Part shown: piece by piece, positions 1 to 64,000 of the stretch
Layout: each line of letters opens with the position of its first letter
Position numbering within the stretch: position 1 is the stretch's first letter
Source of the DNA: a bacterium
GTDB taxonomy: Bacteria > Oederibacteriota > JAAXVQ01 > JAUVAV01
Direction: 5' to 3'
Assembly: GCA_021108215.1 (NCBI GenBank)
Contig: JAIORK010000036.1
Coordinates: 22,948-86,947 of the forward strand
Length of the DNA stretch: 64,000 nucleotides
The notes under the pieces: generated by a model
The model's database searches: none
Seen by the model: the letters and a program-made list of their open reading frames with translations, nothing else
Told to the model about the DNA's origin: nothing
Program-made: the position numbers and the translations under genes

Positions 1-7
1 ATCACTG

Positions 8-2194
8 ATGAAGTATTCTTTTTGGATTGGACCCGTTTTATTCTGCCTCATGCTCATCACGACGCTGCCGCAAACTGTTAGGGCGGTTCCCCAGGACGGT
101 ATGCGACGTTTTGCGGTGGTGGTCGGGGCCAATGACGGCGGTGAATCCCGCGTTCGTCTGCGCTATGCTGTATCCGATGCCCGGACCGTGATGAAACTTT
201 TTCAAAAAATCGGCGGCGTGTTTCCGCTTGATTGCCGGTTTTTGGTTGAACCCAACCGGGAGACCTTGCTCGCTTCCCTTCAATCACTTCAACGCAAGGT
301 TCGCAAAATTCACGGCCGGACCGGAAAAACCGAGATGATTTTTTACTACTCCGGGCATTCGGATGAAGAGTCCGTACTGCTGGGCGGCGAGAAAGTCTAT
401 TATACTGAAATCAAACATGCCATCGAAGCGGTGAATGCTGATGTACGCATTGCCATTTTGGACTCCTGCTCTTCCGGGGCATTCACCCGGATCAAGGGCG
501 GCAAGACCCGTCCGCCATTTTTGCTGGATGATGCCAACGACATGAAGGGTTCCGCATTTTTAACCTCGAGTTCCTCGGACGAGGTTTCCCAGGAATCGGA
601 CCGGCTGCGCAGCTCATTTTTTACTCATTATCTGGTTTCCGGCATGCGTGGTGCCGCGGATATGAGCCAGGATGGCAAGGTCACACTCAACGAAGCTTAT
701 CAGTATGCCTATCACGAAACCCTGATGAATACCGAAAAAACCATGAGCGGTCCGCAGCATCCCAATTATAACATTCAGATGACCGGCACGGGTGACGTCA
801 TCATGACGGATATCCGTCAGAGTTCGGCGATCATGGTGTTTGACAAAAGTATCCAGGGTCGTATCTTTATACGCGACCACGAAGACCGGTTGGTCCTGGA
901 AATGCGCAAATCCGACGGCAAGTCCATGCAGATCGGTCTCGAAGAAGGCGATTACACAATCAGCTACGAAATAAACCGTGCCTTGTATGCGGCCTCGGTC
1001 CATTTGACCCTTGGTCAGGAATTACACGTCGCAAAGGCGCAGTTTGAAAAAGTGATGCGTGAATCAACCGTGGCACGGGGTAACCCGGCAAAAGCGAAAA
1101 CCGCTTATAAAGACCCGGTGCTCTTTCATGCCGGGGATGCTCAAGTAGTCCCCTGGGATTTTATGTTGATGGCTGAACCGAAAGTCTATAAAAATATTTT
1201 GCATCACAATGCGATCGGACTTTTGGGTGTTTCGAGCGGCAAGGTTGACGGTATTTCCCTGGCTGTGGGGCCGAATATTATTCTTGAAAATAGCCGCGGC
1301 GCTCAAATCTCGGCAATCGGCAATGATACCGGTTGGGATATGCAGGGTGCCCAAATTGGCGGCATTTATAATTTTTTAGGTAAAAGATTGCATGGGGTCC
1401 AGGCAGCCGGGATTTTCAACCAACTGGGCGGTGATCTTCATGGCGTCCAGACAGCCGGTATCTTTAGTATTTGCCGGGGCAATGTCCGGGGTTTTCAAAG
1501 TAGCGGCGTTTATAATATGATTGAGGGCCGTGCCAATGCCGGGCAATTTGCCGGGATTTTCAACCTGACCCACGGCCCCTGCCGGGGAATTCAAGCGGCC
1601 GGGATGGTAAATATTGCAACTACTGAGATGGAAGGCGCTCAACTGTCCGGCGGGATCAATATTGTTCATGGAAAATCCCGGGGCGTTCAAATCGGCATTG
1701 TAAATATTGCAGATGAGCAAAACGGAGTCCCTATCGGTTTGGTCAATCTTGCAAAAAACGGCGGTGTGGGACTGACCACCTGGTGGGATAATCAGAGTGG
1801 TTTTAATCTCGGCGCTAAATTCAGAGCAGGACATTTCTATTCAATCATTGCCGGTAATAAAAAATCTGCGATGGATGATTCGGAAAATGCTTGGGGTGGC
1901 GGTTTTTATTATGGAGTTCAGATTCCTATCACACAAAAATATTATGTAGCAGCGGATACAGGCTTTGTTTTTATAAATCATCGCCCAACTGATACCTTCA
2001 CTGATGATGACTTGCAGATGGCCCAACTCCGGGTAATGGCAGGTGCAACCTTTTACCGGCGCCTTTCAGTATTTGGCGGAGTGGGTAGTGCCTATATTTA
2101 TCGCGCAGAAATTGGCTGGGAAAAAGAAGTATCGGAAAGCATTAAAAAAGATATGCGCCCCCTCTATCTGGCCGGTGCTACACTGCACTTTTAG
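8..2194 (+). CDS. Secreted caspase-domain (peptidase C14-like) protein with a C-terminal repeat domain of about 20 aa units
   Basis: The N-terminus is a signal peptide (MKYSFWIGPVLFCLMLITTLPQTVRA). The caspase-like His/Cys dyad context is present (YYSGHSDEES ... ILDSCSSGAF). The C-terminal half is made of degenerate repeats (GVQAAGIFNQLGGDLHGVQTAGIF...) and ends in a terminal Phe. Confidence 0.6.
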   Translation: MKYSFWIGPVLFCLMLITTLPQTVRAVPQDGMRRFAVVVGANDGGESRVRLRYAVSDARTVMKLFQKIGGVFPLDCRFLVEPNRETLLASLQSLQRKVRKIHGRTGKTEMIFYYSGHSDEESVLLGGEKVYYTEIKHAIEAVNADVRIAILDSCSSGAFTRIKGGKTRPPFLLDDANDMKGSAFLTSSSSDEVSQESDRLRSSFFTHYLVSGMRGAADMSQDGKVTLNEAYQYAYHETLMNTEKTMSGPQHPNYNIQMTGTGDVIMTDIRQSSAIMVFDKSIQGRIFIRDHEDRLVLEMRKSDGKSMQIGLEEGDYTISYEINRALYAASVHLTLGQELHVAKAQFEKVMRESTVARGNPAKAKTAYKDPVLFHAGDAQVVPWDFMLMAEPKVYKNILHHNAIGLLGVSSGKVDGISLAVGPNIILENSRGAQISAIGNDTGWDMQGAQIGGIYNFLGKRLHGVQAAGIFNQLGGDLHGVQTAGIFSICRGNVRGFQSSGVYNMIEGRANAGQFAGIFNLTHGPCRGIQAAGMVNIATTEMEGAQLSGGINIVHGKSRGVQIGIVNIADEQNGVPIGLVNLAKNGGVGLTTWWDNQSGFNLGAKFRAGHFYSIIAGNKKSAMDDSENAWGGGFYYGVQIPITQKYYVAADTGFVFINHRPTDTFTDDDLQMAQLRVMAGATFYRRLSVFGGVGSAYIYRAEIGWEKEVSESIKKDMRPLYLAGATLHF

Positions 2195-2235
2195 GAAAGT
2201 TATATCAGTGACGATGTGTGATTGTCATAGCATGG

Positions 2236-2778
2236 CTATTTCTTAAATAACATTGTTATACTAAATGCAATATTGGGAGGTGTCTCTGTTTTGAATCCCA
2301 ATGCCTGTGCCACCTGTATGGTTTTTTCAAAATCATGTGCGGAAACATGGATTTTGGGCTCTGTAATCAGCAGCCGTCCCCCTGGCTTCAAGTTGCCAAA
2401 AATTTGCTTAAGAAATTCCTGTATATCCGGCACTTCATGCGCCACCCAGAATACATTGGCAAAATCGACTGCTACAGTAATATCGAGACTGTCCTGTCGG
2501 CACTGATGCAATACAATCCGGTCCGCCACCCCAAATTTTTTCGCGCGCTTTTGGGTCATGGACAGCATGGCTGCCTGCATATCCACTGCATGCACATGTC
2601 CCCGGCCCTGTAGGAGCCTGGCCAGCCGCAGGGTGGTAAATCCACCCCCGCAGCCGATATCCAGGACTTCCATGCCCGGTTTGATATAAGGACTGTAAAT
2701 TTTCTCTATATTGTGGATCAGATTGCGCACCGGATTGTCAAAAGTCCAGACAAACCACCAGGGACACACATGCGGCAT
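2236..2778 (-). CDS. Class I SAM-dependent methyltransferase
   Basis: Motif I is present (VLDIGCGGGFTTLRLA) and the overall length and fold fit a Rossmann methyltransferase. Confidence 0.7.
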   Translation of the reverse strand: MPHVCPWWFVWTFDNPVRNLIHNIEKIYSPYIKPGMEVLDIGCGGGFTTLRLARLLQGRGHVHAVDMQAAMLSMTQKRAKKFGVADRIVLHQCRQDSLDITVAVDFANVFWVAHEVPDIQEFLKQIFGNLKPGGRLLITEPKIHVSAHDFEKTIQVAQALGFKTETPPNIAFSITMLFKK

Positions 2779-2878
2779 AAGATTTTCCTTTCAAATCATT
2801 TTTCCGGCCGGGTGTCCAACACCATACCGAGCAACATGCATCGGCTTCCCAAAGCCGCGATATGTTGTTGCCTGCACC

Positions 2879-3085
2879 TCACGACTTTCTTTTACACGTC
2901 GACCCGCCGAACAACGTATACAAGGGACAAAACCCTATAAAACTTGTCATTACAAAGACAACCGCAAACACCATGAGCACAATTCCCAGTGTCCCCTTTA
3001 AAACACCGCCGATAAACAAGCCGGTAATGACCAAAGCAATCACAATACGCAAAATACGATCAAGACTTCCCATATTCAATTTCAT
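2879..3085 (-). CDS. DUF2892 (YgaP-like) small membrane protein
   Basis: It has two TM helices and the conserved FCPLY motif (FIGFCPLYTLFG). A GGGAGG RBS lies 7 nt upstream of the internal ATG (MKLNMGS...), so the start was placed at 3085 rather than the ORF-track start at 3139. Confidence 0.6.
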   Translation of the reverse strand: MKLNMGSLDRILRIVIALVITGLFIGGVLKGTLGIVLMVFAVVFVMTSFIGFCPLYTLFGGSTCKRKS

Positions 3086-3367
3086 ACCACACCTCCCGGA
3101 CTGCCTTAATGCTTGGGTAATTTTACAATGCTCTGCCAAGAGATTCCAGCAATAAATGCTTGTAACCCTTTATGACCGCTGTATCTGTATAATCCTTACA
3201 TGTGCCCTGATTTTTTTTTCAAAATTTAATTCCCCCTCGGCTCACGTCCATTATGTTCGCACCGGCATAACAACTCGATTTATTGCGGATGATGTTTGAT
3301 TTTTAATCTTGTCTCATCCGGGTAAAAAATGCGACAATAAAATATTCGATTTTATTGGAGTGTTTCC

Positions 3368-4213
3368 ATGTTAAAACGTTTTTTTCTTATTTCATTGATA
3401 GCTTTATTTTTGCTGCCGGCGCTTGTCCAGGCCAAAAACCTGGTCCGGATTGGTGAAAACGCGATTGTTACAGTCGAACTGGAGTTACAAGATGTGGTTG
3501 TCATCAATGGCGATGCCGAAATTTCCGGCCGCGTACTGGGCAACGTGATTGTCATTGGCGGCGACATTGTGCTCAATCCCTCAGCGTATGTCAGCGGCGA
3601 TGTGGTCTGTCTGGGCGGCATCCTCAAGAGCAGCACCGCAGCGATCATCAAAGGCTCCAAAGTGGAAATCGGCGGGAAAATCAGCTGGAAATCACTCCCT
3701 TATTTTTCTATCGCAAAGCTTATGTTCCTTAGCTTCTTATATAAAATCTCTACCGCCGTTATCCTGGTACTGCTGTGTGTATTTTTTGTACTGATGTGGC
3801 CCAATCAAATCCGCTATGCCGCGCAAGAGGCTTCCCACGATCTGGTCAAATCCATTCTGGTGGGGATTTTTGCAGTCGCGTTGCTGGTTCCCCTGGGGAT
3901 CGGATTTGCCATTACCTTATTCGGACTCCCCATCGCCTTTGCCATTTTGGTTTTTCTCCTGATTGCCAGCTGGTTTGGCATTGCCAGTATGGCCTATCTG
4001 GTCGGCACAAAAATCTCCAACCGTTTCTCGCCTTTGGTCGCGGTTATTTTTGGCCTGCTCATTCTTAAATTTGTTCATTTCGTCCCCTTCATCGGCTTCA
4101 TCCTTTACTTCATTGCCATTTTGCCCGGTCTGGGCGCGATTCTCCTGACGCGGTTCGGCACCAACCGGCCCTGGATGGGATCCAAAAACGAAAAATCCTC
4201 TAAAAAAAAATAG
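3368..4213 (+). CDS. Membrane protein with an N-terminal bactofilin-like beta-helix repeat domain and a C-terminal polytopic TM domain
   Basis: A signal peptide is followed by repeated V.G.V/I.G blocks (VVINGDAEISGRVLGNVIVIGGDIVLNPSAYVSGDVVCLGGIL) typical of the bactofilin/DUF583 fold. Four to five hydrophobic helices and a Lys-rich tail follow. A GGAG RBS is present. Confidence 0.5.
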   Translation: MLKRFFLISLIALFLLPALVQAKNLVRIGENAIVTVELELQDVVVINGDAEISGRVLGNVIVIGGDIVLNPSAYVSGDVVCLGGILKSSTAAIIKGSKVEIGGKISWKSLPYFSIAKLMFLSFLYKISTAVILVLLCVFFVLMWPNQIRYAAQEASHDLVKSILVGIFAVALLVPLGIGFAITLFGLPIAFAILVFLLIASWFGIASMAYLVGTKISNRFSPLVAVIFGLLILKFVHFVPFIGFILYFIAILPGLGAILLTRFGTNRPWMGSKNEKSSKKK

Positions 4214-4379
4214 GTCCATCACGGCTGTCATTTGCATATCAAAATCCCGGCATGGTTCCTAGACTGTCCCTTGCACAAATTTATTTTAATAACCGGCATT
4301 TCAAGTAACAAATTCTCCACCTCCCGGTGTTTCACCAATAGAAGCAACAATCACCATTTTAAATATAGGAGGCACTATC

Positions 4380-5162
4380 ATGAGAAAAAAACTATCTATT
4401 CTGGCATGGGTCATTCCCCTATTCCTGGCTATGCAGATTCAGGCTGAGACCATGCCAACCGCAGTGGGCACACCAAGTCCTGCAGCAGAACAATCCGTCA
4501 TTCCTGAAACAACACCCACACCTGAGCCCCAACCGGTTGTTTCCAAGCCGGCAATGCTGACTGAGAAAGAAACCGCCATGATTGAAAATCCAGAATCATC
4601 CTACAAAATCAACAGCCTGTTTGAAGGCCGCATCACCTCAAACGGCGGATACGGTACTGCGGGTTATAAACCCACCCGTATCGACGGAGAGACCGGACAC
4701 ATGATCGGCGGCCGGGGTGGCTGGATCATTAACCATTCACTCATGATCGGCGGTGCGGGCTATAACCTGGCCGATTCCCAGATCCAGCGTGAGTTTGACG
4801 GTGAGATGAAGAAGCTCCATTTTGGTTACGGCGGTATTGAGTTGGGGTACACTTTTTTCTCGGATCAGTTGATCCATCTTGTGGTGCACACTTTGTTTGC
4901 CGGTGGCGGTATCGGCACCCTGGACAAAGTTTATGCTGATGAAGACGAAGACGGTAATAAAAAACATACTTGGGAAGGTCCGGTAGATACGGTCTTTGTG
5001 GTCGAACCCATGATCTATGCCGAGCTAAATGTAACCGAATGGTTCCGGGTCTGCCTGGGCGGCGGTTACCGGCATGTAGAAGGCTGTGAGCTCAAGGGCG
5101 TGAGCAATCAAGACCTGAGCGGTGCTTCCGCCGAACTACTCTTCAAATTCGGATATTTTTAA
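4380..5162 (+). CDS. Secreted protein, possibly outer-membrane beta-barrel; function unknown
   Basis: It has a signal peptide (LFLAMQIQA), a Pro/Thr-rich linker, Gly/aromatic-rich strands and a C-terminal GYF aromatic terminus. An AGGAGG RBS is present. Confidence 0.45.
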   Translation: MRKKLSILAWVIPLFLAMQIQAETMPTAVGTPSPAAEQSVIPETTPTPEPQPVVSKPAMLTEKETAMIENPESSYKINSLFEGRITSNGGYGTAGYKPTRIDGETGHMIGGRGGWIINHSLMIGGAGYNLADSQIQREFDGEMKKLHFGYGGIELGYTFFSDQLIHLVVHTLFAGGGIGTLDKVYADEDEDGNKKHTWEGPVDTVFVVEPMIYAELNVTEWFRVCLGGGYRHVEGCELKGVSNQDLSGASAELLFKFGYF

Positions 5163-5183
5163 TCGTAAAAATCCACAGGCTTA

Positions 5184-5199
5184 CCCGGCATTCGCCGGG
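5184..5199. repeat. GC-rich hairpin motif CCCGGCATTCGCCGGG, copy 1 of a dispersed REP-like repeat
   Basis: The same 16-mer palindrome recurs at 44129-44144 and, reverse-complemented, at 7826-7838, always in intergenic DNA downstream of genes. Confidence 0.5.
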
Positions 5200-5770
5200 C
5201 AAGCTGCCCATTGTATTCGCGCCGGCACGATAAAAAAACAACAACAAGGCCAGGCAGGACATATCCCCGGCTTGGCCTTGTTATATTTCCAGTAAATAGG
5301 CCACCCGCAAGCCGGCACGATAAACATCCGCCCAATGGGATTGCTGTTTGGCTTCAGGTTAATGAAAATCCTGCCAACGGATATTCCGGTGTTTCACATA
5401 ATCATCCCAGACGATCCGCTTGTGCTGAAGTCCGGCTGCCTGAAAAAACATTTCCAATGCAGGTATGGTGAGCAGCGTAAGCATACTTAAGGATTTCCCT
5501 TTGGAATCTTTCGCGCTTTCCTGCAGACAATAATCCCGTTTCTGCGTTTGGGAGCATTATAGCACCAACCCAAACTTTTCTCTGCGTCTGTAAAATGATT
5601 TTTTCATCAGTCTTTCGCCGGCATTCTTTTTTCCGTCCCCGCGTTACCTGTATTCGGCATTTCTATAAAAATGCATTAATGGGTTGATTTTTCTTTGAAA
5701 TATGGTAAAACGTCTATTCTCACGATCTTATTTATCCAAGACACATTCTCAATAGCTGGAGGGCACAAAC

Positions 5771-7702
5771 ATGACAGAACCAACTGTAGAAAAACTTGAA
5801 TTCAAAACTGAGGTCAGCCAACTGCTTGATCTTGTGGTCCATTCCCTTTACTCGCACAAGGATATTTTTCTGCGCGAGCTCATTTCCAATGCCTCGGATG
5901 CGATTGACAAACTCCGTTATCAGGCTGTAACCCAGAGTGATCTTACGGGTGATGATGCTGACTGGAAAATAAAAATCAGCCTGGACAAAGAAAACAACAC
6001 ACTCACCCTTTCCGACAACGGCATCGGCATGAATCATGATGATCTGGTCAATAATCTCGGTACCATTGCCAAATCCGGCACCAAAGAGTTTTTGGCCACC
6101 TTACAGCAAAGCAAGGATAATGTTAATCTCATCGGTCAATTCGGCGTAGGCTTTTATGCCTCCTTCATGGTCGCTGACAAGGTCGAGGTGGTTTCCAAGC
6201 CACCCCAGGACCCGGCGCACCGCTGGGTCTCGGACGGCAAACAGGGCTTTGAGATCACGCCGGATGACAAATCCAAGCGCGGCACGGATATTATCCTTCA
6301 TCTCAATGAAGAAAACCGGACCTATCTGGAAGAATATGAAATCCGCTCTCTGGTTAAAAAATACTCTGATTTTGTCGAGTTCCCGATTTTAATGGATGTG
6401 GAACGTGAGGAAACCCCGCAAGATGCCGAGGGCAAACCGATCGAGAATGCCAAACCAGAGAAAAAAATCATCACCGAGACGCTCAACTCTATGAAAGCAA
6501 TCTGGGCCAAACAAAAAAAAGATGTCACCCCGGAAGAATATCATGAATTTTACCGGCATGTTTCCCATGATTTCACCGATCCTCTAGAAACCATTCATTA
6601 TCACGCTGAGGGAACCATTGAATTCAAAGCCCTCATTTATATTCCCAGTCAGGCACCTTTTGATCTTTTTATGCGCGATTCCCAAAAGGGCATCCAATTA
6701 TATATCAACCGGATTTTTATCATGAGTGATGCCAAAAAACTTATTCCAGCATACCTGCGCTTTCTCAGAGGGGTTGTGGATACCAGTGATCTGCCGCTGA
6801 ATGTCTCGCGCGAAATGATTCAGCAGGATGCCCAGTTGGAAAAAATCAGTAAAAATATTGTCAAGAAAACCCTGGCTACACTCAAAACCATGAAGGATAA
6901 GGATTTTGATAAATATCTGAAATTTTACAAAACCTTCGGCACGGCATTAAAAGAAGGCTTGCACTATGATCATGATAACCGGGAAGCCATTGCCGAACTG
7001 CTGCTTTTTGAGAGCACCAAAACCGAGCCGGGTCAGCTGCGTTCCCTTGATCAGTATTGTTCGGATATGCCGTCTGAACAAACCGCCATCTATTATCATA
7101 CTGCCGAGGACCGGGCATTGGCACTCGCTTCGCCCTATCTGGAAACTTTCCAATCCAAAAATTGGGAAGTCCTGCTCATGTTGGAAGCCATTGATGAAAT
7201 TGTTCTGCCTGATCTTTTTGAATACAAGAAAAAACCGGTCAAACCGATCAATCGCGGGGATGTTGATTTAAGCAGCGAAGAAAAAGAAAAAGCCGAGGCA
7301 GCTCAAAAAAAAGCCAATGAAACCTATAAAGATCTACTCGCTTATATACAGAAAAAACTTGAAAATAATATCAAAGAAGTCCGTTTTTCAAAATTACTCA
7401 AAGACAGCCCGGCCTGCCTGGCATTGGATGATGCCGGCATGACCCGCCAAATGCAGGAACTCTTTAAAGCCATGGGCAAAGAGTCGCCTGAACAAAAAAA
7501 CATTCTGGAACTCAATCCCAATCATAAGGTTGTAGAAACCATGAACACGCTTTTCCAGGAAAACCAAGCCTCAGAAAAATTATCCGACTATGTCTCTTTG
7601 ATCTACGATCAGTCGCTGCTTACCGCCGGGTTCAAGGTCAAAGATCCCCTGGCATTTTCAAAAAGGCTGACACAATTGATGGTGGGACCAACCGCTTCCT
7701 AA
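5771..7702 (+). CDS. htpG: Molecular chaperone HtpG (Hsp90)
   Basis: The Bergerat ATP-binding motifs are present (LRELISNASDAIDKLRY, GQFGVGFYS). It is 643 aa with a GGAGG RBS. Confidence 0.95.
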   Translation: MTEPTVEKLEFKTEVSQLLDLVVHSLYSHKDIFLRELISNASDAIDKLRYQAVTQSDLTGDDADWKIKISLDKENNTLTLSDNGIGMNHDDLVNNLGTIAKSGTKEFLATLQQSKDNVNLIGQFGVGFYASFMVADKVEVVSKPPQDPAHRWVSDGKQGFEITPDDKSKRGTDIILHLNEENRTYLEEYEIRSLVKKYSDFVEFPILMDVEREETPQDAEGKPIENAKPEKKIITETLNSMKAIWAKQKKDVTPEEYHEFYRHVSHDFTDPLETIHYHAEGTIEFKALIYIPSQAPFDLFMRDSQKGIQLYINRIFIMSDAKKLIPAYLRFLRGVVDTSDLPLNVSREMIQQDAQLEKISKNIVKKTLATLKTMKDKDFDKYLKFYKTFGTALKEGLHYDHDNREAIAELLLFESTKTEPGQLRSLDQYCSDMPSEQTAIYYHTAEDRALALASPYLETFQSKNWEVLLMLEAIDEIVLPDLFEYKKKPVKPINRGDVDLSSEEKEKAEAAQKKANETYKDLLAYIQKKLENNIKEVRFSKLLKDSPACLALDDAGMTRQMQELFKAMGKESPEQKNILELNPNHKVVETMNTLFQENQASEKLSDYVSLIYDQSLLTAGFKVKDPLAFSKRLTQLMVGPTAS

Positions 7703-7705
7703 AAA

Positions 7706-7738
7706 ATCGCTTGGGCGGGATTTCCCCGCCCAAGCGAT
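7706..7738 (+). terminator. Perfect 13/14-bp stem-loop immediately after the htpG stop
   Basis: The sequence is atcgcttgggcggg-atttc-cccgcccaagcgat. There is no clear U-tract, so its terminator function is only putative. Confidence 0.4.
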
Positions 7739-7788
7739 CACCTTGCCAAAACATCCTGTTCAACATGTAAAGAAATCCCCGCACTCTT

Positions 7789-7847
7789 GCCCGGCGGACT
7801 TGCCCAGCTTGCCCTGCGTATGCGGGGGCGAATGCCGGGTGCCGGGT
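7789..7847. repeat. REP-like GC-rich dispersed repeat (rearranged copy)
   Basis: Its reverse complement shares the blocks cccggcattcgcc, caagtccgccgg and tacgcagggc with the element at 44129-44175. Confidence 0.45.
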
Positions 7848-7864
7848 CAAAACAAATGACCCTA

Positions 7865-8563
7865 CTAAAATTTCTGTTCCTCAGCCCCGTACCAGGTTTT
7901 GCCGGTCTCGCCAAACGGTTTAGCCAGTAATTCCAGAATCCGAACAGCGCCGTCAACCGGCTCGCCGGGCGCATTGGAACCACCCATATCAGTTTTAAGC
8001 CATCCCGGGTCCAGACTGTTGACCGCCACTTTACCCTGGAGTGCAGTGGCCCACATCATGGTCAATCCGTTCAAAGCGTATTTACTCAAACGATAGCTAA
8101 TCATATCTTTTTCCGTCTGCACCGCTTTTTTGGTTCCGGCACCGGACGAAACATTAATAATCCGGGGTTCCTGACCTTTTTCCAGCCAAGGCAGCAATGT
8201 CCTTATCATCTGCTGAGGACTGTACAAGTTGGTCCACATGGTTTTCTCCATGATTTCCAGGGTATCTTCCTTCGGATGAAGCGTATAGGTCATCACACCG
8301 GCATTATTAATCAGCACATCCAGGCTTCCCCAGTTTTCTTCGACCCAGCTTGCCGCTGCCTGGGCAGCATCAGGATTGCACACGTCGAGGACCAATCCCT
8401 GAAAATCCCCTTTCTCTTCGAGCAAAGCAGCGGTGACTGCCATGCGCTCCTTATCGCGCGAGATCCCCAAAAGGCGGACACCCTTTTCCAATAATAACTT
8501 CGCCGTCTCCCGCCCGATACCACGCGAAACACCGGTTAAAATAATTTTTTTATTTTTGAGCAT
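7865..8563 (-). CDS. SDR family oxidoreductase
   Basis: It has the N-terminal TGxxxGIG dinucleotide-binding motif (ILTGVSRGIGRETAKLL) and a YxxxK context (YRLSKYAL). Confidence 0.8.
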   Translation of the reverse strand: MLKNKKIILTGVSRGIGRETAKLLLEKGVRLLGISRDKERMAVTAALLEEKGDFQGLVLDVCNPDAAQAAASWVEENWGSLDVLINNAGVMTYTLHPKEDTLEIMEKTMWTNLYSPQQMIRTLLPWLEKGQEPRIINVSSGAGTKKAVQTEKDMISYRLSKYALNGLTMMWATALQGKVAVNSLDPGWLKTDMGGSNAPGEPVDGAVRILELLAKPFGETGKTWYGAEEQKF

Positions 8564-8606
8564 AATACCGCCTCACAAAAAAAACATATACTATTTTAAT
8601 GATTAT

Positions 8607-9167
8607 TCAACTCCAAACGATGTTCCATCTCCATTCCTGAGGATTGCCCTCATCAAGACTAACCCGAATATTTTTCAGCCCTAAAATATCTCCCATGCCA
8701 AAAAGATAACCAGTCATATACACGCGCATGTTGGCGTCATAGCCCGGAAAATCACGCAGAACAAAGACCGCCGTGTTTTTTCCCTCACTCTCGATTGAAG
8801 CCTCACCTTCCCGATAAAAACTATGCCATAATTGCGCCACCCGCTTGAAAATAAATTGCGGCGTAGGAATCCGAATAAAAATTTGATAAAACCGGGGCAA
8901 CCCTTCCTTGGCCATTATTTTTCCTGTCTCCCAGAGTGCTTTTTGCAGGTTCCCGGGAAAAAGGACTTTACAGCCTTCATATAAAAATGTTCCCTCATAT
9001 GCCAGTTCCGTCTCAATCCAGGAAATCGCCAGTGTCGTGGATTCCCATATTTTCAATGCTTCCGGCGAAAGATTTTTTTCGAGCTGTTTTATTGCCTCCG
9101 GCCCTTTGTCTTCAATCAATTTTTTAAGTATAATTAATCCGGTTCCTTTAATTTTTGTCATCGTCAT
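8607..9167 (-). CDS. Hypothetical protein (possibly DUF2378-like)
   Basis: It is a 186-aa ORF with coding-like composition. No catalytic motif was recognised. Confidence 0.4.
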   Translation of the reverse strand: MTMTKIKGTGLIILKKLIEDKGPEAIKQLEKNLSPEALKIWESTTLAISWIETELAYEGTFLYEGCKVLFPGNLQKALWETGKIMAKEGLPRFYQIFIRIPTPQFIFKRVAQLWHSFYREGEASIESEGKNTAVFVLRDFPGYDANMRVYMTGYLFGMGDILGLKNIRVSLDEGNPQEWRWNIVWS

Positions 9168-9306
9168 CTCCTGAGTGTGGGGGCCTGCCGCTTCATTTCA
9201 ACCGGTACTGAAGCAGACATTAGAACTATTCCCTGATAAATTCTGTATAATTTAAGTTTATGAGGGATAAAAGTGCTTTGTCAAGCGCCATATCCCCTCC
9301 CCGGCT

Positions 9307-9513
9307 TCAGACCTTTTGAGTCCGGTTATTTCTCATGATACCGGCGATGGAAAAAATGACTAAAACAATTGCAAGTACTGTCCCCGGGGTGATCACCTCC
9401 CCCAGAATAATCCATCCTAAAAAAACTGCGATGACTGGATTAACATAGGTATTGGTGGTAACCAGCTTGTATTTAAAAATGCCCGACCAATATCTTGATA
9501 CCAATACCTGCAA
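9307..9513 (-). pseudogene. 3' remnant of an EamA/DMT-family transporter gene
   Basis: The 68-aa ORF encodes only the last two TM helices of an EamA domain (NPVIAVFLGWIILGEVIT...). It overlaps the 3' end of mntP and has no upstream continuation. Confidence 0.3.
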
Positions 9514-10030
9514 GAATCAACCCTCCCAATATTTCCATGCGTTTCCCCAAAGCCAAACCAAACCGGCAACCAATTTCCAATCCCACCACAGTCATCCCTG
9601 CCGCAACCAAACCAATCAATCCGGCCGGCCAAAAAATGGGTGTCTCAAGTACTGAAAACCCAATTCCAACAACCAAAGCATCAATGCTGGTTGCAATAGC
9701 CAAAGTTAATAAAATCCAACCCTTGGTTGGATCGCCAGATTTCCGCTTTCTATCCGCACCTTGCATACTATCCCAAATCATATGCAACCCCACCAGCAAC
9801 AGCAATATACAAGCAATCCAATGAGATATATCCCTGAAATATCCTACAAATACAGACGCAGCCTTCCAACCGATCACCGACATAGTAAACTGAAAAAATC
9901 CGAACGCCCCTGCCATTCTCATGGTTTGTGTTAAGTTCGGCCGGCATAATTTCACACCCGTGGCGATAGCTACTGCAAAGGCATCCATGCCTAAACCCAC
10001 AGCTACACCTAAAAGCATCCAAAATGACAT
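9473..10030 (-). CDS. mntP: Manganese efflux pump MntP
   Basis: It shows the DUF204 duplicated-domain pattern, with GMDAFAVAIATG and a second SIDALVVGIGFS motif. It is 185 aa with six TM helices. Confidence 0.8.
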   Translation of the reverse strand: MSFWMLLGVAVGLGMDAFAVAIATGVKLCRPNLTQTMRMAGAFGFFQFTMSVIGWKAASVFVGYFRDISHWIACILLLLVGLHMIWDSMQGADRKRKSGDPTKGWILLTLAIATSIDALVVGIGFSVLETPIFWPAGLIGLVAAGMTVVGLEIGCRFGLALGKRMEILGGLILAGIGIKILVGHF

Positions 10031-10065
10031 ATGATATCCCTCTTTGATGAAAATCCGTGTAACAT

Positions 10066-10101
10066 TTCAAAAAAAAACGGCCCCCTTTAAGGGGGCCGTT
10101 T
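10066..10101 (-). terminator. Rho-independent terminator of cspA copy 1 (bidirectional in form)
   Basis: The element is an A-run, then cggccccc-tttaa-gggggccg, then ttt. On the minus strand the stem is followed by a U9 tract, 35 nt after the csp stop. Confidence 0.7.
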
Positions 10102-10135
10102 CAATCATTGGCAAAATTGAATATACTTGTTAAAG

Positions 10136-10345
10136 TTAGCCGATTTTGCGAACGTTGGCTGCCTGGGCGCCTTTCGGTCCCTGGACAATGTCGAATTCAA
10201 CTTCGTCGCCTTCGTTCAGGTTACGGAAGCCGTCACCCTGGATGGCTGAAAAATGTACAAATACATCTTCACCGCCATCGTTCTGTTCCAAAAAACCATA
10301 ACCTTTTGTTCCATTAAACCATTTTGTCTTACCTTGAACTGACAT
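10136..10345 (-). CDS. cspA: Cold-shock protein (CspA family)
   Basis: RNP1/RNP2 motifs are present ([20 protein letters not shown]). The start was set at MSVQG, which has a GGAGG RBS. Confidence 0.9.
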
Positions 10346-10530
10346 GAATCTTGTTCCTCCAAAATTTTCAATACCCATTTTTTGCCTTAGCAAAGAAGGG
10401 GGTTCACCTTACCATTGCGTGGTAAACCTGTCAAATAAATTATCGGTTATTATAAATAAATAATAAAGCGCTTTTTTATTCCCACTGACGCCCTGGTCAA
10501 ATTTACAATCCATTCCTATTTAATGCTACT

Positions 10531-10670
10531 GATTTTAATCGTCCCCTTCACGTTCCCTTGCACAATAACACGCGCCATATAGACACCGGGCACAACATCT
10601 TGGCAGTCCCAGACCAGACTTTGACCCGGACCCTCCGGCAACTCTTCCTGCAGTATTGCCACACGCTAAC
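10531..10670 (-). pseudogene. Degenerate duplicated 3' fragment of the T9SS C-terminal sorting domain gene
   Basis: It is about 85-90% identical over roughly 130 bp to 14281-14420, the 3' end of the 879-aa beta-helix gene. It would encode ...PEGPGQSLVWDCQDVVPGVYMARVIVQGNVKGTIKISSIK. It sits directly downstream of the metE stop with no start codon or upstream ORF. Confidence 0.6.
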
Positions 10671-10676
10671 AGAAAT

Positions 10677-12977
10677 TTATCCGCTTATCTTGATTTGCCC
10701 TCTCAGCTCTTTGGCTGCTGCAACCATGTTGTGCAAGGCATCGTTGACTTCAGGCCAATTTCTGGTCTTCACTCCGCAATCAGGATTAATCCACAATTGT
10801 TCAACCGCCATAACTGCCATTGCTTTTTTCATCCTATTGATAATTGCTTCCTTTTCCGGAACAAGCGGTGAATGGATATCATAAACTCCCGGACCGATAT
10901 CATTGGGATACTTAAATTCACCAAAGGCCGTCAAAAGCACCATATCCGACCGCGAGGCCTCAATCGATATAACATCTGCGTCCATTGCGGCAATGGCATC
11001 CAAAATATCCTCAAAGTCCCCATAACACATGTGCGTATGAATCTGCGTTTCATTCTTAACCCCCGCTGATGCCAATCGAAAACAATCCACTCCCCATTTC
11101 AGATATGCGGGCCATTCGGTTTTTTTCAGCGGCAACCCTTCCCGCAAAGCCGGTTCATCAATCTGTATCACATGAATACCCGCTCGTTCCAAATCAGCTA
11201 CCTCATCCCGAATCGCCAAGGCGATTTGTTGACAGGTATCCTTCCTCGGCTGATCATCACGTACAAAAGACCATTGCAAAATAGTAACCGGTCCGGTAAG
11301 CATGCCTTTCATTGGTTTTTTCGTTAAAGATTGTGCAAAAGAACTCCACGCTACGGTCATCGGTTCTTTTCTTTCCACATCTCCATAAATAATCGGCGGT
11401 TTGACACAGCGAGACCCATAGCTCTGTACCCATCCGTTTTTAGTAAAGACAAAACCATCCAGATGTTCACCAAAATATTCAACCATATCCGTACGTTCAA
11501 ATTCTCCATGCACCAATACATCCAGGCCTATCTCTTCCTGAAATGCGATACACTTTCTTGTTTCTTCCTTTAAAAACTGTTGGTACGCTTCCTGATTCAA
11601 TTTCCCTGATTTTAAATCCCGTCTTTTCAAACGAACCGATTGCGTCTGCGGAAAAGATCCGATCGTTGTTGTCGGCAACAAAGGCAGCCGGAATTTTTCC
11701 TGCTGCATCTTTTTCCGTTCATTAAACGGAGCATTTCTGGCCAGCATCCGGGCAGTAACTTTGCGACCCCGTTCTTTAATCCGTAATTGATTGACTTTTT
11801 CCGATTTTCGTCTGAATTGAACAGCTGCCTGTCTTTTGGTTAATTCATCAGCTATTACACTCTTTCCTTGAGTGCCCACTTTTCCTAAAAGGACTATTTC
11901 ATCCATTTTTTCTTTTGCAAAACACAGCCAGGATTTAATCTCCTCATCAAGCTCGGTTTCTTCTTCCAGGCCAAACGGAACATGCAATAACGAACATGAA
12001 GAACTAATGATTACATTATTTTCACCCAGCTTGGTTATCGCTTTTTCAATCATTGGAATAAAAATCCCCAGATCGCTGCGCCAGATATTCCTCCCATTAA
12101 TCACACCCAGAGACAATTGTTGATCCGGTCTGATGATTTCCAAAACCTGATCAAGTTGTTCCGGCGCTCTAACAAGATCAACATGTAAACCATCGATTGG
12201 ACAATTGACAATGTCATTTAAATAATTTGTGATACCGCCAAAGTATGTGGTTAATTGTATTTTCCATCTTGAATCTACTGATGATAATTGTTTATAGGTT
12301 TTATGAACAGCTGCAGCAACGTCTTCTGCCCGGTCCAAAACCAAACAGGGTTCATCCATCTGAATCCAATCCGCCCCGGCTTCCGCCAATTTATCCAATA
12401 TAGCTTCATAAACCGGCAAAAGTAATGGCAATAATGTTAATACTGATGCCGCGCCATCAACCATTCTTCCCGACAAAAGATAAGAAACCGGCCCAAGCAA
12501 AACAGGCCGGGTATGAATCCCCATTGCCTTGGCCTCTTCAAATTCCCGAACCGCTTTCAATGCATAAAGTTTAAATTCCTGGTTTTCTTTAAATTCAGGA
12601 ACAAGATAGTGATAGTTGGTATCAAACCATTTGGTCATTTCCATGGCGGGAATATTCTGATTGTCGTTTTTTTTACCGCGTGCCATTGCAAAATATAAAT
12701 CAAGATCAATATCACCGTCATTCCAATTGTAGCGTTCGGGCACGGCACCTACCATACAAGTCGTATCAAGAACCTGATCATAAAACGAAAAATCATTGGA
12801 AGGAATAATTCCCAATTGATGTTCCTGCATTAGCCGCCAGTGAGCGACTCTTAATGCTGAAGCAACCTCAAGTAATTCTTCCTTATTTATTTCCCCCCTC
12901 CAATATTTTTCCAGAGCTTTTTTAAGCTCGCGTTTTTTTCCCATTCTGGGAAATCCTAAAACTGCAGTTTTGGCCAT
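10677..12977 (-). CDS. metE: 5-methyltetrahydropteroyltriglutamate--homocysteine S-methyltransferase (cobalamin-independent methionine synthase)
   Basis: Both MetE halves are present, including the C-terminal Zn/homocysteine region (HTHMCYGDFEDIL, DVISIEASRSD). The N-terminus MAKTAVLGFPRMG has an AAGGGGG RBS, so the start was moved from the ORF-track 13091 to 12977. Confidence 0.95.
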   Translation of the reverse strand: MAKTAVLGFPRMGKKRELKKALEKYWRGEINKEELLEVASALRVAHWRLMQEHQLGIIPSNDFSFYDQVLDTTCMVGAVPERYNWNDGDIDLDLYFAMARGKKNDNQNIPAMEMTKWFDTNYHYLVPEFKENQEFKLYALKAVREFEEAKAMGIHTRPVLLGPVSYLLSGRMVDGAASVLTLLPLLLPVYEAILDKLAEAGADWIQMDEPCLVLDRAEDVAAAVHKTYKQLSSVDSRWKIQLTTYFGGITNYLNDIVNCPIDGLHVDLVRAPEQLDQVLEIIRPDQQLSLGVINGRNIWRSDLGIFIPMIEKAITKLGENNVIISSSCSLLHVPFGLEEETELDEEIKSWLCFAKEKMDEIVLLGKVGTQGKSVIADELTKRQAAVQFRRKSEKVNQLRIKERGRKVTARMLARNAPFNERKKMQQEKFRLPLLPTTTIGSFPQTQSVRLKRRDLKSGKLNQEAYQQFLKEETRKCIAFQEEIGLDVLVHGEFERTDMVEYFGEHLDGFVFTKNGWVQSYGSRCVKPPIIYGDVERKEPMTVAWSSFAQSLTKKPMKGMLTGPVTILQWSFVRDDQPRKDTCQQIALAIRDEVADLERAGIHVIQIDEPALREGLPLKKTEWPAYLKWGVDCFRLASAGVKNETQIHTHMCYGDFEDILDAIAAMDADVISIEASRSDMVLLTAFGEFKYPNDIGPGVYDIHSPLVPEKEAIINRMKKAMAVMAVEQLWINPDCGVKTRNWPEVNDALHNMVAAAKELRGQIKISG

Positions 12978-13119
12978 CCTCGGGCCCCCTTTCAAAATAA
13001 AAAACCCTGACCTGTCATGCACGGGGCATAAAACAGACCAGGGGATCATTGAAAGTCCTGCCTTCCGATGATGCTTTCCCGGCTGCTTCACCCCAATCCA
13101 CGAGGGTCAAACAAGTTTT

Positions 13120-13280
13120 TTGTCTTAAGCAGGTCTTCTGGCTTCCGGATCGTTCTACTAACCCAACCTTCCCATCCGTATTGAATAGTGGTCATTTGGG
13201 TGTTCGTCACCGGTTACAGCGGCGGGACCGCGACGGACTTGCACCGTCTTCCCTTTTCATCCTCTCGCGAGGAACATAAG
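13120..13280 (-). promoter_or_regulatory. Cobalamin (B12) riboswitch in the metE leader
   Basis: The minus strand reads AAGGGAAGACGGTGCAAGTCCGTCGCGGTCCCGCCGCTGTAACCGG, which is the conserved cobalamin-aptamer core. It is followed by the B12 box GAAGCCAGAAGACCTGC, which is the reverse complement of 13129-13145. Confidence 0.85.
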
Positions 13281-13298
13281 ACTTTTTTTATTAGATAG

Positions 13299-13326
13299 AT
13301 TTTATCGTTATAAAATTGAAAGTCAA
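13299..13326 (-). promoter_or_regulatory. Sigma70-like promoter for the riboswitch-metE transcript
   Basis: On the minus strand a TTGACT -35 (13321-13326) is followed by a 16-nt spacer and a TAAAAT -10 (13299-13304), about 20 nt upstream of the aptamer. Confidence 0.5.
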
Positions 13327-13382
13327 TCCTTAACTTACCGTTCCACATTTTTTTCGCGTTTTTTAGTGTGTCATGGAGCTGG

Positions 13383-14222
13383 TCAATCTTTGAGCGCTTT
13401 CAGAATATTTCTAAATCTCGTTGCGCTGATGGGATGGTATGCCAGAATATCACCTTGATACAGTATCCCAAACGTCCCAAACGGCACCGGACTTTGCTGT
13501 GCTGCTCTGCTGTCATTTAAATCCACAATCTTGAGTGTCAGCTTAAATTCATTTTTCGCAACCTCCGCCATTTCCTGCACATTGGTCACCGTATAAGGAC
13601 ATTGATCAGCTCTGAAAAGAATGAGTCCCTTTTTCCATTTTTCCGGGATGGTTTTTAATTGCACTGCAAAGCAAGGTGGCGGTGTCCGTGTCTGTGTGGA
13701 AAATGTCTTTGCCATCAATAAAAAATCGGGCTCTGACCGGTCCACAACCGCATACTTTCTTTTTAGAAATATCCGTTCATCCGCCATAAAAGAACCCTTA
13801 CGCACCACCACGGCAACACCCGCCAATTTTTGTTTCTTTGCATCCGCTTCACACTGTTCAATCAGCTTGGAGGCATATCCGTGCCCTTTAAATTCTTTTT
13901 TAAATCCCACAAACAAACAGTGAATCACCATATACTTATCCGCCCGGATGGACCGCCAGCAAGTTTTACCCGGCATATATTCAATCATTCCCTGTGTTCC
14001 GGTTTTTTCAGAATGAAGCATAAATACTCTCAAACCGTGTTTCAACTGTTCTAAAACCCACCCGGTTTTTTCCTGATACCCGGGCCGTTTTGGATTTTTA
14101 TACCCACAAAAGGCAAACGTCTGATAATTTTCCGGTGTCACTTGTATCATTTTCAACGCATCCATGACAGCCTCCCTTGGCAGTATTAATGTTGCGCACA
14201 TCATAACACAATCACGTGACAA
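13383..14222 (-). CDS. GNAT-family N-acetyltransferase with a YoaP-like C-terminal domain
   Basis: The acetyl-CoA motif region (HGYASKLIEQCEADAKKQKLAGVAVVV) is followed by a C-terminal domain with the DQCPY motif. The start is uncertain, probably an internal Met (MDALKMIQV). Confidence 0.55.
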   Translation of the reverse strand: MSRDCVMMCATLILPREAVMDALKMIQVTPENYQTFAFCGYKNPKRPGYQEKTGWVLEQLKHGLRVFMLHSEKTGTQGMIEYMPGKTCWRSIRADKYMVIHCLFVGFKKEFKGHGYASKLIEQCEADAKKQKLAGVAVVVRKGSFMADERIFLKRKYAVVDRSEPDFLLMAKTFSTQTRTPPPCFAVQLKTIPEKWKKGLILFRADQCPYTVTNVQEMAEVAKNEFKLTLKIVDLNDSRAAQQSPVPFGTFGILYQGDILAYHPISATRFRNILKALKD

Positions 14223-14266
14223 CCCTGTGTCAGGTTTGGGATATACGCCGACTGTTTTTATGCAAT

Positions 14267-16906
14267 TTATTTAACAATGCTAACTTTGATAGTCCCCTTC
14301 ACGCTCCCTTGCACAATAACACGCGCCATATAGACACCGGGCGCAACATCTTTGCAGTCCCAGTCCAGGCTTTGGCCCGGACCCTCCGGTAAATTTTCCT
14401 GCAGTACCGCCACGCGCTCACCGATCAAATTATAGAGCATAATCTCAACCTGGGCAGCTTGCTCCAAATGGAGCACAAAGCGCATCTCTGATTTGGCTGG
14501 ATTGGGAAATGCCAACGCCGGCCGGCCGCCCAGGTCGACATTGAGCAAAGGATTGTCCGGTGTCACGGTTGCGGTTGGCGTTACGGTCAAAGTGGGTGAG
14601 ACGGTTTGGGTCAATGTAATAGTTCCGGTCAGGGTAATGGTGGGTGTCACGGTTGCGGTAAAAGTGATGGTCCGGGTAGGTGTCGCGGTTGCGGTCGGCG
14701 GTCCAATCACAACCACATCCGTTGCAAACGAGGATGTATTGTTACTGCTGTCCGTGGCCAAAGCGGAAACCGTCTCTCCGCCAACCAGACCGGACGGCGT
14801 GAGGCTCCAGTTGCCCGAGCCATCGGCCGTGGTCCTGCCGACCAGGGAAATGCTCCCTCCCGGATTTCCGCCCGCTTCAGCCAGGAAAACCTCGATGTAA
14901 TCATTATTCCCCGCGGTTCCGGAAATCAGGGTGCTGGAGGCAGCCGTAATCACAGGCGGTATTTTATCCGTATTGCCGCCCGCGGACAACAGAATCGCAT
15001 CATGGCCTATCGCTGTGATGGTATTGGCAAACAAACCGTTTTGAATTGCATTGGAATTTAAAATACTAATTCCATAATTCATGCCGGTAAAAATATTTCC
15101 CGAACCGGTATGCTGAATACCAAAAAAATTGCCCTGCCCGTTCGAAATACGGACACCGGTACCCATGGTCAATCCAGTGGCCGTGCCGTCTGGCATGCAA
15201 TTAAGCCAGTTCTGGCATATGGTATTGTTGTCCGCTCCGTCATACAGTTCAAATCCGTAGTTTAAACAGTAAATATAGTTGCGGTCTTCAGGCAGCAGTC
15301 CGCCAATCACGTTATCGATCGCGACGCGAAGCTGGAAACCGTTAAAATTCTCGATTACGCTGCTACGGTCAAGACTCAACCCGATATCATTTCCCAGTAT
15401 ATAATTGCCAACCGCAAGTTCCAGAAAAACCGCATTCAAACTATTGCCGGAAATGATATTGCGGTAGATGGGATCCGGACCGCCGATATAATTGTTGGTG
15501 GCATTCGCGTAATATAAGCGGAGGCCGTGATAATTGGGAATCGCGGCATTTCCGGCCAGATTAAGGCCGATAATGTTTCCGATCACAGTATTTCCCTGGC
15601 AGTCGTAAATGAGCACACCCGCGTTTCCCGTACCACTGCTGCCTGAAATCAAATTGCCCCGCATCTGGCCGGCTGACAAATTGGGTCCGCCGACCAGATT
15701 ATTATCACCGGTTATCCATACCCCGCACTGGTCGCTGATGGCTGCCGCGTCACCGGCCCAGTTGGTGCCGATCAAATTGCCGCTTACCGTATTGCCCGAT
15801 CCTTGCAGCCGGATATTGTATTGGCTGCCGGATATCAGATTGCGTTCCTTATATGCTGCATTCAAATGACCGCCGATCGCGAAAGAAAACCCATACAGAT
15901 CAAGACCGTAACTGGAATTATTGGTAATCTGGTTGTTCTGGATAATATAATGATGCGAGGTTGTGGCAGTGTTATAAATGCCGCGGTCATTGGCCGCAAT
16001 GGTATTGCCATAACCGTCTACAGGCAAACCGATCCAGTTGTTATTGGAATAATTGCCGATACCAATCCCGGCAAAGGAGTGGCCCAAAGGTGTGGCCATA
16101 TCACTGCCCAGACCGATCACATTGCCGCAGACACTGTTGCCCGAGGTTGCCGCATAGGTGAAACGCAGACCCGAGTTGCTGTTGCCGGATATCAGGTTGC
16201 CCTCATTGGCATACCAGCTCCCACCGATCATATTATTTTCACATTGATCACCAAACTCCACGCCAACTAAATTAGGCCGGGCCAAAAGCCCGGAGCTGTC
16301 GGTCCCAATATAATTATTCTGGATTTTCATACTGCTGCAGTGACCAACATATATGCCATAATGGGTATTACTGGATATAATGTTGCGGTCACTGATATTG
16401 GGTGTGCCGATCACTGCATTCGTACTGCCCAAAATGTAAAGACCGTCGCGATTTGGCCGGCTTACATCTGTCCAGTCAAGACCGATCCTGCATCCGGTAA
16501 TTGAAATATTGTCGGCATTAACGGAGCGGATTGCCTGATACGCATCCACCAACGCTACATTTCTGAATTGCGTATTATCACTGGTTATGGCAATCAAAAA
16601 CATATACGTATTACTCTCCTGCGCCGGATAGTACCCGATCACCACGTCATTACTCTCCCCATCAATAATTAATTCATTATTAATCCATATTGCGCTGAAA
16701 ACCGTGATGGAATTGGAATTGCCGCTGGCGCCCGGCCCAAAGGTAATGGTATCACCTGCCGTGGCATCCAGAACCGCCTGGCGCAACGTCCCCGCACCGC
16801 TGTCCTCGCGGCTGGTGACTTGAATGGTAGCAGCTTGCGCAAGTGTCGCCATACCGCATAAAATAATAACTGCAATATACCTGACCCCTAAATATCTTTT
16901 CACCAT
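14267..16906 (-). CDS. Secreted right-handed parallel beta-helix repeat protein with a Thr/Pro linker and a T9SS type-A C-terminal sorting domain
   Basis: A signal peptide is followed by tens of beta-helix repeats (NN.I..N...G....G..), then the linker PTATATPTRTITFTATVTPTITLTGTITLT. The C-terminal ~80 aa (FPNPAKSEMRFVLHL...ARVIVQGSVKGTIKVSIVK) has the Por/T9SS sorting-domain pattern. Confidence 0.6.
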   Translation of the reverse strand: MVKRYLGVRYIAVIILCGMATLAQAATIQVTSREDSGAGTLRQAVLDATAGDTITFGPGASGNSNSITVFSAIWINNELIIDGESNDVVIGYYPAQESNTYMFLIAITSDNTQFRNVALVDAYQAIRSVNADNISITGCRIGLDWTDVSRPNRDGLYILGSTNAVIGTPNISDRNIISSNTHYGIYVGHCSSMKIQNNYIGTDSSGLLARPNLVGVEFGDQCENNMIGGSWYANEGNLISGNSNSGLRFTYAATSGNSVCGNVIGLGSDMATPLGHSFAGIGIGNYSNNNWIGLPVDGYGNTIAANDRGIYNTATTSHHYIIQNNQITNNSSYGLDLYGFSFAIGGHLNAAYKERNLISGSQYNIRLQGSGNTVSGNLIGTNWAGDAAAISDQCGVWITGDNNLVGGPNLSAGQMRGNLISGSSGTGNAGVLIYDCQGNTVIGNIIGLNLAGNAAIPNYHGLRLYYANATNNYIGGPDPIYRNIISGNSLNAVFLELAVGNYILGNDIGLSLDRSSVIENFNGFQLRVAIDNVIGGLLPEDRNYIYCLNYGFELYDGADNNTICQNWLNCMPDGTATGLTMGTGVRISNGQGNFFGIQHTGSGNIFTGMNYGISILNSNAIQNGLFANTITAIGHDAILLSAGGNTDKIPPVITAASSTLISGTAGNNDYIEVFLAEAGGNPGGSISLVGRTTADGSGNWSLTPSGLVGGETVSALATDSSNNTSSFATDVVVIGPPTATATPTRTITFTATVTPTITLTGTITLTQTVSPTLTVTPTATVTPDNPLLNVDLGGRPALAFPNPAKSEMRFVLHLEQAAQVEIMLYNLIGERVAVLQENLPEGPGQSLDWDCKDVAPGVYMARVIVQGSVKGTIKVSIVK

Positions 16907-17246
16907 GTCAAACCCCCATCTTCGTGATATTGCCTTCCCAATAAAGTAATAACACAGGTTTTTAAAACAAACTATAAAAACAAGGAAAAAGTCACAAAAT
17001 CAAATCAGGTGACGGACCATTACGGTTCCAGCGCTTGTGCAGCCAGGCGTTTCATCTGCTTGACAATTGCGGCCAGACCATTGGCCCGGGAGAGAGAGGT
17101 TGGTGCTTAATCCAATTTGTCTATAAAGATGAAAAAAAGGCAAAATGCCATTTGACATATCTCCAAATAAAGCTTATGTTTCTTATAGATTTCAGCCGGA
17201 TAGGGTTGGGATCAGTTAGGTTCATTTTATAGGAGGAACGTATTTC

Positions 17247-17450
17247 ATGGTACAAGGTAAAGTAAAGTGGTTTAATGATGCAAAAGGATTCGGTTTCTTG
17301 GAGCGCGAAGGCGGCAGTGATGTATTTGTTCATTTCTCAGCTCTCAAAGGCGACGGATTCAAAAGTTTGGCTGAAGGTGAAGCAGTAGAATTTGATGTCG
17401 TTGACGGTCCCAAAGGCCCTCAGGCATCCAATGTTTCCAAACTTGGCTAA
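17247..17450 (+). CDS. cspA: Cold-shock protein (CspA family), second copy
   Basis: The 67-aa product has [12 protein letters not shown] and VFVHFSAL. An AGGAGG RBS is present. Confidence 0.9.
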
Positions 17451-17485
17451 GCAACCCATCCGACAACTCGTTGTATAGGTTTTAA

Positions 17486-17524
17486 TTAAAAACCCCCGTA
17501 CCTTTTGGTGCGGGGGTTTTTAAT
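17486..17524 (+). terminator. Rho-independent terminator of cspA copy 2
   Basis: The element is aaaaacccccgtacc-ttt-ggtgcgggggttttt. It marks the left edge of the AT-rich island. Confidence 0.8.
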
Positions 17525-17597
17525 TTGGGGTAGCGCTACCCTACTGCTCCCCATTAACAAAAGAAGAGTAGTATAAAAGCTCTTTATTTTCCTACTA

Positions 17598-18320
17598 CTA
17601 ATAGCACTCATAGTACGGTGGCTTTTTGGGTGTTGGATATATTTTAGCCGAATAGTGTATGTTTTTTATCTTGTCACGAAATTTGTTTTGCAAAATAATA
17701 TTATTTCTAATTGCTGAAATATACTTATCCAGCGCTATTACTAAATCAACCTTTAAGGCATTAATTGATATCGGCAACCAATATCCAGCATAGTTATTCA
17801 AATGCGTTATTTCTCCGGCAGAATGAACTTGCACTATTTGGAAGTGTTTAACATCAAGCCTTTTTTCAAATATTATTTTGCCATCATTATCTGCTATTTG
17901 GAAATTGTGGCTGTAACTATTTCGTTCACCGTCTTCATCAGAAAATACCAACCACTTTAATATCGCTTTTTTACTTTCGAGATCTATTAATAGATTTTGT
18001 GGATGAAATCTATGACACAATCCATGTCGATACATGTAATAAAACCATTTAACTTCCTGGTCTTTGTAAATACTTGTGTCAAAATAATTACGAATAAATC
18101 CTAACTCAACATCCTCACCATCTTTCCCGAAGGGTCTTTGACCATGAAGATATTCACTCAATTCCAGCACATAACTAAAAAACATCAATGGAATAGTAAA
18201 CTCTCCTATCCCTGCTTTTAGAAGAGCACCCATTTCTAAGAGGATCGAGTTTTTATAATCTTTATCCAAATATTCGATTATCTGGTCACTGCTAACATTT
18301 TTAAATAATTTCCAAGACAT
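17598..18320 (-). CDS. Hypothetical protein of 240 aa in the AT-rich island
   Basis: It sits downstream of and co-oriented with the 777-aa gene, with a 32-bp gap. It has coding periodicity and no recognised motif. Confidence 0.5.
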   Translation of the reverse strand: MSWKLFKNVSSDQIIEYLDKDYKNSILLEMGALLKAGIGEFTIPLMFFSYVLELSEYLHGQRPFGKDGEDVELGFIRNYFDTSIYKDQEVKWFYYMYRHGLCHRFHPQNLLIDLESKKAILKWLVFSDEDGERNSYSHNFQIADNDGKIIFEKRLDVKHFQIVQVHSAGEITHLNNYAGYWLPISINALKVDLVIALDKYISAIRNNIILQNKFRDKIKNIHYSAKIYPTPKKPPYYECY

Positions 18321-18352
18321 ACCTCATCTCCATTTTAGACCACTTATTGATT

Positions 18353-20686
18353 TTATTTAATCGGATGTTTAGAAAGAATTTGTCGTGCTAATTCTTCTCC
18401 GTCATTTGGGCCTGGAAATCCACCTCTTTCCCGTAATCGTTCTTCAAGTTGTTTTTGTCTAAGTAAAATATGTTTTTGTACATTTTTCCATTGTTCTTCT
18501 GTGAAAACCTTCGGTTTTGTTTTAATTTCTTCGTCAACCTTGTTTGCCATATGTGTATTGTTTTTTGCACGCATTACTAATTGAATAGCATAAAAATGTG
18601 CATATATATCACCAATTGCGTAATCATCAGGATTTTTAGAAATTTCGCAATATGATTCCAGGATTGAGCGTATATTTGAAATACATAAGAGTAATACATC
18701 TTGCCACCACTCTCGGGTATAAAATAAAAGGCCTATGTACACCATAGAATCACATGCAATATCAGTCCATTCTTTAAATATGCTCTTCTTTCTATCAAAA
18801 GCAACCCAGTAAAATGACAAAATCCACGTGAATTTATCAACTAATTCTTTCACATCATTTTGGTTAGATCGTAGTGGATTATCTAATATCTGACACACAA
18901 CTTTAGCAATATGCTTAATTAGCTCATTAATCTCCCAAATAAGAAAACTATCTCCAAACTCATTTTTTTCTGCAACATTGCGCAAGTGCCGTGCAATGAT
19001 GTCTGTCATGTCTATTAATTCGTAATATGGATTTGTCGCATCTCGTTCAGGATCTACTTTCGGAAATATAGTTGCAGCCATAGCGAATAAATTCCCGAGT
19101 GAAGTTTGTTCGACAAGACTATATGCCTTTGTAAACGGATGATTCATTGATAGTCTTCCTTGAAGAGTTTCACTAATTATTGCAAAGGGCGCTAAATTTC
19201 CAAGTTTTTGAAAAACTTGGCCAAGTACTTCTTTGAAGTAATAATCTTTATTCCGAAGCATATGGTCAAGGATGATAAAATACTGTTTAATAACTTCTTC
19301 TGCTAATACAGGATTGCGGTTAATATAGAAGTACTGAGCAATTTCTGATATTCCATTTATAACTGGCAAGTGAATGTCTGAGTCATCAACATCCTTCGGA
19401 GTACATTTAATAATTCCAGAAAGCATGCCGCTCGTCTGAAACGGCACCTCATCAAGCCCTTTTGTTTGGGCAATCCTCACGCATGACAACATGTAGTTAA
19501 TTGGTTTCATAGACAATGGTGCAGTGTTCGGCCGGTATTTTCTTGCTCCTAAATTTGCTGTGTGGATAGTAATTTTCTTGTATGCTTCAGAAACACTTAA
19601 AGCTGCGGATTCATCATTTTGTGATATAGCAATACGGCTAATTTCATTTAACATTTCATAGGAACAGCCTGTAACTGCTTCTACATCAGATTGGGAAGTT
19701 AACAGCAATGTATCTGGGCAGGGCAAAATTAGTAAATTTAGCTTTCTTGCAGATAAATAATACATAGTCAAATGAGCAATCGCATACACAGCCGATTTCG
19801 TTAATAGTTTCTCATTTCGAGAAATAGCTTTTACTGCGATCTCAGATAAATCATTAATCCAACTATTGATAGTTTGGGGATAGCCGAACACTTGAGGATA
19901 ATAAATCGTTTCTATATCCTCAATTACCACTCCCTGCTTTTTTTCTTCCGGGAGTAATTTATAATGAAGTCTTGCTGATCGATTAACTGTCTTTTTTATA
20001 CGATCAATTGTTCTCATTGCTTGCTTGAGAGCAAGATTTGTTGAATAAGTTGGATCTAACAGCTTGCATATATGACGATGATACAAGCGTAGCAGATCAA
20101 GACTAAATCCCAGAGTTAATATAGCAACAGCTAATTTCAAGTTTTCTGAAACTCCAGCGAATCCACCCGCAGAAAAAGCAAAGCACGCTATACACAATAT
20201 CGCAAGAGCTACAAACGATGCATTTGTAATTAAGTCTCTCCGATAAAGACGGACAATTGAAGATGACCAAGCTTCTGCTGCACGTTGTATTGGTATAATT
20301 GATAGGGTTAATACAAGTGCCAGAATTGTTCCGTACGTGGCACCAAGTTGAATGAGCATTTTATCTATTGATTGCGTTGTGTTTAATGCTGTTCGCAAAG
20401 GCGGATAACCCAGAATAAATGATGCTATTATAAGGCCAATAATACCTATCATAATCTTGCTTGTTTTCAAAAGCAACCCACGACTAAACGAAGTAATATA
20501 AAACCATAAACGAACAACTTTTATTGTCAAATACGTTTTTATTCGCGTTATTATAGTTTTCAATCCATCACGTAGCGACATAATCATTCGTTTGAAATAT
20601 TTCACTAGTTTTGGCCACCATAGTATTACGTTTGTTGACCATAAATTGCGAATTTTAAAGTATGATTTGTTTTTATTTTGGTTCAT
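18353..20686 (-). CDS. Hypothetical polytopic membrane protein of 777 aa in the AT-rich island
   Basis: The N-terminal ~230 aa contain about six predicted TM helices. The remaining ~540 aa form a helical cytoplasmic region. No recognised catalytic motif was found. Confidence 0.5.
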   Translation of the reverse strand: MNQNKNKSYFKIRNLWSTNVILWWPKLVKYFKRMIMSLRDGLKTIITRIKTYLTIKVVRLWFYITSFSRGLLLKTSKIMIGIIGLIIASFILGYPPLRTALNTTQSIDKMLIQLGATYGTILALVLTLSIIPIQRAAEAWSSSIVRLYRRDLITNASFVALAILCIACFAFSAGGFAGVSENLKLAVAILTLGFSLDLLRLYHRHICKLLDPTYSTNLALKQAMRTIDRIKKTVNRSARLHYKLLPEEKKQGVVIEDIETIYYPQVFGYPQTINSWINDLSEIAVKAISRNEKLLTKSAVYAIAHLTMYYLSARKLNLLILPCPDTLLLTSQSDVEAVTGCSYEMLNEISRIAISQNDESAALSVSEAYKKITIHTANLGARKYRPNTAPLSMKPINYMLSCVRIAQTKGLDEVPFQTSGMLSGIIKCTPKDVDDSDIHLPVINGISEIAQYFYINRNPVLAEEVIKQYFIILDHMLRNKDYYFKEVLGQVFQKLGNLAPFAIISETLQGRLSMNHPFTKAYSLVEQTSLGNLFAMAATIFPKVDPERDATNPYYELIDMTDIIARHLRNVAEKNEFGDSFLIWEINELIKHIAKVVCQILDNPLRSNQNDVKELVDKFTWILSFYWVAFDRKKSIFKEWTDIACDSMVYIGLLFYTREWWQDVLLLCISNIRSILESYCEISKNPDDYAIGDIYAHFYAIQLVMRAKNNTHMANKVDEEIKTKPKVFTEEQWKNVQKHILLRQKQLEERLRERGGFPGPNDGEELARQILSKHPIK

Positions 20687-20788
20687 ATAATCCTCTGAAT
20701 CTATTTTCCTGTCAGCGAAATATAGGGCATTATCGTCAACTTTTAGCGGAATAGCAATTCAAAATATATTACACCGTAAATAGCACCG

Positions 20789-20983
20789 TTATTTTATACA
20801 TGACTGTTTCTTTATGGCTTTTACTACCAAATCACTGATTTCTTGCATTATCTCTGGATCGTATTGGATAAAATCAAGTCTACCGCTGCTTTTATCTTGG
20901 TTTTCTTTTACTACTTCTCGATCCATACGTTCAGTTATGATTTGGAAGACCTTTATATCACCCCGTGCCGCTTGTTTGATCAT
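20789..20983 (-). CDS. Small hypothetical ORF (64 aa)
   Basis: The open frame extends upstream without an alternative start. There is no RBS, so this call is weak. Confidence 0.2.
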   Translation of the reverse strand: MIKQAARGDIKVFQIITERMDREVVKENQDKSSGRLDFIQYDPEIMQEISDLVVKAIKKQSCIK

Positions 20984-21121
20984 GGCGCCTGCAACCTTTT
21001 CCTGGCTGATACTGCCAGTCTCAAACTGTTCCTTGATAACAACATTCCAGTGACTGACTCCACACTTGGCACCGCAGGGATTTCCGCTTTGTCCCTTTCT
21101 TCTAATTAATTCTTTATAAAC

Positions 21122-21152
21122 AAAAAAGAGCCTCCCTTTCGGGAGGCTCTTA
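21122..21152 (-). terminator. Terminator of the XRE regulator gene
   Basis: On the minus strand gagcctccc-gaaa-gggaggctc is followed by a T6 run. Confidence 0.6.
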
Positions 21153-21359
21153 AAGATTCATTAGGTCCTTTAATTTAATCCCCAGCCCATGAGCTATCTT
21201 AGCTAGAGTGGTGAATTGCGGGTCCACAAGACCTTTTTCGATCTTACTTAGGTTGCCTTTGGACATGCCGTTTTCATAAGCTAGGTGTTCCAGGGTAATC
21301 CCCTTCTCCTTCCTTAGCTTATGTATCCTCATGCCCAGTTTTTCGGTTAATTGGCTCAT
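21150..21359 (-). CDS. XRE-family (Cro/C1-type) HTH transcriptional regulator
   Basis: The 69-aa product has the HTH motif (ITLEHLAYENGMSKGNLSKIEKG). Confidence 0.75.
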   Translation of the reverse strand: MSQLTEKLGMRIHKLRKEKGITLEHLAYENGMSKGNLSKIEKGLVDPQFTTLAKIAHGLGIKLKDLMNL

Positions 21360-21647
21360 AATGGAGTTGATTTTACAATATTTTAGGTTTATAGTAGTTT
21401 CTTATAAGAAACTTTTGGAGGTTAAATATGCAAATCTTAAAATCTACAATTCCTTATGTCATTGAATTTTCACCGGATGACATCAATTATTTACATTTGG
21501 CCTGTCATTATTATAAAGATTTACTGAAAAATAATAAGGACATGAAAAAAATCAAACGACGGGATAGACTTAAGCATCTAAACCAAATGATAACGCTCAT
21601 TGATTTGATGATGTGAGGATTATCAAAAAAATATTTTTATATTTGTT

Positions 21648-22214
21648 CTATTTACTCTGCATTGCTAATAGCTCCGCCTTTTTTCCCTCCATCGGGGCTG
21701 AAATATGTATTCGTGATTTTTCTTTTTTACGCTTCTGGCCTCCCTGGTTTAATTTCGAGAGGTTTTCAGATATAAATCTATCAATATTCTCTTTAGCTTC
21801 CACATGAAAGCGAGCCACTCCGTTTTTAATATCCACATCTTTACCAGCCATGTGTATCAATTGATCAAGATACATTTTTACTTTAAATGCATGATATTTA
21901 ATCAAATCAACAATTTTTACCGAAGGCTGGCGAAAACCAATTTCCAAGTGAAGCCCAAGGACGCTTGCATAATTCAATAGATCACCAACAGCGATATCTT
22001 TGTCATAAGAGGATTCGATTTTGGATATTTTCCCCTGGGAACAACCAACTTTTTTCGCCAGTTTGGTCTGCGTGAGTTGGTGTTTGCAACGCAACATGAG
22101 CAGGAATTTGGAAATCATCCGGTTTTCGATTTCATACGCTACGCTTTTCTTGAATTCCTCATCCGTTGAAAGCCCTTCCATCATTTTCATAACATTTTCA
22201 TATTTTTTCGCCAT
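21648..22214 (-). CDS. HTH-XRE domain protein, putative HigA-like antitoxin
   Basis: It has a central HTH (LTQTKLAKKVGCSQGKISKIES). Its start overlaps the stop of the upstream RelE-like gene in an ATGA arrangement. Confidence 0.55.
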   Translation of the reverse strand: MAKKYENVMKMMEGLSTDEEFKKSVAYEIENRMISKFLLMLRCKHQLTQTKLAKKVGCSQGKISKIESSYDKDIAVGDLLNYASVLGLHLEIGFRQPSVKIVDLIKYHAFKVKMYLDQLIHMAGKDVDIKNGVARFHVEAKENIDRFISENLSKLNQGGQKRKKEKSRIHISAPMEGKKAELLAMQSK

Positions 22215-22585
22215 TATTGTCCCCCCTGTTTCATACCCTTTACCTTTTTCTTGTATTCCTCAATATCCCTACTCTGGGACCTCTTATCCCCTATTCCTAA
22301 AAGCACAACCCTCTTTTCCTTTACGTCGGAATAGATATAAAGCCGTGTTTCCTGGAGCTTCTTTCTTATTCCTCCACATCTTTGGTCAATCGCTTTGATG
22401 CCCATGGGTTCCGGATAGACAAACCCCACCTGGACCAACGAAGGCGACCCACACTCACACAAAGTCCTAAAATACGTGTCCAGGTTGTTCAAAACGCACT
22501 TTAATTCATCTTTGTGCTTTTTTTGATAGTGCTTGTGGTCCCTCTCGAAGGATTGCGTCGGTTGGAGATGCCATGGTTCCATCAT
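22214..22585 (-). CDS. RelE/ParE-superfamily toxin (HigB-like gene order)
   Basis: The C-terminal signature ETRLYIYSDVKEKRVVLLGIGDKRSQSRDIEEY parallels RelE (RLVYRVDDE..V.VISVGKRERSEVY). The gene is translationally coupled to the downstream HTH gene. Confidence 0.6.
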   Translation of the reverse strand: MMEPWHLQPTQSFERDHKHYQKKHKDELKCVLNNLDTYFRTLCECGSPSLVQVGFVYPEPMGIKAIDQRCGGIRKKLQETRLYIYSDVKEKRVVLLGIGDKRSQSRDIEEYKKKVKGMKQGGQ

Positions 22586-23034
22586 CGGCTCAATCCGTAG
22601 GTATTGGTATAATTATTCCATATTGGAATATTATCTCTTTTGGTTATATTTGTCAACGCTTCCATAAAACGTTTCCCTCGAATAAGTATCTTGCGTACCC
22701 TTTATTCGTTAGACAATTTTTTCGAGAGTTTCATGCATTTATTACTATTTTTTTTATTCTTTTTACGGATTGATATTGAGGTTGTATTAAGGACTCCTAC
22801 AAGGAATATCATGGTTTTTGGATAAGATGGCTGAAATGAGATAAGGGAAATTGGCTGCTGTGCTCACAGAGTTCTCTTCGCATGAGATTCCCCGTTTGGT
22901 ATCTAAGAAAAACAGAAAAAACCAATCTTCACTACTCGGGAATCGGTTACTACGGTCGCAACATCATGTTGCTCCCTGCGTAACCCCGCCTCGACAGCTA
23001 GCCAAAGACATCTCGTTTTTCATCCCAAAAAACT

Positions 23035-23403
23035 CTATTTTCCTGCTTCCTTTTTATCCAAACCCCTCACCAGTCCGTTGATCATTTTGCAAATTTCATT
23101 AAGATTTTCGTTCAAGTCTAGACAGTTATCTGAATTTATTAATTGTTTGCGTTTACATACTTCAATAATCGGTATACATTCCTGAGCAGATCCTCTAGCA
23201 ATCCAAAAGAACTGTTTGCGTTCTTTTGGATGCCATCTACCGTTTCCTTCTGCCAAATTAGCCGATATGGATAGCGCTGCCCGATTGAGCTGATCAATAA
23301 GGTAATAGTTGCCTTTCGGAAATGTGTCGGTAAGTTTAGATGTCTTTTCTGCAACATCGACCGCTTTTTGGTAAACTTCCAATTTCTCAAACATGAAAGA
23401 CAT
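23035..23403 (-). CDS. Four-helix-bundle protein (TIGR02436 / 23S rRNA intervening-sequence protein family)
   Basis: It has the family pattern MFEKLEVYQKAVDVAEKTSKLTDTFPKG...LIDQLNRAALSISANLAEG...ARGSAQE. Confidence 0.8.
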   Translation of the reverse strand: MSFMFEKLEVYQKAVDVAEKTSKLTDTFPKGNYYLIDQLNRAALSISANLAEGNGRWHPKERKQFFWIARGSAQECIPIIEVCKRKQLINSDNCLDLNENLNEICKMINGLVRGLDKKEAGK

Positions 23404-23602
23404 AGTTCAAACCTCCTATTTGGGTCCTTTATGGTATTAGACTGAAAATAGGAAGATTTCATGCTGGGAAAATGAAAAAAATACAAAAAAAATTGTGAAC
23501 AGCAGATCAGCTGAGCAGCAGACCGCCCTGAATCACATGTGATTCAGGACTCCACCAGAAATAGAAAACCCTGCACCTTATTGGTGCAGGATTTTCTATT
23601 TC

Positions 23603-23677
23603 TGGTAGCGCTACGGGGAATCGAACCCCGGCTTGATGACTGAGAATCATCCGTCCTAGCCGCTAGACGATAGCGCC
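23603..23677 (-). tRNA. tRNA-Glu(CUC)
   Basis: The sequence GGCGCTATCGTCTAGCGGCTAGGACGGATGATTCTCAGTCATCAAGCCGGGGTTCGATTCCCCGTAGCGCTACCA folds as a cloverleaf with a TTCTCAG anticodon loop and an encoded CCA. Its D-arm matches the E. coli tRNA-Glu arm. A perfect hairpin terminator lies directly downstream. Confidence 0.85.
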
Positions 23678-24160
23678 ATGAGCGAAGCGAATAGCTCTGC
23701 TGTTCTGCTGCTCTGATTTCAATAAATATGTACAAGCCAATTCCAACAACTTAAAAATATGATCAGCGGACCAGCCGATAGCAGACCGCTGGTTCGCTTT
23801 TTCCTGCTGTTCTGCTGCTCTGATGCTCACCTGCTCTGCAATTTCGCTTTTTCGAAATTGCGAACCCCGGCTTGATGACTGAGAATCATCCGTCCTAGCC
23901 GCTAGACGATAGCGCCATGAGCGAAGCGAATAGCTCTGCTGTTCTGCTGCTCTGATTTCAATAAATATGTACAAGCCAATTCCAACAACTTAAAAATATG
24001 ATCAGCGGACCAGCCGATAGCAGACCGCTGGTTCGCTTTTTCCTGCTGTTCTGCTGCTCTGATGCTCACCTGCTCTGCAATTTCGCTTTTTCGAAATTGC
24101 GAACCCCGGCTTGATGACTGAGAATCATCCGTCGTCTTGCGCAGCAAGACAGCTCTGCTG
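23622..24160. repeat. Tandem repeat of 239-bp period (2.25 copies); copies 2 and 3 carry truncated tRNA-Glu pseudo-copies
   Basis: Units begin at 23622, 23861 and 24100 with cgaaccccggcttgatgactgagaatcatccgtcctagccgctagacgatagcgcc.... Only copy 1 retains the acceptor 3' strand. In the other copies a gcaatttcg-cttttt-cgaaattgc hairpin replaces it. Confidence 0.8.
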
Positions 24161-24252
24161 TTCTGCTGTTCTGCTGTTCTGCTGTTCTGCTGTTCTGCTG
24201 TTCTGCTGTTCCGCTGTTCTGATGCTCTGCTGTTCTGATGTTCTGCTGCTCT
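24157..24252. repeat. Octanucleotide microsatellite (GCTGTTCT)n
   Basis: There are about seven perfect and five degenerate units. The AEQQNSRT-repeat ORFs predicted here are translation artefacts. Confidence 0.8.
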
Positions 24253-24277
24253 GCCACTCTTTCTCACTACGAAAGAG

Positions 24278-24353
24278 TGGCTGCCGATCCTGGGCTCGAA
24301 CCAGGGACCCCCTGCTCCAGAGGCAGGTGCTCTACCAATTGAGCTAATCGGCA
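24278..24353 (-). tRNA. tRNA-Gln(CUG)
   Basis: The sequence TGCCGATTAGCTCAATTGGTAGAGCACCTGCCTCTGGAGCAGGGGGTCCCTGGTTCGAGCCCAGGATCGGCAGCCA has a U1:A72 pair and a G73 discriminator, as in bacterial tRNA-Gln, with a CTCTGGA anticodon loop and an encoded CCA. Confidence 0.85.
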
Positions 24354-24449
24354 ACAATTCTTCACCGCGGAGACGCTGAGCACACAGAGTAAACCAAAAA
24401 TAAATCTAAACGACTTCAAATCTCTCTGCGTTCTCTGCAATAAAAAAAT

Positions 24450-25919
24450 TTAAATATCGATCCCCGCCGTTTTCAAACCTATTTCCAAACGGCTGATCGT
24501 TTTTTCCTTACCCAAAATTTCCATCACTTCAAAAATACCGGGTGATTGCATACGTCCCGTCAGGCTAACCCGCAAAGGATGCGCTAAAATCCCGAATTTC
24601 ACCTGCTTTTCTTCAATAAAACCCTTGAGGGATTCTTCCAATCCTGAAACGGAAAAGGATTCTACCATTTTCAATTTTTCGTGTAAAGCCTTAAATAAAA
24701 CCTGATTTTCCTTCATACTCGCTAATTTTTCCCGCGCTTTTTCATCTATTTTTTCCAAATCCGGCTCCTGAAAAAAATAATCCACCTGACCGGGCAGCTC
24801 CGTAAGCAGTTTAAATTTTTCCCGCACCAATTTGACGCAGGCTGTGGCATAGGTTGTATCGTCTTTATCAGATAAAACCCCGGTATTTCGTAAAACACTC
24901 AGCGCACGTTTAATGTAAACAGCTTCATCAATACTGCGCATATACTGCCCGTTCATCCAGGTCAATTTATCCGGATCAAAGACCGCAGGATTTTTACTGA
25001 CTTTTTTCAAAGAAAATTTTTCTTCCAGTGCTTGTTTGGAAAATAGTGTGGTTTTGTCATCAAATGCCCAGCCCAAGAGCGCTAAATAATTAATCATGGT
25101 TTCCGGCAGGTAACCCTCTTTGGCATACGCACCAATTGAAGTGGCGCCGTGCCGTTTGGACAACCGCGTCTTATCCGGACCCAGAATCATGGGAACATGC
25201 GCAAATTTCGGAAGCGGTTCATTGAGCGCCTTGTACACCGCAATCTGACGGGGTGTATTGGAAAGATGATCGTCACCGCGGATCACATGCGTAATTTTCA
25301 TGGTCACATCATCCACTACAACAGCAAAATTATAGGTCGGCAGACCATTGGTCCTAAACAGGACAAAATCATCCAGTACTTTATTTTCAAAAACAACTTT
25401 TTCCCGAACAGCATCCCCGATAATCGTCTCGCCCTCGGTCGGCATTTTCATGCGAATGGTATGCGGTTCTCCGGCAGCAACACGGGCTTTGGCCTCTGTT
25501 GACGGGATGTGACGACAAGCTCCGTTGTATTTGGGATCTTCATTTTTTTCCAATGCTTGCTTGCGCATACTGTCCAGGCTTTCTGCTGAACAAAAACAAT
25601 AATAGGCATCTCCCGAGTCAAGCAGCTGATTCACTTTCTCCCGATAGATATCCAACCGCTCTGTCTGACGGTAGGGTCCAAAATCACCGCCCACACCCGG
25701 CCCTTCATCCCAATTGAGGCCGAGCCATTTCATATCTTCAAGGATCATCTGCACAGATTCCTCGGTGCTGCGCTCAACATCGGTATCTTCCAGGCGAAGC
25801 ACAAAGGTCCCCCCCTGACGGCGTGCATAGAGATAATTAAAGAGTGCGGTGCGTGCGCCGCCAATATGCAGATGACCGGTCGGCGAGGGTGCAAAGCGGA
25901 CGCGAATGGTTCCAGACAT
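24450..25919 (-). CDS. gltX: Glutamate--tRNA ligase
   Basis: HIGH (PSPTGHLHIGG) and KMSKS-like (LSKRHG) motifs are present. The start was set at MSGTIRV, which has a GGAGG RBS 6 nt upstream. Confidence 0.9.
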   Translation of the reverse strand: MSGTIRVRFAPSPTGHLHIGGARTALFNYLYARRQGGTFVLRLEDTDVERSTEESVQMILEDMKWLGLNWDEGPGVGGDFGPYRQTERLDIYREKVNQLLDSGDAYYCFCSAESLDSMRKQALEKNEDPKYNGACRHIPSTEAKARVAAGEPHTIRMKMPTEGETIIGDAVREKVVFENKVLDDFVLFRTNGLPTYNFAVVVDDVTMKITHVIRGDDHLSNTPRQIAVYKALNEPLPKFAHVPMILGPDKTRLSKRHGATSIGAYAKEGYLPETMINYLALLGWAFDDKTTLFSKQALEEKFSLKKVSKNPAVFDPDKLTWMNGQYMRSIDEAVYIKRALSVLRNTGVLSDKDDTTYATACVKLVREKFKLLTELPGQVDYFFQEPDLEKIDEKAREKLASMKENQVLFKALHEKLKMVESFSVSGLEESLKGFIEEKQVKFGILAHPLRVSLTGRMQSPGIFEVMEILGKEKTISRLEIGLKTAGIDI

Positions 25920-26139
25920 AGTACCTCCAGGCATTTTTGTGCAACAAAAATGCAGAGCATTTGAGAGAAGAAAACAGAAAACAGTTCAACACACTCAAAT
26001 GTGGTCTATTCTCAACTTTCTATTGCTCTGCGTACGTTTTATAATAACAAAACCCGAAAAAAGGTTTCCAGTTTCACCCTTTCTCGGGTTTTCAATGTCA
26101 CTTTTGAATAATATCCGTTGCCATACAAAAAAATCTATG

Positions 26140-26520
26140 TCAACGCTTCTTGGCAGGGTCGTACTTGGTCTCCGGCTCAAATTTTTCAAATCCCATATCA
26201 CAATTGCCCTTAAAAATAACGCCCTCGGCAATGGCCAGACGGGGAGTATGAATATCACCCTGGAGCTGACCGGCCGGCATGATTTCCAAGCGCTTGGCAG
26301 CCGAAACATTGCCGGTTATTTTTCCGGAAAGTAAAACCGTCTTGGCGGTAATATTTCCCTTGATCAAACCTTTCTCGCCCACAATGACGCCCTCTTCGCT
26401 GCTGACATTTCCCTCAACCTTGCCGTCAATGCGAACTGTACCTTTGGCATTAATCTGCCCTTTAAACTCTGAACCGGCGCCCAAAATAGTATCAACGCCT
26501 CTGCTTTTTTCTTCTGCCAT
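26140..26520 (-). CDS. Bactofilin (polymer-forming cytoskeletal protein)
   Basis: The 126-aa product has the DUF583 beta-helix repeats (GTVRIDGKVEGNV...GKITGNV). Confidence 0.8.
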   Translation of the reverse strand: MAEEKSRGVDTILGAGSEFKGQINAKGTVRIDGKVEGNVSSEEGVIVGEKGLIKGNITAKTVLLSGKITGNVSAAKRLEIMPAGQLQGDIHTPRLAIAEGVIFKGNCDMGFEKFEPETKYDPAKKR

Positions 26521-26541
26521 GTCGTTTATCTCCGATAGGTA

Positions 26542-27444
26542 TTATTGTTTTATATATTTTAGGGGATCAACCGGAATGCCATTGACGCGAATTTCATAGT
26601 GAAGATGAGCTGCCGTAGAACGGCCGGTATTTCCGACAAATCCAATCACCTGGCCGCGCCGGACACGCTGCCCGATATTCACCAATTGGCGCTGAAGATG
26701 CGCATAACGGGTGGAAAAACCATATCCATGATCAACCACGATCAGTTTACCATAGCCGCCTTCCCATCCCACATACGTTACCACACCGTCAGCCGGCGCT
26801 TTGATCGAGGTTCCTGCCTCATTGGCAATATCCAGACCGTGGTGCATGGTCGTACCTTCAAAAAACGGTGAATTGCGCATTCCGAAACGGGAGGTGATCC
26901 AGCCCCGAATCGGCCAGTCTGTGGGTTTTGAAGCCAGCAAGGACCGCTGGGTCGCTATATATTTTTTTAATTCCTGATAACTTTGCATTCTTTCACGCGC
27001 ATTTTGTTTAAGAAATGTAAGGGATTTTGCAAATTCATTGGGCGTCAGGGTTGATTTGCTGTTCAAGGCCTTCATAAGATTAACCTGGTCCACCGGTGAA
27101 GGCCCCCCCTCGCCGGTATATTTAAGCAGATTTTTTTTATTCTTCATTTTTAACATAGCGCGTAATTCATCTTCGATTTTAACCACACGCTGAAAAGCTT
27201 CATGTGTACTGGCCAATTCCTGTATAAAATAAGCATTTTTTTCAACCAATTGGATATTGGCCCGGCGTGTCAATTCATAACCCACATGGCGGGTCATGAT
27301 GAAAGAAGAGACGCCTACCGTGGTCAGCCCCAAAAACCCAACCAGCAAGAGAATTGCCGTTGATATTTTAAACGAAAATATTTTCCGCTCATCATGGGGG
27401 ATCAACATCAGTGTTACAAAGTTGTCTTTTTTCTTTTTTGCCAT
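26542..27444 (-). CDS. M23 family metallopeptidase with an N-terminal TM anchor
   Basis: LytM motifs are present (HHGLDIA ... GNTGRSTAAHLHYEIRVNG). Confidence 0.8.
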   Translation of the reverse strand: MAKKKKDNFVTLMLIPHDERKIFSFKISTAILLLVGFLGLTTVGVSSFIMTRHVGYELTRRANIQLVEKNAYFIQELASTHEAFQRVVKIEDELRAMLKMKNKKNLLKYTGEGGPSPVDQVNLMKALNSKSTLTPNEFAKSLTFLKQNARERMQSYQELKKYIATQRSLLASKPTDWPIRGWITSRFGMRNSPFFEGTTMHHGLDIANEAGTSIKAPADGVVTYVGWEGGYGKLIVVDHGYGFSTRYAHLQRQLVNIGQRVRRGQVIGFVGNTGRSTAAHLHYEIRVNGIPVDPLKYIKQ

Positions 27445-27563
27445 AAGTAGTCACCTATTATAGTAACGGTCGTTAGCGCTAATCTTTAATATACCAATTT
27501 TAAAAAAAGCTGTCAATTATTTTGTTAGGATTGAGGTCTCTTACAAAATACACGAAAAAACGG

Positions 27564-28433
27564 TCATCCCAGCAAAGCTAAAATTCTATCTAAATCTTCG
27601 AGCGAATAATACTCAATCTCAATTTTGCCTTTTTGACCACTCCGCGGCATCACCTTGACTTGGGTGCCTAATTTCCGTCTTAATTCTTCTTCCAACTGGC
27701 GCGTATGCGGGTCCTTGACATCACCACGTCCCACCCGTTTATGCTTCACCGCCTTTTCAGGGCGTATTCCCTGCGCAAGACGCTCCGCCTCGCGAACCGA
27801 GAGACTATCCCGAACAATTTTCTCAGCCAACCGTTCCAACATACTCTCGTCAGTTATTGTCAATAAAGCGCGGGCATGTCCTTCGCTGATGCGGCTTTTC
27901 TTAACCAGTTCCTGAACAGACTGGGGAAGTTTGAGCAGGCGCAGGGTGTTGGCAACTGAAGACCGGTCTTTACCGACCCGCTTGGCCATGTCTTCCTGAG
28001 TAAGACTGAATTTTGTCATCAACTGATGATAAGCCAGTGCCGCTTCAATGGCGTTCAGATTCGAACGCTGAATATTTTCTATCAGGGCAATTTCCAGGCA
28101 TTCGGTATCATCAACCTCGCGGACAATCACCGGAATTTGCGACAGCCCGGCCAGCTTGGCCGCGCGGAAGCGACGTTCTCCCGCCACCAGCTCAAACTTC
28201 CCATCCTGCCGGGGACGAACCATGACAGGCTGAACAATGCCCTTTTCCTTGATCGAAGCGGACAACTCATCGAGTTCCTTGGGATCAAATTCCAGCCGGG
28301 GTTGAAATGGATTGGGAAAAATATTCTCGATCGTGATCTCAGCCGGCATGGCATACGTAGAAGGCGCGTTTTCAATATTCCCTTGCATGGGAATCAGTGC
28401 TTCCAAACCTTTTCCGAGTGCTTGTCTACTCAT
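27564..28433 (-). CDS. parB: Chromosome partitioning protein ParB/Spo0J
   Basis: It has the ParB box (GERRFRAAKLAGL), the N-terminal KGLEALIP motif and an HTH. Confidence 0.9.
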   Translation of the reverse strand: MSRQALGKGLEALIPMQGNIENAPSTYAMPAEITIENIFPNPFQPRLEFDPKELDELSASIKEKGIVQPVMVRPRQDGKFELVAGERRFRAAKLAGLSQIPVIVREVDDTECLEIALIENIQRSNLNAIEAALAYHQLMTKFSLTQEDMAKRVGKDRSSVANTLRLLKLPQSVQELVKKSRISEGHARALLTITDESMLERLAEKIVRDSLSVREAERLAQGIRPEKAVKHKRVGRGDVKDPHTRQLEEELRRKLGTQVKVMPRSGQKGKIEIEYYSLEDLDRILALLG

Positions 28434-28572
28434 CGCGAAATGCCCCTTTACGCTAAATTTGATGATCCTGCTGTGAAAGTGCAGCCCGAAATCATATCCG
28501 AAAAACAGTCATCCATCAAGTAAATATCGCATGAAAAATCACATGCCCTGCCCGCCAGAAGAGGTTGTCTCC

Positions 28573-29403
28573 TTAACCCTGAAGACTGGTTTGTGTGGTG
28601 TTGGAATTGTCGGCACTGACCGCGACTGATTCCGTCGTCGGCTGATTGCGCGCGATGATCTCCTCCGCCAGTTGGATATAGGCAACCGATCCACTACACT
28701 TGCTGTCGTACTGCATGATCGGTTTACCAAAACTGGGTGCTTCGGAAAGTTTAACATTGCGCGGAATAATCGTGTCGTAGACTTTATTTTGAAAACGCTT
28801 TTTAATCTCCTGCATAACCTGGACCGTTAAATTAGTCCTTAAGTCACACATGGTCAGGACCACACCCTCGATCCGCAAATCCGGATTCAGCCCGTTTTTC
28901 ACCAAAATGATGGTACGCAACAACTGCCCCACACCATCCAGCGCGTAAAATTCCCCCTGAATGGGAATCAAAACGGTCTCGGCGGCAGTGAGTGTATTTA
29001 ATGTCAGCAATCCCAGGGAAGGCGGGCAATCGATAAAAATAAAATCAAATGAATCACGCAGCGGGGCAATCCCCTGGCGGAGTTTGGTTTCGCGGGCAAT
29101 CACATTGACCAGCTCAATTTCAGCACCGGACAGTTGAATATTGGCCGGTGCCAAATAAAAATTCTCCGTCTCGGTCTTGATAATAACATCAGCCATGGAT
29201 TGGTTTCCGATCAGAACATCATAAATACTTTTTTCCAGCTTTTCTTTGTCAAATCCCAATCCAACGGTCGAATTTCCCTGGGGATCAATATCAATTAACA
29301 AAACTTTCTTTCCCAAGGTTGCCAACCCGGCACATAAATTAATCGAGGTTGTGGTTTTACCCACACCGCCTTTTTGATTAACAATCGCAATAACTTTTCC
29401 CAT
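28573..29403 (-). CDS. parA: ParA/Soj family ATPase
   Basis: It has the deviant Walker A motif KGGVGKTT. Confidence 0.9.
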   Translation of the reverse strand: MGKVIAIVNQKGGVGKTTTSINLCAGLATLGKKVLLIDIDPQGNSTVGLGFDKEKLEKSIYDVLIGNQSMADVIIKTETENFYLAPANIQLSGAEIELVNVIARETKLRQGIAPLRDSFDFIFIDCPPSLGLLTLNTLTAAETVLIPIQGEFYALDGVGQLLRTIILVKNGLNPDLRIEGVVLTMCDLRTNLTVQVMQEIKKRFQNKVYDTIIPRNVKLSEAPSFGKPIMQYDSKCSGSVAYIQLAEEIIARNQPTTESVAVSADNSNTTQTSLQG

Positions 29404-29464
29404 TACAATCCTAATGTTCTAATTTTTTTAATATCAGCCTTCCGGATTCCCCGGCTGTAAAAGT

Positions 29465-29830
29465 TTAAAGCAGTTTGGCTATTTCCTCGCCCAATTGAAA
29501 CGGATCAAAGGGCTTGGTAAAATAACCGGCCGCGCCGACTTCCTTGCCCCGTTCAAAATCATCGTCATTGTTGCGCACGGTGAGAAAAACCACCGGAATA
29601 TCTTTTAAATCCTTGTTTTGTTTAATTCGGCGGCAGACTTCAAAACCATCCAGATCCGGCATCATCACATCCAATAAAATAAGATCAGGTCTGAATGTTT
29701 CCAAAATTTCCAATGCCTGATAACCCGAACCCGCTGGTGTGACTTCAAATGTCTTCATATCCAGGCTGCGATGAATCAGCATACTGATGTCTTCTTCATC
29801 TTCAACCACGAGAATGCGTTTAGCGGCCAT
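29465..29830 (-). CDS. Single-domain response regulator (CheY-like receiver)
   Basis: The sequence contains ILVVEDEED ... LILLDVMMPDLDG ... TKPF. The start was set at MAAKR, which has a GGAG RBS. Confidence 0.8.
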   Translation of the reverse strand: MAAKRILVVEDEEDISMLIHRSLDMKTFEVTPAGSGYQALEILETFRPDLILLDVMMPDLDGFEVCRRIKQNKDLKDIPVVFLTVRNNDDDFERGKEVGAAGYFTKPFDPFQLGEEIAKLL

Positions 29831-29946
29831 GTGCATGAACTCCTGAAATTATCGTGCAAACGTAAAGTATAGCATAATTTGAATTTTCGCAAGCAGCAAT
29901 TTTAATAAAAGCACCCCGGCTATAACATCGCAGCTTCATCACCGGA

Positions 29947-29989
29947 CCCGCACAACCCCCTGCCCATTCCGGGCAGGGGGTTGTGCGGG
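29947..29989. promoter_or_regulatory. 19-bp perfect inverted repeat in the divergent regulator/comM intergenic region
   Basis: The sequence is cccgcacaaccccctgccc-attcc-gggcagggggttgtgcggg. There is no flanking U-tract and no gene end nearby. Confidence 0.4.
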
Positions 29990-30072
29990 AATACTTCAAA
30001 AAATAATGATTTTTTTAGCATGATTTCACTTAAAAATGAGTCAAACCCTAAAAAAGCCAAAGGAGTCTTCCC

Positions 30073-31629
30073 ATGTATTCACAGGTCTATAGCAGCGCCC
30101 TCTGGGGCATCTCAGCCAAACCCGTCCGGGTGGAAATCGATGTCAGCCGCGGATTACCGGGATTTTGTATTGTCGGTCTCCCGGATACCGCAGTCAAGGA
30201 AAGCCGCGACCGCGTTGTCGCCGCCTTGAAAAATTCGCAGCTTGATTTACCGCCGCGCCGTATCACGGTCAACTTAGCCCCGGCGCATCTCCGTAAAGAA
30301 GGTCCGGCATACGATCTCCCGATTGCTTTGGCCTTGTTGGGTGCCTTGGGACAAATCCCGCTGCCGGCGCTGGAAGAACACCTCATCTTCGGTGAACTCT
30401 CCTTGGACGGCCGGGTCTGTCCGGTGCGCGGTGCGCTCTCGCTTATTTCCGCAACGCAGTCAGCCCGCTTGTCGAAGGTCATGCTTCCCCGGGGCAATGC
30501 CCCGGAAGCCGGTGTCCTTGAACATCTTACTATTTTCCCCATGGATACACTGCTGGATGCGGTTGACTATCTTTCCGGAAGAACCACCCCTACACCCTTC
30601 ACGGTCAATACCGCGCAACTTTTCCAGAACGCCAATCAGTACACCGTGGATTTTTCAGAAGTCCGCAGCCAGGCGCATGCCAAACGCGCTTTGGAGGTCG
30701 CAGCGTGCGGGGGACACAACGTACTGATGATCGGTCCCCCTGGCAGCGGCAAGACTATGCTCACCCAGCGCCTGCCTACCATCCTGCCGGAACTGACGCT
30801 TCCGGAGGCACTGGAAACCACCCGCATTTATAGTATTAGCGGTCTGCTCTCTCACGAGCATACCCTGATGACTTCACGCCCCTTTCGTTCCCCCCATCAT
30901 ACTGTCAGCGATGTCGCCTTAATCGGCGGCGGCACTTTCCCGCGACCGGGCGAGGTTTCATTGGCACACAATGGTGTTCTGTTCTTAGATGAGCTCTCGG
31001 AGTTCTCAAAAAATGCCCTGGAAGTACTCCGGCAGCCGCTGGAAAACCAGGAAGTCACCATCTCCCGTACTGCGGCGGCAATTACCTATCCTGCCCGCTT
31101 CATGTTGATCGCGGCCATGAATCCCTGTCCCTGCGGTTTTTTCACAGACCCGGCCAAAGAGTGTCTTTGCACACCGACACAGATTCAGCGCTATCTCGGA
31201 AAAATTTCCGGACCTCTGCTTGACCGTTTTGATATCCATCTTGAAGTCCCGGCAGTTAAATACCAAGAGCTTGCCGGTACACAGGATCCCGAACCTTCTC
31301 AGATAATTCGCGAACGGGTTGTACAGGGACGAAAAAACCAGAAACAACGTTTCCAGGAACTGCCCGGACTTTATTTGAATTCCCAACTCAGTCCCCGCCT
31401 GATGCGGCACTATTGCCGTCTGGGAAGCGAGAGCCATGCCCTGCTCAAAAACGCCATTGAGCACCTCAATCTCTCCGCCCGTGCCTATCACCGGGTCATC
31501 AAGGTGGCGCGTACCATTGCCGATCTGGAGGGGTCCGCCGATATTTTGCCGGAGTATGTGGGTGAGGCTATCCAGTACCGGACATTGGACAAACGCTATT
31601 GGGGGCAGATGCATACCGCAATGCGCTAA
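30073..31629 (+). CDS. comM: YifB/ComM family Mg-chelatase-like AAA+ ATPase
   Basis: It has an N-terminal Lon-like domain, Walker A (GPPGSGKTM), Walker B (VLFLDEL) and a C-terminal ChlI domain. Confidence 0.85.
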   Translation: MYSQVYSSALWGISAKPVRVEIDVSRGLPGFCIVGLPDTAVKESRDRVVAALKNSQLDLPPRRITVNLAPAHLRKEGPAYDLPIALALLGALGQIPLPALEEHLIFGELSLDGRVCPVRGALSLISATQSARLSKVMLPRGNAPEAGVLEHLTIFPMDTLLDAVDYLSGRTTPTPFTVNTAQLFQNANQYTVDFSEVRSQAHAKRALEVAACGGHNVLMIGPPGSGKTMLTQRLPTILPELTLPEALETTRIYSISGLLSHEHTLMTSRPFRSPHHTVSDVALIGGGTFPRPGEVSLAHNGVLFLDELSEFSKNALEVLRQPLENQEVTISRTAAAITYPARFMLIAAMNPCPCGFFTDPAKECLCTPTQIQRYLGKISGPLLDRFDIHLEVPAVKYQELAGTQDPEPSQIIRERVVQGRKNQKQRFQELPGLYLNSQLSPRLMRHYCRLGSESHALLKNAIEHLNLSARAYHRVIKVARTIADLEGSADILPEYVGEAIQYRTLDKRYWGQMHTAMR

Positions 31630-31704
31630 AAAAAGCATTTTATTGACACTCGCAGCACACTCCTCTATATTAAAAGGACTTTGTTCTTTGCCGGGAGGCT
31701 TTAC

Positions 31705-33984
31705 GTGAATGCTTTGACTGCCCAAACATCTTCGGATACCAAAATTATAAAAATCTGTGACCGCCTCAATGAAATCCTGATCGCTCTGGTGATTCTGCTT
31801 ATTCCAACTTTTTTCATTATTTTAACCCGTGACCAATTCGAACTGCCTAAACTGACTATTTTCCGCATCCTAACCTGCTTTATGCTGGGAACCTGGGGTG
31901 TCCGGATCGTGGCCGCCAGAAAGATCCATTTCCGCAAAACACCACTCGATATTCCCATCCTGGTCTGGGCTGCTCTGCAAATCGTCACCACCTTTATTTC
32001 CGTCTCCGGATATGTATCTTACCGCGGAGAGTACGAAAATTTCCGCGGTTTAATCACCGTCCTCAATTATGCTGTTTTATACTTTGTGGCTGTCAATTTT
32101 ATCCGGACCCGCGAACAAATCAACCGCATGCTTTTCATCATTTTGTTTACCGGCCTATTGGTGACCGCTTACGGAATTGCGCAATTTTTCGGTATGGATT
32201 TTATTGCCTGGAATCCGACTTCCGTCGCGCCGGGCCGCTACTTTGCCTCTCTGGGAAACCCCAATTTTCTGGCAGCCTACCTGGCCATGATCATGCCATT
32301 AATCGTCATTTTCTTTATTGAAAGCACTTCGCGTTTTCGCCGAATCCTGCTGTTTGTAAGCTTCATTGTTATGTTCACGGCCTTGATGGGGACATGGAGT
32401 CGCGGCGGTTTTTTAGGTCTGCTGGGTGCTTTAGATGTGATCATTCTTTTTGGCGTGGTACGAGCGTTCCGTGCCCTCCAGACGCAATCCGCCAACCGGC
32501 AAGCCAACATCGGTACGCTCATCAAAGAATGGATTGATGCGCACAAAATGCTGAGTATGACAATGGCTGCCGCCCTCATCCTTCTGATAAGTATTTCAGC
32601 CACTTTTGGCCGGGCGCATATGCTGCGCATGGCCGATACCGTTATCCATATCAAAGATGCCGTGACCGTCTCGCGGCTGCATATCTGGGGGCCGGCGCTG
32701 GGTATGATTAAGGAAAATCCAATTTTGGGAAGCGGGCTGGATACCTTCAAAACCGTCTTTCCACGCTATGCCACACCTAAATTTGCTGCGATCGATGGTG
32801 CCAATGTTTCTTCCCGTACAGCTCACAATGAAATTCTACAAGTACTTGCAACCCAGGGATTTGTTGGATTGCTTATCGTCACCTGGCTAACGGTGATGCT
32901 CCTGATCAATTGGTGGAAAGCCTATCAGCGAAGCCGGGAACGTTGGCAAGACCGCCTTGTTTTAGTCGGCATGGCAGCAAGCTGGACAGCCTATTCCATC
33001 CAAAATCTTTTCTCTTTCGGGGTGGTGGCCATTGATTCACTCTATTGGCTGATGATTGCCGTTATTATTCTGCTCGGTGAGTCACCAAAAAAGCAGACCG
33101 CACTGGCACCTTCTCAAATTCCGGAAGAAAATCCCAACACTTTTTTTTCGCGCTTGGCACCCTTGCGTGTTGTGGTCATTCTGGCCATGCTGGGACTGGC
33201 CGGTTTCGGCTCCTGGCAAGTTCTCAAAACCGCATTGGCTGACTATGCCTACAATCTGGGGACCATCTATCGCTTGCGCAGTATGTGGGACCATTGTATT
33301 GTCGCCTTCACCCGCGCACATACCCTTTCTCCCACGGAAGTCAAATATGCCGTCTATCAAGGCCTGGCCTATGAAGAGAAAGCCAAACATGTTGCGCCCG
33401 GGCAGCAACTCCCGCTCATTCTCAAGGCTCTGGAAGCCTATCACCGGGGCGCAAAGATGAACCCCACCAATGCCTACTACTTAGGCAATCTGGGGCGTGC
33501 TTATGCTTTTGCCTCCAACGTGGAACCGACGAATCAAACTTATTCCGATAACTCAATTCGATATTTAAACGAGGCGATTGTTTACGCCCCGGTCACAGTG
33601 CTGTTTTATCAAAACCTTGGGATGACATACTTTGGCCGGCGAAATTATGATGACTTTGTAAAAATTGTTGATAAGCTGGCGGTCTTTAATACGGTCGAAG
33701 CTTCCAAACTGGTTTTCTCTGCAGGTAACCAACTCTACAACATAAATGATTTGGGAGGATGCAAAACGTATTATGGAAAAGCGCTGGAAATCAATCCGGA
33801 CTATGTTGAGGCGCACTTTAATCTGGGGGTAACCCTGGCAAGAATGGGCAGCGAAAAAGAAGCCATCGCACACTGGCAACAGGCATTGGTATTAAAACCC
33901 TCTTTTAGCCCTGCCAAGCAAATGCTGGAGCGGTATCAATCCGATCCTCAAACCATGCCCGGCCGGGTCATCATGAATAAATAA
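31705..33984 (+). CDS. O-antigen ligase (Wzy_C) domain membrane protein with C-terminal TPR repeats
   Basis: It has about 12 TM helices and the Wzy_C hallmark (SRLHIWGPALGMIKENPILGSGLDTF ... AHNEILQVLATQGFVGL), followed by C-terminal TPR-like repeats. A GTG start was chosen after a GGGAGG RBS. Confidence 0.65.
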   Translation: MNALTAQTSSDTKIIKICDRLNEILIALVILLIPTFFIILTRDQFELPKLTIFRILTCFMLGTWGVRIVAARKIHFRKTPLDIPILVWAALQIVTTFISVSGYVSYRGEYENFRGLITVLNYAVLYFVAVNFIRTREQINRMLFIILFTGLLVTAYGIAQFFGMDFIAWNPTSVAPGRYFASLGNPNFLAAYLAMIMPLIVIFFIESTSRFRRILLFVSFIVMFTALMGTWSRGGFLGLLGALDVIILFGVVRAFRALQTQSANRQANIGTLIKEWIDAHKMLSMTMAAALILLISISATFGRAHMLRMADTVIHIKDAVTVSRLHIWGPALGMIKENPILGSGLDTFKTVFPRYATPKFAAIDGANVSSRTAHNEILQVLATQGFVGLLIVTWLTVMLLINWWKAYQRSRERWQDRLVLVGMAASWTAYSIQNLFSFGVVAIDSLYWLMIAVIILLGESPKKQTALAPSQIPEENPNTFFSRLAPLRVVVILAMLGLAGFGSWQVLKTALADYAYNLGTIYRLRSMWDHCIVAFTRAHTLSPTEVKYAVYQGLAYEEKAKHVAPGQQLPLILKALEAYHRGAKMNPTNAYYLGNLGRAYAFASNVEPTNQTYSDNSIRYLNEAIVYAPVTVLFYQNLGMTYFGRRNYDDFVKIVDKLAVFNTVEASKLVFSAGNQLYNINDLGGCKTYYGKALEINPDYVEAHFNLGVTLARMGSEKEAIAHWQQALVLKPSFSPAKQMLERYQSDPQTMPGRVIMNK

Positions 33985-34000
33985 TAAGGGGTTCGTCGCA

Positions 34001-34023
34001 GGGAACGGTTTGAAACCGTTCCC
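34001..34023. terminator. Shared hairpin between the convergent Wzy-TPR gene and dnaE
   Basis: The sequence is gggaacggttt-g-aaaccgttccc, with A/T-rich flanks on both sides. Confidence 0.55.
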
Positions 34024-34054
34024 TACAAAATTTACGATACGATGATTTTATTTT

Positions 34055-37000
34055 TTATTTCCCGCGATGAATTCCCTGAATTTTAATCCGGCTGCTATCG
34101 ATCAATCCTGTCAAGGCTTCCAGCAGCGACAATGTAACGGTCACTCCAAAACGTTCCGGCAAAGACTCGATAACCTCACCATGATGCGTGGTTTGCAAAT
34201 GGAGTACCACCGGCACCGGCCCGCTATGTTTCAATAAAATGGATTTCAAAGACTCCAATTGGTCGATCCCGGTGGTCACGGTAATGAGCAAACGGAGTTT
34301 TTTAGTAAGCTGAGAATACGCATGACTCAACGGCACAATATCCGTGGCCACTACCTTACTTTCATCCCCGCTGCGATCAAGCTTGCCCACCACAAACAGC
34401 ATCGCATCCTTGACTAAATAGGTTTTATGCCTCCCCAAAAGATCCGGCCAGACAATCACCTCTACCATCCCTTCACCATCATCCAATGAAAAACGGAGCA
34501 TCGCCTCCTTGCGCTTGGTCATGCTGTGCCGAATCCCGACCACCACACCACCCACCACCAGGGACTGCCCCTCGTTCAATCTGTCAACCTTCAACGTGGT
34601 GGTAGTACGAAATGTCTCCAGCAGTTTTTGAAACTCCTCCAGCGGATGACCGGAAAGATAAAATCCTAAAACCTCTTTTTCATTGGCAAGCCGTTCTTTT
34701 TCCGTCTCAGCCGGAATATTTTTAATCTCCATGGAAATCGTATCATCCAGATGCTCAAACATATTAACCTGTCCCTGGTCTTTTTCCACCTGCCACTTTT
34801 GCGCAGAAGACAACATCTGCGGCATGTTCTGCAAAAGTATGTTACGGGCCTGTTGTGTAAAATCAAAAGCACCGGCTTTGATAAGACTTTCAATCGCCCG
34901 TGCATTCACTGTCTTCACATCCACCCGGTTACAGAAATCCTCAAAAGAAGTAAAAGAATCATTGGCTTCCTGCTCTAAGTGGACCACCTGGGCCGCACCG
35001 GTCCCGACATTTTTTATTGCAGCCAATCCGAAGCGAATGGCATCTTTTTCCACGGCAAATCTGTCCCGGCTTGCATTGACATCCGGCGGCAGGATGGCAA
35101 TCTCCATGCTGCGGCATTCCATCAAGTATTGGGAAACCTTATCCGTGCTCCCCATTTCATTGGAAAGCAACGCAGACATATAGGCCAGAGGAAAATTTGC
35201 TTTTAAATAAGCGGTCTGATATGCCAGAAGCGCATAGGCAAGACTGTGTGATTTATTAAAACCATATTCTCCAAAACGCGCCATATAATCAAAAATTTCC
35301 TCCGCCACCTCCGGTGCGATTTTTTTTGCATGGGCGCCGCTTACAAACCGGTCCCGCTGCTGTTCAATGATTTCCGGATTTTTCTTCCCCATGGCGCGAC
35401 GGAGCAGATCGGATTGTCCGTAGGTAAAACCGCCGATTACCACCGCAATTTGCATCACCTGTTCCTGGTAAACAATGGTTCCATATGTTTCCTTGAGAAT
35501 GGGTTCCAATAGAGGATGGGTATACCGAATCGGCACCCGGCCTTGTTTGCGCATAATATACTCATCAATAATCGCCATGGGACCCGGCCGGTAGAGGGCA
35601 ATCAGCGCACAAATTTCTTCTAAAGAACGCGGTTTTAATCGTTTCAAAAGATCGCGCATCCCGGATGATTCAAGCTGGAAAACACCGGCAGTCCGCCCGG
35701 CACTGAGCAACTCAAAAGTTTTTTCATCTTCCAAAGGAATTTGTTTTATGTCTAATTTTTCATTTGTCTGCCAATACACTTCTTCGAGTGTATCTTCAAT
35801 AATTGTAAGCGTTCGCAACCCTAAAAAATCCATTTTCAACAACCCCAGACGTTCCAATGATTCCATGGCATACTGGGTTGTCAAGGTCGCGTCATCGGTT
35901 GTCCCGTCTTTTATGCTGCCGCGGCCGGCTTTGGTCCGGCAAAGCGGGACCAAGTCCATCAGCGGATCACGCGAAATCACAACGCCGGCCGCGTGGGTGG
36001 ACGCATGCCGCACCTGTCCCTCCAACGCACGTGCCACATCCAGTAATTTCCGGATAGGTTCATCGCCTTGGTATTTTTCACGCAACTCCGGTACCTGCTC
36101 CATGGCACGATCAATGGTTATATCCGGAACTTGCGGAATCAACTTGGCAATACGGTCAACCTTGTCATAGGGAAGGTTCAAAACACGTCCCACATCCCGC
36201 ACCGCAGCCCGGGCAGCCATGGTGCCAAACGTAATGATCTGAGCCACGTTTTCCTGGCCATATTTTTGAGTAACATATCGAATAACGTTTTCCCGTCCGG
36301 TATCGGAAAAATCAACATCAATGTCCGGCATGGAGATTCGCTCCGGATTTAAAAACCTTTCGAAAATAAGCCCATATTTCATGGGATCAATATCAGTGAT
36401 GCCGAGAAGATAGGCTGTCAAAGAGCCTGCTACAGATCCCCTGCCGGGACCTACCGGAATCCCCTGCGTACGTGCATAACTGATAAAATCCCAGACAATA
36501 AGGAAATAAGCGGCATATCCCATTTTCCGGATAACCCCCAGCTCATAGTCCAGTCGTTCATGAACCGCCGGTACAGGGTCCCCAAAACAACGCTGCAATC
36601 CTGCTTGACACAAATGCCCTAAATAAGCATCCAGCGTTCCTGTCTTCTCCTCCTCCGTTTCCTGCGGGAGTTGAGCAATAACGTCGGCCGGGACAGGATA
36701 GTTCGGAAGCTGTATCCTGCCTGTCGGCATTTCCAAATTGCAATGATTGGCAATTTCAGTTGTATGATGGGCCGCTTCAGGTATCTCGTGAAACAAGGAT
36801 TCCATCTCATCGCCGGATTTTAAATAAAATTCCTGAGTGGACATACGCATCCGGTTTTCATCCGTCAAATTTGTCCCGGTCTGCAAACAAAGCAATGCCT
36901 CCTGCGCCAGAGCATCCTCGCGCCGAAGATAGTGAACATCATTGGTTGCCACCAAAGGAATACCCACTTCGCGGGAAAGATCAATCAAACCGCGATTCAC

Positions 37001-37567
37001 CGCCCCTTGCACCGGAAGATTCTGATCCATGATTTCGAGATAAAAATTACCCTTCCCAAACAATTGCTGATAGTCTTCCGCCAATTGCCGGGCCAACGGC
37101 ATCTCGCCTTTTTGAAGACTCATTGGAATCTCACCATGCAGGCAGGCACTTAAACCGATCAGTCCCTCACTATGCTTGGCCAAAACTTCCTTGTCAATCC
37201 GCGGCCGGTAATAAAATCCCTGCAAAAACCCAATACTGGTTAATGCCACCAAATTTCGATACCCGGTAAAGTTTTTTGCCAGCAAGGTAAGATGGTAGGC
37301 TGCGTCTTTCATGCCATGATTGCTTTTTTTGTCCAGCCTGGAACCGCTGGCAATATAGGCTTCCATTCCGATGATGGGTTTAACACCATGCTTGAGGCAG
37401 GTATGATAAAACTCAATGGCACCATACATAACGCCGTGATCTGTCATGGCCAGAGCCGGCATGCGCAGCTCACGGGCACGTTTCACCAACGAATCAAGAC
37501 GGCAGGCACCGTCCAGCAGGGAATACTCGGTATGAACATGCAGGTGGACAAAATTTTTAAACGGCAT
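34055..37567 (-). CDS. dnaE: DNA polymerase III alpha subunit
   Basis: It has the PHP domain (HLHVHTEYSLLDG), the polymerase core and an OB domain, about 1170 aa in all. Confidence 0.95.
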   Translation of the reverse strand: MPFKNFVHLHVHTEYSLLDGACRLDSLVKRARELRMPALAMTDHGVMYGAIEFYHTCLKHGVKPIIGMEAYIASGSRLDKKSNHGMKDAAYHLTLLAKNFTGYRNLVALTSIGFLQGFYYRPRIDKEVLAKHSEGLIGLSACLHGEIPMSLQKGEMPLARQLAEDYQQLFGKGNFYLEIMDQNLPVQGAVNRGLIDLSREVGIPLVATNDVHYLRREDALAQEALLCLQTGTNLTDENRMRMSTQEFYLKSGDEMESLFHEIPEAAHHTTEIANHCNLEMPTGRIQLPNYPVPADVIAQLPQETEEEKTGTLDAYLGHLCQAGLQRCFGDPVPAVHERLDYELGVIRKMGYAAYFLIVWDFISYARTQGIPVGPGRGSVAGSLTAYLLGITDIDPMKYGLIFERFLNPERISMPDIDVDFSDTGRENVIRYVTQKYGQENVAQIITFGTMAARAAVRDVGRVLNLPYDKVDRIAKLIPQVPDITIDRAMEQVPELREKYQGDEPIRKLLDVARALEGQVRHASTHAAGVVISRDPLMDLVPLCRTKAGRGSIKDGTTDDATLTTQYAMESLERLGLLKMDFLGLRTLTIIEDTLEEVYWQTNEKLDIKQIPLEDEKTFELLSAGRTAGVFQLESSGMRDLLKRLKPRSLEEICALIALYRPGPMAIIDEYIMRKQGRVPIRYTHPLLEPILKETYGTIVYQEQVMQIAVVIGGFTYGQSDLLRRAMGKKNPEIIEQQRDRFVSGAHAKKIAPEVAEEIFDYMARFGEYGFNKSHSLAYALLAYQTAYLKANFPLAYMSALLSNEMGSTDKVSQYLMECRSMEIAILPPDVNASRDRFAVEKDAIRFGLAAIKNVGTGAAQVVHLEQEANDSFTSFEDFCNRVDVKTVNARAIESLIKAGAFDFTQQARNILLQNMPQMLSSAQKWQVEKDQGQVNMFEHLDDTISMEIKNIPAETEKERLANEKEVLGFYLSGHPLEEFQKLLETFRTTTTLKVDRLNEGQSLVVGGVVVGIRHSMTKRKEAMLRFSLDDGEGMVEVIVWPDLLGRHKTYLVKDAMLFVVGKLDRSGDESKVVATDIVPLSHAYSQLTKKLRLLITVTTGIDQLESLKSILLKHSGPVPVVLHLQTTHHGEVIESLPERFGVTVTLSLLEALTGLIDSSRIKIQGIHRGK

Positions 37568-37584
37568 CAGCATAACTCATTGAT

Positions 37585-38025
37585 TTATTTTCCCATCACC
37601 TGGATCACCACACACCGGTTCCGGCTGCGGGTATCATGATCAATCAAGACCACTTGCTGCCAGGTTCCCAACATCATTTCCCGGCCCAGTACCGGAATGG
37701 TAAGTGACGGCCCAATCAGGGCGGCCCGGATATGCGATCCACCGTTACCATCCCCCCAGGTCTGATTATGCTCCCAGTTTTTTTGAAATGGAATCAAAGA
37801 CTCCAATACCTGCGGAATATCTTTAAGCAGACCGGGTTCATATTCAATTGTTGTGATTGAGGCGGTCGCACCCGGAGTAAACACAGTGGCGTGACCTTCC
37901 GCAACACCGCTTTTCCGGACAAGATCACGTACCGCTTCGGTCACATCAATAATATGATCTTTGCCGCGGGTCGGTACTGTGATTTCCTTGGTCATCACTT
38001 TCCAGTCAGTATCCGTCTTGGGCAT
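37585..38025 (-). CDS. yjbQ: YjbQ family secondary thiamine-phosphate synthase-like protein (UPF0047)
   Basis: It matches the family pattern over its full length (GATASITTIEYEPG ... GHSHIRAALIG). A GATGA stop/start arrangement couples it to dnaE. Confidence 0.8.
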   Translation of the reverse strand: MPKTDTDWKVMTKEITVPTRGKDHIIDVTEAVRDLVRKSGVAEGHATVFTPGATASITTIEYEPGLLKDIPQVLESLIPFQKNWEHNQTWGDGNGGSHIRAALIGPSLTIPVLGREMMLGTWQQVVLIDHDTRSRNRCVVIQVMGK

Positions 38026-38040
38026 TTTAAAACCTCATCA

Positions 38041-38135
38041 CTATTTTAATTTCAGAACAGCAGAGCAGCTGATCAGCAGACCGCAGGTTCACTTTTTTGC
38101 TGTTCTGCTGTTCTACTGCTCACCTGCTCTACGAT
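38041..38135. repeat. Dispersed ~70-bp repeat of the CAGCAGACCGC/GCTGTTCTGCTG family
   Basis: It is about 85% identical to 23761-23838 and 24001-24078 and shares cagcagaccgc with 23520-23535. Confidence 0.5.
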
Positions 38136-38180
38136 TGAATGGGAATAATTGTTTTTGGACAATTATTCCCATTCAATCGT
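38136..38180 (-). terminator. 20-bp perfect hairpin overlapping the guaA stop codon
   Basis: The sequence is gattgaatgggaataattgt-ttttgg-acaattattcccattcaatc. It has no strong U-tract. Confidence 0.35.
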
Positions 38181-39710
38181 TGCAGGCGGCTTGGAGGAGA
38201 TGTCCAGCACCACTCGGTTGACACCTTTGACCTCATTGATGATCCGGTTGGAAATTTTACCCAGAACCTCCTGGGGCAGATATGCCCAGTCCGCTGTCAT
38301 GGCATCCACACTGGTCACCGTACGAATGGCAACGACATTTTCATAGGTCCGCTCATCCCCCATAACCCCGACCGACTTAACCGGCAATAAAACAGCAAAT
38401 GCCTGCCAGAGATTGCGATAATTGCCGCTGGTTTTTATTTCCTCAATCAAAATCGCATCCGCTTTGCGCAAAACCTCCAGACGTTCACGCGTCACCTCTC
38501 CGATAATCCTAATTGCCAAACCGGGCCCGGGGAAAGGATGACGCCAAACCATGTCCTCCGGCAATCCCATTTCCAATCCCACACGCCGCACCTCATCTTT
38601 AAACAACTCACGCAGCGGTTCAACCAGCTCAAAACGCATGTCATCGGGAAGTCCGCCGACATTGTGATGAGATTTAATGGTGGCGGAAGGACCTTTGACC
38701 GAGACGCTCTCGATCACATCCGGATAGATCGTCCCCTGGGCCAAAAATTCAAAATGCCCCAATGCTTTGGATTCCTTATCAAATACCTCAATAAACTTTT
38801 TTCCGATACGTTTTCTTTTCTCTTCGGGATCTGTGATGCCCGAAAGATCATCTAAAAAATCGTCTGTGGCATCCACCAGATCAAAACGGATATCATAATT
38901 TTTTTTAAAAATACTCAAAACCAGTTCCGCTTCACCTGTCCGGAGAACCCCATTGTCAATCAACATACACGTCAATTGGTCCCCGATTGCTTTATGCAGC
39001 AAAACCGCAGCTACCGCGGAATCAACCCCGCCGGACAAACCGCAAAGTACTTTACCCTTGCCAACTTGTTTACGAATTCGCGCCACGGTCTCCTCTACAA
39101 ACGAGGCCGGTGTCCAGGTCCCGGAACAGCCGCAAACCGTATACAAATAATTTTTTAGAATGGTCATGCCCTCGCTGGTATGCTCAACCTCAGGATGAAA
39201 CTGAATACCAAAAATCCTTCGCCGGGCATCGGCGATCCCCGCCATCGGCGCATTATCTGTTCCGGCCACAATCTCAAACCCTTGCGGCAAAGCTGCCAGA
39301 CGGTCACCGTGGCTCATCCATACCTGGGTGGTTTCCTGAACACCGGCAAACAGGTCACAACCTGCGGAGATCTGTAACTTGGCAAATCCATATTCCCGGT
39401 CCTGTGATGGTTCCACTTTCCCACCCAACAGGTGACTGATTAATTGCATCCCGTAACAGATCCCCAAAATGGGCAGCCCCAATTCAAATAGTCCGCGATC
39501 CACCAGCGGCGCCCCCTCGGCATAAACTGAGGAAGGTCCCCCTGATAAAATAATACCTTTGGGATGCATATCTTTTACCTTCTCCAATGGAATATTATAG
39601 GGGTGAATTTCGCAATAAATATTTAATTCCCGGATACGCCGTGCAATCAGTTGGGTATATTGAGATCCAAAATCCAAAACAAGAATAAATTCTTCATGTG
39701 CAGTGGTCAC
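38163..39710 (-). CDS. guaA: GMP synthase (glutamine-hydrolysing)
   Basis: It has the GATase1 triad (GICYGMQL), the ATP-PPase motif SGGVDSAV and the C-terminal dimerisation domain ending IEWE. Confidence 0.95.
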
Positions 39711-39820
39711 GTGCCTTCTCCTTCACTATTTAAGATGACCCGATGAATACCTCCCGTATTCACTGGACACAATGCAACGGGCGAATACATGGATTCGCCC
39801 CTACAATGCACAATACGATC

Positions 39821-39860
39821 GCCTGATAAAACCAATAAGGGCGACCCTTTGGGTCGCCCT
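39821..39860 (-). terminator. Terminator of guaB
   Basis: On the minus strand aagggcgaccc-aaag-ggtcgccctt is followed by a TTATTGGTTTT tract. Confidence 0.5.
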
Positions 39861-39901
39861 TATATGCTGCTACAGTCCAACCGACCGACCCGATAAAACA
39901 A

Positions 39902-41389
<1,488 letters not shown>

Positions 41390-41721
41390 TCATCCCGGCT
41401 GCATTAAACCGCTACTGCGGGAACAATTGAATTTGTGATGTTATCAGATGGGTTCAAAAAAGTCAAGTAGCAGAAAAACACTATTTTCAAAAGATTTTCA
41501 ACAGCCACAAGAAGGTGTTTCCTTAGAAAAACGCGGTTTTTATCTATCTTCCGATTGAAATCTTCATCTGAAGTCTGGCAGTATATCTGTTTTTTTCCTT
41601 TGGAGGCGAAATAACCGGATGTGATTACGCCTTACTTTTTAGCAAACAATTTACGATTGATCTGATATGGCGTTTCGTATGAATCAACCAAAGCTACTGC
41701 CAGGCCAATTTCATATTCACA

Positions 41722-41783
41722 CAAAAAAAGAGGGACAAAGCATCTTGTCCGGCGCATGCCGGATGCTTTGTCCCCTTTTTTTA
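41722..41783 (-). terminator. Rho-independent terminator of groEL (bidirectional in form)
   Basis: An A7 run, then gggacaaagcatc...gatgctttgtccc (13-bp stem), then a T8 run. Confidence 0.7.
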
Positions 41784-41872
41784 TAGTACGGATTGAAACC
41801 GCACTTATATCTATTTATTATTTATTGATTATTTTCAACTGCTTAGAAACAAAGGATCGAACTCCTTTGTTT

Positions 41873-43549
<1,677 letters not shown>

Positions 43550-43576
43550 TTAATTTTCAGTCGTGCGTCACTGTAA

Positions 43577-43867
43577 TCAGCCTTCCAAAATTCCGTAAAT
43601 ATCATCCTCGTTCATAATCATATACTCTGCATCATCCAGCTTTACTTCATTGCCGGCATACTTGCCATACAGGACTTTGTCCCCGGTTTTAACATTCATC
43701 GCAACTTTCTGGCCCTTGTCATCCGTCTTACCCGGTCCAACAGCGATGACCTCTCCGACCAAAGGTTTTTCCTTGGCTGTATCAGGAATAATGATCCCCC
43801 CACGCTTCTCCTCTTTTTCTTCATTCGGCTTCACAAGGACACGGTCACCCAGTGGTTTGAATTTCAT
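43577..43867 (-). CDS. groES: Co-chaperonin GroES
   Basis: It starts MKFKPLGDRVLVKP. The start was set at the second ATG, which has a GGGGGA RBS. Confidence 0.95.
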   Translation of the reverse strand: MKFKPLGDRVLVKPNEEKEEKRGGIIIPDTAKEKPLVGEVIAVGPGKTDDKGQKVAMNVKTGDKVLYGKYAGNEVKLDDAEYMIMNEDDIYGILEG

Positions 43868-43922
43868 ACGTGATTCCCCCTTCATTCATGTTGATATATT
43901 GAAAAACAGGTTTCCAATAGAA

Positions 43923-43949
43923 TTAGCAGTCTCCGCCAGAGACTGCTAA
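43923..43949. promoter_or_regulatory. CIRCE (HrcA operator) upstream of groES
   Basis: TTAGCAGTC-N9-GACTGCTAA is a perfect 9-bp inverted repeat with a 9-nt spacer matching the CIRCE consensus TTAGCACTC-N9-GAGTGCTAA. Confidence 0.8.
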
Positions 43950-44128
43950 TTCCGAGAGACAACTATACGCATTCTTAAAAAATTGTCAATTTTTTTTTCG
44001 GATTTTTGTACATTCTTATCTAAATTAAAAAAACGGCAGCTAACCGGATCGTCTTAAATCCGAAATAATTTGCCTGCCTTTTCAGCAAATTTTGAGAAGT
44101 CGAGCTGAAATAGAGCAGGCATCCGACA

Positions 44129-44175
44129 CCCGGCATTCGCCGGGCAAGTCCGCCGGACACGGTACGCAGGGCGAA
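44129..44175. repeat. REP-like GC-rich dispersed repeat (copy with the hairpin CCCGGCATTCGCCGGG)
   Basis: The sequence cccggcattcgccgggcaagtccgccggacacggtacgcagggcgaa shares blocks with 5184-5205 and 7789-7847 (reverse complement). Confidence 0.45.
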
Positions 44176-44239
44176 AAAATATTTCTTAACCGAGTTTAAC
44201 TGTCTTTGGCTGGATTCTGGTTATTCACACGATTTATTT

Positions 44240-44989
44240 TTAGGCAGGCATATGCGTCTTTAAAAAATCAACAATCCACTGGGCAACTTGCTCAAATTCA
44301 TTGTCCAATGTCAATACGTGAAAGGAATTTTTCAGACGGTGCATCTCCTTGATTTCCGAACCAACATGCTCGATAAAATAATCCAAACACCGGGGCGAAA
44401 TGGTATGATCAATTTCCGACTGAATACCCAACACCGGCATTTTTAAGCTTGGCAGATCTTTTTGTGCCATTTTTCCCAAGTACAACATATCTTCTACATT
44501 TTTCAGATGAAAACGCGGGTAACTTTTTTCCTGATACCGCGTCCCTTTCACATCATTCCCAATGGACTTTTTCCAGGGCATGATATATTTAAGAATTGGT
44601 AAAAAAAACGTACGCCAATCATCCAGAAACAAAGCCGGTGCCAAAGCGACAAAGACAGGTACCGGCCGGTTGGCCGCTATCTGGATACCCAATGCACCGC
44701 CCATGGAAAAACCGATAATTGCAGGATTTTTATATTTTTCAGCCAACTGATCATAGGCGGCAAATGAGGCCTTACGCCAATCTGCATGAGAATGCGCGGC
44801 CATATCCTCCGGCGTGGTGCCGTGCCCGGGCAAAAGCGGCATCGAAACCGTAAAACCCGCATCTGCCAAAATTCCGCCCATCGGCCGCAGTGCCTGCGTG
44901 GTGCTGGTAAATCCATGAAGAAACAAGACCGCCTGAGGGCCGCGTTCCAGTAAAACAGATTCACCGCCGAGATATTCGGATGACGTCAT
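44240..44989 (-). CDS. Alpha/beta hydrolase (carboxylesterase/lipase-like)
   Basis: The nucleophile elbow GFSMGG follows an HGFTS oxyanion region. It is 249 aa. Confidence 0.7.
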   Translation of the reverse strand: MTSSEYLGGESVLLERGPQAVLFLHGFTSTTQALRPMGGILADAGFTVSMPLLPGHGTTPEDMAAHSHADWRKASFAAYDQLAEKYKNPAIIGFSMGGALGIQIAANRPVPVFVALAPALFLDDWRTFFLPILKYIMPWKKSIGNDVKGTRYQEKSYPRFHLKNVEDMLYLGKMAQKDLPSLKMPVLGIQSEIDHTISPRCLDYFIEHVGSEIKEMHRLKNSFHVLTLDNEFEQVAQWIVDFLKTHMPA

Positions 44990-44991
44990 GG

Positions 44992-45885
44992 CTATTTATC
45001 CTTTTTCTTAATTGTCCGGATAAGTTCCATCAATGTATTCATACTGGTTTTGCTAAACGCCCCACGGTCATAATAGGCCAACTGCCGGTTTTGCGCATCC
45101 TGGATACGCATCCCCGCAAAATCATCAAATTCATAGCGCCGCACCACCTGGCTGGCAGTCGTGAAAATTAATTTTTTAAAATCCTCTTTCACTGCCGCCG
45201 GCACATCAAATGACTTGAAGGGTTCCGCGTCCGGTAAAAAATGGAGTGTCAGTATGAACAAACCGTCACCTGGTTTGTCTTTTTTATCAAAGATTCCCTG
45301 TACACCGGAAATACTAAAAAGCCGCTCGCTGATAAAACTCATCTGAAACTTCAGCCTTACACGCTCGGCAATTTGTGCCGCTAAAAAATCCGGCACAGAA
45401 TAATCTTTAAGCTTGTGAATACCCCGGCTGTTTTTCGGCACCGGCGCTTGCGCGGAAACCTCGATAAGCAATCTTTGAAAATAATCACTACGGGAAATAT
45501 CGTCCATAATCAGGCGCCGAATATCTTTGATATACCGGACAAAAGACACCTCGACACCCGTATCCGCATCACGCAAAGAGATCACAAAAAAATCAAAAAC
45601 AAATTCAGAAGAGAGTGTGACCCGGGAGGTGGTCAGCATGACATTTTCAATCTTGTTTAAAGCCTGGTCGGAAAAAGTCAGGTCAGAGAGCAGCGTGTCC
45701 GGCATGACAATCAAAGCACCCACGGTTTTGTTCCGGGTCGCTACCGTGACATCCACACCGTACTCTTTCTCGCAGATTTGTTTGATCGTCTCTTCTACCG
45801 AACCCGTAGGGTAGGAGGCACGGCATCCGGCCATCACCGGAATCACCAAACCAAGTAAAATGACAAGCTTCGAAATACGCTTCAA
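44992..45885 (-). CDS. Lipoprotein, function unknown
   Basis: It has a signal peptide with lipobox VMAGC. The ATGA overlap with the upstream ftsH-like gene indicates an operon. Confidence 0.4.
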   Translation of the reverse strand: MKRISKLVILLGLVIPVMAGCRASYPTGSVEETIKQICEKEYGVDVTVATRNKTVGALIVMPDTLLSDLTFSDQALNKIENVMLTTSRVTLSSEFVFDFFVISLRDADTGVEVSFVRYIKDIRRLIMDDISRSDYFQRLLIEVSAQAPVPKNSRGIHKLKDYSVPDFLAAQIAERVRLKFQMSFISERLFSISGVQGIFDKKDKPGDGLFILTLHFLPDAEPFKSFDVPAAVKEDFKKLIFTTASQVVRRYEFDDFAGMRIQDAQNRQLAYYDRGAFSKTSMNTLMELIRTIKKKDK

Positions 45886-47609
45886 TTTTTTTGTTTCCCG
45901 GTTTTCGCCTTTTTAGCGGCCGCGGTCTTTGCAGCACTCTTTCCGCCACCCTTGGAACCTGATTTATCCGCAACTGTAACTGCCGTGGTTTCCAAAAATT
46001 CTTTGACAGAATGTTTCAGTCCATACTGATCAAAAATTGCATCAATTTCGTCGTAATCCAGTTCTTCGCGCTCTAACAATTCTCTAACAAAGTGATCTAC
46101 AATCTTCCAATTTTTCTTAAGTACCCGAACCGTATCATCATAACATTCCTTCATAATTTTCTCAGTCTCTGCATTCAGCCGTTCCTTGAGTGACTCAGAA
46201 ATCTGTGCCTCAGGCAAAATGGCAAAGTCACCCAAAAAGCCATTGCTGCCCATACCCACCCGCCAGACCATACTATGCGCCATGCCCATGGCATGCTGGA
46301 AATCGCTGGAAACACCGGTAGACGTAACACCAAAGCGGAGTTTCTCCGATACATACCCTGCCAAAGAAACCTTAATATTTGCCATGAGGGTATTCCGATC
46401 CATGGTATACAGCTCTTCGCGCGGCGAATGATGCACCACACCCAGAGCGCCGCCACGGGATATAATTGAGGCCTTGAACACATCATCTGTGGGATGCAGC
46501 AAATACAGGGTTACCAGATGCCCGGACTCGTGATAAGCCACCATCTCCCGCTCATGCGGAGTCATGGTTTTGCGGTGTTCAATCCCAAGTTCAATCCGTT
46601 CAATCGCCTTGGTCATATCCGCATACTCAACTTGGTCACCTCCGCGGCGCATGGCGATCAGGGCGGATTCCTTAATAACATTTTCAATTTCCGCCGGACT
46701 CTTGCCCACGGATTTACGGGCCAGACGGCCTATGTCCAAATCCGGATCATGCTGGATCTTGGACATATAAAATTTAAATAATTCTTCGCGCTCAACCAAA
46801 TTGGGTTTATCAATATAGAGCTTGCGATCAAAACGACCGGGACGCATAAGCGCCTGATCCAGCACATCTTCACTTGCATTGGTCGCGCCAATCACAATAA
46901 CGTTCTCGCGCTTGGATCCCAAGCCGTCCATCTCCACTAAGAGTTGGTTCTGCGTACTGTTGGTCTCCTCGCCGCCGCCAAATTTTGTAAAAGTTCTGCC
47001 GCGCCCAATTACCTCAATTTCATCGATAAAAACAATACACGTTCCTTCCGCATAGGCCAGCTGGCGCGCCTGTTTAAAAAGTTTCCGTACACGCGATGCA
47101 CCCACACCCACAAACACCTCGGTAAATTCGGAACCTGCCACAGACAGAAACGGCACCTTGGCCTCAGTTGCGATTGCCTTGGCCAGCATGGTCTTGCCGC
47201 AGCCCGGCGGACCGACCATCACCACGCCGCGCAGAATTTTGCCGCCAATGGCTTTGAGTTTTGCCCGGTCCGAGATGAGCTGTACAACTTCCCAGGCTTC
47301 CCGTTTGGCCTGCTCCAACCCGATAATATCGGCAAATGTAATATTTACATAGGATGATTTGACTTTCTGTTTTTTCATCTGGGAAAAACCGCCGCGGAAT
47401 ACGGTCATATACAGATATACAAAAATCACCGCATTAAGTGCTGCCATTAAAAGCTGAAGCGGCAGGGTGGCCAGAGTCAAATTCAAATAAAACGATTCCA
47501 ACGACGCCAGTCCGATCACGGTAAAAACCAGCAAAAGGATGACCGCTGTGATGATCAACATCCGCACCCAGTAATTCATCAACCATACTTTAACTCTACG
47601 GTACCACAT
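45882..47609 (-). CDS. ftsH: FtsH-family AAA+ zinc metalloprotease (short form with a Lys-rich C-terminal tail)
   Basis: It has two N-terminal TM helices, Walker A (GPPGCGKTM), Walker B (IVFIDEIE), SRH and an M41 HESGH zinc site. Confidence 0.8.
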
Positions 47610-47725
47610 AAAAATTAACTCCCTTTTTTAGACCCTCTGAAACTTCGGGGTAAAAATAGCATCACGCCCTGCTCACGGCTGCGTAAATAACTGCTTCATC
47701 TGTCATGCTCCGGAAACGAACTGGA

Positions 47726-48004
47726 TTATCCTTCAACCTTATGGGTCAGGACAACAATCTTGATCGCGCTTTTCCGTTCCCCGTCCAATTCGAGATGCAT
47801 GAATTCCGGACGAAAGGTCAATTCAATTTTATCATCCGTAAGGTAAGACCGGGAAATGGTAATCGCTTTTACTGCCTGATTCACACTTTGAGGACCCATC
47901 GCAACAACTTCAATATCCTTGCCTTCGCGGATATTATTAGCAATCGCACCAGCTACAGTGGCAGGGTTGCTTTTCCCGGCAACTTTGAGAGTGAGCATTG
48001 GCAT
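47726..48004 (-). CDS. spoVS: SpoVS family protein
   Basis: The 92-aa product (MPMLTLKVAGKSNPATVAGAIANNIREGK...) aligns with SpoVS over its full length. An AGGAG RBS is present. Confidence 0.8.
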   Translation of the reverse strand: MPMLTLKVAGKSNPATVAGAIANNIREGKDIEVVAMGPQSVNQAVKAITISRSYLTDDKIELTFRPEFMHLELDGERKSAIKIVVLTHKVEG

Positions 48005-48194
48005 AGTCGTAAGTCTCCTTTTGCGACGTTATTGAACCGGGACCTAACCGGCGCAACCCTAAATAGGGGCTGATTATTATTTTTAAAGTATAGCATATTC
48101 ATGCCTGTATTTCAATTTGACTTCTTTTATTGACGCTGGACTTTTCTGCCCGGAAAACCGGTGCCTGGCACCAAATCCCCGAAGCTTTTATGAA

Positions 48195-48740
48195 TTACTT
48201 TTCTATTTGTACTATATATGGTGGGTCAAGTTTTAAGAGTGCATATGTTTTACGAAGAGTTTTTTCTCCTCCAGATCGAATCAGATATTCACCTCGCGTC
48301 GGGATTGTGTCCTTTCTCCAAGATCCATTTTTATAAAGCCATTCCACCTTGATTCCTTTCAGTTCTTGCAAAACAGGATGTATCACCTCAACAACTTTAA
48401 ACGCTGTTGCCCGTTTTTTTTTGCCAAAAGGGTGAGGGATTTCTACTGTTGATGGGATTGATTGCCATTCCTGATCATCAACACTCTTGTATTGAGTTGC
48501 CTTTGCTTGGACACCTCCGGGATCTTTTGCTTCCGGACTATCTGAACAGAAAGCATAGATGGGTTGGGGTTGTGGATTCGCATTAATGTAGTTAATCCAC
48601 TGTCTAATAAATTCTTCTTTTCTATCTTGAAACGACCATAGCGTCCATTCGTTTGCTTCAATTTCCTTTTCTTTACGCCGAAGAATGTCCTCACGGGTTT
48701 CTCCAGCGTGAACTCCTAAACAGTGCCAAAATCCTAGCAT
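48195..48740 (-). CDS. Hypothetical protein (181 aa), third gene of the Panacea/RelE operon
   Basis: It overlaps the RelE-like gene stop by 7 nt. No recognised motif was found. Confidence 0.4.
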   Translation of the reverse strand: MLGFWHCLGVHAGETREDILRRKEKEIEANEWTLWSFQDRKEEFIRQWINYINANPQPQPIYAFCSDSPEAKDPGGVQAKATQYKSVDDQEWQSIPSTVEIPHPFGKKKRATAFKVVEVIHPVLQELKGIKVEWLYKNGSWRKDTIPTRGEYLIRSGGEKTLRKTYALLKLDPPYIVQIEK

Positions 48741-49099
48741 ATTTTCCCAATCCTCCCCCGATCCTCTTTCTCCTTATCCCCTTTAAAATAAATTTCTATC
48801 AACGCCACTTTATTTTCCGCCGCATAATACGCATAGATCACCCTGATCCCGGAATTCGCGCCCCTGCCTTTCAGAGCCTTGCAGGCGAATTTGCGGGCTT
48901 TGTAGATTTTCGGATTTTCAATGCCTAAATCAGGAATGGATACGATGCCCTGGTTATCCTTATCCAGCTTATGATAGAGCTGAAGCTGAACTTTGATAAA
49001 TACATCCAAATCATCTTCCGGGGTTTTGAATCGTTTCCTCAGCTTTTTTAAATCCTTCTCAAATTCCGGCCAGCGTCTGACCTCACTGAATATTTTCAT
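48734..49099 (-). CDS. RelE/ParE-family type II toxin
   Basis: The C-terminal signature is KALKGRGANSGIRVIYAYYAAENKVALIEIYFKGDKEKED. It overlaps the upstream antitoxin gene by 17 nt. Confidence 0.65.
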   Translation of the reverse strand: MKIFSEVRRWPEFEKDLKKLRKRFKTPEDDLDVFIKVQLQLYHKLDKDNQGIVSIPDLGIENPKIYKARKFACKALKGRGANSGIRVIYAYYAAENKVALIEIYFKGDKEKEDRGRIGKIC

Positions 49100-49901
49100 C
49101 GCTTCGTCTCACTGAATAGGGTGCTGTCCGGTAAAACACGGATTCATATTCAATATTTTTACCCTCCTCGGAGGTCATCCAGGGAACATCAGCATGTGAA
49201 TAATCTTCCATTTGCCTGGCATTCTTATCCGACAGCCGGGCCAAAACATCGTCAATTACTTCCTTTTCATTCGCTGAAAGAACACTTAAATCCGGTTCCT
49301 TTAGCGGCAAATATTTTGTTTGCGGATAGTCAAAGTATTGGCTTTTCACTTTCTCGATTTCATTATTCTTGATCATGTTATCCACAATCACTTTAAATTC
49401 CCGCGGTGTAGGGCCGTGATGATTCTTAATATACGTGGCCCCGATAAGCTGTTCCTCAAACCTTTCATAATAATCGAAGTCCATAAAATACAGGAGTTTA
49501 TAGATAACGCTTTCCCCGATATTGGGTTTTGATCCCACTTTGCCCAGTATATACAATAAAATCTGCTTGAATTTTTTCAGATTCTTCTGCGGCACGTTTA
49601 TGCGAATACCGGGTTTGGTCTCTTTTTCTTCTTTAGTCATTTCCAAAATCACCTGCGGCTCTTTGGAAATATCCATAAGGCTCTCCACCGAGACCCCGAA
49701 TATTTGGGAAATTTTCTTCAACTCTTTTATTGAGACAGCTCTGGTGCCGTTTTCCATTTGAGAAATCGTGGGACGCACCACTTTCAGTAAGTTCGCCAAT
49801 GCCTGCTGACTCATTTCCTGAGATTCCCTCAACAATTTGACATGTTTGCCTATTTTTTTATCAAATTCGCCCACGGTGAACACCCCCTTTTCTATACTCA
49901 C
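49083..49901 (-). CDS. HTH-XRE + Panacea (DUF4065, SocA-like) domain antitoxin
   Basis: The N-terminal HTH (MSQQALANLLKVVRPTISQMENG) is followed by the Panacea hallmark (SVIYKLLYFMDFDYYERFEEQLIGATYIKNHHGP). Confidence 0.75.
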   Translation of the reverse strand: MSIEKGVFTVGEFDKKIGKHVKLLRESQEMSQQALANLLKVVRPTISQMENGTRAVSIKELKKISQIFGVSVESLMDISKEPQVILEMTKEEKETKPGIRINVPQKNLKKFKQILLYILGKVGSKPNIGESVIYKLLYFMDFDYYERFEEQLIGATYIKNHHGPTPREFKVIVDNMIKNNEIEKVKSQYFDYPQTKYLPLKEPDLSVLSANEKEVIDDVLARLSDKNARQMEDYSHADVPWMTSEEGKNIEYESVFYRTAPYSVRRSDENIQ

Positions 49902-50063
49902 TCTACGTCATGTAATTATTCCTGTCAACGCAAAGTTAGCATTTATTACTTTTGTCCCTGGGCTATTTATTAGAGGATGGCTTCATCTTGGTCATGCTAT
50001 CTGGTCAATCCTGAAAAAGTCAAAAATAAAAAAAAGTGGCTGGCACCACTTTCATTTTCTTCA

Positions 50064-50158
50064 AGACCCTCGGCATACTACTTTTTCACAGTGCATCCTG
50101 TTTGAGCTTCCCGAAGGGGGCGAGTTATGCACCAGAAAAAGTAGTATGCCGAGGGTCT
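50064..50158. repeat. Long inverted-repeat element with 24-bp perfect arms, a 47-bp spacer and nested internal hairpins
   Basis: The arms agaccctcggcatactactttttc and gaaaaagtagtatgccgagggtct are exact reverse complements. The spacer contains gtgcat...atgcac and ccc-gaa-ggg sub-stems. It lies between the rsmI stop and the Panacea-operon promoter region. Confidence 0.5.
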
Positions 50159-50184
50159 CCTAAAAAAGAACCGACACCTTGGCT

Positions 50185-51066
50185 CTATTTCTTATGAATC
50201 GCATGGGCCAGTGCATAGACTTCCGGCCGGGGAAGGTTTTTCTGCCGGGCGACACGCGCAATGGCCTGGTTCAGGGTCAATCCGTCTGCCTGCAAACGAT
50301 CCAATTGTTCCTGAATGGATTCTGAGACCACGGACTCCTCAGGATCATGATTGCCGTCAATCACCAAAGTATATTCACCCCGGGTGATTTGGGCTGCATT
50401 TTCAATCAGTTGCGAAATCGTGCCGCTGATATAGTCTTCATGGATCTTCGTCATCTCGCGGCATAACACCGCCGGCCGGTCTCCCAAAATATCAAGAATA
50501 TCCTTTAAAATTTTGTCTAATTTATGCGGCGAGAGAAAAAAAACCAGAGTTTCACTGCGCTGCCTGAGGGTCTCCAAAAAACGGCATCGCGGTCCGGTCT
50601 TGGCATCTAAAAATCCAAAAAATGAGAAGCAATCATTTGGAAACCCGGCACCTACCAGCGCAGTTAACACTGCGGACGGACCGGGTAAAATCTCGGTCCG
50701 CACACCATGTTCGCGGGCCGTCTGTACCAAATAAGCGCCCGGATCGGAGATCCCCGGCATGCCCGCATCGGAAACCAGCGCGATGGTTTTACCTGAACGC
50801 AGGCGGGCAAGAATTTCCGGCGCTTTTCTCTTTTCGGTTTCCTTATAATAACTCGTCAGCGGGGTATGAATATCATAGTAGGATAAAAGCTTGCGGGTAT
50901 GGCGGGTATCCTCGGCAAGTATCAGATCCGCCTCTTTGAGCAGGCGCAAACCGCGCAACGTCATGTCTTCCAGATTACCAATCGGGGTACCGATGAGATA
51001 GAGTGTTCCCGCGCGTTCATCCTGACCGGACGGATGAAACAATTGCGAATTCGGCGTTTTTGCCAT
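50185..51066 (-). CDS. rsmI: 16S rRNA (cytidine1402-2'-O)-methyltransferase
   Basis: It has the tetrapyrrole-methylase fold with LYLIGTPIGNLEDMTLRGL and AEDTRHT. Confidence 0.9.
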   Translation of the reverse strand: MAKTPNSQLFHPSGQDERAGTLYLIGTPIGNLEDMTLRGLRLLKEADLILAEDTRHTRKLLSYYDIHTPLTSYYKETEKRKAPEILARLRSGKTIALVSDAGMPGISDPGAYLVQTAREHGVRTEILPGPSAVLTALVGAGFPNDCFSFFGFLDAKTGPRCRFLETLRQRSETLVFFLSPHKLDKILKDILDILGDRPAVLCREMTKIHEDYISGTISQLIENAAQITRGEYTLVIDGNHDPEESVVSESIQEQLDRLQADGLTLNQAIARVARQKNLPRPEVYALAHAIHKK

Positions 51067-51081
51067 AGCGGCTTTCCTTAA

Positions 51082-51540
51082 TTATTTCCGTTTTCGGTTG
51101 AGCACCAAAATGCGCTGCGCCTCGGAAAGCAGCATCTCTAATTTTTCGAGCTCACCAGGTGCCAGTTTCCCTTCGCGAGTGATCTCCTCACAAACTTTAA
51201 GCACAAACATAAGATGCCCGCCAATTTTAGGATCCAATTTTTTTTCGGATTGTACCATAGCCTTGACACCATAAATAATTTTTGCCAAGCGGTCCCGTTC
51301 ATCCATGGTAAAGCGGCTGCTCGATTTTCGCAACTCACTCTCGAGTGTTTGCGAGGTTGCCATCACACTAATCTTGATAAACCGGGCTTTGTTAAGCTGT
51401 ACAAATCCCACAATACTGATAATTACCACTGCAAAAAAAACAGCACTCCCCACCACCCAGGCGGAAAAAGAAGACTTGCCGCGCGCCGGGACCTTCTTCT
51501 GCTGAGTCTTTTCTTTTTTGCTTCTTTGTTTCTTTCCCAT
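51082..51540 (-). CDS. Hypothetical single-pass membrane protein
   Basis: A Lys-rich N-terminus is followed by one TM helix and a helical C-terminus. It lies between nadE and rsmI in one operon. Confidence 0.4.
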   Translation of the reverse strand: MGKKQRSKKEKTQQKKVPARGKSSFSAWVVGSAVFFAVVIISIVGFVQLNKARFIKISVMATSQTLESELRKSSSRFTMDERDRLAKIIYGVKAMVQSEKKLDPKIGGHLMFVLKVCEEITREGKLAPGELEKLEMLLSEAQRILVLNRKRK

Positions 51541-51574
51541 ACCGCTTCCTCTCTTTTAAAAAAAACGACCCGAT

Positions 51575-52876
51575 TTAGAGCCCACCGGAGCGCGGGATCG
51601 TCGCGTCCGTTAAGTCCACCCGGGGTGCGAGACGACCCGCCCGAACAGCATTTTGCATGCAGTGATAAATCCAGAGAAGTTTATTTTCATCCATCCCGAT
51701 TTTCCTTAGATGCGCGAGTGAAATACGCACATCAGCAATCTGATAAAGATAATAATCCACTTCCTTCCAGACCAACTCTGCAGACCGGGAGGTTCGATAA
51801 GGCGCTTCCACCAATAATGATTGCTCCTGAATAACTTTGGGAACATTCAAGACACGCGCCAGTTCAATAAGCTGACTTAGATAGACATCTTCCAATGGAT
51901 TGATATCATACGCCAAATCACCAAAGCGGGTGCCATACCCCAACAACCGCTTGGTTTTATTCATACTGCCAATGACCAAAGCATTATTGGCATCCGCCAA
52001 TTCGTACAATGCCAGCATCCGAACACGCGCAATTTTCTTCTTCTTTTCTCCGACCAGCCCGGATCCATTGGTAAAACTATTTTGCAGCCGCGGCCGCAGA
52101 TCGTGCATTGCCAACTGGTTTTTCAAACCACGGCTGATCAAATCAGCCCGGGCGCGTGTGGCTGCGCTTTTTTCGGTTTCAATAAAATGAACAAACCGGA
52201 CTTTTTCTCTTCCCAGCGCAGCCATCACCAACGCAGCGGTGACTGCCGAGTCCAATCCGCCGGAAATGCCCAAACATACGCTTTGTTTGCCGGAATGTTC
52301 AAATTGTTCTTTAATGAATGCTACAATCCGCTCACGGGCAACCTTGGTATCAACCCCCGGAAATTTTAGATTCCGCAAACCCACCGGAACCTCTCCGGTA
52401 AAGCTTTTGATCGCTTGGGCATGTTCCTGAAAAAAAAGATTCGAAAAATCCATTTCCACAATGCCTTCAAACGCTGAAAAATCCTGAAATCTATCCGTAC
52501 GCTGTTTGGGCCGGCGATTGGCGGTTCCGCCGCGATTATGATAGCTCTTTCGCTGCACTGGTTTTTTTTCATCCCTCTGTACCGGACGCGGTGCGCTCGC
52601 TGCTTTCTCCGGAACGGGGTTTGAACGCGGCGGACTTGCCGTGTTCTCCATCGCAGGTCTTGGATGCGGAACACTCCTTGCTTTCTCCGGTGCAGACATC
52701 GGGCGGGGCGCTTTCGACGGTTGCTTCGCCGTCAACCCCGTGTTCCCATCTTTTGGAACCAATGGTTTTTTTCGCCATTCACGATAAGGACGGCGTCTGC
52801 GTTTGGTCGCTCCGGCTGGTTTTTTCTCTCCAGACGGCGTGTTCGGTTTTCTTTCTGACTGTCCCTCTTCGAGCAT
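51575..52876 (-). CDS. nadE: NH3-dependent NAD+ synthetase with a ~140-aa basic Pro-rich N-terminal extension
   Basis: The PP-loop is SGGLDSAV. The canonical NadE region starts about residue 142. The full-length frame is open and has an AGGAG RBS 6 nt before the ATG at 52876. Confidence 0.75.
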   Translation of the reverse strand: MLEEGQSERKPNTPSGEKKPAGATKRRRRPYREWRKKPLVPKDGNTGLTAKQPSKAPRPMSAPEKARSVPHPRPAMENTASPPRSNPVPEKAASAPRPVQRDEKKPVQRKSYHNRGGTANRRPKQRTDRFQDFSAFEGIVEMDFSNLFFQEHAQAIKSFTGEVPVGLRNLKFPGVDTKVARERIVAFIKEQFEHSGKQSVCLGISGGLDSAVTAALVMAALGREKVRFVHFIETEKSAATRARADLISRGLKNQLAMHDLRPRLQNSFTNGSGLVGEKKKKIARVRMLALYELADANNALVIGSMNKTKRLLGYGTRFGDLAYDINPLEDVYLSQLIELARVLNVPKVIQEQSLLVEAPYRTSRSAELVWKEVDYYLYQIADVRISLAHLRKIGMDENKLLWIYHCMQNAVRAGRLAPRVDLTDATIPRSGGL

Positions 52877-52900
52877 GTTTTCTCCTAAAAAAAATATAGT

Positions 52901-53761
52901 CTAATAGCCTAAAGCTGCCAGCGAATCCAAATTTCGACGCGCGGTTTCATTTTTTTGATCAAGCTTCAGGGACAACTCCCATTCTTGCCGGGCCCGTTGG
53001 TAACGTCCCTGTTTAAAAAAAGCGGTCCCCCAATTGTTATGCGCCACGGAAAGACCGGGATCAAGACTCACTGCCTGTTCAAACGCCGCAATGGCATCAT
53101 CCAAACGTCCAACCTTGAGATAAACACTACCGAGATTATTATACACCCGCGCATCCCGGGGGTTGAGGCGCAAAACCTGCTGAAACTGCAGGATCGCTTC
53201 CGCATAGTTTCCTTGCTTGTAATAAACCAGCCCCAAAGAACGATGGGCCTCAAAATCACGCGGACGTTGCCGGGTCATTTTCTGGTATTGCGCAGCTGCT
53301 TTGTCATCTTCGCCCTGATCTGAATAAAGTTTTGCCAGTTGCGCATTGGCTTCCATGTGCCCGGGTCGTAGTTTAAGCGTTTTTTGCCAGGATTCAAATG
53401 CATCGCTGATTTTTCCCTCAGCCCGGTATTTTTCACCGCGCCGAAAATAAGTGTCTGCCAATTCTCCGGCAATGCCGGTATGCTCTAAATGTGCAGACTG
53501 TGCCTGTTCCAGGACGCGTACAGCCTCATCCGCCAATCCTTTTTTTTCCAGAACCCTGGACAACCGCATGCTGACATCCACATGCTTCGGTTCCTGTTCC
53601 AAAGCCCGGTAATAGGCGGCAATGGCTTCATCAATTTTTCCGGCAGACTCCAATTCACCGGCGTTTTTTACATGTCCGCCCAGAGAAGCACATCCCGCCA
53701 GCAGCAGCATGACAAAACCGGGAAGAAGTATTATTTGTATTTTCTTAAAAAAAGTGTTCAT
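52901..53761 (-). CDS. TPR-repeat lipoprotein
   Basis: It has the lipobox LLAGC and about seven TPR repeats. Confidence 0.6.
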   Translation of the reverse strand: MNTFFKKIQIILLPGFVMLLLAGCASLGGHVKNAGELESAGKIDEAIAAYYRALEQEPKHVDVSMRLSRVLEKKGLADEAVRVLEQAQSAHLEHTGIAGELADTYFRRGEKYRAEGKISDAFESWQKTLKLRPGHMEANAQLAKLYSDQGEDDKAAAQYQKMTRQRPRDFEAHRSLGLVYYKQGNYAEAILQFQQVLRLNPRDARVYNNLGSVYLKVGRLDDAIAAFEQAVSLDPGLSVAHNNWGTAFFKQGRYQRARQEWELSLKLDQKNETARRNLDSLAALGY

Positions 53762-53846
53762 TGGTTAACAAAACCACCCTGTCCTGTTCCCCCGGCCCCA
53801 AATCCGGTGTTGGTTGCTTCTACGGTAGCAGATCGTTTTAGGCTTG

Positions 53847-54815
53847 TCAAGAAAGCGGCCCTGCCGCCATGCTGTCCAGCACAGCTAAAAATGCCGCCTC
53901 TGTCTCACAGGTATTCACCTGTCGCCGGTAAACCGACGCACCCCGCAATCCTTTCAGATACCAAGCTGTATGCTTGCGCATTTCCAGGCGCGCCGTGTGC
54001 CCGCCTTTGAGCGCCTTCAATTGTTGATAATGTCCACGAATAATCCCCACACGCTCATTCCAGCCTGGTTCCAAAAGCGTCTCGCCGGTTTGAAGATATT
54101 GATTGATGTTCTGAAAAACCCAGGGACGTCCCATGGCACCGCGCCCCACCATCACGGCGGCACAGCCGGTCTGATCAAGCATGGCCTTGGCATCCGGGCC
54201 GCTTAGTATATCACCATTGCCTATCACCGGAATGGTCACGACATTGACCACATCTTGAATATGCCGCCAATCGGCCCGCCCCTCAAACCGTTGCGCACGG
54301 GTCCGCGCGTGCACCGCAATAGCCGCTGCCCCCGCAGCTTCAACCCGCTGTGCAATCTCAATCGCGTTGATGGCGGACTGATCCCATCCTATTCGAATTT
54401 TGACAGTAACAGGTACCGGACATTTTTTGACACATGCGACCACAATGGACTGAAGCAATGCCGGTTCTTTGAGAAGTGCAGAGCCGCCGCGATGACGGAC
54501 CACTTTGGGCACCGGACAGCCGAAATTAAGATCCACCATATCTGCTCCGGCTTGCGCTAACTTAACAGAGGCTTCGGCCATGATATCGGGATCTGCACCA
54601 AATAGTTGAAATGCCAAGGGATGCTCTTCTGCCTCTGTTGCCAGCATTTTCAGGGTATTGGGCTGGTTGCGCATAATGCCGTGACAGCTGAGCATTTCCG
54701 AGTAAACCAGTGCCGCGCCATAACCACGGCACAATCTCCGAAAAGGAAGATTTCCCACACCGGCCAATGGCGCCAGGACTGCCTGCCCCTTTATTTTCAA
54801 ATTGCCTATATCCAT
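53847..54815 (-). CDS. dusB: tRNA-dihydrouridine synthase
   Basis: It has a TIM barrel with the catalytic Cys region (LNFGCP) and an FMN-binding pattern. Confidence 0.85.
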   Translation of the reverse strand: MDIGNLKIKGQAVLAPLAGVGNLPFRRLCRGYGAALVYSEMLSCHGIMRNQPNTLKMLATEAEEHPLAFQLFGADPDIMAEASVKLAQAGADMVDLNFGCPVPKVVRHRGGSALLKEPALLQSIVVACVKKCPVPVTVKIRIGWDQSAINAIEIAQRVEAAGAAAIAVHARTRAQRFEGRADWRHIQDVVNVVTIPVIGNGDILSGPDAKAMLDQTGCAAVMVGRGAMGRPWVFQNINQYLQTGETLLEPGWNERVGIIRGHYQQLKALKGGHTARLEMRKHTAWYLKGLRGASVYRRQVNTCETEAAFLAVLDSMAAGPLS

Positions 54816-54852
54816 TCCTGTCCCTTACTACCAAAAGGCTGTACCCTAATAA

Positions 54853-55176
54853 TTAGTCTACCAACATTTCATTGATCACCGCTTTAATTTGCAGACGGGT
54901 TTTGGCACTTAGCTTTCCAATCTTTTTAACCAATCGGCGTTTGTCAACGGTCCGGATTTGATCAAGAACAACCCATCCTTTTTTATTCTGAAATGTCAGA
55001 CCAACTCTGGTGGGATATTTCTTTGATTGTGTGGTCATTGGCGCAATAATAACAGTTGAAATATACCGATTCATTTCATCAGGAGAAATGACAACACAGG
55101 GTCTGGTTTTCTTGATCTCATGACCCATTGCAGGATCCAGACAAATAAGATAAATATCATATTGAGTGATCACCAC
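54853..55176 (-). CDS. mazF: MazF/PemK-family endoribonuclease toxin
   Basis: The 107-aa product reads YDIYLICLDPAMGHEIKKTRPCVVIS... Confidence 0.8.
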   Translation of the reverse strand: MVITQYDIYLICLDPAMGHEIKKTRPCVVISPDEMNRYISTVIIAPMTTQSKKYPTRVGLTFQNKKGWVVLDQIRTVDKRRLVKKIGKLSAKTRLQIKAVINEMLVD

Positions 55177-55418
55177 TTCCAGTCACCTTTATCCAGATCA
55201 AGATAATCATCAATAAGCAGGGTATCTTGTTTATTATTGTTCATTGCCAAAAACTTTGCATCCCAGTCTTTCCGAATATCTTTTTTGACTGGTTTTAAAA
55301 CGATACGGTCACTGGTTATTTCGGCATCAACTTGCTCGCCGATATGACATTGCCGCAAAATAGCTTTTGGCAATCGAACACCTCTGGAATTTCCAATTTG
55401 TATAATATCAATCCGCAT
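55170..55418 (-). CDS. mazE: MazE/AbrB-family antitoxin
   Basis: The SpoVT/AbrB swapped-hairpin region is MRIDIIQIGNSRGVRLPKAIL. A GGGAGG RBS precedes the internal ATG, and the gene overlaps the mazF start by 7 nt. Confidence 0.7.
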   Translation of the reverse strand: MRIDIIQIGNSRGVRLPKAILRQCHIGEQVDAEITSDRIVLKPVKKDIRKDWDAKFLAMNNNKQDTLLIDDYLDLDKGDWKW

Positions 55419-55548
55419 TGTATTCACCTCCCTTACTTCAAATGTAATTATATTGTAATTACATTTGTTTGTCAAGCATTCATGCCTATCATCGCTATAG
55501 CGCCGGCACGAAGGACGAAAATGCAAGTCGGCTATATGCATATCTGTC

Positions 55549-58500
55549 TCACCGACTGTATTTTTGCAAAATATTGCGAAACTCCATAAATCCTTTGCTT
55601 AATAAATAATTACAAAACTCTTCTGCTCTCTTTTTACTCGCTTGATGATTCTTACTGAAAACACTCTCGAGTATCGCCATAATCTCATCCTGATGAAACG
55701 CAATGAAATTTATTTCATTTTCCGCTAAAGCTACTAATATTTTAACAACTTCAGTTGGATAAGTTTCAACCATTGTTTTAAGTTGTTCCATAATTGGTGG
55801 AATTGCTTCGATATGCTTGGTTTTTTCCAGCACAAATAATAATTGATCAATCGCCCACTGCGAGTCACACTTCCCGGATCCAAACCAATGCCCAAACGCC
55901 GACATTTCATTCAAAAAGATTTCCGGACTCGTTGATAAAAAAAGCATTTTGCATCGCTTTTCCCACATTTTTTTTATGCGCTGCATTTCCATAGCTGATA
56001 AATTTTCCGTGCTCCCTAATATATCAAAACCGATCATTTGCATTGCTGTCCCTCTTAATTCATCCGGCGCTCTTTTCCAAAAATTTATAAAAATATCCGA
56101 TTCTAATTCCAGTTTTCCGCGAATATAAAACAACATCAGATGCCAAGCCAATCGCTTATCTTTTTCTTCCGCAACATCCTCAATTTCGTTGACTGCCCGA
56201 GCATACTCTGTTTTCAATATTTCAAAAACATTATCATAGGGCTGACACAACAAAATATATGCCTTCCAGGCCACAGCCCAATATTCACGTTCCCTCTCAT
56301 CTTCCGGGAATATCCGGGTCCGTGCTTTGGCTGACCATTCCGGTTTTACTTTTGCCAGCCAAGGAAACCAACGCCCGTATACCGAATGAATAGCCAAGCT
56401 GGAATCTTGCGTATGATCAAGATGTTTATCCAAAATCTTTTCAATTTCAGGCATCATTTCTTCTCTTTTATCCTCTTCAAAATCATCTGTTTGACTCTGG
56501 ATTTTATTTCTGTAAATCCACCACATATAATTCATAACTGCATGCATGGCTTTTCCGCGGGTAGAATTGATTGAACGGGAATATGGTTCCATGTCATGTG
56601 TGTTTTCATATTCACTTGTCGGATCCGAATCTTCGGTTAATGGCTCTAAAACAGTCCAAACGCTTTTCCGTAGCTTTAAGGGGATTAAATTTTTACGCAT
56701 ACCTTCAACCAGGCAGTCTGCTATCTCCCCCCTGGCTTGGCCCCTATCGTCCGCATTTTCCTCTTTTATTTCGCGTGACTGTCGCATCCACTGACCAAGT
56801 TCCAGCATAGACGCCCACTCCAGCTTTGTATTGGTATTACGGATCACTTCTTTAAATCCAAATAATATCCAAAATAAATAATTTGAAGTATATGGACTGG
56901 TAAGCCGGGTAAATTGCCGTGCCTCGACAGAATACAATTCAGGCCTGGCTTGCACCAAAGACGACAGCATTTGCGCCAATCCTTCCGCAGAAACGTCTCT
57001 GACTTCTGCTGATGGTTTCCAAGCGTTTAAAAATTCAACCAGCTTCTCAATTGGCAAGGCGGCTAACTCGTCCAGGGTTTTTGGGCTGGATTCCCATCCC
57101 CCCTCCACTACAACTCCGGTGTTTCTCTTTTTCTCCGCTACACCATATTCTTGAACTAATTTCGTATAATAAGGCTGCCATGCCGCTGGCAAAGCTTGGC
57201 CAAACCTGGCCAGACAATCCCTTTGCCAGTGCCGGCGAACTTGCTCAGCCTCATCTTTCCCGGGTTTTCTGTACCTCTTGTCAAAATCCGGCCCGTCTTC
57301 AACCCATTTTAAGATCATCGCCTGTTTATCCTGCGGTAAAAATCCAAAACCCTTTTCCAGCAGCGGTCCATATTCATCCCAGCATTCACCACTTGCAAAT
57401 AACGCCTTGTCTGATAAATATTTATCTGTCAGTTCCGGCGCTGACCCGGGACAAAGGCTTAATAAATGAAGCGCTATCCGCTTGAAAAGCATCCATGGTT
57501 TCTCGCTTGAAATTTTTACCAAAACATCAATACCTATAGTCGCATCCAATTGCGTGCCTGTCTTTAATATCAAATCGATTAGAATATTTCTAAGCTCGTA
57601 CATCTCATATTGCATTGGTTTTTCAATCTCCGGGCGCCAAAAAAAAGAATAATCATTATTATTTTCCGGTTCCTCATCCTTGGCTTGTGAATATCTCAAT
57701 GCCATATCCAACATCTCGCATAGCCATCGGAACACAGGAACACCGGTTGACTTTGCAAGTTCCGGAATAATCTTCTCCGTTATCTCTTTATACCGGGAAA
57801 TTTCTACTCTTGTTTTCGGATGCGGGCCATCCCAATAGCGCTCTGCGTTTTCTTTGCTCTTCTGCCAGCGAGGATCCGGGAGTATTACCAGCATTTTTTT
57901 CGCCAGCCCGAAAGCTTCCTCCGCTTTTCCTGCCAAAGTATAATACAGGACCAGTTCAGCCAAATGCTTGTCAAGCGGATAAAACAAATATTCATTTACC
58001 ATCCACTTGGCTGCTTTATCTATTAAACTCATAGCTATATCAATCGGCAGATTCAGCGTTGCTTTAACCAAACCATCAATAACATAGACATTTTGTGTGT
58101 CAGGGATGATTAAAATAATATCCGCAACTGCTTGGGGCGCTATTTTGGCCATCCGCACTAAATAACCGGATTCCGCCCAAAATGGAAACGTTATGGAACC
58201 ATCTTCATTTTGTAGCAGCTCCGGGGGACTTCGAAAAACTGATGTATCTTTTAGCCGTGCAAGCCATTTTGGATTAGAGCATCTTTCAAAAAAGTATTTG
58301 CGTATAAAATAGACATCAGGAATTTCTTTGTAGAGTTTTTCCGCATCCTTAGAAGTCGGATTATCTTTTTCCAGTAATTTATCCAGTTCGGCAATCAATC
58401 CCGAGCTATGATTGCGCAACGCATGTAAAATCCGCTTCAAATAAACATCCATGTCCGACAAGTTTTTTTCCAGATCACTTGGAGTCATTCGCGGAGCATC

Positions 58501-59391
58501 CAATCTATCTCGGTGCGCTATTTTTTGCAGGGTTCCAGGCTTTACAAACCACTGCAATTCATCTTCTTCTCTCTCTCCTGTTAATTCTTTTAACAACCTC
58601 TCTATTTCTTTTTTATGCGCATCATGTTCACCTTGTTTTTTTTCTATATCCAGATAAAGTCTCAACACATCCCTGATACTGCTTTCAATTTCTCTAAGCA
58701 AATGCCCCAGCAAATGCGAGCGAGTCTTTAATTCCCCTCCATTTCGTCTTATCCAGCAAATATCCCAATAAAACGCTTCTGCTCCAGGCCCGGCCAGTTC
58801 TTTTAAGTCCTCATAGACTTGTCTTTGGATGCCATCTAATTGAAAATTTTGCTGCGGTCCTAGGGGCATCTCTGCTGCTTTTTTGTCCACCTGCTCAGGC
58901 AATTTTCCCAGCTCTAATATCTTTTCCAATTTCGCAAGCGTCGCAATTGTGATATTTTTTTTCCCTTTTTCAAGAGCGGAAATATCCGGCTGCTTTAAAC
59001 CTGTGCGGCGGGCCAAATCTGCTTGTGTCCAACCCTTCTGTTCTCTGGCCTGTTTTATTTTTCTTCCAATTACCTGATTCTCTTCAGCCGGCGCACCTTT
59101 AATCCGCTTGTTTTTACCTTTTTTTTGTTCAAGCAGTTCATAAACACGCTCCCACTTGGCATAATAATCCGGCGCCTCACTGGTGCGCTTCCATTCCCGC
59201 CGGATTTTCGGCCACACTTCAGTAAATTGCTCTTTTGTGATGAAGGTAAAAATGTCTTTGGGGCGATCATTGCGTGTTAAAACACGGATAATTTTTTTCG
59301 GAAAATCAGGATGTTCAGGAATCTTAAGGATTCGCTCCGTTTCCTTCAAGGCATCTTCCGGCAAATCCCAAAAATAATCTCCGATCTTCAT
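55549..59391 (-). CDS. Large (1280 aa) protein with an embedded XRE-type HTH (residues ~105-165) and a ~1100-aa alpha-helical repeat region of unknown function
   Basis: The HTH is GRKIKQAREQKGWTQADLARRTGLKQPDISALEKGKKNITIATLAKL. The remainder is helical with no recognised catalytic motif. Its ATG overlaps the stop of the upstream NTase gene (ATGA). Confidence 0.5.
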   Translation of the reverse strand: MKIGDYFWDLPEDALKETERILKIPEHPDFPKKIIRVLTRNDRPKDIFTFITKEQFTEVWPKIRREWKRTSEAPDYYAKWERVYELLEQKKGKNKRIKGAPAEENQVIGRKIKQAREQKGWTQADLARRTGLKQPDISALEKGKKNITIATLAKLEKILELGKLPEQVDKKAAEMPLGPQQNFQLDGIQRQVYEDLKELAGPGAEAFYWDICWIRRNGGELKTRSHLLGHLLREIESSIRDVLRLYLDIEKKQGEHDAHKKEIERLLKELTGEREEDELQWFVKPGTLQKIAHRDRLDAPRMTPSDLEKNLSDMDVYLKRILHALRNHSSGLIAELDKLLEKDNPTSKDAEKLYKEIPDVYFIRKYFFERCSNPKWLARLKDTSVFRSPPELLQNEDGSITFPFWAESGYLVRMAKIAPQAVADIILIIPDTQNVYVIDGLVKATLNLPIDIAMSLIDKAAKWMVNEYLFYPLDKHLAELVLYYTLAGKAEEAFGLAKKMLVILPDPRWQKSKENAERYWDGPHPKTRVEISRYKEITEKIIPELAKSTGVPVFRWLCEMLDMALRYSQAKDEEPENNNDYSFFWRPEIEKPMQYEMYELRNILIDLILKTGTQLDATIGIDVLVKISSEKPWMLFKRIALHLLSLCPGSAPELTDKYLSDKALFASGECWDEYGPLLEKGFGFLPQDKQAMILKWVEDGPDFDKRYRKPGKDEAEQVRRHWQRDCLARFGQALPAAWQPYYTKLVQEYGVAEKKRNTGVVVEGGWESSPKTLDELAALPIEKLVEFLNAWKPSAEVRDVSAEGLAQMLSSLVQARPELYSVEARQFTRLTSPYTSNYLFWILFGFKEVIRNTNTKLEWASMLELGQWMRQSREIKEENADDRGQARGEIADCLVEGMRKNLIPLKLRKSVWTVLEPLTEDSDPTSEYENTHDMEPYSRSINSTRGKAMHAVMNYMWWIYRNKIQSQTDDFEEDKREEMMPEIEKILDKHLDHTQDSSLAIHSVYGRWFPWLAKVKPEWSAKARTRIFPEDEREREYWAVAWKAYILLCQPYDNVFEILKTEYARAVNEIEDVAEEKDKRLAWHLMLFYIRGKLELESDIFINFWKRAPDELRGTAMQMIGFDILGSTENLSAMEMQRIKKMWEKRCKMLFLSTSPEIFLNEMSAFGHWFGSGKCDSQWAIDQLLFVLEKTKHIEAIPPIMEQLKTMVETYPTEVVKILVALAENEINFIAFHQDEIMAILESVFSKNHQASKKRAEEFCNYLLSKGFMEFRNILQKYSR

Positions 59392-60110
59392 GAGAGTTCA
59401 CCCTCCAAAAACGCGCTCAATTCATCATCTAAATGACGGATAATCATTTTTGATTTGAGTTTGCGGTCATAAATGGCATCAGCATAATCCAAATAATCTT
59501 GCTCAAACTTTTGGGTTGAAAATCTCTTGCGCCACCCTATCATCGTTCGCTGATAGGTGCGTGGAATCGTTTTTAAAAATGAATGTAATGGCTCGATCTT
59601 TTTGGACAAATAATAGAGATCAATAACATCACGCGGGACATTTCGACCAACAGCTTGCGGTTCTCCATGTCCATTCTTCTCAGGTACAATTCCGGTAATC
59701 GCGATTATTTTTTGAAAATAAATCCGATTGACATCATACACCGGTATACCCTTAATTTTCTTAATAAAATTTTCCCTGGTTAGCTGCGGAAGGACATCTT
59801 CTACGAAATCAAGTTTCAATGATTCGGAAGTTTTCTCTATAGGGATGGTATAAAAATGAACATTCATTTTCCCGGGATGAGTAATTTCATCCTTGAATTC
59901 CGGTTTGTATCCACCTTTTTTTATTTCTTCAAGAATCGAAACAATTTCCCCATAATTAAACTCAAGTGAAAAGAAATCCAGATCGCGTGAAAAACGATGT
60001 TGAAGATAAAAAATCTCCAATGCCGTCCCGCCGGCCAAAGCAAAATTCCCGGGATTTTTGGAAAATAAGTTCAAAATTTCCAGATGTAATTTTCGCAGTC
60101 TTTTATTCAC
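59388..60110 (-). CDS. Nucleotidyltransferase of the AbiEii/AbiGii toxin family (DUF1814-like)
   Basis: The N-terminal NTase-fold motif is ALAGGTALEIFYLQHRFSRDLDFF, i.e. GG..L....HR.S.DLD. It is 240 aa. Confidence 0.5.
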   Translation of the reverse strand: MNKRLRKLHLEILNLFSKNPGNFALAGGTALEIFYLQHRFSRDLDFFSLEFNYGEIVSILEEIKKGGYKPEFKDEITHPGKMNVHFYTIPIEKTSESLKLDFVEDVLPQLTRENFIKKIKGIPVYDVNRIYFQKIIAITGIVPEKNGHGEPQAVGRNVPRDVIDLYYLSKKIEPLHSFLKTIPRTYQRTMIGWRKRFSTQKFEQDYLDYADAIYDRKLKSKMIIRHLDDELSAFLEGELS

Positions 60111-60124
60111 ATCAACACCGCCAA

Positions 60125-60175
60125 CAAAATATAGCTTATATGCTATATTGATTATAGTTTAAAAGCTATATTTTG
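60125..60175. promoter_or_regulatory. 13-bp perfect palindrome (candidate operator) upstream of the NTase operon
   Basis: caaaatatagctt and aagctatattttg are exact reverse complements separated by 25 bp of AT-rich DNA with internal ctatat direct repeats. It lies 15-65 bp upstream of the NTase start. Confidence 0.4.
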
Positions 60176-61192
60176 TCAACTATCCATTGAAGCAAGATTG
60201 GCATAAGCCGGCAAATCCCAAGCAGAGCGCCGACCCGCTGCCAAATAGCGCGCGCCTACGGATGCTATCATGGCGGCGTTGTCTGTACACCACTCCACCG
60301 GCGGGCTAAAAAACGGGATACCCTCTTGATGTGCGGCCGCAGAAAACGCCTCCCGCAAAGACCGGTTGGCGGCAACCCCGCCGGTCAGTACCAAAGCATG
60401 TACCTCATGCTTTTGAATAACCGCCAGGGTTTTGCGTACCAAATCCTCAATAACCGTCTTTTGAAACCCGGCGGCAATCTCTGCCGCCACCAATTCTTTT
60501 CCTGCTTTACGACTGCTCTCGAGCAAATAACGAACCGCAGTTTTTATCCCGGAATAGGAAAAATCCGCAGACCCGTCTTTCATACGCGGAAGGGTGAACC
60601 GAATACCGGATTGCGGGTGATTCTTGGCTGCCGCCTCAATGGCCGGACCACCGGGATATGGCATCCCCAACAATTTGGCAACTTTATCAAATGCCTCCCC
60701 CACCGCATCATCCCGGGTACTGGCCAGCAATTCATACTCCGGAAGATCGCCCGCTGTCACCAGATAAAGATTAGTATGTCCGCCGGATGCAACCAGCCCG
60801 ACAAAGGGATAGGGTAAAGCGGGATGATTCAATTCCGAAGCAAACAGATGGCCTTCCAGATGGTTAATGCCAATAAAAGGCAGTTGACGTGCAAAAGCAG
60901 CTGCCTTGGCCCATGTCAACCCAACCAATAAAGCACCCATAAGACCGGGACCGCAGGTGGCGGCAATGCCGTCAATATCATCCCAGGATAACCCGGCCTG
61001 AGAAAATGTCTCATCAATGACCCGGGGTAGATCGCGCAGATGCTGCCGCGAGGCAAGCTCCGGAACCACCCCGCCATAAGGCGCATGCACCTTGAGCTGC
61101 GATGCCACAACAGAGGCAAGCACTTCCCGCTGCTCTGTGACCACGGCTGCTGATGTTTCATCACAAGATGATTCAATGCCGAGTATTTTCAT
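60176..61192 (-). CDS. tsaD: tRNA N6-adenosine threonylcarbamoyltransferase
   Basis: It reads MKILGIESSCDETSAAVV. Two metal-binding His lie in the HLEGHL context. Confidence 0.9.
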   Translation of the reverse strand: MKILGIESSCDETSAAVVTEQREVLASVVASQLKVHAPYGGVVPELASRQHLRDLPRVIDETFSQAGLSWDDIDGIAATCGPGLMGALLVGLTWAKAAAFARQLPFIGINHLEGHLFASELNHPALPYPFVGLVASGGHTNLYLVTAGDLPEYELLASTRDDAVGEAFDKVAKLLGMPYPGGPAIEAAAKNHPQSGIRFTLPRMKDGSADFSYSGIKTAVRYLLESSRKAGKELVAAEIAAGFQKTVIEDLVRKTLAVIQKHEVHALVLTGGVAANRSLREAFSAAAHQEGIPFFSPPVEWCTDNAAMIASVGARYLAAGRRSAWDLPAYANLASMDS

Positions 61193-61473
61193 AAAGCTTC
61201 CGTTTGCCGCCCTTAATCAAACACCACGCCCGGATCGTTCGAACGTGGTGTGGAGATTGTGCCAAGTATTTGTTTTATTCAGACGAGAAACAAAAAAAAC
61301 CGGATGATTCACCGTAAATGCTGCTTGACGAATCGATTTGCTTTATCCAATAATACCGTTTCATCTGAATAAAACAAACACTTGGCACAATCCATTAAAT
61401 TATTTTAATCCCCGGCGTAAGCCCCGACTGAAAAAATACCGTTCTTTGGAACGCTGTCACAGCCTGTGAATTT

Positions 61474-62988
61474 TTATCTGCCATGCAGCAACAAAATATT
61501 AATCGCGTCTTTGGCGCGCTCCACCTGAAGATCTCCCTCCAGCTTGATTTTTCTGGCCGCCTTTACGCCTTTTACTTTCCTTACAATTTCCTGACGAACA
61601 CGGTTGAGAATAAAGTGAAGGTCCTCGTTGAGCTGCGCCTTATTGATCTCAATGTGTTCATCCTTAAGCCATTTCTGAAAAGCATTTTTGAGTTTTTCAT
61701 CCCTGGTTTTGGGTTTCAATTTTTTCCAGGAGCTTTCAGATACTTTAACATTTTCATGCTCTTTCTCTTCCGCCGACTCGCCTTTGGGATGCAGTTTTAA
61801 ATAATGCATGGTAAATTCCTCAAAAGCCCGTGCCTTGATGAGCGAGACCATAAACTCATTGGGCCGGTAGGGTTCAACCGTCATATCCGGTGCAATCCCA
61901 TTGCCATGGATCATCTGTCCTTTGGGAGTTAGATACCGCGCCGTGGTCATGCGCAATGCCGAACCGTCACCCAACGGTACGATGGTCTGAACCGATCCTT
62001 TGCCGAACGAATTTTCTCCCACAATAACGCCGAGATTCCAGTCTTGAATGGCGCCGGCCACGATCTCCGAAGCGGATGCCGACCCGCGGTTTACCAGGAC
62101 AGCCAAGGGAATGTCCTTAAAAGGACGCATGGTTGAGGAGAAAAAACGGATATTCTGGGATTTATGCCGGCCTTCGGTGTACACAATCAATTTCCCCTGG
62201 GGCACAAAATATTCGGCAATCTCGGCCGCCATGTTAAGCAATCCGCCGGGATTATTACGCAGATCAAGAATAAGGCCTTTCATGCCATTGTTTTCCAATG
62301 TCCGCAGCGCTTTGTTGAAATCATCGCCGGTCCGTTCCATAAACTCAGTAAGCCGAATATACCCAATTTCGCCTTCCAGCATTTCATGCCGGATTGACTG
62401 AATTTTAATCGTATCACGAATGATGGCGACATCAATCCAATCTTCTTCTCCCCGGCGGCGGACGGTCAATTCACATTTGGTGCCTTTTAAACCGCGCATT
62501 TTATGCACCGCATCCATAATCGTGATGCCTTCCGTGCTCTCATCATCAATTTTCATAATCTCATCACCCGGTTGCAGACCCGCCCGGTAGGCCGGTGTAC
62601 CGTCAATCGGGGTGACAATGGTCAACTGATTGTTGCGAACGGAAATCTCTATGCCTAGACCGCCGAAGCTCCCCTTGGTATCCTGACGCATATCTTTGTA
62701 GCTCTGCGGGTCCATAAACTGGCTGTAAGGGTCCAGCTCAGCCACCATGCCTTTGATTGCGCCGTAGACCAGATCTTTCTGGTTTATTTTTTCCACATCA
62801 ACATAATTATTTTTAATCAGGGACATGGACTGAATCAGCGGGCGCAGACTTTCATAGCTGTCTTCCGACAGGCTGATATCCTCGCTGGTAGACCGGGATG
62901 CGCCGGAAAGCCAGCCCCCGAAAAATCCAAAAAGACTGAGTGATAATACCGTTGTGGTAATCCAAAGGGTTTTCTTTAAATTCATCAT
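61474..62988 (-). CDS. ctpA: S41A carboxyl-terminal processing protease (PDZ domain)
   Basis: The PDZ region (GLQPGDEIMKIDDES) is followed by the S41 catalytic Ser/Lys region (GSASASEIVAGA ... TPKG). Confidence 0.85.
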   Translation of the reverse strand: MMNLKKTLWITTTVLSLSLFGFFGGWLSGASRSTSEDISLSEDSYESLRPLIQSMSLIKNNYVDVEKINQKDLVYGAIKGMVAELDPYSQFMDPQSYKDMRQDTKGSFGGLGIEISVRNNQLTIVTPIDGTPAYRAGLQPGDEIMKIDDESTEGITIMDAVHKMRGLKGTKCELTVRRRGEEDWIDVAIIRDTIKIQSIRHEMLEGEIGYIRLTEFMERTGDDFNKALRTLENNGMKGLILDLRNNPGGLLNMAAEIAEYFVPQGKLIVYTEGRHKSQNIRFFSSTMRPFKDIPLAVLVNRGSASASEIVAGAIQDWNLGVIVGENSFGKGSVQTIVPLGDGSALRMTTARYLTPKGQMIHGNGIAPDMTVEPYRPNEFMVSLIKARAFEEFTMHYLKLHPKGESAEEKEHENVKVSESSWKKLKPKTRDEKLKNAFQKWLKDEHIEINKAQLNEDLHFILNRVRQEIVRKVKGVKAARKIKLEGDLQVERAKDAINILLLHGR

Positions 62989-63099
62989 GTAAAACTGCCT
63001 CCTGAAAATTATCCGACTGATAAAAGAATCCGTACCGCTTAACTATCGAATTACTCAAAAAAAACCAAGGTTTTTCAACAGCGATTCAAAAAAACGCCA

Positions 63100-64000
63100 C
63101 TATTTTTCAAGCCAACTTGAGGGATTCAGCGCTTTGCCCCGTTTTCTGATTTCAAAATACAAGACTGGCCCTTTCCAGGTACCGGATTCACCAAGCGTCC
63201 CGATGGCCTGTCCTTCCTTGACCGTATCGCCTTCATTCACCAGGATTTTCCGAAGATGGGCATAGACGGTATTGTAGCCGCCGCCATGATCAAGAATAAT
63301 CATTCGTCCAAAACCTTCAAACCATTCGGCAAAAAGCACCTGACCCTGGCCAACGGAAATCACATTTTGACCGATAGACCCTTTGATGTCAATTCCTTTA
63401 TTATAGATATATGTATTAAAACGCGGATGGCGTGATTTACCAAATTTTGTGACGACTCTTCCCCGTGTCGGCCAGGATAAAGTGCTTTTTCTTTTGGCAA
63501 ACAGCTTGCCATATTGGGCAATACGCTTCTGAATCCTGGACGCCCGCTTTTTCAGCATCGTAATCAATCGGTTTAATTTTTTAGAAGCAGCATCCAATTC
63601 ACGAGCAGCTTTTTCATGCTGGCCCCGCTCCCGGCGGACACCTTTTAAGATTTTTTCCCGTGTATGCTTGTGCTGTTTTATTTTCCCCAGCGTCCGGCGC
63701 GAGGCCGTTTCCATTTCTTCACTTTTTTGTTCCTCGCGTATAAGCTGCCGGGTCCGTTCCAGCAGCATTTTCCGCTCCAGATTCAACCGCTCAACCACAT
63801 AAGCATTTTGCGCGGCAACAACATGAAAAAATTTCATACGGCTCAATGCCTGCGTCATGGTCTGGGAGGTCGCCAGCACCCGCCAGATACCGCTCTGGCG
63901 TTCCCGGTAGATCATCCGCAGCCGCGCAGCCAAAAACTGCTGCATGCGCTTGATTTCCGATTCTGTTTGCGTAATCTGCGTTCGAATATCTATAACTCGG
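63100..64000 (-). CDS. M23 peptidase with an N-terminal coiled coil (EnvC-like); 5' end beyond the window
   Basis: The LytM domain is GIDIKGSIGQNV ... GGGYNTVYAHL. The frame stays open upstream of the ORF-track ATG to the window edge. Confidence 0.75.
   Translation of the reverse strand, partial: RVIDIRTQITQTESEIKRMQQFLAARLRMIYRERQSGIWRVLATSQTMTQALSRMKFFHVVAAQNAYVVERLNLERKMLLERTRQLIREEQKSEEMETASRRTLGKIKQHKHTREKILKGVRRERGQHEKAARELDAASKKLNRLITMLKKRASRIQKRIAQYGKLFAKRKSTLSWPTRGRVVTKFGKSRHPRFNTYIYNKGIDIKGSIGQNVISVGQGQVLFAEWFEGFGRMIILDHGGGYNTVYAHLRKILVNEGDTVKEGQAIGTLGESGTWKGPVLYFEIRKRGKALNPSSWLEK

Follow-up and report, generated by a model that had tools for sequence, protein, structure and literature searches.

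A mosaic islet without an integrase between cspA and tRNA-Glu in an uncultured bacterium, with a proposed past integration at the tRNA

We analyzed a stretch of 64,000 nucleotides from an uncultured bacterium (the window, 64 kb), in which about 6.1 kb of accessory genes lie between the convergent cspA and tRNA-Glu(CTC) genes (Table 1). With moderate confidence we read this interval as a mosaic, integrase-less islet in a tRNA-linked variable hotspot, for which a past integration at tRNA-Glu is proposed. We take it for a rather ordinary islet, decayed and gained by horizontal transfer, whose main cargo is without known function. Judged from its sequence features, site-specific integration at tRNA-Glu is plausible, not proven.

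Results

Composition and extent

The first-pass annotation had described an AT-rich island of about 6 kb at the 3' end of tRNA-Glu, with GC falling sharply after the cspA terminator and recovering at the tRNA. Scans of GC and tetranucleotide composition bear out the island. Positions 17541-23480 have 36.4% GC (0.364) versus 46.9% (0.469) for the remainder of the window, and this block is the 6-kb GC minimum of the window (mean 0.457, sd 0.030). In the sliding-window check that had been proposed, the tetranucleotide distance is maximal at 17.5-22.5 kb. The drop itself holds and its uniformity does not, since GC reaches 0.41-0.49 at 22000-22750 and 22850-23000. GC at third codon positions (GC3) is 0.27-0.30 in the cassette formed by the 777-aa and 240-aa genes versus 0.40-0.56 in host genes, and 0.51-0.56 in the XRE69 and RelE-like genes. 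The block is thus a mosaic of modules that differ widely in GC3, not a single element. Both its left and right junctions are found in the independent assemblies ERZ26872896, ERZ26872897 and SRR15668623.

Table 1. Features of the cspA to tRNA-Glu interval and its flanks, in window coordinates.
Feature	Position	Strand	Evidence and remarks
cspA, 67-aa cold-shock protein	17247..17450	+	Pfam CSD E = 3e-29; conserved left flank, convergent with tRNA-Glu
cspA bidirectional terminator hairpin, 19-nt arms	17484..17525	.	inverted repeat, 95% complementary; terminator part of distal repeat
Interval of accessory genes, ~6.1 kb	17529-23614		between convergent cspA and tRNA-Glu; source, uncultured bacterium
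Displaced tRNA-Glu nt 65-75	17529..17540	-	exact 11-mer; GTAGCGCTACC on the minus strand; distal (left) island boundary
240-aa protein	17598..18320	-	GC3 0.30; sparse family, conserved motif R98-H99-G100..H103..P107
777-aa predicted membrane protein, main cargo	18353..20686	-	GC3 0.27; distantly DUF2254-like
64-aa ORF, upstream of 777-aa gene	20789..20983	-	ORF list; gene call in independent assemblies too
XRE69 terminator, own	21126-21151		terminator scan
XRE-family HTH regulator, 69 aa (XRE69)	21150..21359	-	HTH_19/HTH_3 E = 4e-11; GC3 0.51, host-like
62-aa ORF, divergent from XRE69	21428-21616	+	
188-aa HTH_3 protein, candidate antitoxin/regulator of pair	21648..22214	-	HTH_3 E = 2e-7
123-aa protein, possible RelE/ParE-superfamily toxin	22214..22585	-	sub-threshold matches only; GC3 0.56
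Non-coding gap, 449 bp	22586..23034	.	GC varies 0.30 to 0.49 inside
Four-helix-bundle protein, 122 aa, TIGR02436 / PF05635 '23S rRNA intervening sequence protein'	23035..23403	-	profile scores
tRNA-Glu terminator hairpin, 24-nt arms	23554..23606	.	inverted repeat, 96% complementary; terminator part of proximal repeat
tRNA-Glu(CTC), intact	23603..23677	-	ARAGORN; Rfam tRNA 58.5 bits; 98.7% identical to tRNA-Glu of relative L057
Tandem repeat, 239 bp, 2.14 copies, with truncated tRNA-Glu 5' fragments	23622..24133	-	TRF 100% match
tRNA-Gln	24278-24353		

Gene content

The 777-aa protein is predicted to have hydrophobic helices at its N terminus and, after them, a large all-alpha solenoid, and its AF2 model (pLDDT 84.9) gives generic alpha-repeat fold matches only. 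Like DUF2254 (PF10011) membrane proteins it aligns to PF10011 over its N-terminal region, weakly and below threshold (16.6 bits against a gathering cutoff of 28.8); unlike them it carries an extra C-terminal alpha-solenoid of about 450 aa. The DUF2254 family itself is without known function. Its homologues number more than 100, at 32-56% identity, several or many of them with a precomputed PF10011 assignment. Homologues are carried by a conjugative element with TraG/T4SS genes and by a tmRNA-adjacent island that also has nSTAND3 and type ISP R-M genes; others lie in AbiEi/AbiEii and R-M neighbourhoods.

The 240-aa protein belongs to a family with 49 distant representatives; it has no match in Pfam, NCBIfam, PADLOC, PHROG or PDB, and its AF2 model is weak, with no fold match found. 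The two-gene cassette recurs at 89% nucleotide identity in another metagenome (L054), where the downstream neighbour differs and homology stops 21 nt beyond the stop codon of the 240-aa gene. No family of PADLOC-DB v2 is matched by either protein, and the XRE proteins match generic HTH models only; searches of PADLOC, PHROGs and folds for a defence role of the cargo found nothing. Family, defence and fold searches agree with the earlier description of the cassette as two genes with no assigned role.

XRE69 and the 188-aa protein match HTH profiles (Table 1). The 64-aa ORF gave no family match in Pfam, NCBIfam, PADLOC or PHROG searches. For the proposed RelE-like/HTH pair the HTH partner is upheld, and the RelE-like label comes from sub-threshold matches only: the 123-aa protein matches TIGR02683 at E = 1e-3 (19.4 bits, cutoff 62.85) and, weakly, a PHROG 'toxin' family (E = 6e-3), and has no PDB sequence match. 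The two genes form a co-oriented operon and overlap at 22214, where the 123-aa reading frame stops and the 188-aa one starts. A small upstream ORF that overlaps a downstream HTH_3 gene and has weak RelE/ParE matches recalls HigB/RelE-HigA type II toxin-antitoxin systems; unlike those, the predicted toxin match is far below threshold and its HTH partner, at 188 aa, is long and has sub-threshold matches to HipB/Y4mF-type antitoxin models. The four-helix-bundle protein scores above cutoff with both of its families (PF05635, 102.2 bits, cutoff 33.8; TIGR02436, 96.3 bits, cutoff 24) and covers model positions 1-107 of 109.

The reported lack of an integrase or recombinase gene was borne out. Among the ORFs scanned, whether in the island or elsewhere in the window, none showed a Phage_integrase or other such domain, and six-frame translations of the 449-bp gap contained neither an integrase remnant or pseudogene nor a Pfam match. 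Nor was an excisionase recognizable in the island, the gap or the other window ORFs scanned; across the 64 kb there are no relaxase, oriT-type, excisionase or integrase genes. Because no integrase pseudogene was found, that the islet is a decayed integrative element is something that we infer.

The flanking direct repeat

The 11-mer GGTAGCGCTAC occurs exactly at 17529-17539 and, within tRNA-Glu, at 23604-23614, with no third site in the window. Allowing at most one mismatch gives 4 matches in the window against 0.22 expected, a number reached in 0/100 shuffles; these 4 matches are 2 near-palindromic sites, each read on both strands. The abundance of the 11-mer, a check proposed with the first-pass annotation, was looked at in the window and in 61 fetched loci; in those loci it is confined to tRNA-Glu genes and to copies of the junction from the same strain. 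The proximal copy is nt 65-75 of tRNA-Glu. The distal copy (17529..17540) is a perfect 12-bp palindrome, GGTAGCGCTACC, and the displaced tRNA fragment that it represents is without the final A of CCA, otherwise reaching the tRNA 3' end.

An 11-bp repeat of the tRNA end had been said to bound the island; its existence and rarity stand, and its length has to be revised, because beyond the 11-mer there is a 56-nt imperfect direct repeat (23559-23614 versus 17484-17539, 44/57 identical) composed of tRNA-Glu nt 65-75 and the adjoining terminator hairpin. Its local score is 45 versus 15.8 +/- 2.2 (maximum 26) in shuffles. An extension anchored at the 11-mer scores 23, which 0/2000 shuffles reach and which one further locus (44739) reaches among the 128,000 anchor positions of the window. 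The cspA and tRNA-Glu terminators can be aligned with each other, the encoded CCA of tRNA-Glu being part of its terminator stem, and outside the 11-mer the repeat halves have diverged to about 72% identity.

The inner breakpoint of the repeat is sharp and lies at tRNA nt 64/65; the first matching base is G65, with which the T stem ends. Similarity to the tRNA module was not found 5' of the distal 11-mer (score 15, background level), and an apparent fragment of the CTG-rich block there is not significant. The T-stem/acceptor-stem junction is one of three crossover subsites listed for tRNA-targeting integrases, the other two being the anticodon loop and the T loop (PMC4383910). The 3' end of the minus-strand tRNA-Glu points into the island, and the displaced 3' fragment lies in direct orientation on the 3' side of the gene, 6.07 kb away.

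On the other side of the islet boundary, the tRNA-Glu 5' fragments in the 239-bp tandem repeat stop in the T loop (nt 57), and a third tRNA-Glu fragment occupies the position orthologous to the tRNA-Glu of L057. This perfect tandem repeat of tRNA-Glu fragments speaks for the tRNA-Glu gene being a rearrangement hotspot.

Comparison with relatives

L057, the closest relative with a sufficient contig and the sole informative one for occupancy (GltX 68% identical), retains the order parA-parB-M23-bactofilin-gltX-tRNAGln-tRNAGlu as well as cspA, whose block is orthologous at 81% nucleotide identity across 358 bp. For the spacing of cspA and tRNA-Glu in a relative, another check proposed earlier, the outcome is the predicted one: the two lie 0.99 kb apart in L057 versus 6.15 kb in the window, and at the compared locus none of the seven genes for the 240-, 777- and 64-aa proteins, XRE69, and the 62-, 188- (HTH) and 123-aa proteins is present (0/7). 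At the matching position L057 retains a truncated copy of the four-helix-bundle gene, and its locus has a duplicated terminator of its own. Synteny between the two genomes covers the terminator, a CTG-rich block and 148 nt at the 5' end of the four-helix-bundle gene, the four-helix-bundle segment having 72% amino acid identity, a conservation at least as high as that of GltX. Since L057 shares them, the tRNA-side terminator, CTG-rich block and four-helix-bundle gene are old residents outside the recent insertion. The first-pass annotation had thus identified the four-helix-bundle family correctly and misplaced the gene among the cargo. By this synteny the recent island does not begin directly at tRNA-Glu, and the older part of the locus probably gives way to the newer one within the 449-bp gap.

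Duplications of the tRNA-Glu 3' flank are also found in other genomes, each with its own. L057 has terminators that match at 42/44 positions and lie 0.93 kb apart; L001, which keeps the flanks of the tRNA-Glu terminator hairpin, has a 55-nt perfect repeat with copies 144 bp apart. Repeat copies within one genome are far more similar than orthologues between genomes. Together with the 239-bp tandem duplication, these genome-specific duplications mean that the repeat is not necessarily a scar of cargo arrival. Neither a true empty site nor an attP junction turned up, the island being present on every contig of the strain in the assemblies above; the closest known GltX to that of the window has 69% protein identity.

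Discussion

Origin of the islet

The locus had been read at first as a classic case of site-specific integration into a tRNA gene. The repeat of the tRNA end and the breakpoint at nt 65 support this in part; in view of the duplications in L057 and L001, the repeat need not be an att scar left by the arrival of the cargo. Two observations argue against a simple integration model: the tRNA-proximal flank, where element DNA would be expected, is common to L057, and the repeat reaches into a lineage-specific terminator that an incoming attP is not expected to share. Given the flank duplications of the relatives and the tandem tRNA-Glu modules, local duplication or gene conversion could make such a repeat. 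The repeat might then be a relic of duplicated tRNA-Glu-plus-terminator modules, or of terminator gene conversion, and no att scar at all. Homologous or illegitimate recombination would then have gathered the genes between the copies, as in a core-gene-flanked hotspot, with no site-specific integration at the tRNA. We regard this as a real possibility, though a doubtful one. It would suit a locus that holds a perfect tRNA-Glu tandem duplication and, where the ancestral tRNA stood, a third fragment, relatives whose copies lie 0.93 kb and 0.14 kb apart and are much closer within than between genomes, an ancestral tRNA-proximal flank and the absence of an integrase. It fits less well with a sharp distal breakpoint exactly at a canonical integrase crossover subsite, with no similarity 5' of nt 65, or with a direct-orientation 3' end fragment on the 3' side, which is the configuration that integration would give; gene conversion is also inefficient across about 45 bp of imperfect homology.

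That the islet is a functional integrative mobilisable element, on whose GGTAGCGCTACC-containing repeats an integrase encoded elsewhere acts in trans, is improbable. Both ends keep an intact 11-bp core, palindromic at the distal one, the XRE gene and divergent small ORF look like a regulatory switch, and the 777-aa plus 240-aa cassette is clearly mobile between contexts; against this, none of the assemblies carrying the strain has an excised or empty form, the 64 kb lack the relaxase, oriT-type, excisionase and integrase genes, the repeats have diverged to about 72% identity outside the 11-mer, and the content is a mosaic that includes an ancestral gene. Least probable, and to a very marked degree, is native DNA with nothing acquired, AT-rich through poor expression or fast evolution, the 11-mer being a palindromic acceptor-stem coincidence. 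Host-like GC3 in XRE69 and the RelE-like gene and the ancestry of the four-helix-bundle gene would agree with it. The repeat is well past chance, however, all seven cargo genes are missing at an otherwise syntenic relative locus, the low GC3 of the cassette is outside the host range, mobile elements carry 777-aa homologues, and the cassette is 89% identical in another context, yet the closest GltX reaches only 69%. The comparison with L057 and the cassette of L054 effectively refute the native-DNA reading.

Relation to known islands and hotspots

In Islander (Hudson, Lau & Williams 2015), a tyrosine integrase is a required filter and island length is 2-200 kb (PMC4383910). Like those tDNA islands, the islet has an intact tRNA at one end, a displaced 3' fragment that is co-oriented with it and lies on its 3' side, with a breakpoint at the T/acceptor junction, a length (6.07 kb) within that range, atypical composition and accessory genes. 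Unlike them, it has no tyrosine integrase, its tRNA fragment is only 11 nt, the repeat similarity continues past the tRNA into the terminator, and the tRNA-proximal part is common to a distant relative. The Pseudomonas cDHS1 and cDHS2 (PMC10250203) and E. coli hotspots (PMC10121019) are core-gene-flanked defence hotspots or additive islands. The islet resembles these in its variable size between conserved genes, one flank a non-coding RNA, in its low GC, and in its mosaic of toxin-antitoxin-like and conflict-type genes that belong to no single mobile-element family. It differs in being very small, 6 kb where the cDHS1 median is 26 kb (PMC10250203), and in having no recognized defence system (PADLOC negative).

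A proposed layered history at tRNA-Glu

On the integration reading that we prefer, a tyrosine-recombinase element would have entered tRNA-Glu at the T-stem/acceptor-stem junction, regenerating the tRNA end and pushing the original end toward cspA. The integration module would have been lost afterwards, and cargo may then have been added or swapped at the site, which would have served as a landing pad. tRNA-flanked hotspots have been described as landing pads on which diverse mobile elements settle (PMC10250203; PMC10121019). The oldest layer would be that on the tRNA side, with the tRNA terminator, the CTG-rich block and the four-helix-bundle gene; the possible RelE-like/HTH pair and the XRE regulator opposite a small divergent ORF would be newer, and the very AT-rich cassette of the 777-aa (membrane/alpha-solenoid) and 240-aa genes would be the latest. 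Going by the gene neighbourhoods of its homologues (guilt by association), the cargo probably acts in conflict between elements, or in phage defence and addiction. Within this candidate-division lineage (FCPU426/Firestonebacteria-like), the interval between tRNA-Glu(CTC) and cspA probably forms a variable hotspot.

Comparison with relatives

Judged by GltX, the source organism is assigned to a candidate-division FCPU426/Firestonebacteria-like lineage; its closest known GltX is just 69% identical. No empty site was found for the same strain or species in the collections, as all contigs having an identical cspA or 777-aa protein (ERZ26872896, ERZ26872897 and SRR15668623) carry the AT-rich islet located between the convergent cspA gene and tRNA-Glu(CTC), and a 911-bp contig (L040) has the same junction as the window. 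Both islet junctions were recovered in independent assemblies. A GltX scan of the genome and metagenome contig collections returned only L001 (64%), whose contig ends 225 nt past tRNA-Glu, and L017 (100% identical), whose contig ends inside tRNA-Gln. In L059 and L060 (64%), tRNA-Glu and cspA have been lost at the corresponding position.

The informative relative is L057 (GCA_030637655.1, GltX 68%), in which the order parA-parB-M23 peptidase-bactofilin-gltX-tRNAGln-tRNAGlu is followed by a 51-aa truncated four-helix-bundle gene, approximately 0.6 kb of non-coding, unrelated sequence and then the convergent cspA. The distance from tRNA-Glu to cspA is 993 bp in L057 versus 6152 bp in the window, and window positions 17491-23269 have no counterpart in L057 by blastn or tblastx. 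The first-pass annotation had proposed looking for cspA beside tRNA-Glu in related genomes, and L057 gives the outcome that it predicted for an insertion. The comparison also shows that two parts of the locus, the tRNA-proximal flank and the four-helix-bundle gene, are common to L057 and, given this synteny, are old residents. The 0.6-kb filler of L057 was considered as kin of the window cargo and rejected, having no similarity to it by blastn or tblastx. At L057 12480-13082 the four-helix-bundle gene is cut off after approximately 48 codons and gives way to non-coding DNA in which GGTAGCCGCAGGCTTTAGCCTGCGTAT ... ATACGCAGGCTAAAGCCTGCGGCTACC form a perfect inverted repeat of 27 bp resembling a MITE or a hairpin.

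Features of the islet and its borders. Gene names give product length (aa); identities are for segments syntenic with L057 by blastn/tblastx.
Feature	Position	Strand	GC3	Identity to L057	Remark
cspA block	17247-17450 (cspA gene)			81% nt	
cspA-side terminator hairpin	17484-17525				long near-perfect palindrome
11-mer, distal copy	17529-17539				
240-aa gene			0.30		
777-aa gene			0.27		
64-aa gene			0.32		
62-aa gene			0.35		
XRE69 gene			0.51		
HTH188 gene			0.40		
RelE-like 123-aa gene			0.56		
Four-helix-bundle gene			0.37	72% aa	first 148 nt syntenic
CTG-rich block after terminator					syntenic
tRNA-Glu terminator hairpin	23554-23606				long near-perfect palindrome; encoded CCA included
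tRNA-Glu(CTC)	23603-23677	minus		98.7%	ARAGORN and Rfam
11-mer, proximal copy	23604-23614				
239-bp tandem repeat	23622-24133				
8-bp microsatellite	24154-24254				
tRNA-Gln(CTG)	24278-24353				ARAGORN and Rfam
Host genes			0.40-0.56		

Base composition

Sliding composition across the window gave GC values of 0.32-0.39 from approximately 17500 to approximately 23500 versus 0.44-0.50 in both flanks; positions 17541-23480 have a GC of 0.364 and the remaining window 0.469. No 6-kb stretch of the 64 kb is lower in GC than the islet (mean across the window 0.457, sd 0.030), which also shows the greatest tetranucleotide distance from the window average, bearing out the sharp compositional drop first noticed in the sequence. 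The 777+240 cassette is the most foreign module of the islet.

Elsewhere in the window, a second low-GC patch (55549-60110, 0.37-0.42) was seen. An AbiEii-family nucleotidyltransferase toxin of 240 aa (59388-60110) overlaps the start of the gene for a 1280-aa protein whose sole recognised domain is an N-terminal HTH_3, and the two may represent an atypical AbiE-like pair in which one partner is giant. At 48195-49901, where local GC is approximately 0.41, a 272-aa protein with HTH_3 and SocA/Panacea antitoxin domains (49083-49901) is followed by a 181-aa ORF (48195-48740), and these may form a Panacea-type toxin-antitoxin module. A cobalamin riboswitch (124.5 bits) is present at 13111-13294, upstream of a metE-like gene (10677-13091).

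A direct repeat that breaks at the T-stem/acceptor-stem junction

Because tRNA-Glu is on the minus strand, its 3' end faces the AT-rich block. The 11-mer GGTAGCGCTAC is exact at the two sites given in the first-pass annotation, 17529 and 23604, and at no further position of the window; in tRNA orientation it corresponds to the last 11 encoded nt of tRNA-Glu (G65, acceptor 3' strand 66-72, A73, C74 and C75). Allowing up to one mismatch there are 4 matches in the window versus 0.22 expected, and across 61 fetched loci the 11-mer is confined to tRNA-Glu genes and same-strain copies of the junction. A repeat of the tRNA end thus exists, but it is longer than the 11 bp originally given: 44 of 57 alignment columns are identical between 23559-23614 and 17484-17539, forming a 56-nt imperfect repeat that includes the terminator. 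The local alignment score was 45, versus 15.8 +/- 2.2 (maximum 26) for shuffles, and extension anchored at the 11-mer scored 23, which 0/2000 shuffles matched and which, of the window's 128,000 anchor positions, was attained at one further locus only (44739).

On the plus strand the hairpin precedes the 11-mer at both sites, which makes the repeat a direct one. Beyond G65 in the 5' direction the copies show no relation to each other, which places a sharp breakpoint at the T-stem/acceptor-stem junction, the same position that is listed for Islander islands as one of three crossover subsites of tRNA-targeting integrases, where island ends are marked by a regenerated tRNA and a displaced fragment (PMC4383910). 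A fragment of the CTG-rich block (the block upstream of tRNA-Glu) lying 5' of the distal 11-mer would favour a second, deleted tRNA-Glu copy; this was rejected, the GGGGAGCAGTAG match scoring 19 where shuffles reach 23. Also rejected was the terminator hairpin as a genome-wide repeat family, there being no further copy within 64 kb.

Local duplication at tRNA-Glu

Directly adjoining the intact tRNA-Glu on its 5' side is a 100% perfect 239-bp tandem repeat of 2.14 copies, a copy number that is uncertain because other assemblies break inside the repeat. Besides tRNA-Glu nt 1-56, which are thus present twice, each unit contains a CTG-rich block, a promoter-like region and the hairpin GCAATTTCG/CGAAATTGC; these tandem fragments indicate that the locus duplicates tRNA modules locally. 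A third tRNA-Glu fragment of 34 nt (nt 23-56) directly follows the hairpin GTCTTGCTGCGCAAGAC at the position orthologous to the tRNA-Glu of L057, where GTCTTGCTGCGCAAGAC directly precedes the intact gene, so that the intact tRNA-Glu of the window is a displaced copy. The 5' fragments run as far as the T loop (nt 57), another canonical crossover subsite, and thus the breakpoints at nt 57 and nt 64/65 both lie on integrase crossover subsites.

L001 has a 55-nt perfect direct repeat (5357-5411 and 5501-5555, copies 144 bp apart) that starts within the 3' half of its tRNA-Glu terminator, the contig ending within the second copy, and in L057 the terminators of tRNA-Glu and cspA agree at 42/44 positions and are unlike those of the window. 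The tRNA-Glu 3' flank is therefore duplicated in a genome-specific manner in three genomes (window, L057 and L001), and the greater likeness of copies within a genome than of orthologues between genomes points to gene conversion or to independent events in each lineage.

The 8-bp microsatellite consists of 12.6 copies of TCTGCTGT, and related 'CTGCTGTTCTGCTG' blocks are found at 23497-23522, 23697-23836 and 38058-38118. Blocks of the TCTGCTGT/CTGCTGTTCTGCTG type (25 matches versus 0.24 expected) separate a terminator from the promoter that follows, around the two tRNAs as well as in one additional intergenic region, and at these places the relatives show 8-bp-periodic variants of their own (CAGTTGAG... 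in L057, GAGAACAG... in L001).

Islet genes

The 777-aa protein is a member of a protein family with >100 representatives of approximately 740 aa (32-56% identity), some of which carry PF10011/DUF2254, a domain for which the window protein scores below threshold and for which a literature search gave no functional work. Its AlphaFold model (pLDDT 84.9) predicts long hydrophobic N-terminal helices and a large all-alpha solenoid, and has generic alpha-repeat matches only in the PDB (Foldseek, TM below 0.35). The 240-aa family (approximately 220 aa) is sparse, with two close homologues and 49 distant representatives, and conserves R98, H99, G100, H103 and P107 (an R-H-G..H..P motif); the protein is without a match in Pfam or the PDB, and Foldseek versus the PDB gave no similar fold. 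Searches for the function of both proteins in Pfam, NCBIfam, PADLOC, PHROGs and PDB sequences were all negative.

Homologues of the 777-aa gene occur as single genes within a conjugative element beside TraG/T4SS-type genes (L045-L048). In L049 the homologue is part of an island located immediately behind a tmRNA gene, together with genes for an nSTAND3 NTPase and a type ISP restriction enzyme. Others adjoin AbiEi/AbiEii and DUF499/DUF1156/helicase genes (L050-L053), and one (L043) has an ordinary chromosomal setting. None was found in phage genomes or viral contigs, and plasmids yielded one distant match (25% identity, Ensifer megaplasmid). These gene neighbourhoods suggest a conflict or defence role for the cargo; PADLOC recognised no defence system in the islet.

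The 240-aa partner is not kept beside other 777-family genes. A related cassette is present on metagenome contig SRR29278628_233191 (L054) at 89% nt identity (86% and 85% aa), with homology to the window stopping at 17577, 21 nt past the 240-aa gene stop. An additional AT-rich gene for 220 aa (1594-2256; weak DUF5677 match, E = 0.04), missing from the window, comes after the cassette there and is itself followed by approximately 190 bp of 45% GC DNA. This arrangement suggests either that the cassette has a three-gene form or that it lies at another insertion site.

The remaining cargo includes 69-aa and 188-aa HTH_3/XRE proteins and a 122-aa protein with a clear TIGR02436/PF05635 match, in agreement with its earlier identification as a four-helix-bundle protein. 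The 123-aa gene overlaps the 188-aa gene; of the RelE-like/HTH pair that had been proposed, the HTH_3 partner stands but the RelE/ParE-type matches are below threshold. No integrase was found in the islet, in the 449-bp gap at 22586-23034 or in the other window ORFs scanned, and neither ORFs nor six-frame translations of the gap had credible integrase remnants, consistent with the absence of an integrase noted originally. The sole viral-contig match to the tRNA-Glu 3' 24-mer, IMGVR_UViG_3300047678_000160, was rejected as an element source, being phage-like and irrelevant; its array of 29 tRNA genes (5590-10109) includes a tRNA-Glu(CTC) sharing that 24-mer and one gene called tRNA-Pyl(CTA), a possible amber suppressor.

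Origin of the islet

The islet is probably an integrase-less, mosaic, horizontally assembled block in a variable hotspot between tRNA-Glu and cspA. The 56-nt repeat that brackets it has a geometry consistent with an old integration event at the T/acceptor junction, and the AT-rich 777+240 cassette would be the latest addition. In a simple integration model, the DNA adjoining the regenerated tRNA end is element DNA. This classical reading is complicated here by tRNA-proximal DNA common to L057 and terminator flanks common to L001, by the repeat running on into lineage-specific terminator sequence, by L057 and L001 duplicating their own tRNA-Glu flank, and by the perfect tandem repeat of tRNA modules. 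The repeat could instead have come from local duplication or gene conversion, the cargo entering via hotspot-type recombination; Pseudomonas and E. coli offer documented examples of such hotspots beside a tRNA or tmRNA gene (PMC10250203, PMC10121019), and we regard this origin, the main rival, as possible but less likely, the crossover-subsite breakpoint fitting the old integration.

More speculative, and rather unlikely, is a joint reading in which the tRNA-Glu 3' flank is an actively renewed cassette-exchange site and 777+240 an undescribed two-gene conflict/defence system delivered there. The genome-specific copies in three genomes would then reflect a 'tRNA end + palindromic terminator' module re-duplicated in each lineage, and the agent of renewal could be a trans-acting recombinase recognising the GGTAGCGCTACC/hairpin structure. 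That the islet is still mobile through a trans-acting integrase is unlikely, and that the region is purely native is very unlikely indeed, given its composition and the lack of an L057 counterpart.

Integrase-less islets beside tRNA genes are common, and so the finding of a probable hotspot islet is mostly routine. It describes a variable hotspot linked to a tRNA gene in an uncultured lineage that has hardly been studied, and maps its anatomy as an ancestral layer, a seemingly recent cassette and a repeat that breaks at a canonical crossover subsite. Repeats that include the tRNA end can coexist with local tRNA-module duplication, and a short att-like repeat alone is thus no proof of integrase-mediated insertion. 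The membrane/alpha-solenoid 777 family and the 240 family, both uncharacterised, travel together between contexts at 89% nt identity. Since members of the former are found repeatedly in conjugative elements and in islands of the defence type, both make reasonable candidates for a functional screen.

Follow-up and report, generated by a model that had tools for sequence, protein, structure and literature searches.

The four-TM channel RexB of the lambda RexAB system and the TM effectors of the CBASS and Thoeris type are membrane-acting abortive-infection effectors. With the membrane protein described here, geneA, they share an inner-membrane helical bundle, carriage on mobile DNA and a proposed loss of membrane integrity on an infection cue. 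They differ from it in having no homology to it; geneA would unite sensing and effector parts in a single 777-aa chain, and its neighbourhood holds no conserved gene for a partner or a signalling nucleotide.

A second comparison is offered by Kiwa, described in PMC11785009 as a membrane-embedded KwaA–KwaB complex that senses phage-induced membrane changes. In Kiwa, as here, the gene for a membrane protein with a small TM bundle lies directly upstream of a gene for a soluble protein, in defence islands. Kiwa is thus a plausible functional analogy for geneA as a membrane-anchored sensor. Nevertheless, geneA has a large cytoplasmic domain of its own, and its pairing with geneB is not conserved, unlike the KwaA–KwaB complex. 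Moreover, neither geneA nor geneB has a significant match in PADLOC-DB v2.0.0, which we take to include Kiwa as well as Zorya, Borvo and the PDC candidates. The same search with 37 geneA-family and 47 geneB-family members returned isolated single-member matches, with E values of at least 0.00095.

DUF2254 (PF10011 / IPR018723) is the one family with detectable similarity to geneA. The module is widespread, and the literature found on it covers just its predicted knot topology (PMC11184937). For geneB, the nearest comparison is the HEPN superfamily of RNases, which includes Abi, toxin-antitoxin and CRISPR-associated proteins and is recognised by an Rx4-6H motif whose arginine is followed by a polar residue (Anantharaman et al. 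2013, PMC3710099).

The two genes lie in a window of 64,000 nucleotides, the whole stretch of DNA analysed. With about even confidence, we read them as two independently mobile genes that have recently come to adjoin each other as co-transcribed island cargo, geneA being a stand-alone anti-phage or anti-MGE protein and geneB an accessory.

The locus and its tRNA-Glu island

The initial annotation had reported two co-directional genes 32 bp apart, and the ORF list returned both at the same coordinates.

18353..20686, minus strand: geneA, 777 aa, ATG start (ORF list); predicted inner-membrane protein, DUF2254-type 4-TM module followed by cytoplasmic alpha-solenoid
18321..18352, minus strand: 32-bp spacer between geneA and geneB, carrying the geneB Shine-Dalgarno sequence (sequence, terminator scan)
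17598..18320, minus strand: geneB, 240 aa, ATG start (ORF list); soluble, from a sparse family of 200-240-aa proteins
20687..20757, minus strand: two overlapping sigma-70-like promoter matches directly upstream of geneA (consensus scan, 9/12 matches each)
21126..21151, minus strand: strong intrinsic terminator, 11-bp stem and T-run, 3' of a 69-aa HTH gene (terminator scan, sequence)

Each gene has its own Shine-Dalgarno sequence, AGAGGA ahead of geneA and GGAG ahead of geneB. The scan detected no terminator-like site in the gap between them, and co-transcription is therefore likely. The promoter matches are weak evidence, the count of sigma-70-like sites in the region being not above the shuffled expectation. 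In comparison with the ortholog L001, 89 % identical in DNA, geneB had a dN/dS of 0.13 and the C-terminus of geneA one of 0.32. Both are genuine genes. Control of geneA by the upstream 69-aa HTH protein was considered and rejected, because the strong terminator lies between that gene and the geneA transcription unit and geneA homologs have no conserved HTH neighbours.

The genes belong to an island of ~6.1 kb with low GC (33-39 % over about 17-23 kb, vs about 47 % in the flanks), delimited as follows.

23603..23677, minus strand: tRNA-Glu(CUC), whose 3' end is the island integration site (ARAGORN; Rfam tRNA, 58.5 bits; repeat)
23604-23614: proximal att-like repeat, the tRNA-Glu 3' end, exact 11-mer GGTAGCGCTAC
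17529..17539, plus strand: distal att-like copy of the tRNA-Glu 3' end, exact 11-mer repeat, coinciding with the GC shift
20789..23403, minus strand: remaining island cargo (ORF list and library scans), with the five entries below
20789-20983, minus strand: 64-aa ORF or decayed gene
21150-21359, minus strand: 69-aa HTH gene
21648-22214, minus strand: 188-aa HTH protein, in a toxin-antitoxin-like pair
22214-22585, minus strand: 123-aa protein, weakly RelE/ParE-like, in the same pair
23035-23403, minus strand: 122-aa four-helix-bundle protein, 23S-rRNA-IVP/Avd-like

In shuffled sequence, 0 matches to the 11-mer are expected by chance. Its distal copy, 59 bp past the geneB stop codon, marks the island boundary, and a repeat of the tRNA 3' end is present at both boundaries together with the shift in composition, as in a tRNA-integrated island. 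Both genes are horizontally acquired. As the initial annotation had proposed, the setting is laterally acquired and the pair is its largest cargo (3.09 of 6.1 kb); toxin-antitoxin-like and HTH genes lie next to the pair. No integrase or recombinase was found among the island ORFs, and the island appears degraded. A frame upstream of the 64-aa ORF may resemble DUF5681; tblastn gave it no phage match. Rfam detected no structured RNA in the island beyond two tRNAs.

Architecture and genomic contexts of geneA

Hydrophobicity analysis (Kyte-Doolittle) places four TM segments in geneA at about aa 78-97, 111-134, 156-179 and 183-201, all helical in the AF2 model, instead of the six or so that had been described at first. 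The positive-inside rule predicts an N-in/C-in topology. The following region, previously put at ~540 aa, is helical and predicted to be cytoplasmic as stated, but its length is ~570 aa. The AF2 model is all-alpha, with pLDDT 85 and pTM 0.78.

20084..20455, minus strand: geneA TM module, aa 78-201 (Kyte-Doolittle scan, AF2 helices, Pfam DUF2254 stretch)
20234..20326, minus strand: most conserved geneA stretch, aa 121-151, the end of TM2 and a cytoplasmic loop
18356..20050, minus strand: geneA cytoplasmic region, aa 213-777, with linker helices and a small beta-hairpin, then an alpha-solenoid of ARM/HEAT-like type (model secondary structure)

Aligned family members have invariant and near-invariant columns at aa 121-151 (consensus LSIIPIQRAxExWSxSIxRLYRRD), where mean majority-residue conservation is 0.87 vs 0.55-0.70 elsewhere. 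The highly conserved cytoplasmic loop and juxtamembrane segment through which the membrane module connects to the solenoid read PIQRA...LYRRD and DLLRxYHxHxC. The solenoid is evenly conserved and has no hypervariable, sensor-like patch.

Searches of both genes against Pfam, NCBIfam, PHROGs and PADLOC gave a single match, that of geneA to PF10011 at 16.6 bits (E 0.0037), under the 28.8-bit gathering cut-off. In this match, geneA aa 102-274 aligns with profile positions 40-209 of 368. PF10011 is matched by 27 of the 37 aligned family members with E ≤ 0.01 (best E 4.4e-13), always at profile positions of about 40-209, and about 40 % of geneA homologs carry a precomputed PF10011 flag. By profile similarity, the TM module is homologous to DUF2254 at the family level. 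What is shared is the N-terminal four-TM module and the cytoplasmic loop that follows. GeneA has no match to the C-terminal half of the DUF2254 profile, which PMC11184937 discusses as knotted. The alpha-solenoid takes its place and approximately doubles the length of the protein.

Sequence and profile searches of the PDB with the geneA family detected no relative, and Foldseek of the model against the PDB returned generic designed-repeat, ARM and HEAT matches with TM < 0.25. The library, PDB sequence and fold searches revealed no recognisable catalytic or toxin domain. The initial annotation had named clear homology to a known transporter or sensor with a metabolic partner as a result that would count against it; no homology to a transporter or metabolic sensor was found.

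The geneA family has 103 other full-length members with 32-56 % identity. They are patchily distributed among Beta-, Gamma- and Alphaproteobacteria and Omnitrophota, and are low in GC. Fifteen informative contexts, a small sample, were counted by hand:

L003/L014: Type III R-M, PDC-S13, PDC-M32A
L008 (Gammaproteobacteria MAG): Type I hsdR-M-S, ending 7 bp upstream of the geneA homolog
L009: Type III methyltransferase fragment
L010/L012: NACHT
L011 (Omnitrophota MAG): serine recombinase and TIR protein
L020: nSTAND3 and Type ISP, adjoining smpB
L030 (metagenome contig): Type ISP, two toxin-antitoxin pairs, IS elements, methyltransferase with PLD endonuclease
L031: PDC-S05
L032: Borvo BovA (E 2.5e-112)
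L017-19 (one further context): geneA homolog as lone ICE cargo, on the strand opposite to its neighbours
The window itself: tRNA island with toxin-antitoxin-like genes
L004, L005/15/16, L006 and L007 (four contexts): housekeeping or unannotated neighbours alone

Recognised defence genes thus lie within 6-7 kb of geneA homologs in nine of the 15 contexts, with direct adjacency to hsdS, BovA, NACHT and TIR genes in some. At L005/L015/L016, the homolog is a lone insertion between housekeeping genes. Beside the homologs, no metabolic or regulatory gene recurred as a conserved partner. The defence or abortive-infection setting first suggested holds in that the geneA family is strongly associated with defence islands and mobile elements elsewhere. 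The family was absent from IMG/VR and INPHARED, an absence that is neutral as to defence, and geneB was absent from the phages and plasmids searched; an origin as prophage genes was rejected on these grounds.

The defence role proposed for geneA is drawn from this genomic association, and geneA would define a candidate new defence family, so far uncharacterised. For its stand-alone action speak the defence contexts, the lone occurrences, the lack of a conserved partner, the patchy spread, and the architecture with its pattern of conservation. In the mechanism that we favor, geneA is the functional core, a single-gene inner-membrane protein of the abortive-infection type. Its solenoid would bind an invader-derived cue, after which the membrane module would compromise the membrane or block entry. 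GeneB would be an accessory or a separate conflict gene, possibly a HEPN-like RNase. Against the stand-alone reading, no homology of geneA to any validated defence protein was found, four contexts hold housekeeping or unannotated genes, and the solenoid is conserved evenly.

The last two of these observations suit a role outside defence, with geneA as an accessory envelope or stress sensor, a scaffold, or a DUF2254-type ion or solute channel carried on mobile DNA, and geneB an unrelated hypothetical protein. No function is known for the widespread DUF2254 module, geneA has no recognisable catalytic or toxin domain, and its solenoid lacks a diversifying region. We nevertheless regard such a role as unlikely, in view of the defence genes in nine of the 15 neighbourhoods, the patchy phyletic pattern and anomalous GC, the tRNA- and smpB-adjacent islands and ICE cargo zones, and the missing metabolic or regulatory partner.

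A defence function would assign a role to one branch of DUF2254, a large superfamily of membrane proteins that is wholly uncharacterised. The few anti-phage proteins that act on membranes would gain a new architecture, in which a membrane module and a solenoid share a single chain. Since the family is compact, single-gene and present in the cultivable Ensifer, Polaromonas and Thiobacillus, it is directly testable.

The geneB family and the question of pairing

GeneB has two close and about 46 remote relatives (49 profile matches). P0108 is 41 % identical to it. The geneB model (pLDDT 70.5) has four helices, a six-strand sheet and then two helices. The protein had been thought to have no recognisable motif; alignment of 47 sequences revealed one that is invariant across its own family, R98-x4-H103...P107.

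17997..18032, minus strand: geneB family signature, aa 97-108, Y-R-H-G-L-C-H-R-F-H-P-Q (47-sequence alignment)

The family consensus is [YW]-R-[HN]-G-[LT]-[VI]-H-x-[YF]-x-P-K. R98, H103 and P107 are invariant in 47/47, and position 99 is H in 44 members and N in three. In the model, helix 87-102 carries the motif at its C-terminal end, and the loop after it is of low confidence. Further upstream, helix 2 has an acidic residue, D52, in 37 of the 47, though D52 and R45 of the family are missing from geneB's own clade.

On this pattern, the geneB family may be a HEPN-like RNase. All 47 members have the Rx4-6H motif described in PMC3710099, in which R is followed by a polar residue. They share with HEPN RNases the R-x4-H, the polar H/N next to R and a motif at a helix end followed by a loop; the conserved acidic residue in the upstream helix is likewise found in most of them. 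In contrast to known HEPN proteins, no Pfam, NCBIfam or PADLOC HEPN model matches any of the 47, and a beta-sheet of ~75 residues is inserted after the motif. GeneB had no family match in Pfam, NCBIfam, PHROGs or PADLOC, and no Pfam family is common to the 47 members. A PDB profile search with the family and Foldseek of the model against the PDB gave noise, with no HEPN structure among the matches; against BFVD, the one match was weak (TM 0.42) and to an uncharacterised protein of an Arthrobacter phage. The family would be a divergent candidate addition to the HEPN-like enzymes, one that current profile libraries miss.

The initial annotation had treated the genes as a two-gene cassette and advised checking whether the pair co-occurs elsewhere. 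Outside the window, the only locus with geneA next to geneB was that of a very close relative, L001 (86 % aa, 89 % nt). In profile searches, none of 17 other geneA-homolog loci contained a geneB-family ORF, and none of nine geneB-family loci contained a geneA-family ORF. The genes found downstream of geneA homologs showed no homology to geneB (phmmer, hhalign, local hmmsearch). Co-occurrence across divergent genomes, as expected of an obligate two-gene system, was not observed; the result is near the one named in advance as speaking against a cassette, and a conserved cassette is not upheld. GeneB is probably a chance neighbour and not an obligate partner of geneA. In practice, tight operonic spacing in an island should not be taken as a sign of a functional pair before homologs have been examined for the same pairing.

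Nevertheless, the 32-bp spacing, the likely co-transcription and the joint transfer of both genes (89 % nt) would be equally expected of a true two-gene system, and each of the three closest geneB relatives has a tightly spaced co-directional upstream gene (identified for one of the three). These points count against the stand-alone reading. One alternative is a true two-component system, in which geneA is a conserved membrane-embedded sensor or anchor acting with a downstream soluble effector, which would be geneB here and a swapped protein, in several cases HEPN-like, elsewhere. The gap with a ribosome-binding site for each gene and no terminator, the joint inheritance in L001, and geneB's invariant R-[H/N]-x3-H at a helix end with an upstream acidic residue in most members, which fits PMC3710099, are consistent with such a system.

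Downstream genes of three geneA homologs bear on the same point. The 243-aa protein at L008 contains RNDYAH and has matches to Pfam HEPN_Apea (E 0.009) and PADLOC Cas13-ApeA (E 0.002), the 413-aa protein at L011, whose gene overlaps the geneA-homolog stop, contains RNELVH, and the 361-aa protein at L030 contains RNQDAH. All three are instances of R-N-x3-H near the C-terminus, for which the background frequency is about 0.064 per 240 aa. The proteins are unrelated and their genes tightly linked and co-directional. PDB searches with three neighbour proteins found nothing. The downstream genes at L003 (PDC-M32A) and L020 lack the motif. Moreover, the motif was noticed post hoc, defence islands commonly carry HEPN proteins in any case, and geneB itself has no fold or profile match to HEPN. 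Many geneA homologs have no plausible partner (the singleton between a two-component system and a Mur ligase, the lone ICE cargo, L004, L006 and L009), and the families are apart in the 17 geneA and nine geneB loci. A two-component system is unlikely in our estimate. A broader version, also unlikely, would make the geneA family the conserved, membrane-embedded hub of a previously undescribed modular defence system with an interchangeable effector, usually a HEPN-type RNase (geneB, or the L008, L011 and L030 proteins); a membrane or entry cue, received via the DUF2254-type module and solenoid, would license RNA cleavage.

The tight linkage of geneA and geneB, the possible HEPN RNase motif in geneB and the RelE/ParE-like and HTH pair and further HTH gene already in the island could also be taken as signs of a toxin-antitoxin-like pair that stabilises the island by addiction, with one protein neutralising the other, a toxin that damages membranes or acts as an RNase. 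We consider this highly improbable. Sizes of 777 and 240 aa are atypical of type II toxin-antitoxin systems, and neither gene matches any toxin-antitoxin family. Each family is found alone in other genomes, which is incompatible with obligate toxin-antidote dependence. For geneB as an accessory or separate conflict gene beside a stand-alone geneA, one further context may be mentioned: a Type I R-M locus that contains a gene of the geneB family.

Gene pair and its conservation

An ORF scan returned two reading frames separated by 32 bp, at positions identical to those of the initial annotation; the scans also placed a strong terminator upstream of them.

18353..20686, minus strand: geneA, membrane protein of 777 aa
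17598..18320, minus strand: geneB, protein of 240 aa
21126-21151: strong terminator ending the upstream HTH gene

Each gene is preceded by a Shine-Dalgarno sequence of its own, and two weak promoter-like sites lie immediately 5' of geneA. Because the terminator scan gave no terminator-like site between them, the two genes are probably carried on one transcript. On sequence criteria, both are real genes. There are 103 full-length homologs of geneA besides the window copy (32-56 % identity), and two close and about 46 remote relatives of geneB. Measured against the L001 ortholog (89 % nucleotide identity), dN/dS was 0.13 for geneB and 0.32 for the C-terminus of geneA. Each family has one copy in the window.

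The pair had been proposed as a defence-type two-gene cassette. The defence-type context was borne out, but conserved pairing was not. In L001, the closest locus, the C-terminus of geneA (86 % identical) is followed by geneB (85 % identical). DNA homology with the window stops 21 nt past the geneB stop, and an unrelated co-directional, low-GC gene of 220 aa (L001:1594-2256) stands third in the row; it is absent from the window and matched nothing in Pfam or PADLOC, the anti-phage defence model database. Beyond L001, profile searches detected no geneB-family ORF beside 17 geneA-homolog loci (L003-L020) and no geneA-family ORF beside nine geneB-family loci (L021-L029). As judged from these sequences, the pairing is kept at very short evolutionary distance only. 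In two intermediate relatives of geneB, P0107 (51 % identical) and P0108 (41 %), a co-directional gene lies closely upstream; for P0107, 21 of its residues are visible. A pairing may thus exist within one small sub-clade. Most simply read, geneB is a separately mobile conflict gene, which would have been captured beside geneA in the window lineage.

Architecture and genomic contexts of geneA

AlphaFold2, run on an alignment of 37 sequences, gave a confident model of geneA (pLDDT 85, pTM 0.78) that is wholly alpha-helical. Hydropathy gives four TM segments (about aa 78-97, 111-134, 156-179 and 183-201) in place of the six or so first proposed. The charge distribution implies an N-in/C-in topology, and the C-terminal region of ~570 aa is therefore predicted to be cytoplasmic. 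By homology, the TM module corresponds to the N-terminal half of Pfam DUF2254. With 16.6 bits, the window protein is under the 28.8-bit cut-off, and 27 of the 37 family members match (best E 4.4e-13), always at about positions 40-209 of the 368 in the profile. In the DUF2254 literature consulted, the only topic was a predicted knot, with nothing on function. The C-terminal region is modelled as an ARM/HEAT-like solenoid; its structural matches are generic, and no sequence relative was found in the PDB. Conservation reaches its maximum (0.87) at aa 121-150, comprising the end of TM2 and the cytoplasmic loop PIQRAxExWSxSIxRLYRRD. The post-TM4 segment DLLRxYHxHxCxLLDP is likewise highly conserved, and the solenoid is evenly so (0.55-0.70). 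Within the known kind of defence-island membrane proteins, the coupling of a DUF2254-type TM module to an alpha-solenoid makes geneA a new variant in architecture.

Neighbourhoods of geneA homologs (PDC, PADLOC candidate system)
L003 and L014: Type III R-M, PDC-S13 (Bro-N), PDC-M32A
L008: Type I hsdR-M-S, ending 7 bp upstream; downstream, a 243-aa gene, weakly HEPN_Apea-like
L009: Type III methylase fragment, same methylase as in L003
L010 and L012: NACHT protein of 1,321-1,381 aa
L011: serine recombinase and TIR protein
L020: adjoins smpB; nSTAND3 and Type ISP
L030: Type ISP, HigB/HTH, Gp49/HTH_37, IS elements, DUF2971, methyltransferase and PLD endonuclease
L031: PDC-S05, DUF2971, IS elements
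L032 (Ensifer megaplasmid, 25 % identity): Borvo BovA
L017-L019: ICE (TraG, SLT, DUF2859, DUF3275), the homolog being the lone cargo gene, on the opposite strand
L005, L015 and L016: solitary insertion between a two-component system and a Mur ligase
L004 and L007: housekeeping neighbours
L006: neighbours without annotation

Recognised defence genes occur in nine of 15 informative contexts; in two more, the homolog lies in a mobile-element cargo zone. The viral and phage collections contain no member of the family, and PADLOC v2 models, compared with it member by member, gave no match. By guilt by association, geneA has the behaviour of a self-sufficient defence-island gene with horizontal mobility; we give a defence role, as suggested by sequence, an even chance. 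As to mechanism, we favour a single-chain protein acting by abortive infection or exclusion, in which a small helical membrane bundle would be coupled to a large protein-binding solenoid via the most conserved cytoplasmic elements. Recognition of a component of the invader by the solenoid would be followed by a change in membrane integrity or entry, brought about by the membrane module. This sensor/effector division is less certain than the defence role itself. Although one of many, geneA is a clean, testable candidate.

L003 and L014 share ~10.2 kb (22-10140) containing the Type III R-M genes, PDC-S13, the geneA homolog and PDC-M32A. Compared at the protein level, the ORF translations of this segment are 100 % identical, and the contigs were binned to MAGs of different families, Polaromonas (WLB) and Pseudohongiellaceae (ELB). 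Either a mobile defence island was transferred very recently or the binning is an artefact. DUF2971-family genes, with faint or weak Pfam matches, adjoin geneA homologs on two unrelated contigs (L030:9288-10373 and L031:9670-10731); one runs in the direction of the homolog, the other against it.

The geneB family and other downstream genes

None of the library scans recognised geneB. Among 1.8 billion representative proteins, a profile search picked out 49 of about 200-240 aa. Alignment of 47 sequences brought out a family-specific motif where none had been recognisable at first, with the signature [YW]-R-[HN]-G-[LT]-[VI]-H-x-[YF]-x-P-K. R98, H103 and P107 are invariant, and G39, Y85, H99, G100, W123, H159 and D192 nearly so. 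In the moderate structure model (pLDDT 70.5, built from three sequences), four N-terminal helices precede a six-strand sheet, which is followed by two C-terminal helices. Helix 87-102 carries the motif at its C-terminal end, with a disordered loop right after it.

Anantharaman et al. 2013 (PMC3710099) define HEPN RNases by three features: helix 3 ends in Rx4-6H, the arginine is followed by a polar N/D/H, and helix 2 contains an acidic residue. The geneB family matches all three; the acidic residue, D52, is shared by 37 of 47 members, and the clade of geneB itself has L52/E53. No family member matched a HEPN profile, the PDB profile search with the family returned noise only, and the Foldseek search with the model did not find a HEPN fold. 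For these reasons an HEPN-like RNase is treated as a tentative lead, at somewhat less than an even chance. One family member is located inside a Type I R-M locus.

The canonical HEPN-type motif R-N-x3-H also occurs near the C-terminus of three unrelated co-directional genes directly downstream of geneA homologs:

L008:8245-8976: RNDYAH; weak HEPN_Apea and Cas13-ApeA matches
L011:8243-9484: RNELVH
L030:9288-10373: RNQDAH

The background frequency of R-N-x3-H is about 0.064 per 240 aa. Counting geneB, there are four such genes among about seven plausible downstream partners, as might be expected if geneA worked with an interchangeable partner in a modular two-gene system. This observation was made post hoc. 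Defence islands often contain HEPN proteins, and for many geneA homologs there is no partner at all; such a system is therefore considered unlikely, and geneA acting alone is preferred.

The island at tRNA-Glu

GC content is 33-39 % over about 17-23 kb of the window compared with about 47 % in the flanks. An 11-mer of the tRNA-Glu 3' end, GGTAGCGCTAC, is repeated 59 bp past the geneB stop (chance expectation, 0). The island bounded by this copy and the tRNA gene is 6.1 kb, half of it geneA and geneB. No integrase is present among its genes.

17529-17539: repeat of the 11-mer
23603-23677, minus strand: tRNA-Glu(CUC)
Other cargo: 69-aa HTH protein
Other cargo: weak RelE/ParE-like protein, paired with a 188-aa HTH protein
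Other cargo: 23S-rRNA-IVP/Avd-like four-helix-bundle protein
Other cargo: 64-aa ORF

The frame of the 64-aa ORF (20789-21124, minus strand) stays open for 47 more codons upstream, with no start codon, and reads '...RRKGQSGNPCGAKCG...', which we take to resemble the N-terminus of DUF5681-type mobile-element proteins. A phage tblastn search with the upstream frame gave no match. ORF and open frame together are probably a decayed gene.

A 239-bp sequence is perfectly duplicated in tandem at 23622-24133 (2.14 copies), each copy beginning with the 5' 56 nt of tRNA-Glu and its upstream region, so that two truncated copies of the tRNA gene lie upstream of the intact one. Repeated integration or recombination at tRNA-Glu may have left the duplication as a scar; alternatively, it may be an assembly artefact. 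Between these repeats and tRNA-Gln, an 8-nt microsatellite, TCTGCTGT, runs for about 12 units with degenerate edges (24154-24260) and gives rise to spurious 'AEQQNSR'-repeat ORFs.

Two cold-shock-domain genes lie 7 kb apart (10136-10393, minus strand; 17247-17450, plus strand). At the end of the second, a hairpin resembling a bidirectional terminator (about 17490-17520) directly abuts the distal att-like repeat of the island; the hairpin was spotted by eye and is absent from the terminator scan list starting at 17400. Just outside the island, 14267-16906 (minus strand) encodes a secreted beta-helix protein (NosD/Beta_helix) of 879 aa with a T9SS C-terminal sorting domain, which may hint at the host lineage. 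Other low-GC patches, at 55001-56000 (0.37) and 48001-50000 (0.41-0.42), may be further acquired segments.

Follow-up and report, generated by a model that had tools for sequence, protein, structure and literature searches.

A predicted PanAT-type toxin-antitoxin gene pair and the passenger gene adjoining it on an Oederibacteriota contig

Three overlapping genes of the window (meaning the whole 64,000-nucleotide stretch of DNA that was analysed) encode a protein combining an HTH with a Panacea domain, a small putative toxin and a 181-aa protein, which raises the question as to which of the two downstream products is the cognate toxin of the Panacea antitoxin (PanA), and whether the third gene belongs to the system. 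In the first-pass annotation the toxin of the pair was regarded as doubtful, and the 181-aa protein was put forward as a second toxin, an accessory factor or the protein with which the Panacea domain really pairs.

Gene layout and the antitoxin

The list of open reading frames (ORFs) places three overlapping ORFs on the minus strand at 49901..49083, 49099..48734 and 48740..48195, with sizes of 272 aa (GTG start), 121 aa (ATG) and 181 aa (ATG), where the 272-aa and 121-aa ORFs overlap by 17 nt and the 121-aa and 181-aa ORFs by 7 nt; the coordinates, strand and both overlaps of the layout as first described were thus all reproduced (Table 1). None of the three ORFs is fortuitous, and all are taken as genuine genes, since each has many conserved homologues and since they are annotated by NCBI (MCD4813669/8/7; locus tags K8S19_08255-08265). 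They lie in the interval between rsmI and spoVS. The overlaps also support the physical co-transcription that had been proposed for the three genes, whose GC content is 0.41-0.43 as against 0.46-0.51 in the flanks.

Table 1 Features of the PanAT locus and the adjoining gene (positions within the window).
Feature	Position	Strand	Remarks
Sigma-70-type promoter-like site, TTGACA-17 nt-TAGAGT	49900..49928	(-)	10/12 matches; upstream of panA; predicted function
panA, HTH-Panacea antitoxin gene, 263 aa	49083..49874	(-)	Start GTG 49874; longest ORF to GTG 49901 (272 aa)
XRE-type HTH domain	49683..49838	(-)	PF01381; residues 22-73 (272-aa numbering)
Panacea (DUF4065/SocA_Panacea) domain	49179..49502	(-)	PF13274; residues 134-241 (272-aa numbering)
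panT, 121-aa RelE/HigB2-like toxin gene (predicted)	48734..49099	(-)	Overlaps panA by 17 nt; fold and profile alignment
Putative recombination junction, PanAT module/181-aa gene	48734..48748	(-)	Contains the end of the toxin gene (GKIC*) and the start ATG of the next gene
181-aa passenger gene, unannotated family	48195..48740	(-)	Overlaps panT by 7 nt

The XRE HTH and the Panacea/DUF4065 domain that had been proposed for the 272-aa protein were both recovered above threshold in a Pfam search, being HTH_3 (PF01381; E 7.9e-13, 48.7 bits for a cutoff of 23) and SocA_Panacea (PF13274; E 5.1e-19, 69.7 bits for a cutoff of 25.7, model positions 2-112 of 113). The stretch YKLLYFMDFDYYE, earlier pointed out as the Panacea hallmark, is present in PanA and most of its positions are at least 95% conserved among 70 orthologues, in which the G163-P164-T165-P166 motif is invariant (70/70) and 75 positions besides this motif are at least 95% conserved. 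The signature of the Panacea domain is a "GPV" motif reported to be critical for neutralisation (PMC8832971); it is kept here, with the difference that Val is replaced by Thr. An N-terminal HTH is optional in PanAs, of which 343 with an HTH were described by Kurata et al. (PMC8832971).

This domain content stands, while the length of 272 aa probably does not. The start at GTG 49901 is doubtful because it lies inside the -10 box of TTGACA-17-TAGAGT (49928..49900), the best promoter match in the scanned region, and the most likely start of panA is the in-frame GTG 49874, which is preceded by an AAGGGGG Shine-Dalgarno sequence and yields a protein of 263 aa, this being the length of the recorded product (MCD4813669.1, "DUF4065 domain-containing protein"). 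In the locus of the closest orthologue (L007) the ATG start of panA is likewise preceded by a Shine-Dalgarno sequence, and a TTGACA with an A/T-rich -10 region is found at the equivalent position. The promoter at approximately 49928-49900 would drive panA, and the N-terminal XRE HTH of PanA most likely represses its own promoter; a search for an operator near the promoter gave no convincing palindrome, and an Rfam scan of the region gave noise matches only, on a long hairpin.

The 121-aa protein and its pairing with PanA

The assignment of the 121-aa protein to the RelE/ParE family failed in one respect and held in another. The HMM libraries did not support it: no match at E <=1 was obtained in Pfam or NCBIfam, whose models include RelE, HigB, YoeB, YafQ, Gp49, ParE and others, PADLOC gave none either, and PHROGs gave a single one at E 8e-5, to phrog_5869, which has no assigned function. 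Fold and profile alignment did support it. When the AF2 model of the protein (pLDDT 85, pTM 0.81) was compared with the PDB by Foldseek, the top matches, about 30 in number, were all RelE, HigB2, YoeB, YafQ or HigB1 (probabilities of 0.9-1.0, target-normalised TM-scores of 0.6-0.7), the best being RelE 1wmi (E 1.8e-4), followed by HigB2, YoeB, RelE and YafQ. A profile search of the 121-aa family against the PDB gave HigB-2 at E 0.02, and the alignment of the family with V. cholerae HigB2 by hhalign had an E-value of 1.2e-4 with a probability of only 55%, i.e. moderate confidence, and an identity of approximately 31% over 67 columns. This alignment places R69, R86, Y104 and K106 on R51, R64, Y82 and K84 of HigB2, which are its experimentally defined catalytic residues (PMC5416850), with all four catalytic positions conserved. 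Within the 121-aa family, R86 and K106 are invariant and the conservation of Y104 is 90% or higher; a Lys/Gly-rich beta2-beta3 loop is conserved also. The 121-aa protein is thereby supported as a predicted RelE/ParE-superfamily toxin by its fold and its profile alignment, and not by family HMMs.

With HigBA2 of V. cholerae, the toxin of which is a RelE-family mRNase, the locus has in common the toxin fold, the KGKG-rich beta2-beta3 loop, the R/R/Y/K set and an XRE HTH on the antitoxin; it differs in that HigB2 precedes HigA2 whereas the antitoxin gene comes first here, and in that HigA2 neutralises through a disordered N-terminal segment and not through a Panacea domain. From fold and alignment, the 121-aa toxin most likely cleaves ribosomal A-site mRNA by means of R69, R86, Y104 and K106. 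That it is instead a ParE-type gyrase poison, or another superfamily member that is not a ribosome-dependent mRNase, is clearly unlikely: RelE and ParE have one common fold, the fold search includes ParE2 among its lower-ranking matches (rank 45) and ParE is among the CDD/HHpred labels that Kurata et al. give to related PanT clusters (PMC8832971), but RelE, HigB2, YoeB and YafQ come out best in both fold and profile comparison, and both the loop and all four equivalents of the HigB2 catalytic residues are conserved.

The pairing of this protein with PanA was found to be general. Among related loci, all those holding upstream DNA (79/79, from many phyla) have an HTH-PanA gene directly upstream of the homologue of the 121-aa gene, which identifies the 121-aa protein as the predicted cognate toxin of PanA, its toxicity and neutralisation being presumed, and which removes the doubt that had been raised as to the partner of PanA. 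The commonest overlap between panA and the toxin gene is 17 nt (25/69 loci), the same as in the window. This agrees with the definition of a conserved PanA arrangement, in which a putative toxin gene is found within 100 nt in two or more species. None of these loci has synteny with the flanking genes of the window, and the pair therefore moves as a unit. The locus is best read as an ordinary two-gene toxin-antitoxin (TA) module of the PanAT type and not a new three-part system.

Systems of this kind are known. In Kurata et al. 2022 (PNAS), PanAs are predicted to pair with HigB-2/RelE/ParE-like toxins, in the order antitoxin then toxin and with overlaps that include -17 (PMC8832971), and the portion of their Dataset S1 concerned lists toxin clusters T14, T28, T58, T59 and T60 with HigB-2, RelE, YoeB or ParE matches in HHpred or CDD (PMC8832971). 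The likeness to PanAT systems (PMC8832971) comprises PF13274, the GP(V/T) motif, the HTH, the antitoxin-first order and a small overlap, -17 included; the difference is that the RelE-like rows in that portion of Dataset S1 are PanAs without an N-terminal domain ("noNTD"), untested in that study, whereas the clade analysed here has an HTH (PMC8832971). As regards its TA part, the locus is one more member of the predicted class of PanA with a RelE/HigB2-like toxin, and little in it is new. The 121-aa family itself is very large: at 90% identity its members, from many uncultured phyla and some archaea, form more than 3,300 clusters. As neither Pfam nor NCBIfam offers a model for it, annotation pipelines label its members "hypothetical"; an HMM built from the family alignment would cure this gap.

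For pairs tested by Kurata et al., complexes of PanA with the toxin and protease-independent neutralisation were reported (PMC8832971). From this published behaviour of the family, the Panacea domain at the C-terminus of PanA would bind and neutralise the translationally coupled downstream product. We consider it very improbable that PanA instead acts as an adaptor for proteolysis and hands the toxin over to ClpXP in the manner of SocA, the antitoxin of the type VI TA system SocAB of Caulobacter. The Panacea-domain antitoxin is the likeness between the two systems, PF13274 being present in SocA also (PMC8832971), but PanA falls below the SocA equivalog model NF047745 (13.1 bits for a cutoff of 190) and is not a SocA orthologue, the 121-aa toxin is unrelated to SocB, and the PanAs that were tested neutralise without ClpXP or Lon and form toxin complexes (PMC8832971); direct binding is probable here.

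The third gene and its junction with the toxin gene

Whether the 181-aa protein co-occurs with Panacea proteins elsewhere was checked from both sides. Its family is absent from all 80 orthologous PanAT loci (64 of them with at least 700 nt of downstream sequence) as well as from one viral locus, no third gene recurs after PanAT in the 64 loci, and in 94 further loci where the 181-aa family is present, neither the toxin nor an adjacent PanA occurs. The only other contig with the three-gene layout (L167) comes from the same strain, with sequencing errors at the contig end, and was rejected as independent evidence. The 181-aa gene is therefore a lineage-specific passenger in an arrangement seen only in this organism, and its product is not the true counterpart of the Panacea domain that it had been suggested to be; likewise, a three-component system was not borne out, as the gene does not recur with the PanAT pair in independent genomes.

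Elsewhere the neighbours of the family are mixed, many of them housekeeping genes (men operon, IGPS-KsgA, LysR, MiaA), and its members usually lie behind unrelated genes; clustering of the flanking ORFs of 86 loci revealed no partner common to the whole family. Its homologues stand alone among housekeeping genes, which makes it very unlikely that the 181-aa protein acts as a second toxin. In other loci, members directly follow toxin genes (Zeta, AbiEii and PemK/MazF) or nuclease-like genes (DUF4238, DUF6602, PD-(D/E)XK, TnsA-like).

A true tripartite system, with the 181-aa protein serving as another toxin, as an accessory enzyme or as a factor that modulates PanA or the toxin, can draw on the 7-nt overlap, which implies co-transcription and possible translational coupling, on the low GC content common to the three genes, on the toxin and nuclease-like neighbours just named, which could hint at a link to toxins, and on the sporadic "accessory" third genes reported in PanAT loci (PMC8832971). 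It is nevertheless quite improbable in view of the 80 PanAT and 94 family loci, of homologues that often stand alone among housekeeping genes, unlike a toxin needing an antidote, and of a junction that resembles an accidental truncating fusion; moreover, Kurata et al. see such third genes as probably having no general role in toxicity or neutralisation (PMC8832971). Established arrangements in which a co-oriented third gene follows a TA pair (paaR-paaA-parE, mazEF-mazG and the PanAT "accessory" genes) are alike in layout, but their third gene recurs across genomes, whereas here it occurs in one organism and has a truncating junction. A more speculative reading, to which we attach little probability, is that the family is a structurally new, promoterless "rider" that settles behind genes, disproportionately those for toxins and nucleases, and serves in some way the toxin or defence modules, and that in the window it is a recently captured PanAT modulator; that function might be, for example, the sensing or binding of a modified nucleotide or nucleic acid through conserved Trp/His/Cys residues.

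Colinearity between the window and L007 extends as far as GATCGGGGGAGGATTG, beyond which the two sequences part. At this point the C-terminus of the 121-aa protein has Cys in place of a near-invariant Tyr (Y121C) and a tail 2-4 residues shorter than that of the family, and the 181-aa protein is without the N-terminal residues of its own family, including a conserved Phe. The native C-terminus of the toxin family, as in L007, ends in RIAHYYSNE. As read from the sequence, the junction looks like a recombination scar that clipped the toxin's last codons and the N-terminus of the 181-aa protein. We consider it fairly probable, and the best explanation of the locus, that a horizontally acquired two-gene module of the PanAT type and an unrelated 181-aa gene were joined by recombination. 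Accordingly worded as a sequence of events, positions 48734-49928 (minus strand) would constitute a horizontally acquired type II TA module, and recombination would have attached the 181-aa gene to the toxin gene at its 3' end with loss of the toxin's last and the 181-aa gene's first codons, the latter gene now presumably being transcribed from the TA promoter, with its ATG located 11 nt after an SD-like GGAGG within the toxin coding sequence. Such an altered C-terminus might weaken the toxin, and the module may have ceased to function as a TA system. If so formed, the window is a natural example of a sporadic TA "third gene" arising by truncating fusion and not by functional recruitment, and it counsels caution as to guilt-by-association predictions made from such third genes.

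As a separate observation, L007 has a DUF4238 gene after PanAT, and another locus (L006) has one before its 181-aa homologue. The ancestral PanAT-DUF4238-181 arrangement that this brought to mind is unsupported, the two DUF4238 proteins being only 25% identical over 138 residues.

The family of the 181-aa protein

The 181-aa family is small (some 400 members, in approximately 333 clusters at 50% identity) and unannotated, and the protein of the window gave no match in Pfam, NCBIfam, PADLOC or PHROGs. Its ORF is intact over the full length, and all 17 residues that are invariant in a 117-sequence alignment are kept; among the 60 columns with a conservation of 90% or more it deviates at 10, for a family median of 1 and a maximum of 5, five of the 10 deviations being conservative. 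Its identity to other members of the family does not exceed 49%, with the exception of the same-strain copy. This divergence and the clipped N-terminus could indicate a decaying remnant without function in this genome, which we regard as unlikely given the intact ORF, the retention of every invariant residue, the conservative half of the deviations and the confident AF2 model (pLDDT 92.9).

Foldseek comparison of this model with the PDB returned only weak YTH matches and no structural neighbour, and BFVD returned nothing; profile searches of the family against PDB sequences gave nothing significant, the best match being a Fic protein at E 0.29. The secondary-structure order and Trp pattern of the protein are superficially similar to those of YTH domains, from which the idea of a YTH/PUA-like reader of modified bases arose. 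This candidate was rejected, the probability by hhalign against a YTH alignment being 0.2% (that alignment comprised YTHDC1 and YTHDF sequences, the latter verified with PDB chains or derived from them). The RAMA domain (PF18755) was rejected also, as 6 of 117 family members had sub-threshold matches (best E 0.022), the protein of the window had none, and MPND/RAMA structures were absent among the fold matches of the model. Ten longer proteins of the family were scanned for domain fusions, and no Pfam domain was present in any extension.

Our best guess, held with low confidence, is that the 181-aa protein may be a soluble nucleic-acid- or nucleotide-binding protein or an enzyme of the accessory genome, and not a toxin. 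The family is "dark" and well conserved, and its confident predicted structure may make it a worthwhile subject for structural or biochemical work in its own right, although none of the present results ties its function to Panacea. In five loci, a zinc-ribbon protein of approximately 285 aa, without a Pfam match, is encoded downstream of the 181-aa homologue.

Gene content of the locus and the PanA antitoxin

The locus is a routine PanAT module, in which a Panacea-domain antitoxin (PanA) is followed by a RelE/HigB2-like toxin (PanT), plus a lineage-specific passenger gene. The ORF calls reproduced the three overlapping minus-strand ORFs of the first-pass annotation, all co-oriented and with overlaps of 17 nt (genes 1 and 2) and 7 nt (genes 2 and 3). 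All three are real genes, since each is represented by an NCBI record on a 189-kb MAG contig (MCD4813669, MCD4813668 and MCD4813667 for genes 1, 2 and 3, respectively) and by numerous conserved homologues in database searches. Their GC content of 0.41-0.43 is below that of the rsmI-like, spoVS and ftsH-like genes on either side (0.46-0.51) and marks the three genes as a foreign island of ~2 kb within a run of housekeeping genes.

Features of the panA-panT island and of the gene directly downstream
Feature	Position	Strand	Description
panA (gene 1) ORF, longest form	49901..49083	minus	272 aa, ORF call
panT (gene 2) ORF	49099..48734	minus	121 aa, ORF call
gene 3 ORF	48740..48195	minus	181 aa, ORF call
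SpoVS-family gene	47726-48004	minus	PF04232, E 2.5e-29; directly downstream of island

The Panacea assignment of gene 1, for which an HMM check had been proposed, was borne out by above-threshold Pfam matches to SocA_Panacea (PF13274, E 5e-19) and also to HTH_3 (E 8e-13); orthology to SocA itself was rejected, the NCBIfam equivalog giving 13 bits, below its cutoff of 190. The true start is probably not the 272-aa start originally assigned but GTG 49874 (263 aa), nine codons downstream, because the best promoter match (TTGACA-17-TAGAGT, 49928..49900) has GTG 49901 within its -10 hexamer, because GTG 49874 is preceded by AAGGGGG with the same spacing as found upstream of the ATG in the orthologue at L007 (the closest PanAT relative, from an FCPU426 bacterium), and because the PanA on record at NCBI is a 263-aa product. 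The motif G163-P164-T165-P166, invariant in an alignment of 70 PanA orthologues, is the counterpart of the 'GPV' signature reported by Kurata et al. 2022 as critical for neutralisation (PMC8832971). At three loci (L020, L050 and L064) the toxin is preceded by a PanA ORF of just ~180-190 aa that is devoid of an HTH domain, so that some lineages have lost the HTH or can dispense with it.

The 121-aa protein as the predicted cognate toxin of PanA

The first-pass annotation had found the cognate toxin of the Panacea protein not to be evident, and had considered the 181-aa protein as its possible actual partner. At least 590 proteins related to the 121-aa protein were identified in a one-genome-per-species scan, from which the 80 best loci were retained. 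Within this set a PanA orthologue, in most cases carrying an HTH, is located directly upstream and on the same strand in all 79 loci with upstream DNA, while a relative of the 181-aa protein is present in 0 of 80; therefore, there is a clear bioinformatic answer, the predicted cognate toxin of PanA being the 121-aa protein. An overlap of 17 nt, as found in the window, is the commonest PanA/toxin overlap (25 of 69 loci). The retained loci span many phyla (FCPU426, Zixibacteria, Cloacimonadota, Planctomycetota, Omnitrophota, Aminicenantes, Desulfobacterota and Clostridia, as well as a few archaea), and none of them shares flanking genes with the window, so that the pair moves as a unit; a viral contig also carries the pair without a third gene. 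The pairing represents a class already predicted in published work: entries in Dataset S1 of Kurata et al. include predicted PanT clusters with HHpred/CDD hits to HigB-2, RelE, YoeB or ParE, in antitoxin-then-toxin order and with overlaps that include -17, all of these pairs being predicted only (PMC8832971). The window pair has the same gene order and the same -17 overlap, and N-terminal HTH domains were reported for 343 PanAs in that study (PMC8832971).

No Pfam, NCBIfam or PADLOC model matched the 121-aa protein, and the earlier RelE/ParE 'family assignment' therefore reflects a motif pattern with no testable match behind it, although the idea was right when judged by fold and profile. An AF2 model (pLDDT 85, 35-sequence alignment) had an archaeal RelE as its best PDB match (E 1.8e-4), the other best matches being V. 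cholerae HigB2, T. thermophilus RelE, YoeB, M. tuberculosis RelE, YafQ and E. coli RelE. A profile search with the toxin family retrieved HigB-2 chains at E 0.02, and hhalign of the family against the HigB2 sequence (verified as identical to 5ja9_C) gave E 1.2e-4 over 67 columns, in which R69, R86, Y104 and K106 of the toxin align with R51, R64, Y82 and K84 of HigB2, residues whose replacement by Ala lowers activity 170- to 3000-fold (PMC5416850). Of these toxin residues, Y104 is conserved in at least 90% of the family and both R86 and K106 in all members, and a Lys/Gly-rich beta2-beta3 loop is common to the family and HigB2. Based on these fold matches, the HigB2 alignment with its catalytic residues and the shared loop, we infer that the product of gene 2 is a RelE/HigB2-type mRNase acting in a ribosome-dependent manner. 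The family retains interest in being large (>3,300 clusters at 90% identity, and at least 590 matches in one-genome-per-species contigs) without any curated model; its members are almost always annotated as 'hypothetical protein', with RelE named in a few JGI records.

The 181-aa protein as a passenger

The three-component system previously proposed is unsupported, considering that the 181-aa family is absent from the 80 PanAT loci and that no third gene recurs in the 64 loci for which 700 nt or more of downstream sequence is present; gene 3 is a lineage-specific passenger gene. When compared to L007, whose toxin is 81% identical, the window is colinear through …GATCGGGGGAGGATTG and divergent beyond. 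The window toxin ends in …GRIGKIC* as compared to …RIxxxYxx in the family, thus missing a near-invariant Tyr plus two to four residues, and the 181-aa protein starts with MLGFWH… where its relatives are 5-12 residues longer and include a conserved Phe, its ATG being placed 11 nt downstream of a GGAGG within the toxin coding sequence. Such a junction resembles a truncating fusion that arose by accident. Within its family the window copy is an outlier, with deviations in 10 of the 60 highly conserved columns (median 1, maximum 5), and retains every invariant residue of the 117-sequence alignment. The three-gene layout is found in one further contig only (L167), which was rejected as independent evidence because it derives from the same strain, being 100% identical over ~675 nt before low-coverage errors begin.

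The 181-aa family is small (~333 representatives at 50% identity among 1.84 billion proteins; 415 clusters at 90%), has no name in any source and matched nothing in four HMM libraries. Across 94 loci of this family (86 fetched, 8 from contig look-ups) neither a member of the 121-aa family nearby nor an adjoining Panacea gene was found, so the co-occurrence with Panacea proteins that was to be looked for elsewhere did not materialise. One SocA_Panacea gene, located at L169 (10263-10639), was judged an unrelated coincidence; it is encoded on the other strand, and 4.6 kb containing housekeeping genes separate it from the 181-aa homologue. In most cases the 181-aa member closely follows a gene on the same strand (48 co-oriented versus 7 opposite, by ORF calls), the identity of which varies by locus. 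Neighbours include housekeeping genes (IGPS, YceG, CobA, MscL, LysR, methyltransferase, a men-operon insertion) and mobile or defence-type genes (integrase, transposase, Zeta toxin, AbiEii, PemK, DUF4238, DUF6602, DUF3800, PD-(D/E)XK, TnsA-like, Mrr, HNH). Because the family lives alone among housekeeping genes, the protein is unlikely to be a toxin requiring an antidote.

At L093, L131, L132 and others, the directly upstream, co-oriented gene encodes, depending on the locus, a homologue of an AbiEii, PemK/MazF or Zeta toxin or a nuclease-like protein (PD-(D/E)XK/NucC-like, TnsA-like, DUF6602), these counts being too small to establish enrichment. In five metagenome loci (L115, L123, L153, L159 and L162) a ~285-aa protein carrying a zinc-ribbon at its N-terminus (CxxC…CxxC) and lacking any Pfam match is encoded directly downstream, at 26-29 nt in four of the five, and may be a subclade-specific partner. 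A DUF4238 gene lies 45 nt after the toxin gene at L007 (4421-5305) and another 17 nt before the 181-aa homologue at L006 (824-1753); a shared ancestral PanAT/DUF4238/181-aa arrangement is unsupported, the two being 25% identical over 138 residues.

The model of the 181-aa protein (117-sequence alignment; pLDDT 92.9, pTM 0.89) has the order β-α-β-α followed by six strands. Foldseek returned nothing significant from the PDB and nothing from BFVD; the best PDB matches were YTH domains (E 0.11, probability ≤0.23, TM ~0.22-0.26), a reading rejected by profile-profile comparison (probability 0.2%), while a RAMA reading, prompted by sub-threshold hits in 6 of 117 members, gained no support from the fold search. 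Conserved polar residues (H6, H11, E14, R22, K23, E26, T33, S36, R40, C65, D73, H103, R149 and E151), together with several Trp that are invariant, point to a putative ligand-binding or catalytic site. The interest of the family lies in its being a conserved 'dark' family with a confidently predicted yet unmatched structure.

Other features of the window

A hairpin at 50063-50158 (minus-strand RNA), unique within the window, has a stem of ~33 bp, with a 23-nt arm GACCCTCGGCATACTACTTTTTC that has an exact reverse-complement match, with the rsmI-like stop codon (50185) to one side of the hairpin and a canonical terminator (50053-50032 plus T-run) to the other. The 171-nt stretch has an MFE of -77 kcal/mol (z -9.2), and no Rfam family matched other than noise miRNA hits. 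A promoter-like site (TTGAAA-17-TATACT with an upstream TG) is present at 48115-48087, near the SpoVS-family gene. Two more low-GC stretches (17000-23000 and 55000-60000; 0.33-0.42 versus a window average of 0.46) may be other acquired islands, and a minus-strand ORF at 55549-59391 has a weak HTH match (E 4e-3).

Follow-up and report, generated by a model that had tools for sequence, protein, structure and literature searches.

The window (the whole 64,000-nucleotide stretch of DNA analysed) contains, within an islet of low GC content flanked by tsaD and dusB, a defence-type accessory module whose two genes form, by sequence criteria, a conserved and translationally coupled pair. The first encodes a nucleotidyltransferase (NTase) of the AbiEii/MenT family, and the second a 1280-aa protein that is a four-part fusion of a helical domain, an XRE HTH, a HEPN-like bundle, and a Dsr1 sensor. 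All of these parts are of known kinds. What is new is the fusion and the type of NTase partner, made up of the N-terminal helical domain and the HTH (NTD-HTH), and it is to these two, not to the individual parts, that the label "undescribed" in the preliminary description applies. The fusion suggests that the detection of a virus and the control of the toxin are directly connected.

The gene pair and its setting

The operon comprises the following features.

60151..60179, minus strand: sigma-70-type promoter of the NTase operon (TTGACA, 17 nt, TATAAT; 12/12 consensus)
60130..60170, minus strand: two operator-like palindromic sites (inverted repeat, family-wide motif)
59388..60110, minus strand: AbiEii/MenT-family (DUF1814) nucleotidyltransferase, 240 aa, presumed toxin (Pfam, PADLOC, alignment)
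59107..59391, minus strand: N-terminal helical domain (aa 1-95), presumed toxin-neutralising module (homologues, AF2)
58912..59085, minus strand: XRE/Cro-C1-type HTH (aa 103-160), presumed operator-binding repressor domain (HTH_3)
58387..58836, minus strand: HEPN-like helical bundle (aa 186-335), presumed effector (conserved residues)
55552..58386, minus strand: Dsr1/Avs7-type helical-repeat sensor domain (aa 336-1280) (PADLOC Dsr1)

The 240-aa ORF (59388-60110, minus strand) starts with GTG and shares an ATGA at 59388-59391 with the 1280-aa ORF (55549-59391, minus strand), an overlap already given in the preliminary description; GGAGG lies ~10 nt 5′ of the second ATG. Zero nucleotide differences were found in both genes across four independently assembled contigs. 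The flanking genes are those named earlier, tsaD (60176-61192) and dusB (53847-54815). GC content is 0.37-0.43 over about 54750-60250 and 0.50-0.55 in the flanks, which agrees with the earlier proposal of an inserted accessory module. No conserved synteny of the locus with tsaD/dusB was found in related genomes. The position between these two genes on the same strand, together with an HTH that has a conserved operator, could be read as a transcription factor on a helical-repeat scaffold with a housekeeping or stress role, the NTase being a regulatory enzyme. We consider this extremely improbable, given the low-GC islet, the homologous operon in an unrelated context, the core homologues in restriction-modification (R-M) and integrase neighbourhoods, the strong match to a defence-protein model, and the very patchy distribution of the locus.

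A mazEF pair adjoins the operon on the same strand, as had been described.

55447-55475, minus strand: mazE promoter, 12/12 consensus
55439-55467: perfect inverted repeat with 12-nt arms at the mazE promoter
55170-55418, minus strand: mazE, 82 aa, start ATG at 55418 (PF04014, E=3.8e-7)
54853..55176, minus strand: mazF/PemK-family toxin, 107 aa (PF02452, E=2.2e-32)

No mazEF follows the homologous operon in L001/L017 (Goldiibacteriota) or the related one in L014-L016, the three loci of FCPU426 type at which the genes further on could be inspected. With its own promoter and operator, and absent from these loci, mazEF is thus a neighbour rather than a component of the module.

The nucleotidyltransferase and its operators

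By its sequence, the 240-aa protein is an AbiEii-family NTase, as first proposed. It matched Pfam AbiEii (PF08843) with E=1.9e-19 and 71 bits, above the curated threshold of 22.5 bits, and 19 PADLOC models, 18 of which are AbiEii (E=8.6e-14). It has 237 homologues. The motif GG..L...HRFSRDLDFF is intact in the window copy and invariant in an alignment of 26 sequences, as are residues G27, G28, R39, S41, D43, D45, D101, D105, K134, R156, D161, and D164, whereas E104 and R160 are near-invariant (>=90%). The Pol-beta-type catalytic motifs are all present, i.e., hG[GS]...D-x-D, the second acidic motif, and K...RD..D, and RFS-DLDF aligns with the JHP933 structure 4o8s. S41, a candidate phospho-acceptor beside the catalytic aspartates, is embedded in R39-F-S41-R42-D43-L-D45, a spacing equal to that of R76/S78/K79 in MenT3 as described in PMC11375011.

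Two TATAG-N8-CTATA sites, TATAGCTTTTAAACTATA at 60153-60170 and TATAGCATATAAGCTATA at 60130-60147, lie over the NTase operon promoter. Both are contained in an inverted repeat whose 24-nt arms (60124-60147/60153-60176) are 88% complementary; the repeat overlaps the -10 box. This imperfect repeat takes the place of the 13-bp perfect palindrome reported before; no perfect palindrome of at least 10 bp occurs in 60100-60185. Of the 77 unique regions preceding related operons, 66 contain one or more copies of TATAG-N6-8-CTATA (seen in 4.6% of shuffles), and 52 contain two or more (0.5% of shuffles). Conservation of this operator throughout the family makes it very probable that the HTH partner autoregulates its operon, in line with the autoregulation suggested by the preliminary description.

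A small partner joined to a defence protein

The first 95 residues of the 1280-aa protein form the family-specific part of the NTase partner. They are all helical (AF2 pLDDT 80-92 across aa 1-90), and the first ~165 aa have stand-alone homologues (P0016-P0020) of 165-171 aa and about 50% identity. Pfam and PADLOC searches with the helical domain gave no Pfam match and no detectable similarity to AbiEi/COG5340, and its presumed antitoxin role is therefore assigned from position. The XRE HTH that follows, correctly recognised from the outset, matched HTH_3 over aa 108-165 with E=2e-13, HipB and C-protein in the PDB, and the capH, control-protein, and RmrA models of PADLOC. No AbiEi model in Pfam, NCBIfam, or PADLOC matched the 1280-aa protein.

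Wherever the gene 3′ of a related NTase could be read, which was the case at 82 loci, it encodes a helical domain plus XRE HTH, and nearly all of these gene pairs overlap by 4 bp. The NTase does come first, as noted before, but a toxin-first order that had seemed inverted is thus the rule in this subfamily. About 74 of the 82 loci have a short partner devoid of a HEPN-like domain, and the NTD-HTH type occurs in Omnitrophota, Elusimicrobiota, Planctomycetota, and related uncultured phyla. The window's partner is indeed large; it is not, however, an expanded antitoxin, its size resulting from fusion of an ordinary ~165-aa partner to a complete defence protein of a family that otherwise stands alone and has the Dsr1/Avs7-type sensor.

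That second portion had been regarded as helical repeats with no recognisable enzyme motif, a view that the domain assignments overturn. PADLOC Dsr1 (PDLC04166) aligned with aa 335-1279 over profile positions 296-1225 of 1227 (E=5.1e-46), and homologues matched the same model at 1e-56 to 3e-60. No Pfam SIR2 match was obtained in the 1280-aa protein, and the Dsr1 alignment begins past the SIR2 part of the profile; nor did the Pfam and NCBIfam scans return any P-loop, NACHT, or STAND family. A conserved HEPN-like domain (aa 186-335) occupies the place of SIR2 in Dsr1 and is hence the presumed effector. The window copy keeps the fold and the conserved His/Arg (conserved residues H226, H230, R233, E234, W281, A292-H293-R294, and R301), and no Rx4-6H catalytic motif of the HEPN superfamily is conserved in this segment.

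Structurally, aa 186-335 come closest, among natural proteins, to the HEPN toxins 5yep, 8xdj, and 7ae2 of MNT-HEPN pairs, and the order of the window's genes, an NTase immediately 5′ of, and translationally coupled to, a HEPN-like-fold protein, also fits MNT then HEPN. On this basis, the NTase might be a type VII antitoxin that nucleotidylates and silences the HEPN-like domain, a block to be overcome by sensor activation. This is very unlikely: the NTase is DUF1814/AbiEii (PF08843) and not a minimal NTase (PF01909-type), the HEPN-like domain is missing the Rx4HxY acceptor motif, and most relatives of either gene occur without the other, i.e., the related NTase operons with a short partner and the HEPN-like/sensor proteins with no adjacent NTase.

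Elsewhere, the HEPN-like and sensor part makes up a large defence family of its own, with 4403 representative clusters matching the sensor type. Homologues without the HTH are each encoded by a single gene in a defence-related or mobile setting (right after hsdRMS, next to type I R-M genes, or in the vicinity of integrases and a TIR-WD40 gene). Of the 90 close relatives of the core in which the HEPN-like domain is present, 85 have it no more than 40 residues from the N-terminus and therefore have no HTH extension, and no NTase was seen among the neighbours of the stand-alone genes that were read. The full fusion is rare, but the co-occurrence on which the earlier proposal depended does extend to other genomes: the same architecture was found in five lineages that are 32-64% identical (Goldiibacteriota, Firestonebacteria, and three unclassified lineages), in different genomic contexts. 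In neighbour-joining trees of both the NTase and the NTD-HTH region, the four fused loci included there form one 5-leaf clade with a locus (L018) whose partner is 435 aa long and has a different C-terminal domain, which indicates that NTase and fused partner co-diverged as a unit.

The two modules could nevertheless be independent, sharing a polypeptide and a promoter, with the NTase pair as an addiction/autoregulation cassette that stabilises a defence gene and governs its expression; the HEPN-like/sensor product would sense and kill alone, like its stand-alone relatives, and send no signal to the NTase. That each module is far commoner alone, as the above counts show, speaks for this possibility, as does the frequent attachment of HTH regulators to defence genes, exemplified by the capH, control-protein, and RmrA models. 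However, the fusion persists down to 32-37% identity with the conserved residues of all modules intact and the NTase co-diverged, and the related 435-aa variant in the 5-leaf clade has a different C-terminal domain instead of reverting to the short form. This suggests that the C-terminal cargo matters to the pair, and we regard independence as rather unlikely.

Known systems and a model of action

The operon resembles AbiE/MenAT in its DUF1814/AbiEii toxin, whose active site is laid out alike (GG...R-x-S-[KR]-D-x-D, an acidic motif further on, and K...RD..D), its bicistronic, overlapping genes, its DNA-binding partner, and the palindromic operators over its promoter. It differs in that the AbiE partner is an AbiEi/COG5340 winged HTH encoded upstream, whereas the window's is a helical domain plus XRE HTH encoded downstream and, in the window clade, extended by about 1100 residues of defence sensor/effector. 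AbiE and MenAT, with their DUF1814 toxins, are now classed as type VII systems. Their antitoxins AbiEi and MenA make the toxin auto-phosphorylate, an effect that unrelated antitoxin folds can also have (PMC11375011; bioRxiv 10.64898/2026.01.19.700257). A point against the model proposed below is that S. agalactiae AbiE failed to protect E. coli in a screen of 32 coliphages. Phage-defence phenotypes have been reported for SanaTA and RlegTA (bioRxiv 10.64898/2026.01.19.700257). These two and SdenTA share with the window a DUF1814 toxin encoded 5′ of its antitoxin (Sberro et al. 2013, via bioRxiv 10.64898/2026.01.19.700257), but their antitoxins are small, COG5340-like, and without a fused sensor. 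PADLOC matched no window protein beyond its AbiEii, HTH-type, and Dsr1 models.

With Dsr1, the 1280-aa protein shares a C-terminal sensor homologous nearly end to end, an effector-type domain directly N-terminal to it, and stand-alone relatives of its core in defence islands. Unlike Dsr1/Avs7, it has a HEPN-like bundle at the effector position, neither SIR2 nor a STAND NTPase, and, at this locus, an N-terminal antitoxin/repressor module with an upstream NTase gene. Avs7 and Dsr1 share a sensor triggered by phage (major) capsid protein and require their N-terminal effectors; a "HEPN-like RNase" variant in Streptomyces is mentioned there, with no HTH or AbiE association (PMC12803255, a 2026 preprint). 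The window's sensor is distant, its similarity being at the HMM level, and its ligand may be other than capsid protein.

CapRel(SJ46) is a fused toxin-antitoxin that senses capsid protein directly, binding of the phage protein freeing a translation-targeting toxin. Like the 1280-aa protein as read here, it would join an antitoxin element and a phage-protein-sensing surface in one polypeptide. CapRel, however, unites toxin and antitoxin in a single protein, with sensing done by the antitoxin domain, whereas the window has a separate toxin and a large, independently evolved receptor; the families are unrelated.

We give even chances to the operon being a self-regulating toxin module of AbiE/MenAT-like type in which the antitoxin is attached to a receptor for phage protein and is thereby under sensor control. 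The first module would be the NTase toxin with its cognate, translationally coupled partner, which would repress the operon at the two operators and hold the NTase in an inactive state; the analogy with AbiEi and MenA makes induced auto-phosphorylation of the active-site Ser41 the likeliest way. The second would be a complete stand-alone-type defence protein with HEPN-like effector and Dsr1/Avs7-type sensor, to whose N-terminus the partner is joined in frame in the window clade. In uninfected cells, the fusion protein would sit on the operator with the NTase neutralised. Binding of a phage structural protein by the sensor would change the conformation of the fusion or oligomerise it, switching on the HEPN-like effector and withdrawing the antitoxin/repressor function; newly made, unphosphorylated NTase would then modify tRNA 3′ ends, stopping translation and aborting infection. 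This coupling between sensor and toxin control is inferred. If neutralisation is by stable phosphorylation, release of the antitoxin would give no quick re-activation of existing toxin. It is conceivable, though doubtful, that one sensor drives the HEPN-like RNase, derepression of the operon, and the halt of antitoxin-induced toxin phosphorylation all at once. In that event, a single sensor would serve two translation-targeting effectors, and this would be the first AbiE/MenAT-family toxin with a hard-wired trigger identifiable from sequence.

For NTase toxins of the AbiE/MenAT type, the fusion offers a concrete, testable hypothesis on how phage infection triggers them, as well as a natural construct: the toxin's partner is joined to a receptor domain whose homologues bind phage capsid protein (PMC12803255). 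Should the two modules prove independent, the result would be of modest weight, namely a defence gene carried along by a cassette for addiction and regulation. The work also defines an unstudied, widespread type of DUF1814 partner, with a helical domain plus XRE HTH, toxin-first order, and a conserved TATAG-N6-8-CTATA operator, and indicates that the Dsr1/Avs7 sensor can be recruited into toxin-antitoxin circuitry, beyond enzymatic effectors.

Organization of the tsaD-dusB islet

The NTase gene and the gene of its 1280-aa partner lie in a low-GC islet (0.37-0.43 over about 54750-60250, versus 0.50-0.55 on either flank) with the following features:

60176-61192, tsaD, upstream of the NTase ORF
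60179 to 60151, minus strand, intergenic promoter of the NTase operon after tsaD, perfect TTGACA-17-TATAAT
59388-60110, minus strand, NTase ORF, 240 aa, GTG start
55549-59391, minus strand, 1280-aa ORF, ATGA overlap with the NTase ORF
55475 to 55447, minus strand, mazEF's own promoter, perfect 12/12 sigma-70 match
55439-55467, perfect inverted repeat over the mazEF -10 box, 12-nt arms CAAATGTAATTA / TAATTACATTTG
55170-55418, minus strand, mazE, 82 aa, downstream of the 1280-aa ORF
54853-55176, minus strand, mazF, downstream of mazE
53847-54815, dusB, downstream of mazF

A GGAGG motif was read about 10 nt 5′ of the start of the 1280-aa ORF. The whole locus, from tsaD through both operon genes and mazEF to dusB, recurred in four independently assembled contigs without any nucleotide difference in the two operon genes (MCD4813678.1 and MCD4813677.1, both labeled "[bacterium]" at NCBI), so the long ORF is genuine and uninterrupted. 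The preliminary description had largely read this region correctly as to the AbiEii NTase, the ATGA overlap, the position between tsaD and dusB, and the adjoining mazEF pair, but the 13-bp perfect palindrome that it placed in the NTase promoter region was not found when searched for. The mazEF stretch (54853-55475) is as low in GC as the rest of the islet, and the pair is missing from the homologous Goldiibacteriota operon (loci L001/L017) and from the related FCPU426-type loci L014-L016. The nearest TsaD relatives that the metagenome collection offered reach at most 52% identity, and in none of them does tsaD adjoin dusB. A 22-nt direct repeat (19/22 identical; GGCATCTTCCGGCAAATCCCAA / GGCATAAGCCGGCAAATCCCAA) occupies 59350-59371, at the 5′ end of the 1280-aa ORF, and 60200-60221, in the 3′ end of tsaD; on the minus strand both copies translate to WDLP, and the repeat is probably due to chance, though it lies at the upstream edge of the islet. 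Farther along, an NAD synthase-like ORF (51575-52876, minus strand, 433 aa) carries an N-terminal extension of ∼150 aa, rich in Pro, Arg, Lys, and Ser, in which no obvious domain was found.

A toxin-first NTase subfamily and its partner

The 240-aa protein belongs to the AbiEii/DUF1814 family (Pfam PF08843, 71 bits versus a cutoff of 22.5) and also matches many PADLOC AbiEii models. Alignment of 26 homologues revealed invariant residues G27, G28, S41, D43, D45, D101, D105, K134, R156, D161, and D164, with R39, E104, and R160 conserved in at least 90%. Its R-x-S-[KR]-D-x-D stretch has the same layout as that described for R76, S78, and K79 of MenT3; antitoxins silence MenT-type toxins through auto-phosphorylation of this serine (PMC11375011), and AbiE itself has lately been re-described in auto-phosphorylation terms (bioRxiv 10.64898/2026.01.19.700257). 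A search of viral contigs returned no relatives of the NTase.

The 1280-aa protein is a fusion of four parts. Stand-alone homologues of its N-terminal NTD-HTH stretch (helical NTD, aa 1-95; XRE HTH, aa 103-160) measure 165-171 aa and are about 50% identical to it; one is encoded directly 3′ of an AbiEii gene with a 4-bp overlap. Scanning one genome per species yielded 209 relatives of the NTase, for which 80 loci were fetched and joined to those obtained earlier. A homologue of the NTD-HTH partner directly followed the NTase in all 82 loci with a readable downstream gene, nearly always with a 4-bp overlap. In this subfamily the toxin gene thus normally comes first, and the "inverted" order that had been taken for an anomaly is ordinary; it is already known for the DUF1814 systems SanaTA, RlegTA, and SdenTA (bioRxiv 10.64898/2026.01.19.700257). 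Partner length was 148-177 aa in about 74 of the 82 loci. Longer partners had 435 aa in four loci, all representing the same candidate-division FCPU426-type locus and bearing a different C-terminal domain, 1249 aa in two loci from a single Goldiibacteriota contig, 1299 aa in one uncultured bacterium, and at least 725 aa in Firestonebacteria, where the contig ends inside the gene. The 1249-, 1299-, and ≥725-aa partners also contain the core of the window protein (HEPN-like domain plus sensor). In the FCPU426-type protein (L014 5711-7018; also L015, L016, and L018), NTD and HTH are followed by an unrelated domain of ∼270 aa without a Pfam or PADLOC match; this operon lies between lexA and a Y-family polymerase gene, with an MNT-HEPN pair ∼2.6 kb downstream.

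Of 77 unique regions upstream of the related operons, 66 carried one or more copies of the palindrome TATAG-N6-8-CTATA (4.6% of shuffles) and 52 carried two or more (0.5% of shuffles). The window operon has two copies, over the -10 box. These patterns provide good comparative evidence for autoregulation by the HTH partner.

The HEPN-like domain and the Dsr1/Avs7-type sensor

Residues 335-1279 align to PADLOC's Dsr1 model across positions 296-1225 of its 1227 (E=5e-46), a span that takes in everything but the SIR2 domain, and relatives score 1e-56 to 3e-60; a whole-family profile found no solved relative in the PDB. According to a January 2026 preprint (PMC12803255), Avs7 and Dsr1 have in common a bilobed TPR-type sensor that is joined to a wide range of N-terminal effectors, among them that of a Streptomyces "HEPN-like RNase" protein; these effectors are required, and the trigger of SeAvs7 and EcDsr1 is the phage major capsid protein. 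The window's core thus belongs to a described class of defense proteins. A Streptomyces plasmid protein has both the HEPN-like domain and the sensor in common with it. A non-defense role for the operon, which sits between tsaD and dusB, is given very little credence. The preprint is silent on any link to HTH, AbiE, or toxin-antitoxin systems; its class of proteins does not include a fusion to an N-terminal antitoxin/repressor or pairing with an NTase.

The large-protein family had seemed very rare, with only 15 relatives in a word-indexed search, a view rejected upon an exhaustive HMMER search that retrieved 4403 representative clusters with E values of 1e-3 or below (1982 with 1e-30 or below). 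The core without HTH is a large family, and rarity thus applies to the fusion only. Stand-alone core genes lie immediately 3′ of hsdR-hsdM-hsdS or beside type I R-M genes, and also near integrases, a TIR-WD40 gene, and a PIN gene. In locus L002 (2298-10443), the gene of the 1119-aa homologue P0003 comes fourth after hsdR-hsdM-hsdS and begins one base past the hsdS stop, which suggests co-transcription with the type I R-M system. A Legionella pneumophila conjugative plasmid (NZ_CP016871.1; L104 4022-6391) carries a sensor-family gene of only 789 aa that begins 40 bp past an IS3-family transposase gene, with IS256 copies on both sides; it appears N-terminally truncated by the IS3-family insertion and was dropped as a Dsr1 reference.

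Between HTH and sensor, aa 186-335 are predicted as a helical bundle (pLDDT 84, pTM 0.82). Foldseek gave no significant match, the highest TM scores being those of HEPN toxins. Profiles retrieved nothing from Pfam, whether built from eight members (E cutoff 10) or from 20, nor any match among PDB sequences, and no sequence profile found HEPN. Across 90 homologues, H226, H230, R233, W281, A292-H293-R294, and R301 are conserved at 91-100%, and E234 predominates at its position (80% or more), a pattern pointing to a putative active site; the canonical Rx4-6H motif is absent. We name the domain HEPN-like and regard it as a putative RNase. An MNT-HEPN-like reading of the operon, which does combine an NTase with such a domain, seems improbable. 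The domain is present in 90 of the 148 closest core relatives, starting within 40 residues of the N terminus in 85 of them; the remaining 58, about 960 aa long, have the sensor alone, and in at least some cases an ORF upstream overlaps their gene. In L007/L008/L009 and L010, an ORF of 166-229 aa (about 6315-7004 in the first three loci) precedes and overlaps the gene of a sensor-only relative of 853-967 aa. The upstream ORFs in L008 (6315-7004) and L010 (1059-1724) had no score against the N-domain HMM; by eye, these upstream ORFs have the aH..RE and W..L...(A/C)H motifs in common with the HEPN-like domain. As a lead only, these lineages may produce the HEPN-like effector as a subunit of its own.

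Conservation and possible coupling of the fused modules

Five lineages carry the fusion. Besides the window, they are Goldiibacteriota (64% identity to the window in the core), the uncultured bacterium and Firestonebacteria (both 37%), and protein P0145, which is 32% identical over its full collinear length and is preceded, with a 4-bp overlap, by a gene fragment whose end resembles NTase C termini. In neighbor-joining trees of both NTase and NTD-HTH (77 leaves, including four fused loci that the genome scan had recovered), these loci and the 435-aa variant formed one clade of exactly 5/77 leaves, and the fused cores also grouped together. On the simplest reading, the fusion arose once, long ago, and persisted as all its parts diverged, the NTase changing along with them. 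The conserved residues of all modules, and the operator, are retained across the fused lineages, which argues for selection on the whole unit; this bears on the unit, not on how its parts communicate.

At the sequence level, comparison revealed two self-contained units, an NTase/partner module whose operator is conserved and a sensor/effector defense protein, which are stably joined in frame. By analogy to MenT/AbiEii, the NTase would be a tRNA-targeting toxin that the helical NTD neutralizes, probably via induced auto-phosphorylation of Ser41; by analogy to Dsr1/Avs7, the sensor would bind a phage structural protein, with the HEPN-like domain as its own effector. Ligand binding would fire this effector and also withdraw repression and antitoxin activity, leaving fresh NTase active. 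We give this coupled model, as stated, an even chance, a grading that spans confident identities of the parts and a much less certain coupling. Its main rival, in which the two modules are independent and the toxin-antitoxin pair serves as an addiction and regulation cassette, is a serious though rather unlikely possibility.

The earlier interpretation as a defense-type AbiEii module with an unusual partner is partly right, but both supposed anomalies have ordinary explanations, the size of the partner being due to fusion with a known type of defense protein (the Dsr1 model match). What is new here is the antitoxin-receptor fusion itself, together with an uncharacterized NTD-XRE partner family. 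The fusion gives a direct experimental handle on the triggering of AbiE/MenAT-type toxins.
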